Assembly (NCBI GenBank): GCA_965153455.1
Contig: OZ234493.1
Location: forward strand, 18,652,213 to 18,716,212
DNA length: 64,000 nt
Origin: Sphagnum compactum
Taxonomy: Eukaryota
Direction: 5' to 3'
The translations under genes were made by a program, and so were the position numbers. Every line of letters starts with the position of its first letter. The first letter of the stretch is position 1. Positions 1 to 64,000 of the stretch are shown here, piece after piece. Under the pieces are notes generated by a model. That model did no database searches. It was not told where the DNA came from and saw only the letters and a program-made list of their open reading frames with translations.

Positions 1-237
1 TTAAAATACAGAAGAATTCTTGGGGGGGTACAATGACTTGCAAATAGAGTATTTAAATGCCAAATCTCTGGTATGTCTAGCCTTGACTTGGCAAGGATGC
101 ACCCCACCCATCCCAATGAGTTGCAGGAGAGTGGCACTAGGGCAGTAAGACTTTGTGGTTTGTTGTCACCAAGCAGTGGTCCCTATGAACTCTGGTTATT
201 TGAATGATGAGCTTTTCTGGTGCTGGTGGATGGGTAG

Positions 238-918
238 ATGGTCATTCAACTACTTCTTCTACAATAAGAAGATGAAGCGAATACTGTATTTCAGCTCACG
301 ATGCCTGAGGTAATCACTTTTGCTTTTGTTCAACTCTCTTCAACGTCACCTTGGTGGTAGGGATGCCCATTGCATAGTGATAATTTAACTGGACACCCAT
401 GAGTATTTTGTGTCAGTCTAAATGAAGACTAGAGGTGTTACTCATAATTTTTCAATTGTTATAAAATACTAGCTGACATCCTGCAAAGTCTGGAGAGAAC
501 AGGCTATGCTTATAGAGTTTGCAAGAACCTGACAGAAGTGGGTGACATGGCCACTTCTTCCTGCCAGAAAGCCATGACAAACTTTTCAAAGGCTGCTGGA
601 GACATCCACTTCTAGTTCTGCAGGGCCCTTCGATAGCTATTGATTGTTCCAGCACAGAGACATGGGAATTTGAAGTCCAGTGGTGCAGATTTAATCTCCC
701 TAGGGTATCTACATGTCCAAAGGAAGACAAGCAGCATTGTAGGAAGACAGATCTGTGAAACAAAATTAGTAAAGAGTTTTGAACCTAATTGCAGGGGGAT
801 TAATAATTCTATTGTTATTTTTGGTTGCAGTAAGATGTCCAGTGAAGAGTCTTCAAGTGACGATGGTACCAATGAATGGGGGCTGGACTTTGTGGAGGGC
901 ATGGATCTTGAAGACTAG
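238..918 (+). CDS. MAF1: MAF1, repressor of RNA polymerase III (last two exons 238-309 and 831-918; 5' part lies outside the window)
   Basis: Spliced translation ..WSFNYFFYNKKMKRILYFSSRCLS|KMSSEESSSDDGTNEWGLDFVEGMDLED* contains the MAF1 box-C motif WSFNxFFYNxKxKR followed by an acidic tail. Junctions: AG at 236-237, GT at 310-311, AG at 829-830. Confidence 0.88.
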
Positions 919-1789
919 AATTTCCTTGTCCTGTGCAAATGTGTGCTTTACACATTACTGTACATTGTGCCACGGAGCCTGTAACCATTATATTGTATAT
1001 GTAGGCTATAAACGTTTGTAGATTAGAAGATCATATGTGTCAGAAAAATCTCCAACAGGCATGCAGGCCTCTCTCAAGCGCGGAGCTCTTTGCACTGGCA
1101 GCTCAAACATTCACAAGAACATTCCAGGTGTTGTGCATATTCCTTTGCTTTGAATGCAAGAAAAGAGCCAGCAACTTTTTTGTGTCTTCTTTTCATACGT
1201 TAGTCAGTAGAGAGAGCACAGCAAGAGGAGAGTGCGAGCGAACTTTCTGTTCATGTCTTCTTATATGTCAAGTAGTAGAGATGGAAACTCTTGGTAGTTT
1301 GAGTTTTCTTGTCTTACAATATAAGCTTTTGTAATATTGTTGATCAAATATCCATTTTTTTGAGAAAGATGGGTGTGTTCTCAAGGGCGATGACATCCCA
1401 CAGAGAGGCCCTTGTCAAGCAGTGCTCTTCCTCCTTGCTAAGAGTCACCACCTGTTTCTTCAAAATCAAGTCAGTTGGATGATGTGCACTCTCCATAGCC
1501 ATTGACATAAGGTGTTGGTTACAGTACTCACCAAAGATGGAGAACTCAAAACTTAAATTGTGGACACTCTTGAGCATTGCATCCAAGAGCTCTTTTGTTC
1601 CATGGGGCCAGATTAGCCTGATCACTCAGCAGCCTCTGCCTAATCCATCCTCTCCTCTCTGCTTAGAAGTATTCTGGTCTCTCTGGAGAGAGCTTTGTTA
1701 GTTCTGTCAATGATGCTTCTCCAACCATTGTTGCATTCCATTTTGCCTCTTCAAGCATTTTCAGCAGTGATGTGAAATGTTGGTTCCAT

Positions 1790-2285
1790 TGGGAAAGTTT
1801 CTCAAGCTTTTTGTTCAGGATTGAGTCATTTGGCAAAGTTTCTTGGTCTTTTGTGTTTGGGACTCACTTGTTAAAGTTTCTCGAGCTTTTTGTACGAGAC
1901 TCATTTTGCAAATTTTTTGAAGTTTTTGTTCAGGAGTCATTTGGCAAATTTCTCCAACTTTTGTTCAGGACTTGTTTTTGCAAAGTTTCTCAAGCTTTTT
2001 ATGTTCAGGACTCATTTGGCAAAGTTTCTCTTAAGCTTTTGTTCACGACTCATTTTGCTAAGTTTTTTGAGCTTTTGGTTCAAGACTCATTTGGCAAAGT
2101 TTCTCAAGCTTTTGTTCAGGACTCATTTTGCAAAGTTTCTCAAGCTTTTTGTTCAGTTCTGATTTCGCAAAGTTCTTCAAGCTTTATGTTCACGACTGAT
2201 TTGGCAAAGTTCTTCAAGCTTTTTGTTCAAGACTGATTTGGCAAATTTCTTGAAGCTATTCGTTCACTGACTGATTTGGCAAATG
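1790..2285. repeat. Minisatellite, about 13-14 copies of a 36-39 bp unit (TTTTGTTCAGGACTCATTTGGCAAAGTTTCTCAAGCT)
   Basis: The unit recurs directly in the sequence and explains the repetitive ORFs 1772..2236 and 1890..2162. Confidence 0.92.
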
Positions 2286-3123
2286 GTAGTATCATCCCCA
2301 CTGCATGAGAGAAGAAATTCAAGCATCATCATCCACTTTTGCAAAAAACTCCACAACTAGTCCCTCCATTCGAAAACATCTTCAGAACCTTTAAGAGCTG
2401 AAGAAAATTCTCTGTATGTGTGAAGTTTTTCGCTTTGTTCAAAACCCTTTTCGATCAACGTGCATTTCGATCGAATGGGCTTCATGACAGTCTTGGGAAT
2501 CATACTTGTATAGAAGCGAAGAAGCCGAACGCCATCATCGATTTCAGTCTCATCAGATTCTCTTCCTGCTCATCTTCAGCGAGCTTCAAATTCCAGTCGA
2601 CGAAGACGACCAAAATCGCCGGATTCCAAAAAACTGCAGAAGAGGAAGACCGAGACCCTAATGCGCTGCTTCTCTAGAAATCGTAGAAGTGCTCAGGATG
2701 ATGTCAAGATCCAAGAATGCCTACACGATCTAGAACGGTCACAAGCTGCACGCTCATTTGCCTGGTGCCATTCCCATAGGAGAAAGGCGCCGAACGAACG
2801 AGCCAGAGAGCGATTAGGGTTTCGAGCGCACGAGCAGCGAGCAGCGTCGTCGTCGTCTTTTTGTTTTCCTCCCATCTTGTCTGAAGCCGCGCAACAGGAA
2901 CTTCGGCACTCAGTAGCCACTTCTTCTCTTTGCTGGTCGCAGCTCGATGAAGCTTTTGTGGAGGAGAAGTCGAAGAGTCTTGAAGAGCTGACATAGAGAA
3001 GTTTCAGGACTTAGAGAAGTTCTTTTTTGTTTTTTTTTGCAGCGAGAGAAGAACAGCAGCTGAAGGGAACTTAGGGAAATTCTGTCTCGAGTTCGTCCGT
3101 CGTCGTCATCTGGGAGAGAAAAG

Positions 3124-6100
3124 ATGGTGAGATTGACAGCAGATTTGATTCTACGTTCGCCTCAATACTTCAATGCTGTGCGAGAACGCGAGATTGACCT
3201 GCGCGGTGAGTTATTCCCTTTCTCTGGAGCTTTTTGCATTTGTGTATACTGTCCTTGAAGAATGCAGGTATGAGAAGTTTAGTTACGAAATCCTTGCGAG
3301 TTTCTTTGTCGGCTCTCTGAGAGTCATGGTTAGGGTTACAAGCTCTCGACAGGACGAACATCGACGACTACGCATCAGAGACGATGCAACAACTGTATTC
3401 ATGCAGGCTTCTGTCCACTGTGCTGCAAAGCTGCAAGGAATGATGCAATGTTGGCCTCATAGTTATGCTTCCAGATTGTCCTCAGAGTGTTGTGTGCACA
3501 AAAACAATCACACTTTGCAAATTTCGCCATCCATCATCGCACCCATAGCAAGGGTCTGTAGTGCAGTATACCAAGGAGGGAAATTTCTGTAGGATAGTAT
3601 TACCATCTGGAGCTCTTATGAAGGTGATGATTTGCTAAGAAATTTTGTGATAGTGAAACAGGCAACAAGATTGCAGCAGTTGAGAATCTTGGTGCAACGG
3701 AGGTATGTAGATCTGTTCCTTCTGATTTCGACCTTTCAGCAGACTGGATTTTAGATTGCTCTCATCCTTGACACATGCCCTGTATGCACTTGTGTTTTGA
3801 GCACAAGGTTGAGTTCATGTGTCATTTGAACTTTGCTGAAATTCTTACAGTGCATCCTTGGGGCAATTTCAGAGTCACAGATACATACAGTGCTGACTGA
3901 GAGATGAGATGGGAAGGATCGCAATGACTGTTTCAGAAGTTTGAATGTCCAGACTGAGTCATTTGTTCTGTTGGGATTCTCTTTTGTGTTTCACAGGACC
4001 AGTATGACTCCATTGATATTTCTGACAATGAAATAGTGAAGCTGGAGAACTTCCCGTATCTGAAACGACTCACCACTCTCCTTGTCAACAACAATAGAAT
4101 AGCTCGCATCAGCCCCAGTCTTGGAGGTAAACTCTCTTTCTTTTTCCTCTTTGATTCTTGAACTTATGACAAACCTCACCAGTCTTATTTTCCTTAGCTA
4201 CCTCTGATGTAGGAATGACAGAATCCCTGGTGGAGAGCATGCTGCTCAGTTTTCAGCAGCATATCTGATCACCACAGTTATGAGTTTTGCTAGCATGTGC
4301 CATGAATGCCAGATTGCAGATGTGGATAAGTTACCAGAGGTTTTGATAAGACCATAAATCTTTTGATGGTAGCCATGATTTTCTGAGACAATGTGACCAA
4401 TTTGGTTTAACAGATACCCTGACACCAAGATTGGATTTTCTGACTTCTCTGTATTAAGCTGCAAAGTACCCCGCAGCAAGTGCTAGTTGGCTGCTGAGGG
4501 TGCCTGTCACAGTCTGTTTTGCATCCTGCTGAACACCAATACTGACAATGTGGAGGGACAAACATTTTTCTGGACTTAATTTGCAGGATAGCTGTCCCAG
4601 ACCTGCAATAGGGAAAATGACCTTATATCTTAACCTTGGTAAATTTTGTAGAACACGGGCTAACAACATCTCCTTCTCTTTTAGGTTTTGTTGAGCTAGT
4701 CAGCATTGTGGGTCATCCTGCTACTGCTAGTCTTATGACATAATCTTGTCATTTTGTTAATACACAAGATTAACCTCCACTAACTGCTGAGAGCTAATGA
4801 CGGCAGTGGGGATGTTATGGTAGCTGGTCACCACCATACATGTTGCCTTTGAAGACCTCTGAATGTGTGTGTGGCTGTCACTCCTGTTCTCAGCTTTGTT
4901 TTTGTGTTCCTTGTTCTTTAGGGTTTGGTTTCCTCTTTTTCCTGTTTGCTGGTGTGTTGTCAGATTTGAAATCTATGATCATATTGTCATCTCATTTCTC
5001 AATTTTATTCAGGTTCATGTAAATCATAAGTAATGACTAGTTAAGGTAGATACTATCCAGTCTTGGAGCCTGATTTAAGTCTATCTGGGTGCTGAATTTG
5101 AAAATTAGAGAACTTCTGGATTCAAAGGCTTAGACCCTGAACCCTTGAACTTCCATGTTCCCCAGTTGGAGAGGTTTGGTGAGGTGTCTGCAATCCCAGA
5201 AAATTGTGCACACTCAAATGTGTTAAATGCTACACAATGAAATTTGATTTTCACTCTGTTGGTAGCTTTGGCATATGTAGCATGCTTGCCATTATTTGTA
5301 GGGCTATTTGCTTAAGATCCAATGTGAATGTGTGATTTGAAAACCAAATTGTTGAGGATTATTCAAAGAATCCAAACCTGTGTTCCCTCAAAGAATTTCC
5401 AGCACCTCAGTGATGCCGTCAAAATGTGATCGATTGCATGAGGAAAAATGAGGGTGAGGTTTGTAAGAGTTGTTTGTTGATGGGAGGTTGAGAGACTGTG
5501 GTGCTGCAGCAGCATTGCCGAAGCTCGAGACGCTGGTGCTTACAAACAACCGACTAGTGAACCTGGTGGACCTTGATCCCCTTGGGATGCTTGTGAATTT
5601 GCAGACGTTGTGCCTCCTTGATAACCTCGTTACAAAGAAACCACAATATCGATTCTACCTCATCAACAAGCTTCCCAAGCTTCGCCTTCTTGACTTCAAG
5701 AAAGTGAAGCTGAAGGTATGAACTTGCTTGTTTTTCTTCCTTTTGGATCAGTTCCTGGGTTGAGAGTTCAAGGTTTAGGTATCCAATCTGTGTATGCCAT
5801 CTGAGAACAGAGATTTAAGATACAGTGGTGAGGGTTGATTTGTGGAAGAGTACTAGGGAAAATTTAATGTGAATGCTATTCAGTGTGCTAATGTAATGCT
5901 TCATTCAGCTGGAGAGCTCTATTCCTATGTTAGCACTCCCTGTTGCGTCTGGGGACCATCAATTTGCCTTGAAAGCTTCAGCTGAGAGACAATGTGGTGT
6001 ATCTTAGGAGGATGTAGAAGTTATGAACTCGGTATCCCCTACTGGTGGAGGCCTTCAAAAATTCCCATATTTGCAAGCTCAAGTGAGGGGCTCAACTTCT

Positions 6101-7304
6101 TCACACCATTGTCTGAGAATCAATTGTGACTGCAGGAAAGGCAAGAGGCCAACCGGCAGTTTGGGATGCCTGAAAAGGAGAATGCTGCCCCTTCTCCACC
6201 CCCAGCCAAAACCTTTGTGCCTGGTGAAGTTGTGGTGGAAGCTAGTCCTGTCCAACCAGAGGAGCCTTCCAGCAAAGGACCCACTCCACAGCAAATCCTC
6301 GCAATTAAGGTTTTATTCTGTCCCACCAACTTGTAGGGTAACATGTCATGCATCCAGACAAGCATACCAAGATAGGAATCACTAAGAATGAGAATGAGAT
6401 TTAATGCAGAATTGATGTCTTTAGCCAGAAACCTGAGAAGCTTCAAGCAGGCAGGCATCTGCAAGAACAAAACAGTGAGTCACAAATCATATGTCCTGCT
6501 AAAGGGCAAGGTGCAACCATTTCATGCAGGAGGTTAACAGGTGTTTAGTGTTTGCTCTGGTTAATGCAGAAGTATCAATGGTCTACAGGGCATGCATGCT
6601 GAATCATTGGTGGTTCCAGGATTCCTGAAAGTGGTGTATCTTGTCCTCCCTCAAACTTCTCTAGTGCCTGTAACTAATCAAGCAAATTCTTTCTTGTGCA
6701 GGCTGCTATTGCAAACTCCCAAACTCTTGAAGAAGTTGCCAGGCTTGAAAAGGTGATGCATAATATTTGTCTTTCCCTTTGGCCATGACAATGTCAGATT
6801 CTGTCTGCAGAATTTTTGGCTGCTTTGAAGATGCCCTGTACACTCATTTTGCATGCTATACCTGCATGTACAGGCATAACTGTTTTGTGTTTCCTTTGCA
6901 CCATGTCTTGCTTGCTGGAGACATAACGTTGTAAGGAATTTTGTTTGTATTCAGAAGTTTACAAAATAATATCAACATTTGTTTTAACCTTGACACCTGG
7001 TCCTCAAAATGAGTGTTTGACAGATATGTGACAAAATCTAGACCTCTGGATGCTTTTGTTTTCCCAGTATGCTGGATGTCCTTCAATCCACATCAATTGA
7101 GCCCTGTAAGGGATTTTGGATGTGATTTTTAATGTAGTGTTTAACAAAGGAGTTTGGTTGCAGGCTCTGAAATCTGGGGAGTTACTGGCAGACTTAAAAC
7201 AGACCAGAAATGAAGAAGTGCAAATTTCTCCACCAGAAATCAATGGTCCTGAGCCAGAGACTGCTGAGGAATCCAATGAGGCCAGTTCAATGGTAGAGGT
7301 GTGA
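3124..7304 (+). CDS. U2A': U2 snRNP protein A' (LRR spliceosomal protein); exons 3124-3205, 3662-3702, 3997-4126, 5510-5715, 6136-6309, 6702-6752, 7164-7304
   Basis: Spliced protein MVRLTADLILRSPQYFNAVREREIDLRGNKIAAVENLGATEDQYDSIDISDNEIVKLENFPYLKRLTTLLVNNNRI...PQYRFYLINKLPKLRLLDFKKVK...AAIANSQTLEEVARLEKALKSG matches the SNRPA1/U2A' family. All junctions are GT-AG and in frame. Confidence 0.96.
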
Positions 7305-8782
7305 CTTCACCTTCCATGATTGGACTAGAGAATCTCTATTTTCTTTGAAAGAGTTGAAAAGCAAGCTCTTGACATGTCAAAGGTGTGAGGAGTGTCTGAG
7401 CTGGTAACATTCACCATGCAATTATCAAAACATGCTGACCAAATTACCGTACAACAGGACTGTAAATTGTGATACATACACCATAGGGCATGTCATATGT
7501 GTTGGCTAGTGGAAAATTGATGGACATGTAAGGACAGTTGTGGGTATTCTTATGTTGTTTTCCTTGATCTAACTGTTTGCCACAACCATTAACAAAGAAT
7601 AGCTTGTTGTTATTTATGCAGGGCTAAGGACTTGCAGTCGCTTGATGTGTAGAGCGGGAAGGCATGAAATTCTTGTGCGTGGCTGAGCGTACTGTGTTAT
7701 GTAGTTCCATAGGTGAGTCAACTCTCTTGGAGATTTTACAGAACATTCGTAGCTACAGCTCAATAGACATGTGGTAAATGGTTGGGCAACATGCAGACTG
7801 GCATACCAGAAAGTTTTTGGTAGAATTCAGTTGTTGTGCTCATGATTGTTCACACTCAGTAATGCACTATACTAGTCACAGGGGGAGGATACTGTGAGAA
7901 CAGATGAATGCAAGCTTTTGTGCTTCACTTTTATCTTTAGTTTAGAGTTCAAAGGGAGTGTGAAGTGCAGTGCAGGATGACCATCTTATTTTGTCAATAG
8001 GTAGCACGATCCCATTAGTTTTCTATGGGAAGTCAAGATTGAACACAAAGAAGGCACATCAGAATCTTCAGCCTTCCAGTTTTGTATGATTTGAGGATAT
8101 GAGTGGATTTGTGTTGAAAGTGTCTTTATGACTACTGTCCCCCTTGCAGATGCTGTTACTCACCAGTAGTTTTGCTTCTTCTTCTTCTCTTTCTGGTTTT
8201 GTTTGCTCATTATGTCAATTTGAAGTTCGCATATATGTGAGAAGGTTTAGGTATCACAACCGCAAATGTCAGAAGTTATGTAGGGGTTGGTTGGCTTAGA
8301 TTTACAGTATATTAATTAGGAATTTGTTTGAATTTCTATAAATTTGTTCCCATTTGTGCACTCTATGGTATGCATGAGTATCCTCCATAGTTACTATGGA
8401 ACCCTTACCATTCAATCCTTATTGTCATTGGGTTGTACATATCTGTGATTCTGCAGTGTGTTTTTGGGGCGCTCTGTGTTGCTCCTCCTTCGTTAATTTG
8501 TAAGTCCTTATCTGGAAGTCTTTCTTTGACATTGTGGAAAAGTTTTAACCTTGTGCAGGTTGTCTTAATTGTGGAGATTTCTCAATTCTCATGAGAGTTA
8601 TTTGTTTTCTTTATACATATTTCTAAATTGAAGTTTATGAAGAATAATTGTGTTTAAAGTTGTTGAAATGTAAAAGCCGACCAGTTTTTTTTAATTGACA
8701 ATATTATATATTGTATAGGTGTATTGAACATGTATTGAACATATATTGTTTGTTCCTTAAGCAAATGAGATGCTCAGCAAAG

Positions 8783-9410
8783 CCCCATTACCAAAAAGAA
8801 TTTCATAATAAATCTACTTAAAATATGTTAAGGATGCGACAATAATGAATTCATCCATCTACATACACAGTGCATTCATCCATTATACCCATTTCCAAAA
8901 GACTTTCATAATCAATCTACTTAATGTATGTTCTGGATGAATAGTAGACAATGATGAATTCATCCATCATACATATCCCAATATGTCCATTTCCAAAAAA
9001 CTTTCATAATCAATCTACCTAAAATATGTTATGGATGAATAATACACAACGATGAATTCATCCGTCAGTCATATACAATTCACCATTATGCCAATTTCCA
9101 AAAAAACTTTCAAAATCAATCTACTTAAAAGTATGTTAAGGATGAATAATGGACAATGACGAATTCATCCATCATACATATGCAATAGACCTTTAGGCCC
9201 GTTGGCAAAAGGCATTCATATTCAATCTACTTAAAATACGTTATGGATGAATATATAGTGAATTCATCCATCATACATATACAAAATGGACCATTAAGCC
9301 CATTACCCAGAAAACATTCATACCTAATCAATCTACTTCAAATATATTGCGGATGAATATTATACAATGATGATTTCATCCAATCACACATAGGTTTACA
9401 GTGGACCATT
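8783..9410. repeat. Tandem array of about 6 copies of a 100-106 bp unit, most carrying an internal GGATGAAT...ATTCATCC inverted repeat
   Basis: The anchor (C)AATCTAC(T/C)T recurs at about 8811, 8913, 9011, 9117, 9223 and 9329. Confidence 0.9.
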
Positions 9411-9691
9411 ACTGAGAGATAATCTGCCCTGCCCTTCCCTGCCCGGTGGCTGCCCCCAACTGGATGGGACCTGACCGACATTCTTGTCACCTCAGGCCAT
9501 TCTTGTCATCTCATTTGAGACGTGGATCTAGGGCTTGGTGATGGGGACATTAGGGCAGAGGATAGAGACGTGTTCTGCAATGCATTTTTCTCTTTCCCCT
9601 CAGTCTCTTCCCGAAATCCGACACAATCTGCACGCATTTCTTGCAAACAAATTTGAGAGATCAGGTGTACATCTGGGAGCAGCTCATCATC

Positions 9692-12600
9692 ATGTTTTTA
9701 ACAAGGTATTCATTTTCAAGCTTCTTGATGTTCTCCTCTTTTTCTTTTTTCCTTCTCTCTTGTCCCTTTTTCTTGTCACTGCGTTGGTTCTGGACTCATG
9801 GATGTGTAGGGAGTTTTACTAGACCTCTGGAGCAGGAGATGTGGTTCATGGGTGGAAACATGGGATGATTGTGTGTGTGTGTGTGTGTGTGTGGGTGTGT
9901 GTGCAGGAGTGAGTATGACAGAGGTGTCAATACATTCTCTCCAGAGGGTCGTCTCTTTCAAGTGGAGTACGCCATTGAAGCCATCAAGGTTAGTGCAAAT
10001 TCTTCACCTTCATTTAGAAAGATAATTGGTTGAATCTCCGCAGTTTTTCAATTTAAGATTGCATGCACCTCGTCACACTTTTTAACCTTGTCAGTATATA
10101 GAAAAGGGTTATAGTATTAGTGTACTAATAATATACAGAGGGTGTTGAATAGGCTTTTATGTAGGTGTGCAAGAAAATTTTTTATAGCCAATGAAATTGC
10201 TGGACTTGGTGATCCTGAAGTTTTATTTATTTATAGTTATCTTGTGTGAACTAACAATTAAATATGTAATAGGGTTGGGTAGGTTTGTGAAAATATTAGA
10301 GACCAATTGAAATGGTAGAAAGGGACCATTCTTTTCAATGTTCAGCAGAATATGGTTGTGTGTATGTGTCAAGATCTTTTTTTTTCCAGACCAATGGGAT
10401 TGCCGGATTTGATGGTCTTAATTTTTTTTCTTAGTTATCTTGATTGAAGTAACAGTTCAATGTGTAATAGCTGTTTACAGACAGGGTTCTCTCACATTAC
10501 TTGTGCACTTTTTTTTCTTTCTAATCTCAAAGTTTTGTAGCTGGCCTGCATTTTCATTTCTAACTGCCTCTTTTTTGGTTGTATGTTATTGTGGATGATT
10601 TACAGCTAGGGTCAACGGCAGTAGGGTTGAAGACCAAGCAGGGTGTGGTTCTTGCAGTTGAGAAGCGAATAACTTCGCCTTTATTGGTAGGTTGGTTTCC
10701 ACTCTGAGGTGCTTTCGCAAATTCAGAAATGACACCTTTTCCTTGTTCTTGTTTCTAACTCATGGTTTCAATGTGTAATTCTTCTTTTGGGCTTTCACAG
10801 GAACCCAGCAGCGTGGAGAAAATTATGGAGATAGATGAGCACATTGGATGTGCCATGAGTGGTCTAACTGCAGATGCACGGACCCTTGTGGAACATGGTC
10901 GTGTTGAGACTCAGGTTGTCATCTTCCTGGTCCATTCTTATTTACCCACACTTAAGTGTGAAAGTCATGATGTATTTCCACTTACAAGAGTTTTGAGATT
11001 TGATCCAATTTGGGTCATTGAGTCCAAAAGTGATCTAAAATGGTTAAGAGATATGTCATGTGCCATGGTCAGTGTGCAGCACTCTGCAATTTTTGCTTTA
11101 TGCATCTTGAATCTTCTCCAGCCATAAACCCTAATATGGTTCAGGAATTCAATCTGGAGTTTCTAGATGTAAGATAGCAGAACCATTGCTGTCTAAATTG
11201 AAGACATTAATATGCTGCTGCCAAACATTATTATGCTTGTACATTGTATGTTTCTTCTGACTCTTTTCTTGGTTGCACCATAGCTGTCATGGGTTCTGTC
11301 TATGTCTGGCCCTTCTGTCATCACAAGGGAAATGGGGTTTAGGTCACACTAAAGCAAGGTATCCATCTCATGAACTAGACTTAGGCTCTTTTTCTTTCTC
11401 TGGACTGTTGCAGAATCACAGATTCTCTTACAATGAGCCTATGAGTGTGGAGTCAACAACACAAGCTCTGTGTGATTTGGCTCTTCGCTTCGGAGAGGGT
11501 GACGAGGAATCTATGGTTTGGGCTCTTCCACTACTCTGTTTACCTGTTTTATTGCCATGTGGATGGAGAGACTAAAAGTTGTAGCTGTAGGCTCAATTTT
11601 ATGCTTGATGCTTTGTTTGATTTCAGGATTTTAGACCCCTCAAGGCCCATTATTGCCATTGTTTGGGTCGGTCCTTTAAGGATTATGAGCTTGAGAGTCT
11701 AAATTGAAGGCACATAATATCCCTCTTTTGTTGGTCTGGGTGAGAACCATTGTTGGGCTCATGTAGCATTTGGTTTGACTCATGCTCTTCTTTGCACAGT
11801 CGCGGCCCTTTGGAGTGTCCCTTTTGATTGCTGGCTATGATGATAATGGACCATGCTTGTAAGCTTCCTAACTTTCCTATTGCTGCTCATAACATGGTCG
11901 TTGGGGCATCATGTATGTTATGTTGTACAAATATCTGTACATATTGTGGTGGTTTTATGTGTTACTGTTTAAAGCTTTTTTAGGAGAGGATTTTGTGTTG
12001 CATGTCAATGTTGGTGCATGTTGCCCATTTTGGTTTCCAAGGGTTTTTTTTGGGGTTTTATCCTTTCGGGACTGATGAATGAGGTAAAGATCATGTTGCA
12101 TGTGAGTAGGTATCACACAGATCCATCAGGGACATTTTGGCAGTGCAATGCAAAGGCTATTGGTTCTGGCTCTGAAGGTGCTGATACTGCTCTCCAGGAA
12201 CATTATGAGCCGGTACACACTCCCTTCCAAACATACCCTTATTTTCCTGGAGTCATCAGTGAAATGTCTTTGAAGTTCTAAGTTAACCTCTGAGATGGAT
12301 TTTGCAGTGTCTCAATGAGTATTGTAGGTCTGACCCTTGGAGTATGTAGTAGTCCAGCCATAGAAGAGAGAGAGCTAAATGTTTTGATGGAAAATTGTTT
12401 GTCACAATTTGTCCCAGTACTGTATGTTTGGCAGTACTAAATTTGCCACTTTCTGGATGAATAAATTCCAGAAAGCTTCTGATTATGTGGATTTCCTGGT
12501 GATGTAGAACATGACACTGGAGGAGGCAGAAACACTTGCTCTCTCTACCTTGAAGCAAGTTATGGAGGAGAAGGTAGTAGAAACCACTTTCAGCTAATTG

Positions 12601-12958
12601 TTGTCAATCCTTTGACATGTATCTTTTCTCTTTTGTTCCTTTTTCTGGTTTTTTTCTTATTTGTGAATTGATATTCTGTATTGGACATTGATTGACTCAA
12701 CAGTCTATTGAAGTCTCCAATGCAACTAGAGGGGTTGGAAGATCATGTAAGATAATTTGCTTACATGGTCTTCCAACCCCTGGGTTATTTTTCTGAGGAG
12801 GAAAAATAGAGTGTTGGTGTTGGTGCAACTGAATGATTGAAGGTGCAAACCTCATTATTTTATAGGTGACATCATCAAATGTGGACATAGCAAAAGTTGC
12901 ACCAACTTACCATCTGTACAAACCTGAAGAAGTGGAGGCAGTAATTCAACGACTCTAG
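9692..12958 (+). CDS. PAE: 20S proteasome subunit alpha type-5 (PAE/PSMA5); exons 9692-9705, 9907-9988, 10606-10686, 10801-10914, 11414-11515, 11800-11858, 12110-12212, 12508-12573, 12866-12958
   Basis: Spliced protein [81 protein letters not shown]...[12 protein letters not shown]...[24 protein letters not shown]...[10 protein letters not shown] is a canonical alpha-5 sequence. All junctions are GT-AG. Confidence 0.97.
9870..9903. repeat. (GT)n microsatellite directly upstream of the PAE exon-2 acceptor
   Basis: tgtgtgtgtg...gtgggtgtgtgtgcag|G, seen directly. Confidence 0.9.
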
Positions 12959-13940
12959 AAGCAGTTTCTGTCACTCATTACCATCACCAGGGATTAAGTT
13001 GCAGGTTTCCAAGACTTAATTGATTTTCATTCGGAGCTCTCCTAGATCTTTTTACCTCTAGAGGCTGATTTGCTGGAGTGAGTTAGTCATGTTTTCATAC
13101 CCATCAGAAGGAGCAAGTGTTGACAGTGGGCTACAGTTTAGGGAGCAGCCTGTCCATATGCTCTTTTTATGTTGACAAACTACTCAAGCTGCCATTTTGC
13201 TGCTTTTGTTTTCTAACCTTTTGAGAAGCTGCCATCACTGGCATTCAGCTGGCCTCAATGGACTTTTGAAATTGCTCTTGCAGCTCCAAGCAAAAGTAGT
13301 TTTAAATCAAATGGGTTTCCCCAAAAACTAAAAATCCAAATATGGTGAGAAATTGGACAAAAAATACTATTCAAATTCAGACCAATCAGATTGATACATG
13401 TTACCTCATGTGGTTCCAAGGAATGCCCCATGTGTCTTGTGGGAACATGAGATCTGCATACCCACCTATTTTGGGTACATTTGTAATCTTGTATTTGGAG
13501 GGCACCTCCCAAAAAAATCCTGAAGGGATATTATGGCTACTATTAGGGGTAAGATCCCTCCTTGTCTTAAGGAATGACTTACATGGAAGAATCCTCCCCC
13601 TCCTACATTTTGCGATATACAAACGTGTAAGTCCCTTACAACCATTGCATTGTGCTTTATTATGGGTGACAGGACTTGGCTACCACCCGGTTCCAGGCCC
13701 CTTACTTTGAGTTAATATATATTTACCATACGTCATGAGTAGGTCCCTTAAAAATACTCAAAATTACATGACTATTCAATGAAGCAATTCCTTGTTACAA
13801 AAAATAACCCATCACTCCCTAATGCTCAAAATTGGATTTGTTCAACAATTCAGAGGTTTTCATTTGTAATTGATGTCATACAAAGTAACTAGCTGAACTA
13901 AGTTATGTATCATCGAGCAAGAACATAATAATGACCAGTA

Positions 13941-14992
13941 CAGTAGCCTCCCACTTAAGTACGCACCCGTTTAAGTTTGCATCCCGGTTAAGTATGCATT
14001 TTATGACAAAATTTTTAGGGATCAACATTTTTCAATGGAACATATCATGAATCGTCATCTAACGCAGGTTTTGGTTTTTTTTGCGTCTGGCTTTGAGGAC
14101 GACTGCTCGGACCTTGGCCTGGAACTCTTTAAACGATTTTTTGAGATCGTCGAATGCTTCTTCGGCTTCTGTTTGAACGTTAGAGCAGAGCAGCTGATCC
14201 TCAATATCGAGAATCTGCTTATACAAAGACTCAAATCCATGAAATTCAACTCTATCCTGTGACTTGACAATCTGCTCTGGTTGATTAACATTGCTATCTT
14301 CATCAAGCCCTGCTTCATTAATTTTCATCGATTCCAACAGCTCTTCGACGTCTTCCAACACTGCTGCTGCATATTCTTCATTGCTTTCGTCATCAATATG
14401 AACAAATTCTTCCAATTCTAATTGGTTGATCGATAAATTTAAGCTTTCGATGGTTTGGGCTAACTCAGTGGCAATGACATTATTTTCGCTCTTAGCCCTT
14501 GGTTCCGGTTCCAAGTTCATGAAGCCTTAAAGTCTGAATCAGAAATGGATAATGTAGAAGCAATACTTTTCGCTTTCGCAATGGCGAGAGATGGTGATAC
14601 AGGGAGCCTGGCACGGCGCATGCTGTCAATCCATATGTACAACATATCTTCAAGTTCGGTAAATCGTCCAACTGAAGCTCTGAAGGTCTTCTGCTTAGCT
14701 TCTTCGGAGAGTAAAGCGGATCGTTCAAGAATTGAATCTCATTTCTCCCAAACCTTCCGGATAGCGCCTTCGCTAACATCATACTCACGCGCTAGAGCGC
14801 GTTTGCTTGGAGGGTTTGTCTTGCTTAGTTTTGAGATGATCTCGCATCATTTAAGCACTTGCCGGTCAGTTTCTTCGACATTGCAACGAAATGCAAGCGA
14901 TTTGAGAATGGAGCGTCTAAAGTACACACCTACCGATAAAGTACGCACAAAACTCCGAGGTTCAAGTTCCGTACTTAAACGGGAGACTACTA
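13941..14992 (-). mobile_element. Internally deleted, non-autonomous pogo/Tigger-like (Tc1/mariner superfamily) DNA transposon
   Basis: The left TIR is CAGTAGCCTCCCACTTAAGTACG and the right TIR (rc) is TAGTAGTCTCCCGTTTAAGTACG. TA flanks lie at 13939-40 and 14993-94. The minus strand encodes CENP-B-like HTHs (SKRALAREYDVSEGAIRKVW...FTELEDMLYIWIDSMRRARLPVSPSLAIAKAK...DFKAS*) with stops and a frameshift, joined directly to an acidic C-terminus ending *MTIHDMF. No DDD catalytic domain is present. Confidence 0.88.
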
Positions 14993-16345
14993 TACTATGC
15001 AAGTGTCACACATCTTCCAATCATTGTTGTTCACTATCTTTGCAAATAAAGCCATAAGTAATTACAGATGTACCCTTTGTCTTCCAACCCGAAACTTGAT
15101 CTCTCATGAGCATGATCGGTTCAATTGAGAATGCCATGGAATGCCATGACCCCAACCAAGAACCCTTGTCCACAAAATGGCTGATTGGTCTAGTTTCTGC
15201 TGTCTTGAACTTACAAGACTCCACATCCAATGCCCATGACATCATCAAAATGCCATATGTAGGTCTGTACGACTGGACTCTGGGAATAGTATGGTGAGAA
15301 GAAGGCTTATTTATGGGCTGAAAGCGAAGGTGTGACTCATTTTTCCATCTGCTCTTTCCAATCAGATCATGGACACTCTTTGAAGAAACGCTGTGCTTAG
15401 AACCAAACACCAGTATGGTCCGGCTTGTTTTCCCAACAGGTCTTGTTTGGCAACGAATACAGCCCATATAGCTGCTATGTACCAAAGCTGCCATTCTAGC
15501 AAGGCACCCTTGTAACAGACTCATGAAAAACACCAGGAAACCAGGAGAAATTTCTTTGTTTCAACTCTCCATGTCAATTGGGAAACATAGAGCTACTAAA
15601 GTAAACAACCATGTGAATGATAACTCTGTAAGTCCAGTGTCTGGTTTCATAAATGTGTTGGATTGGGCAGAATATCACCTGGTGGTGATAATCACCCCAG
15701 AGGAATATGGCTCATGTGTGGCCGTCATGGCTGCTTTCCCCATAACAGATGCACCCACAAAGAATCTTCCTCCTGGGAAACAACCCATCCCTGCTGGTAC
15801 ACGATACCACTGTGAGAAACTCACAGATTCCATTCCTTGTTTTGGGGATAGGCAGTCCACATATGGGCACTGATAAAGATCTCCCAGTTCCACAATGAAC
15901 CCCATTCACACAATGTGCAATTCAAAACACACAAGCCACGTAGCATAGTGCATAATCAATAAACCTGCCTGCAAGAGGACTTGCACTATTCAAGCACATC
16001 CAAGGCACACTTAGTACTTGTCATGACTAGAACACACCTGGATGCAACTTTTCCATGCCCCAATGTACTGTGCTTAACAAGTGTACAATTCCATATCCAA
16101 AGCAAACTGAGTTGTAAGACATCTCGACACCCTTCAGAGATGACCTGAAGGTTCTAATCCCGCAGTTTATGGACACATCAATGATAGAAGACAAACTGTC
16201 AAATGCCTTCTTCAGACTCTACTTTTGAAAGTACGCATGAGTCATTAGTGCTGCAGTAGAACCATATGCAAAAGGGAGAGAGCACAACTAACAAGCATGA
16301 GACAAAGAAGGGTATCCAGTTTCTTGTCATCACAAAAGAGAAGAT

Positions 16346-18115
16346 TCACTCAAAAGCCCACTGGTTTTCCCTTCGGACTTCCTCTTCTTCTTCTGGTGTG
16401 AAGTCGTTCTTGATGTTGAATGTCTTGCGAATCTCCTCTGGAGTCTTGCCCTTAATCATATCAGCTACTGTTTGACAGGTAAGATCCAGCAAGTTCTTTA
16501 TATTCAGATAATTGGCTGCCTGCAAATACAGCACAACAATTGACTTCAGGATGATATTAAACAGCAACTTACTGGTGTCACAGCAGTAATGCCAGAAAAT
16601 CTTATGACAGTATCCAAGGCTTTTGACCTGGACTGTACAAACTAATGCAGAAAGAGTGCTGATACTGTACAACCTAGTTGATATGTCTATGCTATTCTGT
16701 TTCTTCTAAAACAATTATCTTGTATGCTCAGATTCCTTCCTCTTCTACATTACCTCCCACCCTAAAATAGGATATCTGTTTGTAAATGAGGCCTATGTTA
16801 CACACACATGTTTGAGTAAGCAGCAGGAAGATTTATCAACATGCATGCAGGAATCACAGATATTGACAACTTGTTGTTCACTGACAAATAGCTTATTGAT
16901 GCAATAAAAATTGCTCGAATGTAAGTTTTCCACAGCCACTCTGCAACTTTTCCATCCATCATGAGCAATATCCCATATGAGGGAGATGAAGTACTATACT
17001 AAAGGGTACTCTTCCCTATGATTTAAGACTCTGCACTTCCTTCAAAACTTCTTGAAAGAAACAGAGCAGAGGTTGAAGCACATTGCATTGTCAGGAACAC
17101 TTGCATATTGGTGATCCCACAAAGACATGAGAGTTTCCTACAGTTGGGGATGGCAGGGCATCTTTGAGAAATGTAAAGGCATACATGACATCTTTGACAT
17201 TGGTCAAAAAACTAAAATCCTGGGGACCATCTATGAAAGCACGCGACTCTAAGGTAGTATCATGACTTGTTGAGATAAACTTGTATTCTTACCAAGAGGA
17301 GTTCAAACCTCTGTGGTAATGATAGCCAAACATGGGCAGAGGGGTTCAAATCCAAGTTACATAGGTCAAGTTTGCAAGCAGAGAACATCCAAGGCTCTAT
17401 ACAAGTCTCAGGCTGGCACAGGGCCAGTTAGAGGGTTTCTTAGTCCAGACCTTCCTTAGAGTCTCTTAGTCCAGACCCGAGACTCATTCCACCGGTGTTG
17501 AGTATTGAGAAAAACCTGGTGTAGAAGCACAAGGAAATTTGGCGCCAAATGGTTCCTTTCTTATTCTGACCTAAGAGTCTTCACACTTTTAGTCAGTAAA
17601 GACTTAATGAAATCACTGCCTGACATCATGCGGTGTACATGCAGTTCAAGCAGCGGTAGGTTTACAAGACACAAGAGCGATGAGATAACGTGTTCCCCCC
17701 TGTCTACGGCGTTAGATGTCTACAGGGTACAGTACTTAACATTGTCAACACGTTTTGCTGCAACATCTGCAGCACTCTTGGTCATAACGGGGGAAAAAGT
17801 TGGTGGTAAGCTCACCAAGATAAGATCGAAAAGAGTCGCTTGATCCACCTTCACAAAGTCCTGATCCCAGGCCTTGATTTCATCTTCGGGCGTAGCCGGC
17901 TTATCATCAGTCGACTTTTGATTATCAACATGATACTTACAATACTCTATGACCTTGGCCAGAATCTTGCTGGAAACGTTAGGCAACGGGATGGGATGAT
18001 CCATGCCGGTGTCCTCAATCATGTTCTTTACAGCCTGTGACTCAAAAGCAACGGCTTCTTCCACCTCGAACATCTCATCATCGGAGCTCTTCAGCTTCAC
18101 TCGCTTCTCCGCCAT
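16346..18115 (-). CDS. SKP1: SKP1 (ASK1-like) SCF ubiquitin-ligase adaptor, 157 aa; exons 18115-17816 and 16519-16346
   Basis: [62 protein letters not shown]...[75 protein letters not shown]. The GT-AG intron is phase 0. A probable 5'-UTR intron lies at about 18125-18214. Confidence 0.98.
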
Positions 18116-18399
18116 GTTGCCTGCCTGCACACAATTTTTCTCCCAAAACAACGAAGGAAGGGGGAAAAAAAAAAAAAAACGAAGAAAACACACAAACCGT
18201 GACAAGTCTTTTACCTGCACACTCACAGAACCTAAACACTCAAAAAGTAGATCAATCGACGCAGAATCAGGAGAGCTTGCGCTCAGATAACAAACACCGA
18301 ATCGCCGTGCCCACTCCTCCTTGCCAGTTGCGCCGCCGTAGAAACCAAAACACCGCAACAGGAACACCAAAACCTCACAAAACGCTTCTTCGAAAAACG

Positions 18400-18780
18400 A
18401 GCGAATGAATCTGCCGCAGGGATGCAGAGCGCACGGATCTGAAACCAAAACGGACGCGGCCCAGCCGTCCACGCATCCCAATCTGATCACCAGCCGTCGA
18501 TCATCGATCGCAAACGTCAGGTGATGGAAAAAGAGGCTTTTCTGTACTATGGAATGGTCAAGCTTCTGCCCATTACGCTGGGTAAGGCGCCAGCGAGCCC
18601 CTTATAATGTGCAAGCGCTTGACCATTCCGTAGTACAGAAAAGCCTCTTATCCATCACCTGACATCTGCAATGGACGATGGACGGCTGGAGTCAGATCCC
18701 GGATGCATGGACGGCTGGGCCACGTCTGTTTTGGTTTCAGAGTCCCCTGCTCTCTGCATGCCTGCTAGCACAATTCACTC
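18400..18780. repeat. Long imperfect inverted repeat (arms about 170 bp, loop about 18575-18603) at the SKP1 5' end/promoter
   Basis: Left arm ...TCTGAAACCAAAACGGACGCGGCCCAGCCGTCCACGCATCC...TCAGGTGATGGAAAAAGAGGCTTTTCTGTACTATGGAATGGTCAAGC pairs with right arm GCTTGACCATTCCGTAGTACAGAAAAGCCTCTTATCCATCACCTGA...GGATGCATGGACGGCTGGGCCACGTCTGTTTTGGTTTCAGA. Confidence 0.93.
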
Positions 18781-20050
18781 TCTTTTGGCCGAGCTCGCCT
18801 GGCGTCTTACATAATGGGCAGGTGCTTGACCATTCCATAGTCCAGGGTGACCAATTCTTCTTCGGTGGATAGCAACGCCCAAGGAAAGGGGGGTGTTCCC
18901 AAAGTAAGTACTCGCCGGAGTCAAGCCCCAAAGGCAAGTAAGTTTTTAAACCAATTTCCAACTTCAAGCAATGAGATCTTTTGCACTCTAGAGTAAGTTT
19001 TTGTACTGAATTTACTTCAGGAACACCTGCCACAAAAAAGACTGACCAGAAATTTTTAAAAAATTTCTCATGATACCCACCCCACCCAAAATGCAGAAAA
19101 AAACGAAAGGCCAGCTTTCCACTTTCAAAATGCCCAACTTTTGCAGATGTAAAGTAAAATTACGCTCTGTAATGTGACCTGCAAATACACCAAAAAAAAT
19201 TTATCCGACGGGTTAAAAAAAAAAGCATGCTCAATAGACACATTTTGCTCATAATTTTGAGTGTATGATCATCATCGGAAGATTACGTCATATAATGTGG
19301 TCAAGAAAATGAACACAGGTACCTAATAATCTGCCACCCCAGGGCCTTAATAATTAAAACTTACATACCTATGTATTGGAATTGGGGGCTTTTTTTTTCT
19401 TTTTTTTTAAAATTTTTTTTAAGCCCCCCAGTGGCTTGGAAGTTGGGGTTGTTTGTGGGGGCAGGCAGGAGGGGGTTATTATGAACCCGGGCTCTTGAGT
19501 GAGTCCACCAGTGTTGGGCAGGTCTCTATTTTTTTTTCTCTGACCCAACCCTGACAAGCTGGTTGGCACCCGCAAAATCAAGCTCATTGGCAGAGAGGGC
19601 CGGCAGGAGTTTCGCCTGCACTCCACTGGGTTTGAACCCAGGACCTTTTTTTTTGTTTTTCGATGGTCTAGGTTCCCAGAATGGGCTATACCAATGAGCC
19701 ATCAGCCCTGGGGTGGATTCGTTGCTGGTTCTTTCATCCAAAGTGCCAGTTCTTTGAAATCTTTTCAGAAACTTGGAACCAGAGGTTCTTTTCATTCCGA
19801 GATTTTTATAAAAATAAAATGGAATTATTGGAGATTATGTGATTTTTGAAATTTCTCAAAAAACCAAAATTGGAGATTCTCGGATTTTTGAAATTTTGAA
19901 AAAAAATTGAAACCAGAATTTATTTACAAAATCAAAGATCCACACAACAGTGTGAACACCGGAGTGGAGTCCACTATGAGTAACACTTGTGCAATATTGG
20001 ATGCTCCACACTACTAGTTCTTATCCCATAGTTTTTTTTAAATGTTTGGG

Positions 20051-20389
20051 AAACAAGGGGGTGTGTCACACTTTGGCCTTGCAATTTACATTAAAAAGTA
20101 TCTTAAGGCAAAAGAAGAAGAATTATGGAAAACTCAAATGTTTCACCATGCAAACAATATAATCTTCAGAAAATCCTCTAAAAGAAACCAAAATCCTTCC
20201 CAAGATATTATTATAACTCTATAATAACTAATCTCAAGTTTCAACACAAGCCAAAAATATCATCTTTCAAAAAATCCTCATATAAAAATAGACCTATTAT
20301 TATATTGCCTAGGGGCCAAAATCCATTAAGCTACTATACTCTATAATGAATCTAAACGCAATATCCTTGCCTTGGGTAGGCAAGCCCAA
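20051..20389 (-). mobile_element. About 330 bp dispersed non-autonomous element, copy 1 (Helentron/HINE-like architecture)
   Basis: Collinear with 33844-34166 (opposite strand) and 54141-54459. Shows the subterminal inverted repeat TTGGCCTTGC/GCAAG(G)CC and terminal stem-loops. Confidence 0.7.
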
Positions 20390-22538
20390 AAAGTGTTGAA
20401 TAGGTTATTATTAAATGGTAAATGATTAGGGATCTAGTAGGCCCAATTTGATATTGGAAAGCTTTTTAAAGAGCATGTACTTTGTGATTTTGTCAAGGTC
20501 TACTACCCTTTCCACCCCTTGGTTAGTGTGATCTAACCTTCTTCATCAACACAAAATTATGCCAAAATGACATTTTTTTGCATTGCCCATCAAAAACTAG
20601 CTTGAAAAGTGAGAGCAATGGAACTATTCTATGGTGTGATAATTTCACAATTATTATAGCATTTTTTTTGAGACCTCCAAACTTTTGTTGTTGAACACAC
20701 ACATGCAAATCTTATTATAGATAAGAAACAGGGATAAAGAGATACAACTTAGCACTACCCAAACTACTTACACAACAAAATGTGAACAATGCAACCATGT
20801 TTTTCATCTCCTTGAAGATTGGAGTTTGAGCTACATGGAATAGAGTACATTGGTGATGTACTATTGCATGTTGAATTACTGGAGAAGAGAATCAACACAC
20901 ACAAATAAATTTGACAATCGCAAGACAATATTTTGTGGGACAAAAGAAGTAGAGATGAACAAAGATGATTGTATTATGCAAAAGTTGACATGTAAAAAAA
21001 TTTCAGCATGGACACATATGTGTAAAATATCACTTGAGGAACATGGATTCTTGAAGTAAGTGCCTACTAGAGGTGCAAGCCAAGGGGTGCTTATTTTGTG
21101 AATACCTCATTTTGAAGGCATTACCTAGTGTATAAATCTACGATTTTTTTTACTTTTCTCATTTTTTTTTCATAATATTTGTGATATTTAGTAGGTTTCA
21201 TGCTCAAAAAATGGAAAAAAGATAAGGTGAGCATTTTGAAAAGCAAAATGTGTACTCCTCTTATGTTATGGACACAAATTTCTACTTTGGAAATGTACCT
21301 CCAAATACGTGGGTTCTTGAATTTAACACTTGGGTTTGCATTTTATTATAAAACTAAAAATCAATAGGTTTTTTTAACCCTAGCACTGATTGACAAACCT
21401 AGGGGTGAATTAACCATTTTCCCCCATTATATTTCAATGTGGCCTAGCTACCTATCATTCCTTGCCCTCCTTTCCTATCCCCCATTATCCTTTAGCACCC
21501 CCTTTTGTCCTGCATTGCCTCCTTCATTGTCCCATATCATCCCTCATTGCCTCCTTGACTATCCATGTCGTTCTTAATGTTTCCCATACTTGGATGTGAC
21601 ATCTTGCAAATCACAAAAGGCCATCTTGAACCTTAAAATAACTTGCAACACTATTATTCAAGACATTGACAATCATGTGGTTCCATAGCTTTTTAATTTG
21701 ATAATATATCAACCTCATCATAATTAAACATACGATAAGGAATGCATTAATATATTACGTTATTGCAAAACATGTTATAATACATTCAAGACTTGACAAC
21801 ACTAAGCTTTTAAAAAAATGCAAAAACATAAAGGTTTTGTATTGAAAACTTGTGTTCTTTTGTAAGTTTGATTTAAGTTGTTTTGTCAAATATAATGAGA
21901 AAAGTTGAAAATACGAATACAAATATAAATGAAAAGTAATTTTTTTTTGCAAATAGTGAAAGTGTTCAAACACACATCATAAACATGTTAAAGGATAAAA
22001 GACACAAACACCACTAGTTTGTATTATGCACACAAAAACATACAAATGTTTAAACAATTATTGACATTTTCAACATGAATGAGTTGGTGAATCATGTCCA
22101 TGATAAAATATTAAGCAAATTAGATAAAAGTGCTCCCACTTTCATAATCCATATTTTCCCAAAAAGATATGGAAAAAAAAGCTCAAGGTTGCTCCAAATG
22201 GCTAGTTTTGATTCATTGGTTCATGGCATTTAAAAAATTAACTTGAACTTCTAACACATTTGAATAATTGATTATTCATTTATACCAATCTTCAAAAACA
22301 TTTTGAAGTGATTGGTATTTCAGTAGAGTTATTTGTAAAGCAACCCTCCTTTTGAACCCTTCTTTCATCCCCCAACCCTTCTATTAACATGTATTATTAT
22401 TATCCACAAAGTAATGAAATTTTATGGAACTTAAAATTAAATGCACAAGGTTTGAAAATATTTATAATTGTAACACACACAACAACAACAATGATTGATT
22501 GAAGGAATTGAAATAAAATAAAATGTGAAACTTAGATT

Positions 22539-22651
22539 AACACCAATTTAACACCCCATGTTTGGTCATAAAGGGGGTGAGATAAGTGTATTTTTTCATT
22601 ATTTTAAAGATATTTCACCCCCTTTATGACTAAACATGAGGTATTGGTGTT
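22539..22651. repeat. Small fold-back element (about 35 bp stem)
   Basis: CCATGTTTGGTCATAAAGGGGGTGAGATA ... TATTTCACCCCCTTTATGACTAAACATGA, with outer AACACCAAT/ATTGGTGTT. Confidence 0.8.
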
Positions 22652-24086
22652 GTGTTTTATTTATTTTGTAGATACCTTTCATGAATAATAAAAGATTTAC
22701 TAGTATCCACTAATTTAAACAATATTAACTCCACAATTTTAATATCATATCCATTAAATGCATCATATCCTAAATGCAGTTTAGCTATGATAAAAACAAT
22801 ATAGATTACATATAAATTCCAAAATTTTAGGGTTGTATTAATCAAACATATCATGTTGTAGGTGTTGTTGAATTTCAAACAAATTGGATTCATACAAACT
22901 TTCATAAATTTGTATTATAACCTTATAATGTGTCATGTTTTACATGGGGCCTAGCTATGGCATTGGTGGACATATAAGACTACATGTAAGATTAAAAGTT
23001 TCATGTAATATATTTCATTGTCCTATGTTTCATGTTATTCCATTTAGTTTTAGTATCATATCCAATAAACGTAATCAACAATTTAAGAAACTTTGCTTAC
23101 ATGGCATACATTTATTGGGTTTGAACATGATAGCTCAACTTGGTATATTGGTTGCTCTTATTGACCTCATAAAATACATAGATCATTAACCAAACATAAC
23201 TAAATAAGTAAGTAACAACCTCAATTATATATGATATTTGCAACCTTTCATTTTACTACAAGTTGTAGTATGCCACCAACCTAATCTTAGTGCCTAGCTT
23301 GTGTTTCAAATAAGTAGATGGCTTGCTATAATGTGTTTCATACAAATCAAACATCAATTACTATCATAATCTTAATTTAAACTTTAAAATCATTTTGATT
23401 TTCAATTAGTTTTGTTTAGAACTTGTTTATAATACAAGTAAAGCATTTGCTTTGGAAACACAAGTTACACTTATTTAATGAGCCAAACAAGCCTTAATGA
23501 GAATGATACACACAAAAACAAGAAAAAAAACCTCATTTCGGTTCACACAAATAACATTCTTTTCCTTTCATGATGTTTGAATGCTCAACCAAAAACAAAG
23601 TTGAGTGTATCAACAAAAGAAGAGGTTTACTTCCCAAATGAAGTCCTAATTCAAGATTAAAAGAGATAATGTTGAGTTGAGGAACAACCACTCAATTGCA
23701 AAATTATAATATTAATATATTTTCAACCTAATACGATGGAAAAATTTGTACAATTTGAACATCAAGACATACAACTTTCCATCAATAGTCATTATGCATC
23801 AAGCTTATTGTACTCTTGTAGGTAATGAAAATTGTTGGGCATTTCACAGGTTGTCATCCATTGAGTGTGCTTTATTGGGTTCCCATTTTGATGCCTAGTA
23901 ACTTCCCACTCCTTGAGAGTTACCGTACACCATAACATGAATTCTAAAAGTATACCTTAGTTGAAAATTGTGTTTGGATGCCCTCCCAACATAATAGAAC
24001 CAAAAAGACGTCTGAAATAGCTCACATTTGAACAACACCCCCAAAAAATGTTCACTATTTACAACATCCACAAAAACTTATGCTAA

Positions 24087-24415
24087 GGGCCACTTTAAAT
24101 GAGGGTCCAAGCTCCAATGGAATAGAACAATCCTCTTGGATGAGGGCCATAAATCGGACCCACAAACCCTTTAGATGAGAGTCCAAGACCAAAAAGTGGC
24201 AAATTGAGGCTAAACTTACATGGCACCATTTTGGAGGGAAATTCAATCGATTCAGACCCAAAACAAAAGCTCTAAAAAGGAAAGCTAGTGATTTGAAGAA
24301 CCAATATGCAAGCTAGGGTTCCAATGCAGGGTCCAACTCAAGGATTGAATTTGCTTCAAATGAGTCCAAATTGGTTCCTAGGAATTTGGACCCTGGATCC
24401 CATCTAAAGTGGGCC
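24087..24415. mobile_element. Tourist-like (PIF/Harbinger) MITE
   Basis: TIRs GGGCCACTTTAAATG / CATCTAAAGTGGGCC with TAA on both sides (24084-86, 24416-18). A second, partial copy lies at about 34380-34615. Confidence 0.8.
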
Positions 24416-25950
24416 TAAGATAACCTATACTTGGACAACCCTCCACAAAGACAAAATAAGATAGGCCACACTTGAACAACAACCCAAAAATTTATAGAAA
24501 GAGTCCACATTTGAAATACACTCACGAAGTGCTTAAGCACTTGGAGAAATTTCCTAGTGTGTTTTGGAGGCAGCTTATATCCATGATGAGCCCTCCTTGA
24601 AAAGAGGAGGCATTTTTATTGCTACTTCTTAAGGTGGGAAGGAAATTACCCTTACTTGTTTGTAGGCGTAAGTTCCCTCCCACTGGTAAGGAGTAGGTGT
24701 AAGGACCTCCCCCTTCACGAATCTACATATCTTTAGGTTCATGATAAATTTTGCCTTGTGTTTTACAATGGGTAAAGCTTGCAGTTCGGGGAATGTCCCC
24801 ACAATGTTCAACTGGCCTTGGCTATGCCCTATTCCTAGGGCCCTCATATCTTAGACCTTTATACCCTTGACTTTATATCCATTAAGGTATTGAGACTATA
24901 ATTTATTGATCATGTTAAAGACTCCGAGAAAATTTGTAGTGTAAATGGAAGGCAAGTTCTATCCATCAATTTCCCTCCTAAGAATTGGGAGGAAAATTAT
25001 GCCTACTTGTAGGTGTAAGAACCCTCTCACTATTCAGGAGTAGGCATAAGAAACCTCCCATTCATACGCATGGTGATCTACATAGTTTTGGTTCATGATA
25101 AATTTTGCCTCATGTTTTTCGATAGTAAAGGCCATGGGTGAGGGACACTCCCAAAATCTCCCCATCCTAGGCCCCATATTTTGAGAATGCCCCTACCCTA
25201 GGGCTTTACCCTACACTTAAACTTCCAGTGATGATCAGACACTATTATTGGTGACCAAAATGTGTCTGTTGAACATCGATTTTTTGAAAAACCATTGAAT
25301 CTACCACCCACATCATGCAATGGTCTTGCCCTTGTCCATTATGTAAGGTGCCATTCCATTGTCCACCATGGTTTTCATGTCCTTTTCCGCCTCTGTTTGG
25401 CCCCACTTCCAAGGCACAATGGACAGGCCTTCTTGGGTCTACCTGACCTAACCATTCTTCAAAATGCACAAGCCCATTGCACAAATCATGAAAATCATTG
25501 TGTGATGCAATGTGCTGCGAACAGGCTATTTTGCCCAACAAAAATTCTAGCTGGCAATTCCAGGGCGAGATTTAAAACTCGAATTCTTCCTACTTTAGTA
25601 CCTTGGGAGCTTTTGGCACAAAATTATACTATTTTTACAAATCCTAAAATTTTCAAATTTTACTTTTCTCAAAGCACAAGTTTAAAAAAAAGCAAAATTC
25701 AAAATCTCTTTTCTAAGAAGCAAGAATATTCTATTTTTCAAAATGAAATCTTAAAAATGAATTAATTATTCAACAAACATATGCTGAAGCTGACCTTTGA
25801 CTAACAGCATCTCCACCAATGCTCACTTTGTGACCCTGCACTAGAAATCTTGGGTGAGGGTCATCAGTCGAATCCAGTGAATCCACTGGAAGACGACCCT
25901 GAAAAGAAGTACAGCTTTCAGAGCCTTGGAGGAGTCCTGGAAGAGTGTAA

Positions 25951-26324
25951 GAGCATTTCCAGCGGTGCTCAGTATATGACCCTGCAAAAATATTTTTCAC
26001 ATCCAAGTTTAGTTATGTACTCTTTTGCAACTCCACCCATAAAACTGAAACTGGGACAGCAAATAGGTGGGAAATTACTAATAGCAAACCACATGGACGA
26101 ATCATTATGATGGGCCAATCAGAAACATTGAGCAGCAGTTAGATCATATTTATTACACTCTTTTCTGCAGGTGCACAGTGCTGCTGCGCCTTTTACTAGC
26201 CACGAGGAGGTACGCAATTGTGCGGACCCAAAACCATTTTCCTGAGCCAAACCGGCATTTGTTGGATTTTCTTCATCCAATTTTACTGTGCAGGATCACA
26301 TACCGAGCACTGCTGGAGATGCTC
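25951..26324. mobile_element. Tourist-like MITE (GAGCATCTCC-type TIR), nested insertion 1
   Basis: About 36 bp TIRs GAGCATTTCCAGCGGTGCTCAGTATATGACCCTGCA / TGCAGGATCACATACCGAGCACTGCTGGAGATGCTC. TAA TSD at 25948-50 and 26325-27. Confidence 0.88.
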
Positions 26325-26327
26325 TAA

Positions 26328-26621
26328 GGCCCGCTTTATACTAGGAGTCAGGGCCAAAAAAACTTAGGGCCGACTTTGGGTCTCCCATATTTGATGGTAT
26401 TTTCAGACTTGGGGCCAATACAAGGCCATAGTGTTCAGCATTTATTAGTAACTTGGGGCAGATTGACTATGTCAGCCTTGACTCCAACTGTAAGGAAGAT
26501 GCTAAACAGCCCCTAACACTCGCCTAGTGTAAAGCCCTTGGCACTGATTTCAACTTTTGCAACAATAGGAATGCTGGATTTGGGTCGAACATTGGCCCTG
26601 ACTCCTAGTGTAAAGCGGGCC
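26328..26621. mobile_element. Tourist-like MITE (GGCCCGCTTTA-type TIR), nested insertion 2
   Basis: 30 bp TIR with one mismatch: GGCCCGCTTTATACTAGGAGTCAGGGCCAA / TTGGCCCTGACTCCTAGTGTAAAGCGGGCC. TAA at 26325-27 and 26622-24. Confidence 0.9.
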
Positions 26622-27230
26622 TAATAAACACAATCAAATCGTATTTATTGAGTGCTCCCTGTTTTTGATCGGTTAGATAGTTTATTGGTCAAAGTGGGTT
26701 GCTATTGGGGAGTCTTCCACCTACTTGCAGTCCCGATTTCAGTTTTATGGGTGGGGTTGGGGAAAAAGTTAGTACCTAAATTATGGATGTGAGAAATATT
26801 CAGGGTTTGTTTTGCAGGGTCACATACTGAGCGTTGGTGAAGATGCTCTCAAAGACAAGATACAAATTTCTCCAAAACTTGTAGGAAGTGGTGACTCTTG
26901 GAGAAAATGTGGAGACAAAAAAAGAGAGCCCCTTTTCTTTTGGGGGACCACTGAAACGGTTCAAATGGCAGCGTCAAATCGTTTGAAAACCGTTTCTCCA
27001 TCGACCTTGATACGTTTCCGCCCTTGCCAGAATAGGAAAAAAAAGGCCGCTCGAGAACAAACAAACAAACATGAGCATTTTGGATGCAAAAAATGTTTGA
27101 GGATTTGAAACAGCAGCAAGCGATTTAGATCTTGATCTTGTTGTTGTGTAATTTCCATGTGGATCTTGGAGATAGATAGCTCTTCTCATCAAGAGTGTTA
27201 AATGAATAGAATAGGAGGAGAAGACCGAGT

Positions 27231-27259
27231 AGGAGGAGGAGGAGGAGGAGGAGGAGGAG
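27231..27259. repeat. (GGA)n microsatellite in the probable 5' leader of the PKA-R gene
   Basis: aggaggaggaggaggaggaggaggaggag, seen directly. Confidence 0.9.
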
Positions 27260-27403
27260 TACGAGGACGAGGACGACAAGAAGGAGAGGAGTGTTGTGGC
27301 TGTTTTAGCATACAATTATTATCAGCATTCACAACTTGTTGCTGAAAAGAAAGTAGGAGGCAATATAGGTTGCAGTACTTCCTCCGTGTTAGGTTGCGAG
27401 AAG

Positions 27404-30400
27404 ATGGCAGCTTCTAGTAGCGCCAGAGGCCGAAAAGCTACTGCTAACCTCGCAACAAAAGTATACCCTTCTTCGTCGTCGTCCTCCCCATCCTCTCATC
27501 TTCTCCCACTAAATTCTCAAACAAACTGCTGCTCAAAGCACATTACAATGTGCATTCCAGAGATCATCAGAATGTGCAGGAAATGACCTACTTTCTCTTC
27601 TACAACAATCTATCTCCCTCACAACTTACCACCGGATACCCAAACCCTTGTTCTCTCTTGGTGTCTTATAAAGACAGTCTTCAAGCAGGCCATCATGCTC
27701 TTTTTGCATCGCCATTCCCATCAGTGGCATTTGGATTTGACTTCACCAATCTTTTGATTGTTGAACCATGATGAGAATGGAGAGTTATAGGAACATACAC
27801 AAACTTGCCTGAGCACAATCTCCAACAAAAGCAACAACAAAAAGTCTATGGAATTGCAGAGAAATCTTGACAATGACAGTCCAACTATGAATGGAATGCA
27901 AGGAAATTATGTAGGGGTGAAGCATAATTGTGTCAGGAATGTTTGTCAGGCAAATGCACACATCCATTCTTCTGCACATCTGCTGCATCTGTATTAAAGT
28001 CCAGAGTCCAATCCTCTGCAGTCACGTCATGGCATGGCATGGCTCAGAGGAGATTCTCTGGTTGCTGGTTTTCTTGCAAACGAGAAACGAAGCCATAAAA
28101 CCAGAAACAAGGTTTTTCTTTGGCATGTTTCTGGTGGATTTGCAGTCCTTTTGGAGTCCTCTTGTACCTCTCTTCTTCCCCTTTGTGGCTGGGTCCTAGA
28201 GCTTTAATGGCTAAGGCTCTTGGTCATGTTGCAAAGTGCTGGGTTCAAACCACTGCTAGCTAGGTCATGCAACCTACGAGATCCTGTACAGGGTATGTGG
28301 ATTTCTGTTGCATGATGATCAACGTGTGATTTGATCAGGCCACATTGATCGTAATGACCTGATGATCAGCTTGGACTCATTTATTTCCATCTGTCAGTTT
28401 TGCTTTGTTGTCCGATCCATTTTACCTTGTGGAGTTGTGATGCATGCGAGATCTTGCAAAATTGGTGTGCACCATGCATTTACAAGCATGGTATAGTATA
28501 ATTACAGTCAAGATCTCACCAAATTCAGTATTTTAAGATATGGGGACAGACCAGGGATGGAGTACCCAGCAGCAAGCATTCCAGAGATGTGGTTTGATCA
28601 AGGTTCGCATTGGATTTAGACACGGATACTATGATTGTGATCCCCTTCTACTTCGAACCTTTGTCAAGTGTTGTTGGGTAGGGTTGTTACACAACCTTGA
28701 AGTAGACAAAGGTTAGACAAAGGTTTCTCCCCGGTCCAAAGAGAATAAACTACCCTGGAGATTTTGCAAACATTTGCATAATATCTCAGTTGCAAAATGT
28801 TGAAGATGACCATTGCTTCTTTGTGTGAATCCTGACTGCTTTGAAATCAGGGGTAAAATAAATACCATGGCCAGTTGCAGTGACACCTGCAAATGTATTA
28901 CTGCTTGCAAGGGCTTCATTTTATATTCAAATCCTGTTTGTTGCTTGGGTTTGTAGATCTGATTCAATTCAGTTCTGTTCAGTTCAACCCCAAGCAATTG
29001 TGCAATTCCTCATATCTCCATAAATAAGTAGCCTCTGTATTCATTTGGCTCAGAAGACTAACTGATTTTGTTGAATATGAGATGTGCAGGAAAGGCGGAA
29101 GCACACCCTCTCCTTTCGCAGGACCGGCGTGAGTGCTGAATGTGCTGTCACTGATGAGAAGTATATCCCTAAGGTGCATGTTAGATTAGAAGCTGGTTTG
29201 AGATGCCCATATCATATCTGTTTTATTAGGGACATGAAGAAAAAGCAGAAAAAGATCAGAACATGGTGAGCAGAGAGCTTGACAATATTGAGTGTGTTGG
29301 TTGGGTTGTGGCATTTGCTAACTGACTAGGATCCTGGAAGAGTGTTTGCTGATCTCTTTATTTGCTGTTTCTAATGTTGTCTTGCTGTGAGGACACCACA
29401 GTAGGAAAGGATATCTGAGAGCTAGATGTTCAATAAAATGAATGTTCTGGAGTGCAGGTAATTCCAAAGACAAGTGAGGCCAAAAACCGGATACAAAAAG
29501 CCTTGGAAAAGAGCTACCTCTTCACATCTCTTGACAAGGACCAGATTCGTACGGTACTCACCACCACAATCCCAACCAATGTTTCCCATGTGGGAGAAAG
29601 TTATTGAACTGGTAACATATCCTGATTGCACTTGAATTTTTATACAATCTTCATTGACTTAGTTGCAATGAAGATTAGCCATCATCTTTCTATTTCATTA
29701 CAAGCAAGGAAAGGGTTAGGAATCAATTGATGAGTCACTTTTTTGTCTCTCATGGATGAAGAAAACACAGTGATGAACTGATAGAAAGCATAGATTGGTA
29801 GCAGGTAATTGATGCAGTGGAGGAACAGAGACATAAAGCTGGACAGGTCATAATTCAACAAGGTGACTCTGGCCTTATGTTCTACCTCCTCGAGGTGATT
29901 CTCCATCTCTCACATGTGTCTTCAAATGTTTTTCCTCCACATTCATCCAAGACACAGATTCAATGAGTACTTTAGCAAATCGAAGTATTCAATTGTGTTT
30001 CGGGTCTCACAATTTTCATTAGACTATCATTGACATTTTGTTACATAGCTTGTTTTTGAGAGTTTCAAAGTGCTTTCAAGGAGTTTTTGAAGTACAACAT
30101 AATTAATCAAGTGTGCATGGTATTTGGCAAGCAGGCAGGTTCATGCGAGGTTTGGCTACAGAAGCGACCAGGCACAAATCCAGAGATGGTGAAGACTTAT
30201 TCTGCAGGCGAAAGCTTTGGTGAGCTTGCCCTTCTCTATGATGCTCCTCGTGCTGCCACTATCAAGGTCCGTCTCTCTCTTTTTCTCTTCCCCTTCACTC
30301 TGTAATTGGCTACCCACACAACACATCTGGTTCTGAAGGGATCACCATCATGGTGCATTGCATCAAAACATTAATCTTTAAAATCTAGAGCTCCCAGAAA

Positions 30401-32365
30401 ACAACAAAGTGCATGACATGGTAGGATAAAAGCGCAGCCCAACAAGGCATTGTCTAGTGATTCCTTCCCACAAATTGTGCGGGTTGCTGCAGGCAAGCAC
30501 TGATTGCATAGTATGGGCAATGGATCGTGCCACTTTTCGATCAATTTTGATGACATCAACCAACGAAAAGAGGCAGCTGTATGAGGAATTCCTCGAGAAT
30601 GTGCCTCTTCTTCAGGTCCTCAGAAAGCCAATTTACAGTTCAAATAAAAATTACTTTCTTAAGGATCCTTGTATTTGTTTCCCTTTTGAACTTTGGGTTA
30701 TCATAATCATCATACCCACTTGCCTCATTGTGTTATCACACACCCATTGTGAATATTTGAGTTTCATGTTTTTTTTCGTTATAAGATCCCCTCACACTCC
30801 AAGTTGCCATGGTGAATTTTTGGCTTCATTAAATGGCACCTAAGCTTCTCTTCTTGTTAGTTGATCAAATGGTGGTTGGCAGTCACTTGACAAGTATGAG
30901 AGATCTGCGATTGCGGATGTGCTGGAAGCTGAGTACTTTGATGCTGGGAAAGTAATAATAATTGAGGGCACACCAGGAGAAAAGTTCTACTTTCTTGAAG
31001 AGGTTAGCAGTAATACTCACCACCCTCAAGCACTTGAGAAATCTCCTAATGTATTTGGAGTGCACCTGACATCCGGTGAGTATCTCTCTCTTAGAAAAGG
31101 GGAGGAGGGATCTACCCCTACTCCTTAAGAGTGGTAAGGATCTTATAGGTGGGTTCTTACACCTACACCTATCACTCTTTTACGTGTAGGTGTAAGAACC
31201 TACCTATAAGATCCTTACCACTCTTAACCTTTTTAAAAACCATATTTTTGCACTTGGAATTTTTGTTTTGGTTATATTTTGTGTTTTGGTGAGAATGATT
31301 AGTAAAGAAAATTACTACTAAATTTCTATGAGTGAAAAAAAAGGATGGCACCACTTTGAGTATCACCAATTAAGATTATGAATCAAATAAATCTTGGACC
31401 AACCATCGAATGTCAAGGTCTAAAAAACAATTTTATAATAATATGAGCATTCCAATTAACAAAGATGACCCAAAGATGGGACTATTACAAAATCATGTGT
31501 ATAGGGAGAAGCTGAGGCAAGATCAAAAGGTCAAATTGTCATGAGATACAATAAGGGAGACTACTTTGGTGAATTGGCATTGATTAATGATGCTCCACGA
31601 GCTGCCACCGTGGCAACGGTCACAAAATGCAAAGTTGTTTCCATCAATCGCGAAAGTTTCAAGGTTAGCTTTCAAAGCTTAAACACAAGTTGCGAATGGC
31701 AAGGAATCTTTTTTTAATGTTCATACTTTGAAGTTTCTACTATCAACATACGGAGCTATTCTTGATTGTTATGTTTTAGATCCTAACATGGTTAAGAATA
31801 TATGTTAAGATGAATTCAATTTATAACATGCTTCCATTTCTTTTTCACAAGTCCACATCCCTTTTGACCTAACTTTCCACATATTCACCTCTTTGCATTC
31901 TAATATGTGGTTAAAAAAGACTTTACATAAGAAAGGAAAGAGATCATTTGATGTTAAGATGACTAAAAGTATTTTATACGAGGTTGGTTCATTGAGCCAC
32001 CCTAGGTCCTACCTCCTTGGAAGGGTAGTGGTTCTTCACATAACCATTGTCCACAATGCTCCAAAATGGAGAGCTCATTATTTAGGTCTAAAATGTTTAT
32101 TGGGTGCAAGTAGGCCTGTGTAATGGAAATGGGGAAACCTTGTCCCACTTTCACACATACACCTTGTCAAAAAATGCCATTAAGGCCTCTTGACTTGGAG
32201 AGGCAATGGCTAGTCCAAGCTACTTTCACCATGCTAAATATTTTTCAAAGGTTTTTAATTATCATCTAAATATAAATTAGTGGGTGGATGGCACAGAGGT
32301 TGTTGGGAAAGCTTGAAGACATCTTGCATCGAAGGAAAGCTGAATACACCCACACTAGCAAATGA
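27404..32365 (+). CDS. PKAR: cAMP-dependent protein kinase regulatory subunit (PKA-R)-like, about 309 aa; exons 27404-27460 (tentative), 29090-29173, 29458-29553, 29805-29894, 30135-30266, 30493-30615, 30883-31002, 31505-31663, 32297-32365
   Basis: Spliced: ..[223 protein letters not shown]. It has an RRxG inhibitor site and tandem CNB-A/CNB-B domains. The first exon is less certain (weak AA|GTATAC donor). Confidence 0.93.
31125..31227. repeat. Near-perfect 44 bp hairpin inside a PKA-R intron
   Basis: TTAAGAGTGGTAAGGATCTTATAGGTGGGTTCTTACACCTACAC, a 15 nt loop, then GTGTAGGTGTAAGAACCTACCTATAAGATCCTTACCACTCTTAA (one G:T mismatch). Confidence 0.92.
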
Positions 32366-33843
32366 TTACACACTCAATAATCACTCCACTTATTTGCAAA
32401 ATTGCATTTCCAGCTTTATTTTTTAATTATTTTTTAGTGTGTGAACAATTTGTATAATGAGGTGGTTGTTATACCAGTTGGACAATAAGTCGACCCTCCC
32501 ACAATTTTAATTATGAATTTTATTATTTCTATGCATTTCATACTACTTTAACCATTAAAATTCATCAACACATCTCATAGAGAAAAATACAAGGACATTG
32601 AAAGCAATGATCCAAACACAATTTTATTGAAATTCTTTTAAATATGTCCCAATAAGACCTAACAAGTACATTCAATTTTTGGATGTGTGTTTACCTAAGA
32701 CAAAAACTAATGTAATTGAATGTTAATTCAAATGCATTCAGCCATTCTCCAATTTGAAATTTAGTTAGTAATCAAAGCACCTGCAAGCAAGGTCTTGTCG
32801 ATATAACTTCTAATCTCTTTCATTTTTTAGGATAAGAAAAAACTTATTAACATGCATTGTGGCATTTCAACATCTATTATTATACAAAATGCAATACGTT
32901 ACTTGCACACCACACATTGATCAACAAATTGTATCGAACTAGTATTGGAAGAGTGTTATTTAAAACTAGTCATTTGATGTATAACATGTTGCCATCATAT
33001 GGCATGACATCATTGTATCAATTGATATAATGTGATTATTTTGCTCCAATTAAGTGTTCATGTTCGATGCTTGGTGAATTTTTCATTTTGTTCAATCACA
33101 TATACTACCCCTCACAATGTGAGTTTTGAATGCCATGTAATAAAGATTTGAAATAATGTTGAGGCTTAACGATTTGGTCATGGGTATGATATGTAGGTTG
33201 TGGGACATGGAGGTTGAAACATGATGGTTGGGCATAAGGTTGAATTGATATTCCATATTTGCAAAAAAAAGATTTATACATTTTATTTTTCAGGTTATGT
33301 TTTGTTTTTGGTGTGCAAGAAAAACATAAATCCTCCATTTAATTTTTTTATTTTTGTTGTGCATCAATGGATCTCATGCATTTTCACATATTAGAGGAAA
33401 GGAATAACTAAAATATGGTGTTAGGATGATCAATGGACTGATCGATAAACAATGCTTTTGATATGAGGATATGCATGTATGTTGTAGCAGAGTCTATTAG
33501 TTGGTAGTGGGGATGAGCTTCAAACTTCAGACTCAAGGGAAAGCTCTATGCCATGGTTTAATGTTAGGATCAATCGGAGATCCTTGAGAGCGAGGAACCA
33601 AGGTGTTTTCTTGACATTCAAACACTCTGTGCAATTGAGTAATTTCAACTAGATATTGATGTTCCCAAAGAAAATCCATGTGATTTCTTCATATTTCCAT
33701 CAAATGCCCAATGGTTATTTATTATGTTCCCAATTTGTTCCCCAAGTTCCCAATAGCAACACACTTTATCCCATTGTTTCCCCCAATGAATTAATACTAA
33801 TCACTCTCACGTTGACCCAACACATTGTGTTTTGTATCGTTTG

Positions 33844-34166
33844 TTGGCCTTGCCTACCAAGGCAAGGATATTGTGTTTAAATTCATTACAAAGTACAGTA
33901 GCTTAATGGATTTTGGCCCCTAGGTAATAATAGGTCTATTTTTATATGAGGATTTTTCAAAGGTGACATTTTGGCTTGTGTTGAAACTTGAGATTGATTA
34001 TAGAGTTATAATGTCTTGAAATATTTTGGTTTCTTGTTTAGAGGATTTTTTGAAGATTATATTTTTGCATGGTGAAATATTTGAGGTTTCATCATAATTC
34101 TTCTTTTGCCTTAAGATACTTTTTAATGTAAATGGCAAGGCCCCAGTGTGACACACCCCCTTGTTT
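33844..34166 (+). mobile_element. About 320 bp dispersed non-autonomous element, copy 2 (Helentron/HINE-like architecture)
   Basis: Begins TTGGCCTTGCCTACCAAGGCAAGG and ends GGCAAGGCCCCAGTGTGACACACCCCCTTGTTT. Homologous to 20051-20389 and 54141-54459. Confidence 0.7.
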
Positions 34167-34379
34167 ATTTGCATTCGCATTTGTGACATACTTGGACAAC
34201 ACTGGTGAACCTTCTTCACATAAGAGCATCTCCAACATAAAGCACAGTGCTTAATCCAAAAGTTCGGTGCCACAGTCCAGTTTTGGACTGTTTGGTGACC
34301 ACAGTGAACCAGCACTCAGCAGCGCACCATTCGCTTGATGCCTGTTATTAACTCAGTTCGAAAGCTTTAAATTGGTCCC

Positions 34380-34615
34380 AAGGCCTTTAGATGATGAGGG
34401 TCCAAAAACAAAAAGTGGCAAATTGAGGCTAAACCTACATGGCACCTGTTTTGGAGGGAAAAAACACAGTGCTAAAAGGAGAGCTCCTGATTTGGAGAAC
34501 CAAGAATCAGGCTCGGGACGAAGGTAGAGTCCAACTCAAGGATTCAATTTGCTTCAAATCAGTCCAAATTGGTTCCTAGGAAATTGGACCCTGAACCCTT
34601 GTCTAAAGTGGGCTT
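34380..34615. mobile_element. Partial second copy of the Tourist-like MITE at 24087-24415
   Basis: Shares AAAAAGTGGCAAATTGAGGCTAAAC..CATGGCACC..TTTTGGAGGGAA and GTCCAAATTGGTTCCTAGGAA..TGGACCCTG..TCTAAAGTGGGC-TTAA. Confidence 0.75.
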
Positions 34616-37600
34616 AAGGTCTAAAGTGAGCTTAAGTTTGGTCAAAAAGTGAAGTAAAAGTAGAAATTAAAAATGAAATTGTTTTGGAAGGTTTCCATCA
34701 CCAAATAAAAATAAGCAAATTTCTGTATTTGGTTTTCAGTGTGTAGTCATCATTGTAGAAGTTTGATTAAAGATTTGTATTTCACATTTTGTTTATAACC
34801 AGATTTAGCTAAATTTCTCTAGGGATGATTGTCATTTTTTTATCATCTTTTTATGGATGATTGCCACTTAGGCTATATAAATATTTTCCTTAAAAAAAGA
34901 CACTGGTTTCAGTCAGTGTTTCTTTTTCTTTTTTTTTGGTCACAAGATTTCAAGTCTCTGTGAATTTTTTTTCAAAAGGTGGAAAATTAAAAAAACACAA
35001 ACAAATTGTGATTTTAAGAGATTTTTGTCATTTTTAGAAAAATAAAATAAAATTAGCCACATCTAAACCAGTATATATATATTTCATTTTTTTGGTATAA
35101 AAAATTTGGCAAAATTTAACCAATAAAGGAAGAAGCAACATTAGTCGAATTTACATTGAAAAACAAAAACATTCCTAAATTTTCCCAATTTATTTGTCAA
35201 AAAATAGTGCCAGGAAAAAAAAAAACACTGGAAGAACTTTGAGTGTGTTTCCAAGACATTCCTTTTTTATTATGTTCACAAAGTTGACAACTTGGTCGAC
35301 TAGTTACAAATTCTCATCGTTTACAAATTCCCAAATTGCAATATGGATGGATGGGCAAAATTGTCCTAATAGCATACTAAAAGGCCAACTTCAACACATG
35401 TTTGTTGAATAATTAATTAAATTTGAAAATTCCATGTCAAATATTATAATATTATAATAATTTTTATAAAAATTCTTTCACAAAATTTTGATTAAAAAAA
35501 AATTATTTAAGATTATTTTCAACATTTTTAGAAATAATTTAACTAGCGTTGAAGCTGCCAAGGTACTAATGGTACACAATTATGTGAAGAATTGTGCAAA
35601 TTCAACCAAAATTTAGTGAAAAATCACCAGAGTTCATGGTATAGGTATGTAGCCAAAATGTAGAAGGATGCATGTTTTTAAAATCATACTTTCATATTCA
35701 TCTTGTAGCCAAAATTTGGCTGAATCTTCTTCCCATGGATCATTGCCAATTTGGCTATATAAGAAAATTTACAAAAATACCACCTGATCTGATTGGTCCA
35801 GAAGTAGGGATTGCGTAATCTTACCGTGGTTAGGTTAGTTTGCGAACTCTGGCTAACTCTCGAGGGTTACGCAGACGTACGCCAACGAAAGCGTCTTTCC
35901 TTCGCATGTGTGTGTTTCTGTTTTGCTTTTCTTGCGGTCTCGCGATTGCCCTTCTTCCTCTCACGCAAATCCGCAAATCTCGCGCAGCAATCTGCGTTTC
36001 TTGCAGCTCTAGGACTACATCATTTCTTAGCTTCTCTTGCCATTCAAGTAGCAGACAGTGGAGGATTTTGTGTTTTCTTCGACGTGAATATTCCGTGGAG
36101 ACTCTCGGCGGACCGAAACTGGGATTCTAATTGTGTACAAAACATATTTTCTTCAGCAAATGCTTGTCTTCGTAACGCCAATTGCGTCATCTGAGCCTTA
36201 CTGTCGAGGTATTCCGACTTTCCCTGGCTTTCTAGAAGGAAATACAAAATACTTGTTGATTCCGTAGGACTAGATTTTTGGGAATCGCCGGGGCGGGTAA
36301 CGCTTGCACAGAAGGCCATTTTACGTTGGCTAGTTCAGAAATCCATCGTTTGTCATAAGGCTTCGTTTAAATCTAAGCAGCTAAAAGAGGAGCTTTGGAC
36401 TAGCCCGCTGGATTCTGGAACTTAGCTTTGAGTGCGCGGGTGATGGTTCTTCAACGCAGCTGCACAGCAGGTTTTTACTATCGCGATGTCTGTGCAAATT
36501 GTGACCCTAGGTGTCTATACTTGTGCCGCGACATGGCAACTCTAACCAGGCCATGTGGAAGATCCGCTCGAACAGTGCAGCTTTCCGAATAGGGTTTAAG
36601 ATCATAGGGGCCACGATCAAACATATTTCTGTGCACACTGTCAACGGCGATTCATAAGATTCTATTGTAATTCTTCGTGTCCACATAAATAGGTTTTATT
36701 GTAGGAATTTACAGTAGCAGAGATCAAGGTGCGCTTGGCCTCTGTTTTGAAGTGTAATCCCCTGCTTGGACAGGCGCAAGCTAAAGGACAATGAACCTTA
36801 AACCAGCTTGAATGAGTATACTATTGACTTTTCACTTAGCTGCTATATATACCTCTTGAGTGCTGGCATCATGACTGAGTCTTTGGCTTGCTTTTGGAAA
36901 TGTGGCAGAACCTCAGGGTGCAGATTTTCACATAATTGTTTTCCTGAAAATTTGAGCAGATTATATATATATATACATATATTTACACAGCCATATTTGT
37001 TAAGAGCTGATGAAGTGAATGGGGAGTAGTGGCAGCTACTCACTGCCATTCGTGATGAAGATGATGGGCTAATACTTTGTGAGTAACCCTCACAAGGGTT
37101 GTGACCACCACTCTTTCCTATCAGTATGTTAGTTTTGGTTTAGCTGGAACTGTCAAAATAACAGTTTACTTTAAACAAAGTTTTATTGTGGAGTTTTCTC
37201 TGCAATCTCCTGAATGAATTGGTTGAGAAGATTCAGTGCTCTGAATTGACAGTGACTCTTCTTAGTGTACTGTGATCTGTGATGGGTAAGACAGCTTGTG
37301 AATGCTTGAGTGTATGATTAGTCCTAAACCTAATGTTGATCTTCTCATATTTAATTGGTTAATTTATGACCTCCATTCACTGCCTGGAGCTGATGAGTCA
37401 GTGGGGATGTTATAGTATTTAGTAAATATCATGCATGTTTGCTGTTGAAGGTCTCTGAACATGCATGTGACTGTCACTGTTGTTCAGACTGTTCCTTAGC
37501 TTCTGTATTGTTTCATCTGTTCTTTAGGGTTGGGTTTTGACTTTGTTCCTGTTTGCCAATACAAGATTTGAAATTTCTATAACCTTATTTTGAAGTCATC

Positions 37601-37893
37601 TATCAATTCAGGTGAACTTAAATCATATGTATAGAGAAGTTCTCAGTACTTGTGAAGATGTCTTTGATGTTATTAGTTATTGGGCATGTTTTTATGCAGG
37701 TTGCATGCTTATCTGCTATGTGATGCAGGGCGTGTGGTTTTTTCAAATGCTGAATCAAGTTACATAGATGGAATTATGTCCTGCTGCAACAGTATTGGAA
37801 GCTACAGTTTCAGCAACTTGTGACTCTAGGTCATGGTTTGTATGCTGCTGGAAAAGCTCTCTGTTTGATAATTGATTGGTTTCAAGAAAGGAA

Positions 37894-40800
37894 ATGGGGC
37901 AGTCTGTGGGAGAACCTGCCAGGGTGCTCCTTCTTTTTTCAAGCTTGTTGTTTCTGGGAACAGTAGGCAGGGTCAACACAATTGGAGCAGGTAGAGCATC
38001 AGAGAATCACAGTCACAGAGTGCTTGAATTTCTGGATGTGGTCAAGGGACATGCAGAATTCAGGGTCGCGGATAAACCTGTGCAAGGCCATTTTCTAGGG
38101 GTTGCAGATCAACAACTCAGAAATGAGTATCCTTGGGTTTCAAGAAGGCTATTACAAAGTAATGAGGTACTGGAAACCGGTGAAGAACACAAAGAGGTAC
38201 CTTTTGAACATTTTCTGTCCACAATTGAATTGAGCTTCCAGATTCAATTACTTGATCATGATCCTCTTATTTATCCCAGAGATTGTTTAGCATCAGTTTC
38301 TATTTTGCACATGAAAGTTATTAGTTGCATAAAAAAAATTTGCATTAAAGAAATAAAATCAACGTCTTTGTGGTCAAGGTTTGGAATGCCCATATTGTCA
38401 CTACATGCCATCCTACCATCCAGATTGCCAATTACTTGGGAAAGGTGAACAGACTATATTCACTTTGTTTCATCTTGCCATTCACTTTTGTTACGTTACA
38501 TGTTCAAACATGGCAGTTATGGAGGCTCCATTTGGATTTGAACCTGGATCAAATTTTGGAGCACAGCTCTCACAATACACAGCAGTACCTGACTGACGAC
38601 AGTGAAGGAGCAGGGATTTTGGGAACCCTTTCTGAGGCAGGTCTCGTTTATGTGAAAGAAGTTCTGGTGAATCAAATACTAAAAGAGATTACACCACTCT
38701 CTTTACCTGATATACATTCACAAGCAAAGTCTCCAATTGGTCAAGTTGACACTACCATCACTCATATTGAGTTATCGGGTGCCAATGTTTCTTACTCTGA
38801 TGTTGATTTGGGAAAGACTGGAATTACAGTGTTTGCTGGGGATATCAAGGCAAGAATGCGTTTTCATTGGAAATATGAGTGTACTTCCAGCTATATGCCA
38901 TTTCCTGTAACTGATGGAGGATGGGCAGATGTTGAGGTCAGTTTTTGGTCCTTTCTATGTCCTTGACTCAGGTATATTATTGACTGCATTTGTTCCATGT
39001 CTGCTATCACATACAAGAAGACCCAGTTGGAGTTTCATTGAAATATTCTGGTAGATGGTGGTCCATGCACTTGCACTTGTGCTGGGTAGGGCAACAAAGA
39101 AAGTGCTTGTTTTTTTCCCCAAGAAAGTTTTGCAGTGTGTTTACTGTCACTGAGCAACCTTTCTACTATGAACACAGCTTTTAATTTGTATATAGTAGGG
39201 TAAGCTGTATCAAAGTAGCTAATCATTTTTATGGTTTCTCAGCCTTCTAAGTTATGGTGGACTGGGCTTACTAAACTAAATAAGCATATTCAGTACTTTG
39301 CAGGGTTCTCATTTTCTTGCACTGGCATCCTTTGTTTCACAGTTCTCTTTAGCTTGCTTGGTTGTTGTAATGTGCTCGTTTCCGCAACCAAGCCTCAGTC
39401 CCATGAGATGTGAATGAACAGTTGTGAGGATTGTTATTCTGGTCCATAACAAGATTGGAATAGTGGTTTGGTATGAAAGAGAAGGCCTGCTAACTGCTAT
39501 GCATGACAGTGATGTCAAGTGCCAGAAGAAACTAAATGGAAAAAATTACATCGCCTGTGCCTCTAACCAGAAAGCATATGAGGGGTTTTTTTCACAAATT
39601 TGCACCAGAGAATATTTGTGACACCCTTAACTTGGTCATGTTGTACATGCATGGAATTCAATGAGTTGGTTTCATTATTGGGAGAAGAACTATCACAGTA
39701 TAGGATTGTGCCCAACATCCATAGCTTCCTCATGTAATCGCATGGATAGTGGCATGGTTTCGACATCAGCAAAGAAGATCACAAGGGCATTGAGGTTTGT
39801 TGTGAATTCTCAGGTGACAGGCATGCAGGCTGGTGTGACTTTCACATTGCAAGCACATAATGGAACTTTGCGGTTAACTGTTGTGGAATGCGGGACTTAT
39901 ATTGAGGATCTGGACATTGAGTTGCATGGTGGTGCTTCTTGGCTTTACCAGTGGTAACTAATCACTTTCTCAGTCAGTTTGGAGCACAATGATAGCCTAT
40001 GTTGGCTTATGTCCTGGTAATTTACATGGTACTAGTTGTAAAGACGTAGCTTGTTGCAGCTTCAATAATACTTGACTTTCTTTGTGAGCTATATCATTTG
40101 AGTGTTAGCCAACAGAATGACTGAGTCTGCCTGCTGCTTTTGGAGATGTAACAGAATTCAGGATGCAGACTTGAGTGAGTGTTTACCCAAATATTTTGGC
40201 AGATTTATACTTTTCTACTCCCACATTCTGCATTGGTTGGTGCTAGCCAGTATTGTGACTGAGTCCTCCTCCCATTGCTTCTGGACCTGTGACAGAAACT
40301 CAGTATGCAGGCTAGTGGTTTCACTGGCCTTTTCCCACTGTAGGGAGCTGATGCAGTCAGTGGGGAAGTTGTGATAGATGAATCGCTATCCTATACCTAT
40401 ATGTTACTGCTGATGTCCCCTGAACAAGTGATAGGCTGTCACTGCTGATTATACTGCTTGTTTTTTTTGTTTTTTTGTTCTGTTCTTTCCTTCTATGTAC
40501 TTTTTCCTGGTTCTTCTCTGGGAGTTTTCCTTTGATGTGAAGGAAAGGTTTTTCACCTGGTCCTGGTTTCCTTAATTGTGATTATGGAGATTTCTCAATA
40601 CTCATGAGAGTTATTGATTATCTACACCCATCTTTGGGAGCTCATGAAGTCAGCATAAAGTCATGGTAGCTAGTCACTGCTATTTATAATAAAGGCAATG
40701 GCCTGATGCTTTGTGAGTGACACTCTTAAGGTTATGACCACATCTATTTTTCTTGTGTCAGTTTTGGTTTTGCTGGATGCAACATAACCGTTAGATTTGA

Positions 40801-43431
40801 AGTATAATTGTGGAGTCTTCTCTGCAATCTCATAGATATGGTACTAGTTCTTAAAAATCTTCCCAGGTTCTGAACAACAGAGTTGGTCCCATTTGTGTTG
40901 TTCACTGATCATGTTGCACTGAATTGATACCATTGTTTCAAAAATGCCATGTGTTACAAATGATTGATCTCAAGTGTATACCTATCAGAGAAGATTAGAA
41001 GTGGTCATTTGATGCAATCTTAAATGGAGTAGTTGAAATGGTTGAGGCAGAAAAGAGTACAGAGATATTTTTCATTTTGTTTCTCACCTTTGGCCTGTGG
41101 CAACCTGAACCAGGTTTGTATATGCATTTGATGATGAAATTCGGGCAGCAGTTGAGGGAGCCATCTCATCAGCAATTATCTCAGGGGCTCGAAAGTTGGA
41201 CACTTTTCTTTTGGGACTTCCACGAAGTCTTCCGATTGATGATATATCTGCCATCGATGTCACAGTTGTGGAAGACCCCTTTGTTAGTCCCACCTTTTTG
41301 AGTGTAGGTGTAAAGGGTGAATTTATCTCTCTGAAGAAGCCCACTGTCCCCCTGCAGCCTGACCATTCCTTGCCCCCAGGGATATTCTGTAGTGAATCCG
41401 CAAAGATGATCACTATTGCTGTATGTGATTATGTCATCAATTCAGCTGCAAAAGTCTATTTTGAGGTACATTGCTCTCTTTTGGAGCTGATAATGCTCTT
41501 GCCTTTGGTCTTCTGCTTTCTACATTTCCATGAGCCCTTAGGTTTGAGCTGGAGCTTCTCTGATTTTGCCCATATACCTTCATGTACCTTGCTTTTTTGT
41601 TCTGTTGTCACTTTTTTTCAATCTTTTATCTTTGTTAATCTCCTCATTTCCCTTAGCTCTTGGGGTTGCCCATAAAGCTTCCACTATTTTCCTTGGTCAC
41701 ACAATGTCCAAGGAATTTAATGTATTATTCAAACTAACATAGTTGAAACCTGCCTTGGAGCTCCTGTGAATACAGCAAATTTCCATTTTCCCCACCCTGT
41801 TGTTTTCTCTGGTTCTGAGTCTTGTCAGTGTCTGCTTTTTCTAGGCAGGAGTCTTGGATTGGTTGGTTGATGAGTTGCCCCAAGAGTCAATGTTAAATAC
41901 AGCCTTTTGGAAGTGGCTTATACCACAGCTCTACAAAAAGTATCCAAATGATGACATGGCACTTGACTTCTCTGTCTCTTCTGCACCGCAAGTTGAACTT
42001 TCAAAGGATGGAGCAAAGGCATTCGCAGGTGCTGACATGACAATTATTGTCAAGACCAACAATGGTTCAGTCCCTGTAGCCTGCTTATCCATGGTGGGTG
42101 TTTGTTTCATTGTATTGGTTTGATAATTTTTCCTGAAGTATGACAACACTATTCACCTTGTGATGGTTGTGAGAGGACCCTCACTGCACTTTTAAAGTGG
42201 GACATTAACCAGTATTGTGATTGATGTACACCATAATGGGTTTTGTGTAGCCAGCAGAAGGACTACTACTGTGAATAATGTGTAACTCTTCCCAAATTTG
42301 TGCCTACTTACCACTAGCTGTGAGGAAACCTGCTGCATGCAATTTGTCACCATTTGAACCTTTGTAGTTCCAGAGCTTTGAGAGATTCCTCAGTGGCTTG
42401 TAATACCAAGGAAAAGCATACATCATTAGGAAAACTTTATCTGCCAGTAATGTCTACTACATAGGCTGCAAAGTATGATGCTCAGTAAGCAGCATTCTTA
42501 TGGGTGGTAATATAGGATACAGTTCTCGTCAAACAGGGTGCCAATTGAGTATGGAATGTGGAACAACATTGTACATCACGTGGCAATGTTTGTAGTTAAT
42601 GGCTATATCTGTGTCTTGTAGGTGTTAAAGTGACAGGCATTTTGTTGCAGACTTTTTCAATGGATGCTATAGCTGGACTTGAGGGGAACAACATCACAGC
42701 ACAAGTCACATTAAATGATCTCACCCTCCAGCTAAAATGGAGTGAGATTGGCAAATTCCCTGTTAAACTTATGCAGGTAGTAGCCTTTCTGATTGCTCCT
42801 CTTTTATCTTTGTTGTGCATTTTGTGGTGTGGCGCTCATGTCATATAAGCTGCTAGCCTCTTCATACATAGGTCACAGTTTTACTCAACATGACTCTTAC
42901 ATGTTAACAGTTGTTTAACTCCTGTGTGAGGTCAGGCTTTCTATTTCTGTGAAAAGTGTGTTGAATTTGACCTAACACATGAAAGCTTTCATCTGCTTGT
43001 AGATGGAACATAAACACTCGAAATTCAAGTGATATAGGGCTTAGAAGACAAACTGTAGTTGTGGTACATGTGAGATTGCTGGGTGAATTCACGTGTTGCT
43101 TGTAGGTTGTGTAAGTCCTAAGTCCTACCGATATTGTGTGAATGGCAATATGGTGGTCTCATGATACAAACTAGCCAGAATCTCAAAAGAAAAAAGAAAC
43201 CTGAAGTAACAGTTGGCCACTGTGATATTATCTTCTGTGCAGTCAACAGTGCGCACATTGGTTTCAAAAGTGATTATACCAATATTAAATCACAGTCTGA
43301 AGAAGGGGTTTCCACTGCCAGTGTTTCCAGCAATTGACCTCCAGAACGCAGATGTCAGATATGACAATGGCTACATCCTTATTTGCAGTGATGTGCACTA
43401 TAAAGGTGGATACATCAAACCATCTGTGTGA
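37894..43431 (+). CDS. BPI/LBP-family (LBR-like) secreted lipid/LPS-binding protein; exons about 37894-38196, 38517-38936, 39814-39953, 41114-41465, 41845-42093, 42651-42776, 43243-43431
   Basis: Hydrophobic signal-like N-terminus, then a BPI1 domain (GILGTLSEAGLVYVKEVLVNQILKEITPLSLPDI..LRLTVVECGTYIEDLDIELHGGASWLYQWFVYAFDDEIRAAVEGAI) and a BPI2 domain (YVINSAAKVYFEAG..LNTAFWKWLIPQLYKKYPNDDM..PILNHSLKKGFPLP). GT-AG junctions are in frame. Confidence 0.92.
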
Positions 43432-45119
43432 CCTCCTGATGAGCTATCTTTGACAGTACTCTTGGAAAATGATTTTCTAAGTGGAAGGTAAATGTCACGA
43501 GAAAGGCAAATACGAGCAAAAACATTTATCTTATGCTGAAAGAAGAAATGAAAGAATGTTCGCAGAACTAAGGGATGAAACATGGATTCAAGAAGATCAG
43601 GAAAGACAATGCAGCTTCCGAAAAGGTGGTGAAAATATGTCAAAAATTCTCCTATCAAAGCCTGCAAGGTAAGTGCATTGAAATGAATCTTCATCTACTC
43701 TTAGGATTTTAAATGTTCCTTCTCAAGCTGGTTTCCTTAAGTACTTTGTCCCTGACCAATTTTAGGGCATAGTAAATGGGGCATCCTTGTTTTTAGTGGG
43801 TACAACAATTTAAGAAATATTAAATGGGTAAATGGATCCAGACTAAAGAGAACTAGTGCAGATAGTGTAGAATGATTGGCATATGAAGGGGAGATGTGTA
43901 CTGAATGGTTAGAACTGAAAGTTATGATGCTTGTAAGTACAATTAAGTGGTTTGTACTGGTGAAGGTGATTTGTACTGGTGATTTGTCCTGTGGACAAGT
44001 CACTCTTCTCTGAAGGTTTACAGAATATATCTTGTCAGATCTGTTGTTTGTTGATCTCCTTAGGTTACTGCTTACAGTCTGGTGATATGCCATGCTGAGC
44101 AATTTGTTTAGCGGGGAGAAATTCTGTCTGGTGGCAGTGTAAATACCACGGTTTACATCTGAGAGGATGTAGTTTCATCAATGGTGTCTCACATCATAGT
44201 TTAGGACAGGCTTACCCCACTCTTCTTCTTCAAACGCTTTCTCAAACAGTAATTCACACAGTGAGGACTTGTGGCAATTTGTGGCAAATCATGTTCCTTT
44301 GTGGGGGTGACACAATTGATTTGCCTTACAGGTCAGTTGACATCATGCTTAGAATTTTGTCTTCAGATTTGGTGGCAAACTGTACTACCTTCAAGCAAAC
44401 AATGCTACAGTCACATGAAACAGAGATTTCACACATTTTGATCTTTTGTGTCAGTAAATTTTGACTTAGCGATGTTGATCATGTATGATATATCATTGAT
44501 GTAGCAAAACTTCAATTTTCCAACTGAGGTTGCTTTTATTCTACTGCAATTGTTTTCTATTCTTGGGGGTTGTTGCCTAATGGAACCAGACCAGCTCCTG
44601 ATTCTCACCCCTAGTCCATGAGATCAGAATCACTATGATTCTGTTTTGCTTTTCTGGGTGCAATTGGACTTGAGGAAAGATAATGCTTCAGAACAGGAGT
44701 GATCAGCTGACAAAACCATTGCAGCAATAATATAGTGAATGAAAATGAATAACATTACAGTTGTGATCTTTCTTAACTGAACAAGAACACCAGATGGCAC
44801 ATGATTGACATCATGGATCCCTTTTAAGGTTGGACCAGCCTCCAAGAAGTGAATGCTCACTCAAATTCATGGCCTTATGTATCATCACATAGCAATTGCC
44901 TCATGCAACTCATACATGTCCGAAATCTCCCTGACCGAAATCTTCCTGACTGCATACATGTCCCCTCAAGCTTTCCGGTGGGCTGCACACCACTAACAGC
45001 CCAACCATACCACTTGTGCCTTTCATCATCTTGAAGTCAAAGATTCTCAGCAGTTCAGTGCAAGATCTGTTGTCATCAAAGATGGGAGGTAGCCCCAAAA
45101 CCCAAGCACACCGCACTGC

Positions 45120-48100
45120 CCAGCCATCTTGTCTGTCTGCAACATAGCAATTCTGCTGAGAAAAGCACAAGGCATGAATTTTCAAACTTAAATGTGGTAC
45201 ATCACAATCCTACACTGCTCATACTTGCAAAAGTCCTGTTCTATGAGAGTCCTACAGTGGCACTCACCTCTATGGAGTTCTTGTTACCACTTGTACTGCA
45301 ATTATAATTGAAGAGTCATTCCGTAGCTGCTTCTTGTACACATGCTGATCTTGGCTGGATTTCGCTCAAAAAGTACTGTGCCATATCCTTGTCCTCTCCC
45401 TTGTCTGTCATGGCTGCAGCTGCTTGGAGATCAGCAAGCTGTAATACCTCACAATATGTACAGCCCAAGGACAGAATGCTATCACAAATCCTATCTTTCA
45501 TTGCTACCACATCCATGTACCTGGATATGCAAAATGGATTGGAAATCAAGTATCTTCTTGGTAATGCCTGGCAAACATTGCAACAACCTCAAACACAATC
45601 AGGAGAAATCCCCTGTAACCAAAAGGTATCATAACAAAGATGACGCTTAAATTTGTGCTGAGACCCTTCCAACATCTGATTTTGAATATAGGGTAAGCAT
45701 TGACCCATGGACCAAGGTCATGTGGCACTCAGCACGAAATTTTTTGTTGATACCTGTGGTTCCATCAGCCATGTACATAAGTTTCTCTGGATTGTTGGAG
45801 AGAGTGGCAGCTGCAAAAATCTCTTTGGAGGCTGATTTCAAGCTTGGGGGAAAACCCTACAAACTGAAAAAACCTTCAATGCCTTGGATGTCCCAAGCAC
45901 ATCACATGGGTCACCCTGAAACACAAGGAACCAAATTGCAAGAGACACTAAGAGTATTGGTGCTCTAGATAGGTGGAAGAGAAACAACCACACTTTGACC
46001 GTTTTCTGTCAAAAGTAAACAGCACTTGAGATGAACATGTACACCAGAAACTACATTCTGAGACCACTCAGGGACTTGGTGGATGACTTAGAGAAGATGA
46101 TACTTCTGGTGAGGCTTCATCAAATGCATGCTGAGTACAAGTGTAGTACAATGAACAGAAGCTCTCTGCTGGAATGCACCATTAGCATGACATAACTTCC
46201 TTTTGCAGGAGGGACAGGATTCTGCAACAGTGTAAAGCCTTCCCATCACCAGTATCCTTAAAACCTGAGTTTCCCATTCAAGTGCACAAGAAAGTAAAAC
46301 AGATCCAGAAAAAGAGAGCAGTCTGATGTAGAGGTTGACCTGTTACAAGTTTTTTGCATGTTAGAAAGAAAGAAACTTGAAGTTAGTCAATCTTGAAATG
46401 TACCCCAGTTTCAAAGACCTGCAGAGATGCAGCATGCATGATGGAAAACTTCATTAGAGTCTTGAACTGCCAGTAAGACGTGGGAAACATGTGAGAATGT
46501 CCATAGTCCTATAGAGTGTAAGAGCTCGGCATAGACGTTGTGCATTGAAGACTTGCATAGAAGATGCAGCAGTAGCATGATACTGCAGAATCTCATCACC
46601 TAGCTACAGGAATGATATCAGCTACCTAGAAATGTGGTTGTTTAAGAGGTGAAAATGTTGCTTTGAGAGACACCTTGAGCTGCAATCTTCTGTTAATGAA
46701 ACCAGCCTGGGAGCCCAAGTATACCACAGTGCCCAGTCATCTGGTCTGTCTGGAACATAGCATACACTTTGTAATCAGGAAAACATGAAGAACTAGCAAT
46801 TCTGCTGAGAAAGCACAAGACATGAATTTTCAAGCTCCAATGCAGTCTGTCACAATCCTACACTACTCATCCTTCCATAGCACTCACCTGAATGGAGTTA
46901 TTGTTACCACTTGTACTGCAATTATAGCTCAAGTGAGAGCGATTCCATAGCTGTTTATCACACACTTGCTCAGCTTGGCTGAATTTTGCTCAAAAGGTAC
47001 TGTGCAGTATCCTTGTCTTCTACCATGTCTGCCATGGCTGCAACTGCTATAGAATCCCCGACAGTATCCACAGCCCAAGGCTAGGGTCCCATGCAAATCC
47101 TGTGTCTTTTGTTGCTATCATGTCCATGTACACCTGGTAAGGCAAAATGGTTTGGAATTCCAGTATCTTTCTGATGATGCTTGGAAAAACTGTGACAACC
47201 TCAAATGAAATCTGAGAAATACCCTGTAACGAAGCATTTCTGTTGATGCCTATGGTTCCATGAGCCATGTACATAGCTTTCTGTTGATTGTTGGAGAGAG
47301 TGGGAGCTGCAACATCATCTCTTTTGAGGCTGATTTCAAGTTTGGAGAAAAACCTTCCAAATTGACCAAAAACCTCAATGCCTTCAACATCCCAAGCACA
47401 TCACCTGGGGTCACTGTGAAACACAAGGAACTAAATTGCAAGAGATACTAATAGTAATGGTGCTCTATATAGGTGGAAGAGACACAACCACAAGTTATAC
47501 TTTGACTGTTTCCTGTCAAAGTAAATGGCACTTGAGGTGAACATGTACACACTAAACTGCATACAGAGACTGCTCAGGGACTTGGCATGAAACACAGTTA
47601 CACTGAGACTTCATTGAATGCACACTGAATATAGGTGTAAAGTAATCCTCACAAGCTCTCTGCTGGAATGCTCCATTAGCATTACATTACTTCAGTTTGC
47701 AGTAGGGATGGGGTTCTGCAACAGTGTCAACCCTTTCCCTCCTGAAAGAGTTATCCATAAAGCCTGAGTTTCCCATTCAAAACCAGGCAATGGTAAACAA
47801 GCAAAACAGATCTGGATAAAGGGAGCAGGTTGCATAAAAATGAAGTGTTCCCCAGTTACAAATACCTCCAGAAATGCAGTACCATGCACAACGAAAAACT
47901 TAATTAGGGTCTTGAAATGCCAGTTAAGAAATGGGAGACGTGAGAAAACGTCCATAGTCCTATAAAGCTTGAGTAAGAGCTTGGCATAGACATTGTGCTT
48001 AGAACACTTCAAACTACTCGCACTCTGGCCTTGTACCACAATTTCAATTGAATGAAAGAAGAGGACCTTTGGGGAAGAGGACCTTTGGGGGAAAGAGGAA

Positions 48101-48330
48101 AAGAGAGGACTGAGGCAAGAACAAAGAAGGCAGCCCACATTGTTCTCTGCCACACAGTAAGGAACAGGATTTCAGGTACGGCAGGGTTGAGCTGTGTAAC
48201 ATTTTGGACTGTCATCCTCCCCAGCAGTAGCTTGAAATTGGAGAGTTGATATCAACTGCATATCTTGAAGATGCAGTTGTTTGAAAGAATGGCTAAGAAT
48301 GCTGTTTTCAGAGATGACTGGAGCTCCAAC
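45120..48330 (-). pseudogene. Tandemly duplicated ~1.6 kb block (copy A about 45120-46690, copy B about 46733-48330) of a decayed, unidentified multi-exon-like sequence
   Basis: Collinear matches include TAGCAATTCTGCTGAGAAA.GCACAAG, TTGTTACCACTTGTACTGCA.TTATA, GAGGCTGATTTCAAG and CCTGAGTTTCCCATTCAA. Minus-strand splice-like sites are shared by both copies, but no frame is open in both. Confidence 0.5.
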
Positions 48331-48379
48331 AGTCCATCAAAAGGAACTATACTTGCATTATTACCAGAAGGACACCTGA

Positions 48380-48810
48380 TCCAGAGGCACATGCACTGAA
48401 GTCTCTGATCACTCAACCCACCCTGCTGCTCATTGACTTCAAGTGTAAGTAAACACCTCCCTCTATGGACAACCAAGCTAGAGATACTATTCGAGGATTA
48501 CTTGACATCCATAAAACCATGTGCAACTAGTCTGCAGCATTTCTAGTGTGGAAGACTTGCAAGTTGCCCGGTTTGTAAAACCTTTTGCAAATGCTTCTCA
48601 CAAATCCATCCCACTTTAGCTGTCTGCTCACTATCCTTATACTTGTAATGTCACCTCAAGGGCAGCTGATCCGAATATGCATGCAATTCAAAGTCTTTGG
48701 TCAGTGAACCACCCTGCTGCTAATTGAATTCAAGCCTAAGTAAACAACTCCCTCTATGAACAACCAATTTCAAGATACTATTCAAAGATTGCTTGACATC
48801 TTTAAAGACA
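48380..48810 (-). pseudogene. Fragments of a second TRN1-like C-terminus, with a local ~140 bp duplication (48380-48510 vs 48685-48800)
   Basis: The minus strand reads ..DSEQTAKVGWICEKHLQKVLQTGQLASLPH*, paralleling DEQTAEMGWICEEHLKKGEQTGQLARLPH in ORF 49768..50592. Confidence 0.75.
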
Positions 48811-49767
48811 CATTTTGGAAATACTTGATCAATAAGAATTAATTAAAGAGACTGAAATATGCAAGATTGGAGACTTTCAAAGAATATCATCTTGCTTAGC
48901 AAACAATCATGTTACATTGTCACAATAATCAAATGCTTGGATTATCTTAGCATCATATGCTACTGCCTCATGCAAAACATATCAATTGCTTATTCTCTAC
49001 TTACTTGCTGTACAAATCCCCAAACATACATAGCTCCATGCGAAGAAAACTATCGTCGTATTCATAGACTTTCACATAAGGAAGAAGCAAGAAAAAGGCA
49101 ATCTTGTTTTTGGGTGGTACCATGAAGAACGTCACACCTTGATTTTATTGGACCCATTAAATTTTGAAAATTTGTAGGAAACACTTAAATGAATATATTC
49201 ATAAATTTTTTGAATATATTTATTAGGTTCCATAAATTTTGAAATTTTAATAATATCAAGAATATTGTTTATTTTGATGTTCCTAATCATTGCATTTAAA
49301 AAAAAATTTAAGAATGTGGTGTTTGTTTTCTTTCTTGAACTTTTTGGTCAGGAACACAAATTTGAAACATGATTTATAATTTTTTTTTAATGTAATTTGA
49401 TTATTTTTTTATTTTAAAATTTTTATTTGAAAATCAATTGATTACATATGATTTAATTATGAATTTTCAAAGCTAAGGCTATCAATTTTGTAAGGGGTCA
49501 TTTTAATTAAGAATGTAATTTTTATAAAAAAATTCTAATTTTTAAATTCTCAAATAAATTTTAAATCGTATATTAGAGCATGCAATTGATAAACATGAAA
49601 AAATAATAATTTACGATTGTGAAAACATTTAACAAAAAAGGCCAAAAGAAATGATGGTTGTTTGTGGTCATTAACCATTCCTTGAGGTGATTCCTAACGA
49701 TTCATTCAAAAGCATGCCCAAATGTCATATGAAAAAATCTCATCCAATAACATGTGCGCCTATTAGT

Positions 49768-52700
49768 CTACAGCCCCATTCCTCCATGTGGAAGTCTTGC
49801 AAGTTGGCCAGTTTGTTCACCCTTCTTCAAATGTTCTTCACAAATCCATCCCATTTCAGCTGTCTGCTCATCCTTGTATATCACCCTCTGCAAGCCAAAG
49901 TCTCTGAGAATAGATTTATCCTTCAAGAAGTTTACCAGCCGTTGTTCTACAGACTGCTTCTGTGCAGTTCTCTTGGCTGAAGCTGCATCTGTCACAAGTT
50001 CCTGAGATGTAACAGTGGCCCAGTCTTTTGGCAAACAGGATCCCACAGAGTCACTCATGGCTTTTGCATATGCTTTACTAGGATTAGGCACCAGGTCACC
50101 TATCCCCATAGTGATGTGTGCTCCCACTTTAATAGCCAGGAAGACCCACTTCAGCCCTTCCACCACCAATCCATGGATCTTCTCCCACTGCTTCCCTTCA
50201 AGAATCACCTCACAACCACGTTGGCCCTCTACTATGTGCACTCGTGTCTTATACTCACATAGAAGATGCAGTTGAAGAGCCTTCATTCCAGGTACAAGAT
50301 TTGTTATCAATGTTTGCTTCATACTGGCATCATCAGTAGTGAACAACACAATGCATGGCACTTGGTGTTGTGAGGACTTCAAGAACAAATTAATGATGCG
50401 TTTACTCATGGGACACAACTTTTCTTCCATATGCCTCATTTGTGTGCTCAAATCTTCAATTCTCTGCAGAATCATGTCTTGATCCACATTGTTTCTGTTC
50501 TCTCCTGACCTGGGCACAGGGGCATTAGAACTTTCACCATCAAACAAGGGTTTGGGGAAAGTGCAATCCTGTGCTTCCAAGATTGATGACATGAATCCAC
50601 TTGGGCTTGTTTTGTGATCATAATCCTTGCAATCTTGTAGCCTATGGAGTCATCTTTCCACATCTTCTTTTTCCTTTCTTCCCATGAGGCCCATGGCTGC
50701 TTGACAGCTTGAATCAAGAATGATATCATCTCCTTCTTTCAATTGACTCCAAGTATGCTGGTGGGGTTTCTTTCTGGGCCCAGCTGCCACAACTACATGC
50801 TTCAAATCTTCCACAAGTACACCTTGATTTTGGTGCTGGATGAAAGGAATTTGCTGCCTTACACACTCTGGCTGCACAATCCCCTCCACAAGTAAGACTC
50901 CTTGGCATCCACCAGAAGCAACACAAAGTGCTTGAATATGTGTAGTGACATGCTCATGAACAATGTCCAAAGCATCATCAAAGGTTTTGGAGTTTGAGCA
51001 AACGAACACATCAATATGGGTGCCCACATTCCCATTGTATTCCAACACAATCTCCACCCCATCAAACACAATGAAGATGAGATCCTTCTTTAGGAAATAA
51101 TCTGCAGTCATGTGATCATTGGGCCCTAGAAACTTGTTGTGCAAAGATACCTGTATGCACTACCATGATAATATGTCAACCAAAAATAGATTTTGCAAAA
51201 TCTTTTGATGCATTTCTCTCATAGATAAGAAATTCAACAATTGCAAATTCAGAAAATTCATCACCATGGTGGAAGTACGTTTGTGTGGGCAAAACTAATA
51301 ACAAGGACCGCTTTGCAGCAATAATATCCACTGTGAAACCTGAACAGATGGAAGGTGTTCAAACCTGTAATCGACAGAAAAAGCGAGAGGTATGAAAGTA
51401 CACATCTGATCATCACACTGAAGCCTCTGTCCAAAATGTACAACATTCTTATTGTTGAGTTGGAGGTCATAGGTTTTGTGAAATTTGCTGTCAGGTTCAC
51501 TGCAACGGATGAGGATCTTTTGCAATGTTGTCTTAACTCCAAGAACCCACATTGACTTCTCCCTTTTCGGCTGCTATATCTGCTTGCAACCAAGATTCAA
51601 GCTGTAATGGAGTTATATGCTAGTGCCAGAGTCCCCTTCAACTTGCTGACACTCTCATGCCTATAACATAAGCTAATTTCCAATGTGAAAAATATTGGTC
51701 ACTCTGAAAATCTGGTCATTTTGAACAAGTGAATCTGATCTAGAGGTGTAGCCTGGGGTGCAATCTACTTTAAGTATGGAAGATTTTGCAGGTTGGAAAA
51801 GAATGCTTTTGGACAAGAAAAATCTGAAACCACCAGCCCTTGAAATCCCATGCAAGAGACAGAACACACGAACAGTTGTATCACTCCCATGGCACATACC
51901 AGCATATGGACTGCCACACAAAAACACTCTTGAAGCCCGTGCCTTGGCCACTGGCAACTTCCTCAAACATGACTCCCTTTATTGCACATTCTTTCATAGC
52001 TGTTTCTTCACTGTACCAGATTGGAGAGTTTCTGAAATTGATCTCTCTCAAAGTGAAATTCTCTAAGAGGACATCCATAAGGGTAGGAATGGCCTGTGGA
52101 GTGAGTATCCATTGACACTCAGACAGGTCCAGGATTTCAAGGGAGTTGTTCTCCTTCAAAGATTGGATAAGTGCACACAGACTCTCTTCCTTGACCTCTT
52201 CACTCACATCAGGATGTCGCATCACTCGCATCATCATGAGCTCTTTTAGTGTGGAATTAGTATCTCAGGTAAGAATTCCACAAATATTGACGTTACATCA
52301 CCAGGGTTGATCTCCAGTGCAAGATTGAGTTTGGTAAGGGTGACATTTGCTTGCTGACCATCTGCATCCCCTGAAAGTAGTCTGACCAATGCATGTGCCA
52401 GGCCACAGCTGTGATGACAGCTCATCATGTCTTTATAAGATCCCCTCGAGTTTTCAACCGTGAGCTCTTTTAGTGTTGGGTTTTGTAGCACCTCTTGGAG
52501 CACTAGACCATATACTTCAACAGACAACCCACTTTCACGAGCTGTAAAATTGGGATTGAGTTTGGTAACGTCGTCCACGTCTAGTGCAGGCCTGTATCAG
52601 TGAGTGGTCGGACCAAACCAAGCTATTGTCTGTATTCCTCCCTTCGAATGCGAATGCTTTTCAAACTACTATTATGACTCAACATAACCGCAACTTCCTC

Positions 52701-53220
52701 TATCGTTCTTTTCATCTCCACCGGCACAAAATCCGTTGCATCCCCCCGTTTCGCACAGTTGAATCTCCAGAGTCATCAAGGTCTCGTTGGTGCGTAGAGC
52801 TCCACAGAGCACGGCAAGGCCCTTTGCATTCCACTGTCGGGACAGAGTAATCAGCAAGCTCGACATGGTAACATTGGTGCGTAGAGCTCCACAAAGCTCC
52901 ACAAGACCTTCAATGCACCGATCAAACGAGACTGGTTCTAAGTCGTTACCCGGCAGACGCGAACGCGAGGAGTACACCAATGTGGTGTCTTGGATATTCT
53001 GCCTCCTTCCTATCTCACGCATTAGGATTAGGTGTTGCTCTTTACTGATACGAGATGCTGGCGGAATTGAATTGAGGGCAAATTCTGAATGAGCTGGCGG
53101 CGACTGCACAACAGGCCGAAAGTTGGTGCTCGATGAAACTGGATGAGCTGGATTGCCCTTAACCTCGTGCGAACGGCGATGAAAAGCCGCCAAAGGCTTT
53201 CCCTCCACCTGATAGGCCAT
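49768..53220 (-). pseudogene. TORNADO1-like LRR-ROC-COR (ROCO) gene, disrupted
   Basis: RNI-type LRRs (LCGALRTNVTMSSL, LCGALRTNETLMTL, LIQSLKENNSLEILDLS) precede the start of a ROC P-loop (RVFLCGSPYAG). COR remnants follow (HFGQRLQCDD..FFCRLQ|VSLHNKF..HIDVFVCS..VLLVEGIVQPECV..HQHTW), then a C-terminus with QVPCIVLF..LQLHLLCE..HIVEGQRGCE..WICEEH. There are several frameshifts, an in-frame TGA at 50650-52, and most of the GTPase domain is missing. Confidence 0.82.
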
Positions 53221-54140
53221 GAGAAGGTACTCATCACCAAATCAATGCTGAAATATGACCGTCAATCTTCCGAACTCATAGTGCATTGTAAAAAGCGTAA
53301 GAAGCCCCGCTACAACATAGCCGCCCCCTACCAAGTAATGATTCGGTCGATCCATTTCCGCTAGTTATAAATTAAAAAACATGTTCAATATAGACAGTCC
53401 CTGAGATAGAGAGCACTAATGGAGTAAGCCTGGTTCATGAACGCCGGACCTTGACCACAAGGTAGTCAGTCATAGCCGCTGCAGCTCAGCAGCGTCACCC
53501 CAAATTCCTACATATTTCGATGCAAAAAGTGTCGCATCTTGGTAATAGCTAGCACTTGAGAAGCTACACATCCGTCTCTGCAGGAGCTGATGCGCCCCAT
53601 GAACTGCAGATCTTGTAACAAATTAGATGCTGCTGCTCCAAAACTAGCGTTCAAGCACAGTCTTGCAGTCAGTCCCATTCTCTTCTCTTCTCCTCTTCTC
53701 CCGACATATCATCCTGCTACTCCTGCTGTCCACACGCACTTTCACGCGGGGGGCCACTGTCGGTACTCGGCATCACCGGCTGGCAACAACAAAACCTCAA
53801 ATACTTTGCTCGCATCAACAAGAGCTCAAATCCCTGGAGCACTCGGTATTGAGTCTTTGCCGTTGACAACTGAAGGAGATGACTTCCGGAGTACCTTCGA
53901 AGGTGTATTTGGTGGGGGGATGGAGAGATTCTTCGGCCCTCTTTACACCAGGGCCTACACCACCTGGCCGGACTCAAAATGGGAGGATTCCTAATGGCTA
54001 AAATGTCAACTTTGGGCCCATCAAGTTCACATCCGGGGCCCAAGCGCAAGAACTCAACAATGATTTCCTGACGTCCTGTAATTTCTCCCTTTTCCTTTTT
54101 CTTATACTTTGTACATTTTCCAAATCTAGTATGTGTTTAT

Positions 54141-54459
54141 AAACAAAGAGGTGTGTCACACTGTGGCCTTGCCATTTACATTAAAAAGTATCTTAAGGCA
54201 AAAGAAGAATTATAGAAATTCAAAATTTTCACCATGCCAAACATATAGTCTTCAAAAAATCCTCGAAAGGAAACCAAAATCCTTCGACATATTATAACTC
54301 TATAATAACTAATCTCAAGTTTCAACACAAGCCAAAATATCATCTTTCAAAAATCCTCATATACAAATAGACCCACTACCTAGGGGCCAGAATCCCTCAA
54401 GCTACCATACTCTATAATGAATCTAAACGTAATATCCTTGCCTTGGTAGGCGAGGCCAA
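54141..54459 (-). mobile_element. About 320 bp dispersed non-autonomous element, copy 3 (Helentron/HINE-like architecture)
   Basis: Collinear with 20051-20389: GTGTGTCACACT.TGGCCTTGC..ATTTACATTAAAAAGTATCTTAAGGCAAAAGAAG...CCTTGCCTTGGTAGGCGAGGCCAA. Confidence 0.7.
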
Positions 54460-55276
54460 TAAAGTTTTGCAGGGTTGCATCGATCATGATTTGGTCATCT
54501 TGACCTAACTTTAAAACCCTAACCCTAATGTTCTGATTTCCCGATGCTTCGAGCAAGACCACCACAATTCCCTCAGCTCTGCTCTGATTGCGGAGAAGAT
54601 TTTTGATTTCGAGTGTGCCATGCCATGCACTCGAATGGTTCGTCGATAGATTTCAAACGAGGTGGAAAAAAACGAGTTTGAAATTGAAGGTGAGATACAC
54701 ACACACACACAGACATCGAGAGAGAGAGATGCTGAGACCCGGGAGAGGAAACAGGGGGCTAGGTTTTTCGATTACAATTGCAAATGCACTCTGGTATCGA
54801 ATAATCCAGTAATGCAGGTGCGACATCGCTGGTGTTTCGCGTTTCGTTTTTCGTTTTTCGGTATTGGATTTTCATTTTGGGTGATGATATCGACCTCCTT
54901 GGGAAATGCTTGAGGAATTCTTTTTTTTCAAAGGACTTGGAGCTTGAATCTTCGGGAATTTGGGGTTTTGAGACATGGGGGTTGCGCGGCAAGTTTAGAC
55001 CCTCCTAGTTGAGGGGAAAAGTCGAGTAAATAATTGGTTACGAGGTGGCGGCAGGTCTGCCTATGGCCTGTCGAGTTGCGCACAGTCCAGTTGTGAGGCT
55101 GTGGATGGCAGACCGCTCTATCTGCAAGCACCTACCGGTTGAGAGATGGAGCAGCTACACAATATACGGCCGTATTTGCGTGTCACTCTCTTTTTTCACT
55201 GGAAACACTGTAGGATGCTGGAGCTGGCATATGCCTGGGGAAGCAGCTTTGGAGAGGCTTGGAAAATGTTCACACA

Positions 55277-58200
55277 ATGCGGCTTTTCGTGAAGCTTCCA
55301 GGTGATTTTTTTGTTTCTTCATCACACTTGACTAGAACGGAATTTCAGGCTTTCTCAGTTCTCTAGCTGATTGGCATCAACTGGGCATTGAGGTCTTGCA
55401 TTGTGCCCCAGGACGAGGGAGATAAGCTCACAGCATTGCCAGTGTCCAGATGAATATTGCCATATCTTCCTCAGAGCAATGTCCAGAAACAATGCTGGGG
55501 AAACTACATTATCAAAAAGCAAACTGAGGGAATCCCACATATGACAATCATGAAGGAGTTTCATTTGCAATTAAAGTGCCATTTACCTGTTTGTAGAGCA
55601 AGCTCTGTTGCTCAGGACAAAGTTTGGCCAAAGTGGGTTTGCTTCCACTGTCACTTGCTTTAGAAACTAGACATGAGTACAGTCATGAATGATGCAAACT
55701 ACTTGGCACTGGCAGGATGATTACCTTGTCCTTGTAATCCTGTGGCCTCTATGTCCCAGAATTTGCACTCCTTTCCTGAAACAACAGGAATGAGGCTGTG
55801 TTTGCCTACAAGCATGATCACCTTGCCATTTCACCCTTAGGGTTATTGCTTCCATGTTGGAAGAGGAAGAAAAAGAGGGATGGCATGGTCTGCTGAGCAA
55901 ATTGACTGAGACTCTCTTTAGTCATATGGCTGTCATGAGGGATGCTAACCTGGTTGCCAATAGTTCCCCCCCATGGGTTCTCACAGAGCATTAGTTTACC
56001 CAAACACCTCCTGTAGATCGGACAAATTAGGATGGCTGGCATCCAGCATGACCTAACGGTGATTCAAATATTCAACTGCTTGCAAGACGACAATGAGTCT
56101 GAACCACTATGCTGTTGTCTTAGTTCTGTAGACTGACCTTCTGCCTCTGAGATTTGTCAGTGGATATTGTTTATCATATTGGAGACATTATTTCTGCATG
56201 TAGAAGAAAATGGCTAGTGCACTACTGGCTGTTTAAGGAACTTCAGTTGGTGCAGTCTTGCAGGATGTAAAGCCTTTAAGGGGCCTCCTGTTTGGATTTC
56301 ATATGCTGAACCAGCACTTGCAGCCAAGGTCTTTAGGGATGCCCGACAGTTTTTTGGAGGCAGCTCTGCAGCTACAGGGGAGAGTCAAAGCATGCAAGGC
56401 AAACCTCCTAGTGACAAGTTTTTGCATCTCCCTCGTATGTCTCTTGTTTTACCACACTGATTTCAATGTCTATTTTAGTATGCAGGAGACAGGCTTGTTG
56501 ACTATTTAGATTTGTATAATGTATGGACTTCATGGTGACATGCCGACACATGGATTAGTTCAAGTAACTGGACTGTGATCCTGAGATTATGTGTTGAGAT
56601 GGGAATTTTGTGGAGTTTGTGGAGAAAAGAAAATTCTTGACTGAGTCTTTGTGTAACTACACTGTGCAGAAGTGGGAGGGATTTTGGAAACAAATGAAAC
56701 AACAGAGTGTGCAATGCCAGAGCCAGAGTCTCATCAATATGTTAAAGATGTTCTGGAGGTTCTCCGCTCTGTAAACCACAAGACTGAAATGCACATAAGA
56801 CTTGCCCCTTTTGTTGGAAAACTCTTAGCTCGTGATGTTACTGTAGTGTTCAAAATGATGTACAATAGGCAAGTAGCAGTGGATTTTTACAAGTGGGTCA
56901 AAGCACAACCTGGATTTAAGCCAAATCTGGATTTGTATCTTGCATTTGCCCATTGCTTTTTACGGGTGCAAAAATGGATAGCCTTGGAGATACTGGTTGA
57001 TGAAATGATAGAAAACAAGTTCCCACCAGATGCACGACTTTATGCTCAAATCATGAAAGCTGCGAGTGACGTAGGCCGTCTACACACAGTTGAAATATGG
57101 TTTCACAAAATGCGAGATCATGGGTGCCCTTTTGATTTAGTGATTTTCAACACCTTAATAGCAGCATATGGGAAAGCAGGACATTACGATCAATCTTTTA
57201 CTTCCTTCCTTCAACTGAAGAAGGAGGGATTTAGACCCGATGGGGCAACATATAGTGCAATTTTGAGTGCTTGTAGAACAGCAGGGAAAGTTGATATGGG
57301 GATAGAAATTTTCAAAGAGATGACTTCCAGTGGGTTTAAGCCAGACCAGGCAGCATATAGTATACTGATTGACATCTTTGGCAAGGCACAGAGACCTGAT
57401 GAAGCCTCCACTACTTTCCAACAAATGCAGGTACTCTCACCAAAAGCCTTTTGTAGTCATGTTTTCATAGTTACCAGGCATGTTTGTGTTGTGAACTTCA
57501 AGGTATGGCTATTCAAGTTGTTACTTCACAACCACACTGTGAGCAGATGTGAGAAACGTCCTGAATTTCTTGTCTGTGTTCTTGGATTGGGGGGGGCAGG
57601 CAGCAGGTATTTTGCCAGACCCAGTTGCATTCAACACTTTGATTCATGCATTTGCAAATGTGGGAATGGTGGATCAAGCCACTCTGGCATTTCGGGAAGC
57701 TCACCGGGTAGGCTGTTTACAAGACCCTGTAATTTTTTACACCATGATCCAGCTGTATGCAAGGGCAAGGATGTCAGAACAAGCCCTCCATGTCCTGAAG
57801 ATGATGAAGGCATGTGGATTCCAGTCAAATGAATTGGGGTATGGCATAGTCTTAAATGCTTTTGTGCGAGCAGGGCTGCCAGAGGGTGCCATCAAGATCT
57901 TCAAAGAGATGCGGTCAGTGGGGTGCCCGGTGGGTGAAAACACTTACATCACCATGCTCAACGTGTATTCAAAGGCTGGTATGCATGTGGCAGCAGAGAA
58001 TCTTCTCTCTGAGATGCAGCGAAAGGGGTGCCATCGAAACATCATTGCCTATGGCACTGTAATTGACATGTATGGAAAGGTTGGAAAACTGCGGGCTGCA
58101 ATGCAACTTTTTTCTCGCATGCGGAAGCAAGGTCTGAAGGCCAACTTGATTGTCTATAACACAATGCTTGACATTTATGGGAAAGCTGGGAAGCTCAATG

Positions 58201-58673
58201 ATGCTGAACGGCTTCTGTTTGAGATGAAAGGGGGAGCATCAGCAGGACTTGCCCCTGATACAGTCACGTATACCATCCTAATCAACGCTTATGCTCGAGT
58301 AGCTCGATTTGAAGACTCAATGCGAGTCTTCTCACAATTTAGGGCAGATGGATTAAACTTAGATGGAGTGTTGGTTGCTGTGATGATCCACGTGTTTGGA
58401 AAAGTGCGTCGCTATGAGCAACTATCTGAGATTCTGGAGCAAATGACAAACTGTGGCATCAAACCCGATACTCATATGCTCAAGATGATCACAGAGATCT
58501 ATGATGAAGCAGGCATGCATGAAAAAGCTGCTGAATTTTTGACCAGAATGCAGGAAAAACTAGGAGAAAGGCCTTTAGAGACCAGGAACACATTACAGAG
58601 ATTAAGGCCCTGGTCACTGCCACTTAATCCATCTCCTTCACATTCTTCTTCTTATTCAGTGGATGTAACATAG
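55277..58673 (+). CDS. P-class pentatricopeptide repeat protein; main exons 56670-57430 and 57600-58673, tentative 5' exons 55277-55301 and 56264-56398
   Basis: Tandem 35-aa PPR motifs (e.g. VIFNTLIAAYGKAGHYDQSFTSFLQLKKEGFRPD, IVYNTMLDIYGKAGKLNDAERLLFEMK) with no E/DYW tail. The GT-AG intron 57431-57599 joins the two long ORFs. The tentative N-terminus MRLFVKLPGCKAF..RDARQFFGGSS resembles an organellar targeting peptide. Confidence 0.9.
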
Positions 58674-60259
58674 CTGTTTAGCGAGTGATCAATTTCCTCA
58701 CTCTTCTTCTTATTCAACTAGCTGCAGCTGTTCAGTGAATTATTACGGAGCTGCAAAGCAAATTCCATCAACATGAAGTGTTTGTGAACAAAAAACGATT
58801 GCAGTTCCTTCTCTTGCTAACTTGCACAAAGTGCTTCTGCCTTCTGTTGTTGATCACATCTTTTCAGTTTGCATGTTCCTTTGATGTTCCAGTCCTGGTC
58901 TACTTTGGACTTTGTTCAAAATTGGTTGCTTACATATCCATTTTATTGCAGTAGAAATATTTGCCTGGTTATTGGTTTAGGTGAAGTGGAGACCTGAATC
59001 AATTCCCACAATTCTCAGTTATCTGGTAGTTGGCTTCACACTACTTGTGGATTTTGGATCTCACTTGTTTTGCATCAGCCATGCCTATCTCTACTGAAAT
59101 CCATAGTCGTAACTTTGAACACGCGGTCAAGTTTTACAGTTCGCATTGACAAGAACTGTTGTCAAAATTACACATTCATGAATCAAAATAAAATTCATGA
59201 AAAAAGCATAAAATCACAAAACTGGAATTCTTCTATCAAAAATTGTTCAAAACCTTAAAAATTTCGAATCTCCCTCTAGAAATCTAGCAATTGAAATGTA
59301 TGAAGATTCAAACATAAATTTTAGCTTGTTTTTTATACTGTTGGACGGTGTTGAGAGCAGAGAGTCGACACCCAATTTCAAACAGTACTCAGCTTATAAT
59401 TCTTTAAAACCACTGAAACCAGAGGTTGGTTCATTCATTAATTTGAAGAACCCACTCCAAAGTTGCATGAGACGTTACAAGGTATAACTTACATCAAATG
59501 TAATTTTTGAAGTTATAAAGTGGATTTTATTATATTTGATAATAATATTGTCTCACAATCAAAGGTACGCTTCATTTTCCAACTGCACAATTCATTTTAT
59601 ATTGTTATCATTACATAATCTACTTGAAGATTCAAATTTAAGACATAGCTTTACACTACGTAAGGCCGGGGAGTGTGGGCATTCCTGAAGCATGGGCTTG
59701 AAGCTGAGGCAAAATATCTCAGCTTTCATCTTGTTAGGGCCCTTAATTCAGGAATGCCCTCACCCTAGGGCATTAGGGTAGTGTGGCTGGTGATTGAACA
59801 CGTAATGTATCAATCATCTCCCTCTCATCCAGTCCACCTCTTTTTTTCTTTTTCATGGGGTTTGAAAATAAAGTGTAGAGGCTTAGAAAAGGCTCCCACA
59901 ACCTTTTAAATTGCTCAAAATGGTTGAAAAATAAGAAAGATATGTCCCTCTAAACTTCAGGTTGTCAAAAATGAAAAAAAAAAACTTTTCATACACATGA
60001 CAATCTATGAGAGTTTTCTTTGTCATTTAAAATCAAACAATCATCTGCTAACTAATGGACTGTACCTATTTTCGTCATTGGGATGAATGGAAAAAAACAT
60101 CGAACAATATTTTCAAAATAATTGTTCATTTTTAAACATACGGCTAAGATCTAGTCTAGTTCTAGAGGTTTGAAAATTAATGATAATGAGTGTGAGATCA
60201 TCCCATTCTTCAAACCCTTGTGCAATTATTTTTTAAATTATGGGTGCAAAGTGTTTGAT

Positions 60260-60565
60260 ATGACTGTCCTAGTTATTACATTTTTCGTGATTGTCACGGT
60301 GTTGTGTTTTTTCATGATTGTGTTTGTGGTGTTCCTCTTAATCACCATGGTTTTGTGGTCCTTGTAATTGCCTTGATCATTGTGCTCTTGGTGTTCCTTG
60401 TAATCATTGTGATCTTGTGTTTTTTTTATTGTTATAATATTAGTATTTTTCCTAATAGTCATAGTCTTGTCTTCTTCCCAATCATCATGGTTTTGGTGTT
60501 CCTTTTTATTATAATGGTCTTGTGTTTTTCCTGGTCACTATGGTCTTGTGTTTTGCAACTTCTTT
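60260..60565. repeat. Degenerate short-period tandem repeat (ATCATGGTTTTG/GTGTTCC-like units)
   Basis: Repeated catggtYttg(g)tgtt motifs produce the low-complexity ORFs at 60170-60567. Confidence 0.7.
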
Positions 60566-63430
60566 AATTATATATTTTCTACTTTGCTTTTTACACATAT
60601 AATCATTAAAAGACAATGATTTTATTACTTGGCATATTCATGTGTACTACCTAACCAATAACCTTTTAGTAAAACGATTTGGTGTATTTAAAATTCACAC
60701 CCTTGTACTTGCATAAATTTGTTGGCAAACTTATTTGAAAGTTCTAGTGAAATTTGTCACCCACTTCCCTTATAGTTGTTGGATCTAAATAATATTAAAT
60801 TATTATGTAGCAAATTATGTTCTAGTGCTTTTTTTAGTAGTTTTTTTTTAGTTGTTCAATCTATTGCAATTCCTAAGTATGTTTTTCTTTTTCAATCATG
60901 TGTCCTCCTTTTTCTTTTTGCCATCCTTCTTTGATTTCATTTACAACTATTTTGTCCATGGTTTTTTTCCTTATGATATTTAGATATGTAACAAATGTCA
61001 TAACATATGACTAGGAATCTTGCATGTAAACAAAACAATGAAAACAAGTTGTGCAAACGCATGGATTCCTAGCTTAAATTTGGACAAGATTAAATTTTTT
61101 GTAGCACCTTAAGACTATTAAAATTATTTTCATCTAGATTTACAACATTGGTATTTTAAAGTTATTCTTCAATCACTATAAGACTCTAATGCATATCTAC
61201 ACAATAACATTGATCATTTTTTAACATGTTGGTAGGTAGATCTTCAACTATTATTTGTTGAATTATTTTAGCCATATGCAAAAGTTTTGTAATAATAGAT
61301 TTTTCCCCCTAGTCTTGATTGTGATTAACATTATGATTTATTGTGTAATTGTATTTATTTCCCTAGTTATAAATGTTTGTTGGAATGCATATATATAAGG
61401 GTTGAGTCTTGCTATCCATTGCTTTGAATTTAAAAGGCCATATGTTTGTAACCTTGAATTCAAGCTTGATGTGTTTTTAGTGAGTGATTGCTCTAAAGTT
61501 TGATCTACCTACCCAACCATGGTTATATTGTTTGCTTCCATGTAATTGTTTCAAAATATAGTTGCATCTTTGACATTTTTAAATGATGTTTTAAATGGTT
61601 TGAAACGAGATACATTAATGATTATAGAACATGTAATATGTGGAATGGTAAGATGATCATGTCATCTAAACTTTTGTGCCTATTTTATTGTTTCTAGGAT
61701 AACATGATTGTTTTTAAAGGTTTAGAATTTATTTATGAATAGTTGCGTGCCCTTTAATGTGAAGACAAACCCCCCATAACCAACATTCTCTTTAGATCTA
61801 TTGGTGTTGTTTTGTGAAAATGAGTTCAACCCAACCTTAAACCAAACATGGCCTTTGGAAAAATTATCAACATTTTTTTTCTTAACTTGTTTCAAAAGAC
61901 ACTCATGACCAAACATTCAAAACTTGAGTAAAATGTTTTCCACCTTATTTGTTTTCAATTATATGCATGAAAATGTGTTATTTCCTCTCCCATCACCAAA
62001 TGTATTTAAGTAATTGTGTTTGCTCGATACATGCTTGGTACAAGCTAAAATCATAAATGCATGTCTACTATCTTAGGGCAATAATAATTTTTTATAACAT
62101 TAAAAAAAAACAACAATATAAACAAATTAATCAATTGAAAAATAATTTTATTACAATTTTAGTTATTAATTCTTCATCAAAGCCTTTTTGAATTTTAAAA
62201 AATAAGATCAAATTAATTTAAAAATTTTATATATCTCTCTCTATATATAAATTTTAATTTCTTTTAAAATTGTGGTGTTTTGTTTTAATCAATTCTAGCA
62301 TAATCTTTCAAATCAATTTTTTAAGAATCTCATTTTAATAAGATTTAAAAGAATTGAAACTAATTATTTGTATGTTTATCAAATAAATTTCATTTAAAAA
62401 ATCAGTCATATGAATTTTTTTTACATTTCATAGTGATATGAAACCTTGTGCTACAAAAAGGTAAGTGACAACCCAAAAATAAATAAATGATAAGAGGCAT
62501 GTTTAAATCAGTTACCCAACATTCCTATTTTGAGAAGAAACCCAACAAGTAGATGGGTAGACTTTGAAACAACCCATCAATCGGATGGGTGGGGACCCAT
62601 ACACATGCCCGTCCATTAACTTGGGGCAATAAATATAACAACTACTTTTCTTTTTTTTTATACTAAATTTTTTCCATGCACATAACCACCCACAAAAATA
62701 ACATTCCACTTGGATACCTTGAAAAAAACAAACTGAACACAATTTCTCAAGACCAAACATTCGATCATAAAACCATTTTGAACATTAATTCGCATGCAAG
62801 TGACCATTCACTGGCATTGGTTTGCACTAGATCGACATTTGGTTAGTGGGTGATGTTTGGTGGGGGGCAAATCTCCACCCTATCCTACTATAGGAATTTT
62901 CTAGAATCAGAGTTTCCTTTGAAAATCTAAAAGCCATTAAAGTGGTGAGGGTAAACCCCAAGTGAAGGTTTCCTTTAAAATCAAGGATTGGACAAAAACA
63001 AGTAACTACTGGTAACGACTTTCATGAAAGTTCCCATTGAGTTCACTGCTCCTATAAGAAGTAGAAGAACATGGGAACGGTAAAAGAGAGATCCGTTCCC
63101 CATGTGCCCTTGTTCGCTGGAGAAGGCTAACACGCTACCTTCGACTACCACACACAAATTTCTGTCCCCTCTCCGTCTCTCTCTCTCTCTAGTGATTGAT
63201 TTGCTTTACATTTTGTGGCGGATTCTGGGTTTCTCAGTGAGTCAGGGAGTGGGTCTCCGTTTGTTGCACTGGAGATTGCAGTACTGTATCGCCGCAATTT
63301 ATTTGGCAATTTGTGGCACAGACGCTGAGTTTTTGAGAATAAGAGGATTGTTGAAGTGGGTGGGGGGAGGGGGCGTGTGTGTGTTTTTGTGTTGTTTGGA
63401 AATTTGGGGTTTCTTGCGGGTTTTGGAGAA

Positions 63431-63982
63431 ATGGCAAGCGCCGTTGTTGGGGTGGTCAAGCCAGTGGCGTTTTCATTGCCTTCTTCCAAGTTGCAGCCGG
63501 TGTTGCACCAGCTCAATAAACAACCTTCCCTCTTCTTGCCTCCTCTGCCTTTGCGGAAGCATCCAAGGTACCCATGTGACTGTTTTTGTGGGTGTTTTCT
63601 CCTTCTTGGATGACCTTAACGCGATTTGTTTGGCAAGTGAGCTTGTTCTGACGGTGAGCAGTTTGGAAGTCTTCTTTTTACAGAAGACCGGAATTTCAGT
63701 ATTCTTAGGTCTACGTAGATTCTCCCCAAGTGCCGTAATTTGCTCTGAATCCAGTGTAGAACACTTCTGTAAAGTCTTGGCTTTTAGGGTTCTCGGAGGT
63801 AAGAAAACCCTTGCCAGTTAAGAATGGGTCATTTTCATCTGGTTACCACTGGAACTTGAGACCTCTTCTTTACTTGATTGCTCTATGTGTGAATGCAGGA
63901 AAACGTCGGTGTCAGCTACTCTGAAGTCCGAGGGTTTTTGGACCCCATCTTCATTTGACAGCCATGATGTGTGGTCTATCAG
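63431..63982 (+). CDS. CLPP5: Plastid Clp protease proteolytic subunit 5-like, 5' part (exons 63431-63567 and 63899-63982; continues beyond the window)
   Basis: Transit-peptide-like MASAVVGVVKPVAFSLPSSKLQP..LFLPPLPLRKHPR|KTSVSATLKSEGFWTPSSFDSHDVWSIR. The WTP...VWSIR segment matches my recollection of the ClpP5 N-terminus. The catalytic domain is not in the window. Confidence 0.68.
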
Positions 63983-64000
63983 GTGCTGTGTTTTGTCCCA

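Follow-up and report, generated by a model that had tools for sequence, protein, structure and literature searches.

A protein kinase A regulatory subunit gene with two alternative first exons in Sphagnum compactum

Plant PKA regulatory subunits and the position of the Sphagnum gene

The closest described system is the regulatory subunit of protein kinase A (PKA-R) of the liverwort Marchantia polymorpha, for which Yamamoto et al. (2024, PMC11032487) report that double knockout of both PKA-R genes impairs sperm motility. According to the same report, both genes are expressed in antheridia, a homologue of the PKA catalytic subunit (MpPKAC) is present, and a clade of "plant PKA-Rs" is set out in its Fig. 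5A. The two liverwort proteins, MpPKAR1 and MpPKAR2, carry two cyclic-nucleotide-binding (CNB) domains with intact phosphate-binding cassettes, the same inhibitor region as the Sphagnum protein, and no dimerisation/docking (D/D) domain matched by Pfam.

The Sphagnum compactum PKA-R gene lies at 27404-32365 on the forward strand of a 64,000-nucleotide window, the whole stretch of DNA analysed here. The best overall explanation, to which we give a probability of about 0.85, is a PKA-R that would act through pseudosubstrate inhibition, be released by cAMP and serve a sperm-motility module as in Marchantia. The gene belongs to a known family, of which it is an unremarkable representative, and it raises no new question: in 2024 the family was described together with its plant distribution and its sperm role (PMC11032487), and the protein itself is already public. 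An earlier interpretation of the letters alone (the sequence-only reading) had called the gene not new to plants but probably uncharacterised in its lineage. The first point is borne out by the streptophyte orthologues listed and by the published Marchantia PKA-R. The second holds for experimental work, with no paper on PKA in Sphagnum found in the literature searched, but not for sequence records, where the exact protein and orthologues from six Sphagnum species are deposited.

Bryophytes, Selaginella, ferns, Ginkgo, Cryptomeria and Chara are all represented among the 120 relatives listed, and flowering plants are represented by none of these 120. The streptophyte members are 185-384 aa long and carry PF00027 only. 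Peat mosses resemble other plants whose sperm swim in retaining the PKA pathway's cAMP receptor, which flowering plants lack. Orthologues are annotated in the six Sphagnum species, Physcomitrium and Ceratodon, and near-identical environmental fragments have been named automatically as "cAMP-dependent protein kinase regulator".

The sequence-only reading had proposed a phylogeny that could reveal a fungal origin. In our maximum likelihood tree of 42 rows (SH-aLRT support from a quick method with no bootstrap and no animal sequences), the window gene falls inside the streptophyte R subunits and outside fungi and alveolates, nesting first in mosses, then with liverworts, then in streptophytes. 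Support is 100 for its pairing with S. magellanicum, 99 for the moss clade that includes it, 89 for mosses plus liverworts, which are sister clades, and 97 for streptophytes. The PKA-R gene has been inherited vertically in Sphagnum and is, by its sequence, the PKA-R orthologue of a non-flowering land plant.

Other moss genes, namely Physcomitrium patens P0124 ("cAMP-dependent protein kinase regulatory subunit isoform X2"), Ceratodon P0122/P0123 and the Sphagnum chromosome-13 paralogue P0121/P0240, are 67-74% identical to the window gene, colinear with it and share its motifs. The window gene represents the chromosome-8 type in Sphagnum; in the tree, copies of the chromosome-13 type fall with Bryopsida genes at weak support (85), and their cassette B reads PRSAT or LRSAT. 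The Marchantia protein P0005, one of MpPKAR1/MpPKAR2, is 63% identical over 291 residues and has about 40 residues before the inhibitor region, versus 19-21 in Sphagnum.

It is extremely improbable that the gene is a contaminant, a horizontal acquisition or a decaying pseudogene. The only hints are faint: a slightly longer terminal branch of the window copy, 0.044 versus 0.005, and RNA fragments that retain introns. Against them stand eight introns, an intact frame, orthologues on contigs of 23-37 Mb in six Sphagnum species, a related moss's DNA-like run that spans the whole 5.8 kb, and a gene tree that follows the species tree pattern with no fungal or protist placement. The 12 differences from S. 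magellanicum all fall at sites that vary among 18 other streptophyte sequences, and several of them are exchanges of D with E or V with I. The neighbours are ordinary eukaryotic genes, among them SKP1 and PPR, both identified among the window's open reading frames (ORFs). The PPR family is expanded in plants. The sequence-only reading had likewise argued against contamination from plant neighbours. Its SKP1 and PPR are present, and its "PAE" corresponds well to a gene for a proteasome alpha subunit near 9869-12278, but no ClpP was seen among window ORFs of at least 50 aa to match its ClpP5.

Relaxed selection on the window copy was considered and rejected, since all 12 differences fall at such variable sites.

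Gene structure and transcripts

The PKA-R gene is real and intact (Table 1). As the sequence-only reading had anticipated, canonical GT-AG introns separate nine exons, with AG/GT borders throughout and every exon in phase 0. The splice assembly yields a 309-aa product (930 nt) that sequence comparison finds to be exactly P0222, the NCBI "unnamed protein product [Sphagnum compactum]".

Table 1. Exons of the PKA-R gene and the repeat in intron 7 (window coordinates)
Feature	Position	Strand	Content	Junction or identity evidence
Exon 1a, first coding	27404-27460	+	19 aa, MAASSS start; ATG, then GT donor	
Exon 1b, alternative first coding	28540-28602	+	21 aa, MGTDQGW start; inside intron 1a	
Exon 2	29090-29173	+	Inhibitor (pseudosubstrate) site RRTGV, 29117-29131; conserved TLSF motif before the site	
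Exon 3	29458-29553	+	Linker and N-terminal helices of CNB-A	Joints 29173/29458 and 29553/29805 in RNA contigs
Exon 4	29805-29894	+	Start of CNB-A beta barrel	Joint 29894/30135 in RNA contigs, depth 24.8
Exon 5	30135-30266	+	Phosphate-binding cassette A, 30216-30260	Joint 30266/30493 in RNA contigs
Exon 6	30493-30615	+	B/C helix linking both CNB domains	Exon 6/7 junction crossed by P0237, P0238
Exon 7	30883-31002	+	Start of CNB-B	Exon 7/8 junction crossed by P0235, P0237, P0238
Exon 8	31505-31663	+	Phosphate-binding cassette B, 31565-31609	100% identical to S. magellanicum protein
Exon 9	32297-32365	+	C-terminal helix with conserved Tyr; stop TGA 32363-32365	Exon 8/9 junction crossed by P0235, P0238
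MITE-like palindrome, intron 7	31125-31227		Two 47-nt arms, 96% complementary, 9 nt apart	

The exact junctions of introns 2, 3, 4 and 5 are found in RNA-library contigs, with a depth of 25.8 at the exon 2/3 joint, and those of introns 2-8 are crossed by six environmental transcript-derived proteins of 84-97% identity. The RNA runs X1 and X2, a bulk field moss metatranscriptome that looks like one data set filed twice, give no cover of exon 1a or of exons 7-9. Several transcript fragments, among both RNA contigs and environmental proteins, run into retained introns 3, 5, 6 or 8. Because X1/X2 lack exons 7-9 and fragments end in retained introns, much of the observed PKA-R RNA may be unproductive. 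Two S. fallax isoforms, P0225 and P0227, differ at the C-terminus, which is shorter in them.

Sphagnum PKA-R has two alternative first exons, which give it two short, poorly conserved N-termini. Exon 1a opens P0222 and orthologues from five further Sphagnum species, and it is weakly conserved: 15 of its 19 residues match S. magellanicum, versus 282 of 290 over exons 2-9. The second start, absent from the sequence-only reading, is supported by RNA-library contigs that splice 28602 to 29090, removing 487 nt bounded by GT..AG, at a depth of 7 and with 27 nt on the shorter side. Its ATG is in frame, with a stop codon two codons 5' of it. Annotation of two other species includes the exon-1b isoform as well: the window's exon-1b product is identical at 303/311 positions to P0230 of S. 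fallax (311 aa) and at 299/311 to P0224 of S. magellanicum. Such a clean, RNA-supported model with two starts helps annotation, as Sphagnum records list the gene as "unnamed" or "hypothetical", and it is useful for carrying the Marchantia sperm-motility work into mosses.

The sequence-only reading had also placed MITEs around the gene, and one MITE-like palindrome is indeed present in intron 7. In X18, a DNA-like run from a related moss, word depth is 170 in the bin holding this palindrome, versus about 20-50 in other bins, and X18 has 289 other letters at 31227-31231.

Domains, motifs and solved relatives

Pfam matches cNMP_binding (PF00027) in two stretches of P0222 (E 6.7e-42; 141.8 bits versus a cut-off of 27.5) and finds no domain besides these. 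This is the result that the sequence-only reading expected of a profile search, and the RRTGV site and both CNB domains, with complete cassettes, lie where it had put them. Cassettes A and B both read FGELAL...PRAAT, and their Glu and Arg residues (E139, R148; E257, R266) are invariant in an alignment of 32 R subunits (A1). The protein thereby has the residues that cAMP binding would be expected to need. The inhibitor stretch RRTGVSAE aligns with RRGGVSAE of the human RI-beta chain 4din_B, and R30, V33, S34, A35 and E36 show no or almost no variation among the 32 aligned R subunits. The Gly at P0 marks a pseudosubstrate of the type I kind.

Solved structures point in the same direction. Of the 36 PDB sequence matches listed, the top 15 are PKA-R chains, and RI chains score 214-218 bits, PKG 183 and RII 181. 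Bovine RI-alpha matches at E 1.6e-62, and mammalian RI matches as a group span 1.6e-62 to 1.8e-63. An AF2 model of the Sphagnum protein (mean pLDDT 80.2) predicts a long helix at residues 165-188, within exon 6. When this model is compared with the PDB by Foldseek, the first 26 matches are PKA-R chains, rank 32 is RI-alpha from a bovine sperm axoneme map, and TM-scores to holoenzyme-state RI chains are 0.6-0.69. Mammalian RI-alpha and RI-beta (1rgs, 4din, 2qcs) share with the Sphagnum protein a non-phosphorylatable P0 in the pseudosubstrate, tandem CNBs and the conserved cassette Glu and Arg. Aromatic residues of the Sphagnum protein occupy what we take to be the cAMP-capping positions of RI. 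In the alignment to 4din_B, exon 7 has Tyr (KYER) where RI-beta has the Trp of KWER.

Two observations could favor reading the protein as a sensor of cGMP, or as a regulatory portion belonging to a PKG-, Epac- or CNGC-like protein: PKG chains reach 183 bits, and fusions of CNB and kinase domains occur among the distant matches (P0033, P0045, P0066). RI chains nevertheless score higher, and both cassettes end in PRAAT, in which we take the Ala after Arg to be a cAMP-type residue where PKG has Thr. Linkage to a kinase or channel domain, which the sequence-only reading named as one finding that would overturn its assignment, is absent from the gene, from 97 flanking ORFs (no Pfam matches) and from 150 window ORFs. 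The reading frame is closed by a stop before the exon-1b ATG and by the TGA of exon 9, and the listed streptophyte relatives share the same compact, PF00027-only form. We therefore regard a cGMP- or channel-type identity as very unlikely and retain the assignment to PKA-R.

The sequence-only reading described the gene as a canonical PKA-R of the animal and fungal kind. This description stands for the CNB domains, cassettes and inhibitor site; it does not stand for the N-terminus, where the RIIa D/D domain is absent and exon 1b provides a second, RNA-supported beginning. Pfam finds no PF02197 (RIIa) in P0222 or P0004. A hidden upstream D/D exon was considered and rejected: a tblastn search of the whole window with 21 RIIa-bearing N-termini gave a best E of 0.55, while full-length controls did find the CNB exons, and the flanking ORFs are without a Pfam match. 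Mammalian RI and many fungal relatives among the matches listed differ from the Sphagnum protein in carrying this domain. The usual dimer is accordingly not expected, and the protein is probably not tethered by AKAPs in the customary manner; both its quaternary structure and its targeting may therefore depart from those of textbook PKA.

The apicomplexan PKA-Rs (Plasmodium 5kbf, Toxoplasma 5j3u) are the top-scoring solved relatives at 222.7 bits and also lack Pfam RIIa; the tree places them in a clade of their own. An MGN.C start, which we take to be an acylation signal, is present in four of five apicomplexan sequences compared. A myristoylation-type pattern of the PROSITE kind fits the N-termini of window exon 1b, Ceratodon P0122 and Physcomitrium P0124. 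However, the MG of exon 1b becomes MR in S. magellanicum, and the myristoylation idea for this exon was downgraded for that reason.

Proposed role in sperm and beyond

In the proposed mechanism, RRTGV, whose phospho-acceptor position holds Gly as it does in type I subunits, would fill the active site of the PKA catalytic subunit, and binding of cAMP to both tandem CNB domains would free the kinase. By analogy with Marchantia, the cAMP would come from a CAPE cyclase/phosphodiesterase, and the module would tune flagellar beating in motile sperm. We infer cAMP binding and PKA-C inhibition by the Sphagnum protein from its conserved residues, and its putative sperm-motility role from the liverwort precedent.

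The distribution of the family bears on this role. Among the relatives listed, streptophyte PKA-R otherwise tracks motile sperm, with one exception: Cryptomeria, a conifer whose sperm are non-motile, has a PKA-R (P0129) and, as reported in PMC8115329, retains CAPE. The module is thus not strictly bound to motile sperm. A genuine PKA-R that in Sphagnum works mainly outside sperm, or in sperm and elsewhere, possibly as a cAMP sensor in signalling of the vegetative gametophyte, would accommodate this conifer, together with the spliced transcripts in the bulk metatranscriptome (X1/X2) and the six environmental transcript-derived fragments. Field shoots may carry antheridia, however, so that bulk RNA is compatible with gamete-specific expression. 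The Marchantia orthologues are described in PMC11032487 as antheridium-enriched, with a knockout phenotype in sperm, and the family otherwise follows motile sperm across streptophytes. We consider a vegetative role unlikely, while giving it some weight, and favor the sperm-motility module.

Transcripts in bulk field moss and environmental assemblies are not in themselves proof of antheridium-specific expression, and a wider role is possible.

A more speculative idea joins several of these features. Plant PKA-R would have lost D/D-AKAP anchoring, with targeting and dosage in Sphagnum set at the RNA level and with a second, non-sperm use of cAMP-PKA; taken as a whole, we find this doubtful. The alternative first exons give differing N-termini, one of which starts with MG in the window and in S. 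fallax. Widespread retention of introns 3, 5, 6 and 8 could keep transcripts unproductive until spermatogenesis, and the transcripts in bulk field tissue would then be a hint of that second use in peat moss.

Gene model and transcript support

The gene model was built from the sequence at 27000-32800 by joining exons by coordinates. It comprises nine exons with GT-AG introns throughout and phase 0 at each exon start, and its 930-nt coding sequence yields a protein of 309 amino acids. The spliced product equals P0222, deposited as an 'unnamed protein product' of Sphagnum compactum on a 37-Mb contig, at every residue. The exon model assembled by hand in the sequence-only reading, an intact spliced gene of about 309 residues at 27404-32365, is thus the deposited one, and the inhibitor motif and both cassettes that it quoted were located (table). 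Just 5' of exon 1a, a GGA/GAG triplet run (27220-27287), whose open frames read poly-Glu/poly-Gly, was passed over as a repeat in read mapping.

Features of the window, with their position and basis
Feature	Coordinates	Strand	Basis or place
Maf1 tail	149-310		neighbour, window ORFs
LRR_9 protein	3064-5718		neighbour, window ORFs
Proteasome alpha subunit	9869-12278		neighbour, window ORFs
SKP1	16349-18601	-	neighbour, window ORFs
Exon 1a	27404-27460	+	exon assembly by coordinates
Exon 1b	28540-28602	+	in-frame ATG at 28540 and RNA joint from 28602
Exon 2	29090-29173	+	exon assembly by coordinates
RRTGV inhibitor motif	29117-29131	+	exon assembly
Exon 3	29458-29553	+	exon assembly by coordinates
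Exon 4	29805-29894	+	exon assembly by coordinates
Exon 5	30135-30266	+	exon assembly by coordinates
Cassette A (15 residues)	30216-30260	+	exon assembly
Exon 6	30493-30615	+	exon assembly by coordinates
Exon 7	30883-31002	+	exon assembly by coordinates
MITE-like palindrome, 103 bp	31125-31227		intron 7
Exon 8	31505-31663	+	exon assembly by coordinates
Cassette B (15 residues)	31565-31609	+	exon assembly
Exon 9	32297-32365	+	exon assembly by coordinates
LBP/BPI/CETP protein	38349-43428		neighbour, window ORFs
PPR protein	56657-58670		neighbour, window ORFs

Four sequencing runs were compared with the region. Joints in moss metatranscriptome contigs (29173|29458, 29553|29805, 29894|30135 and 30266|30493) reproduce introns 2-5 exactly, with GT..AG ends. 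The contigs come from runs X1 and X2, whose figures agree exactly and which are probably duplicate entries of a single data set. Depth was about 25 for spliced contigs, against 6-8 for unspliced ones (introns 3, 5 and into intron 6); exon 1a and exons 7-9 had zero cover in these contigs. Run X18 covers 30/30 bins at 90-99% likeness, as DNA from a related moss would. Support independent of the metatranscriptome contigs comes from six environmental proteins (P0226, P0231, P0134, P0237, P0235 and P0238; contigs of 0.9-2.8 kb), which share 84-97% identity with the model and together cross all junctions of introns 2-8, P0238 alone covering exons 4-9. Several of these fragments start or stop within intron sequence (introns 3, 5, 6 and 8).

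The RNA joint into exon 2 runs from 28602 to 29090, not from 27460, skipping 487 nt with GT..AG ends (depth 7, shorter side 27 nt). The resulting exon 1b, with a stop codon two codons 5' of its ATG, provides an alternative N-terminus of 21 residues and a protein of 311. Annotations of S. fallax (P0230; 303/311 positions match) and S. magellanicum (P0224; 299/311) include this isoform. Conservation is poor in both first exons: against S. magellanicum, exon 1a matches at 15/19 residues and exons 2-9 at 282/290.

Both the RNA contigs and the environmental proteins derived from transcripts frequently enter introns 3, 5, 6 and 8 (29554-29613, 30267-30492, 30616-30808, 31664-31717). One S. magellanicum isoform, P0223, begins in exon 3 in a different frame and reaches exon 4 from an apparent donor some 60 nt into intron 3. 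Transcripts of this gene seem often to retain introns or to be spliced alternatively. In the S. fallax isoforms P0225 and P0227, a short different C-terminus replaces the last 22 residues and drops the final helix; an alternative acceptor shortly 5' of exon 9 (about 32283-32296) is suspected.

Identity as a PKA regulatory subunit and the form of its N-terminus

Pfam returned the two expected cNMP_binding matches and no other domain. PKA regulatory subunits are the first 15 of 36 solved-structure sequence matches listed, led by Plasmodium PKA-R (222.7 bits), human RI-beta (217.6) and bovine RI-alpha (214.5), with type II subunits at 181 and PKG at about 183. Aligned with RI-beta, RRTGVSAE lies opposite RRGGVSAE, and the two cassettes also line up; in KYER, Tyr takes the place of the Trp in KWER, and the C-terminal Tyr is shared. 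We take these last two to be cAMP-capping positions in RI. With Gly at P0, RRTGV is presumably a type I pseudosubstrate, and the Ala that follows the cassette Arg in PRAAT is taken as the cAMP-type residue. Cassette Glu and Arg are invariant in both domains across 32 aligned R subunits. In the AlphaFold2 model (mean pLDDT 80.2) residues 1-38 are disordered. PKA-R chains fill the first 26 places among its Foldseek matches, with the best TM-scores (0.6-0.69) to RI chains in the holoenzyme state.

Directly 5' of the pseudosubstrate lies RKHTLSF (29099-29116). The TLSF ending is conserved across bryophyte R subunits (RRTLSF in other mosses, SKTLSF in liverworts) and fits a basic-x-x-Thr kinase site; it is a putative autophosphorylation site.

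The sequence-only reading called the protein a canonical animal/fungal PKA-R. This holds for the inhibitor site and the cyclic-nucleotide-binding (CNB) domains; it fails for the N-terminus, which has no RIIa dimerisation/docking domain (PF02197). Pfam found none in P0222 or P0004. The N-terminal 120 residues of 21 R subunits with PF02197 had no tblastn match in the window (best E 0.55), full-length controls recovering the CNB exons, and 97 flank ORFs (45-78 aa; 8 kb upstream, 6 kb downstream) gave 0 Pfam matches. The streptophyte relatives listed are all 185-384 aa with PF00027 only, and apicomplexan R subunits likewise lack RIIa.

Descent, orthology and predicted role

A quick maximum-likelihood tree (42 rows, six of unknown origin and none from animals; SH-aLRT support only) pairs the window protein with S. 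magellanicum (100). The pair sits among mosses (99), whose sister group is the liverworts (89). Mosses and liverworts together fall inside a streptophyte clade (97) with Selaginella, ferns, Ginkgo, Cryptomeria and Chara; green algae come next outward (97), and apicomplexans and fungi stand apart. Fungal contamination or transfer is ruled out by this placement. Flowering plants account for 0 of the 120 relatives of P0004 listed, where a PKA-R at 55-60% identity would have placed among the first 30. The orthologue in Cryptomeria japonica, a conifer with no motile sperm (P0129; 349 aa, 58% identical), groups with Ginkgo; it parallels the Cupressales exception described for the cAMP cyclase/phosphodiesterase CAPE, whose streptophyte distribution otherwise tracks motile sperm (PMC8115329).

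A second Sphagnum copy on chromosome 13 (P0121, P0240 and others) is 74% identical to the window gene. In S. magellanicum P0240 the cassette-A Arg is replaced by His, and cassette B of these paralogues (P0240, P0244 and P0245 among them) reads PRSAT, but LRSAT in S. troendelagicum and S. tenellum. The paralogue may bind cAMP differently.

The window gene is orthologous to one already known and represents no new kind. Its exact protein and isoforms in sister species are already deposited, and the source record of the Physcomitrium orthologue calls it 'cAMP-dependent protein kinase regulatory subunit'. A 2012 review (PMC3499706) still described plants as without typical PKA; that the family occurs in plants, is monophyletic there and acts in sperm has since been published (PMC11032487). 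A search of the literature for PKA in Sphagnum returned no paper, hence the lineage lacks functional studies.

PMC11032487 reports two PKA-R genes and one PKA-C in Marchantia, antheridium-enriched expression of both PKA-R genes and CAPE, and impaired sperm motility in the CAPE mutant and when the two PKA-R genes are knocked out together. The mechanism proposed for Sphagnum follows from orthology with Marchantia PKA-R. Beyond the domain content, we infer that RRTGV would hold PKA-C inactive, that cAMP made by CAPE would fill both CNB sites and release PKA-C, and that the freed kinase would tune flagellar beating. A strictly sperm-specific role, however, sits poorly with transcripts in bulk field RNA and with the retention of the module in Cupressales (PMC8115329; P0129).

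Neighbouring genes and the intron 7 palindrome

The neighbours are ordinary eukaryotic genes. Among those named by the sequence-only reading, SKP1 and PPR were recovered, its 'PAE' is probably the proteasome alpha subunit, and ClpP5 was not found among window ORFs of at least 50 aa. Several long ORFs at 44000-56500 lack a Pfam match, e.g. 49771-50649 (-, 293 aa) and 52675-53241 (-, 189 aa). Of the MITEs it placed around the gene, one MITE-like palindrome was confirmed. This element is multi-copy in the related moss genome (X18 word depth 170 in its bin). X18 also shows 289 other letters at 31227-31231; the site is therefore polymorphic between species.
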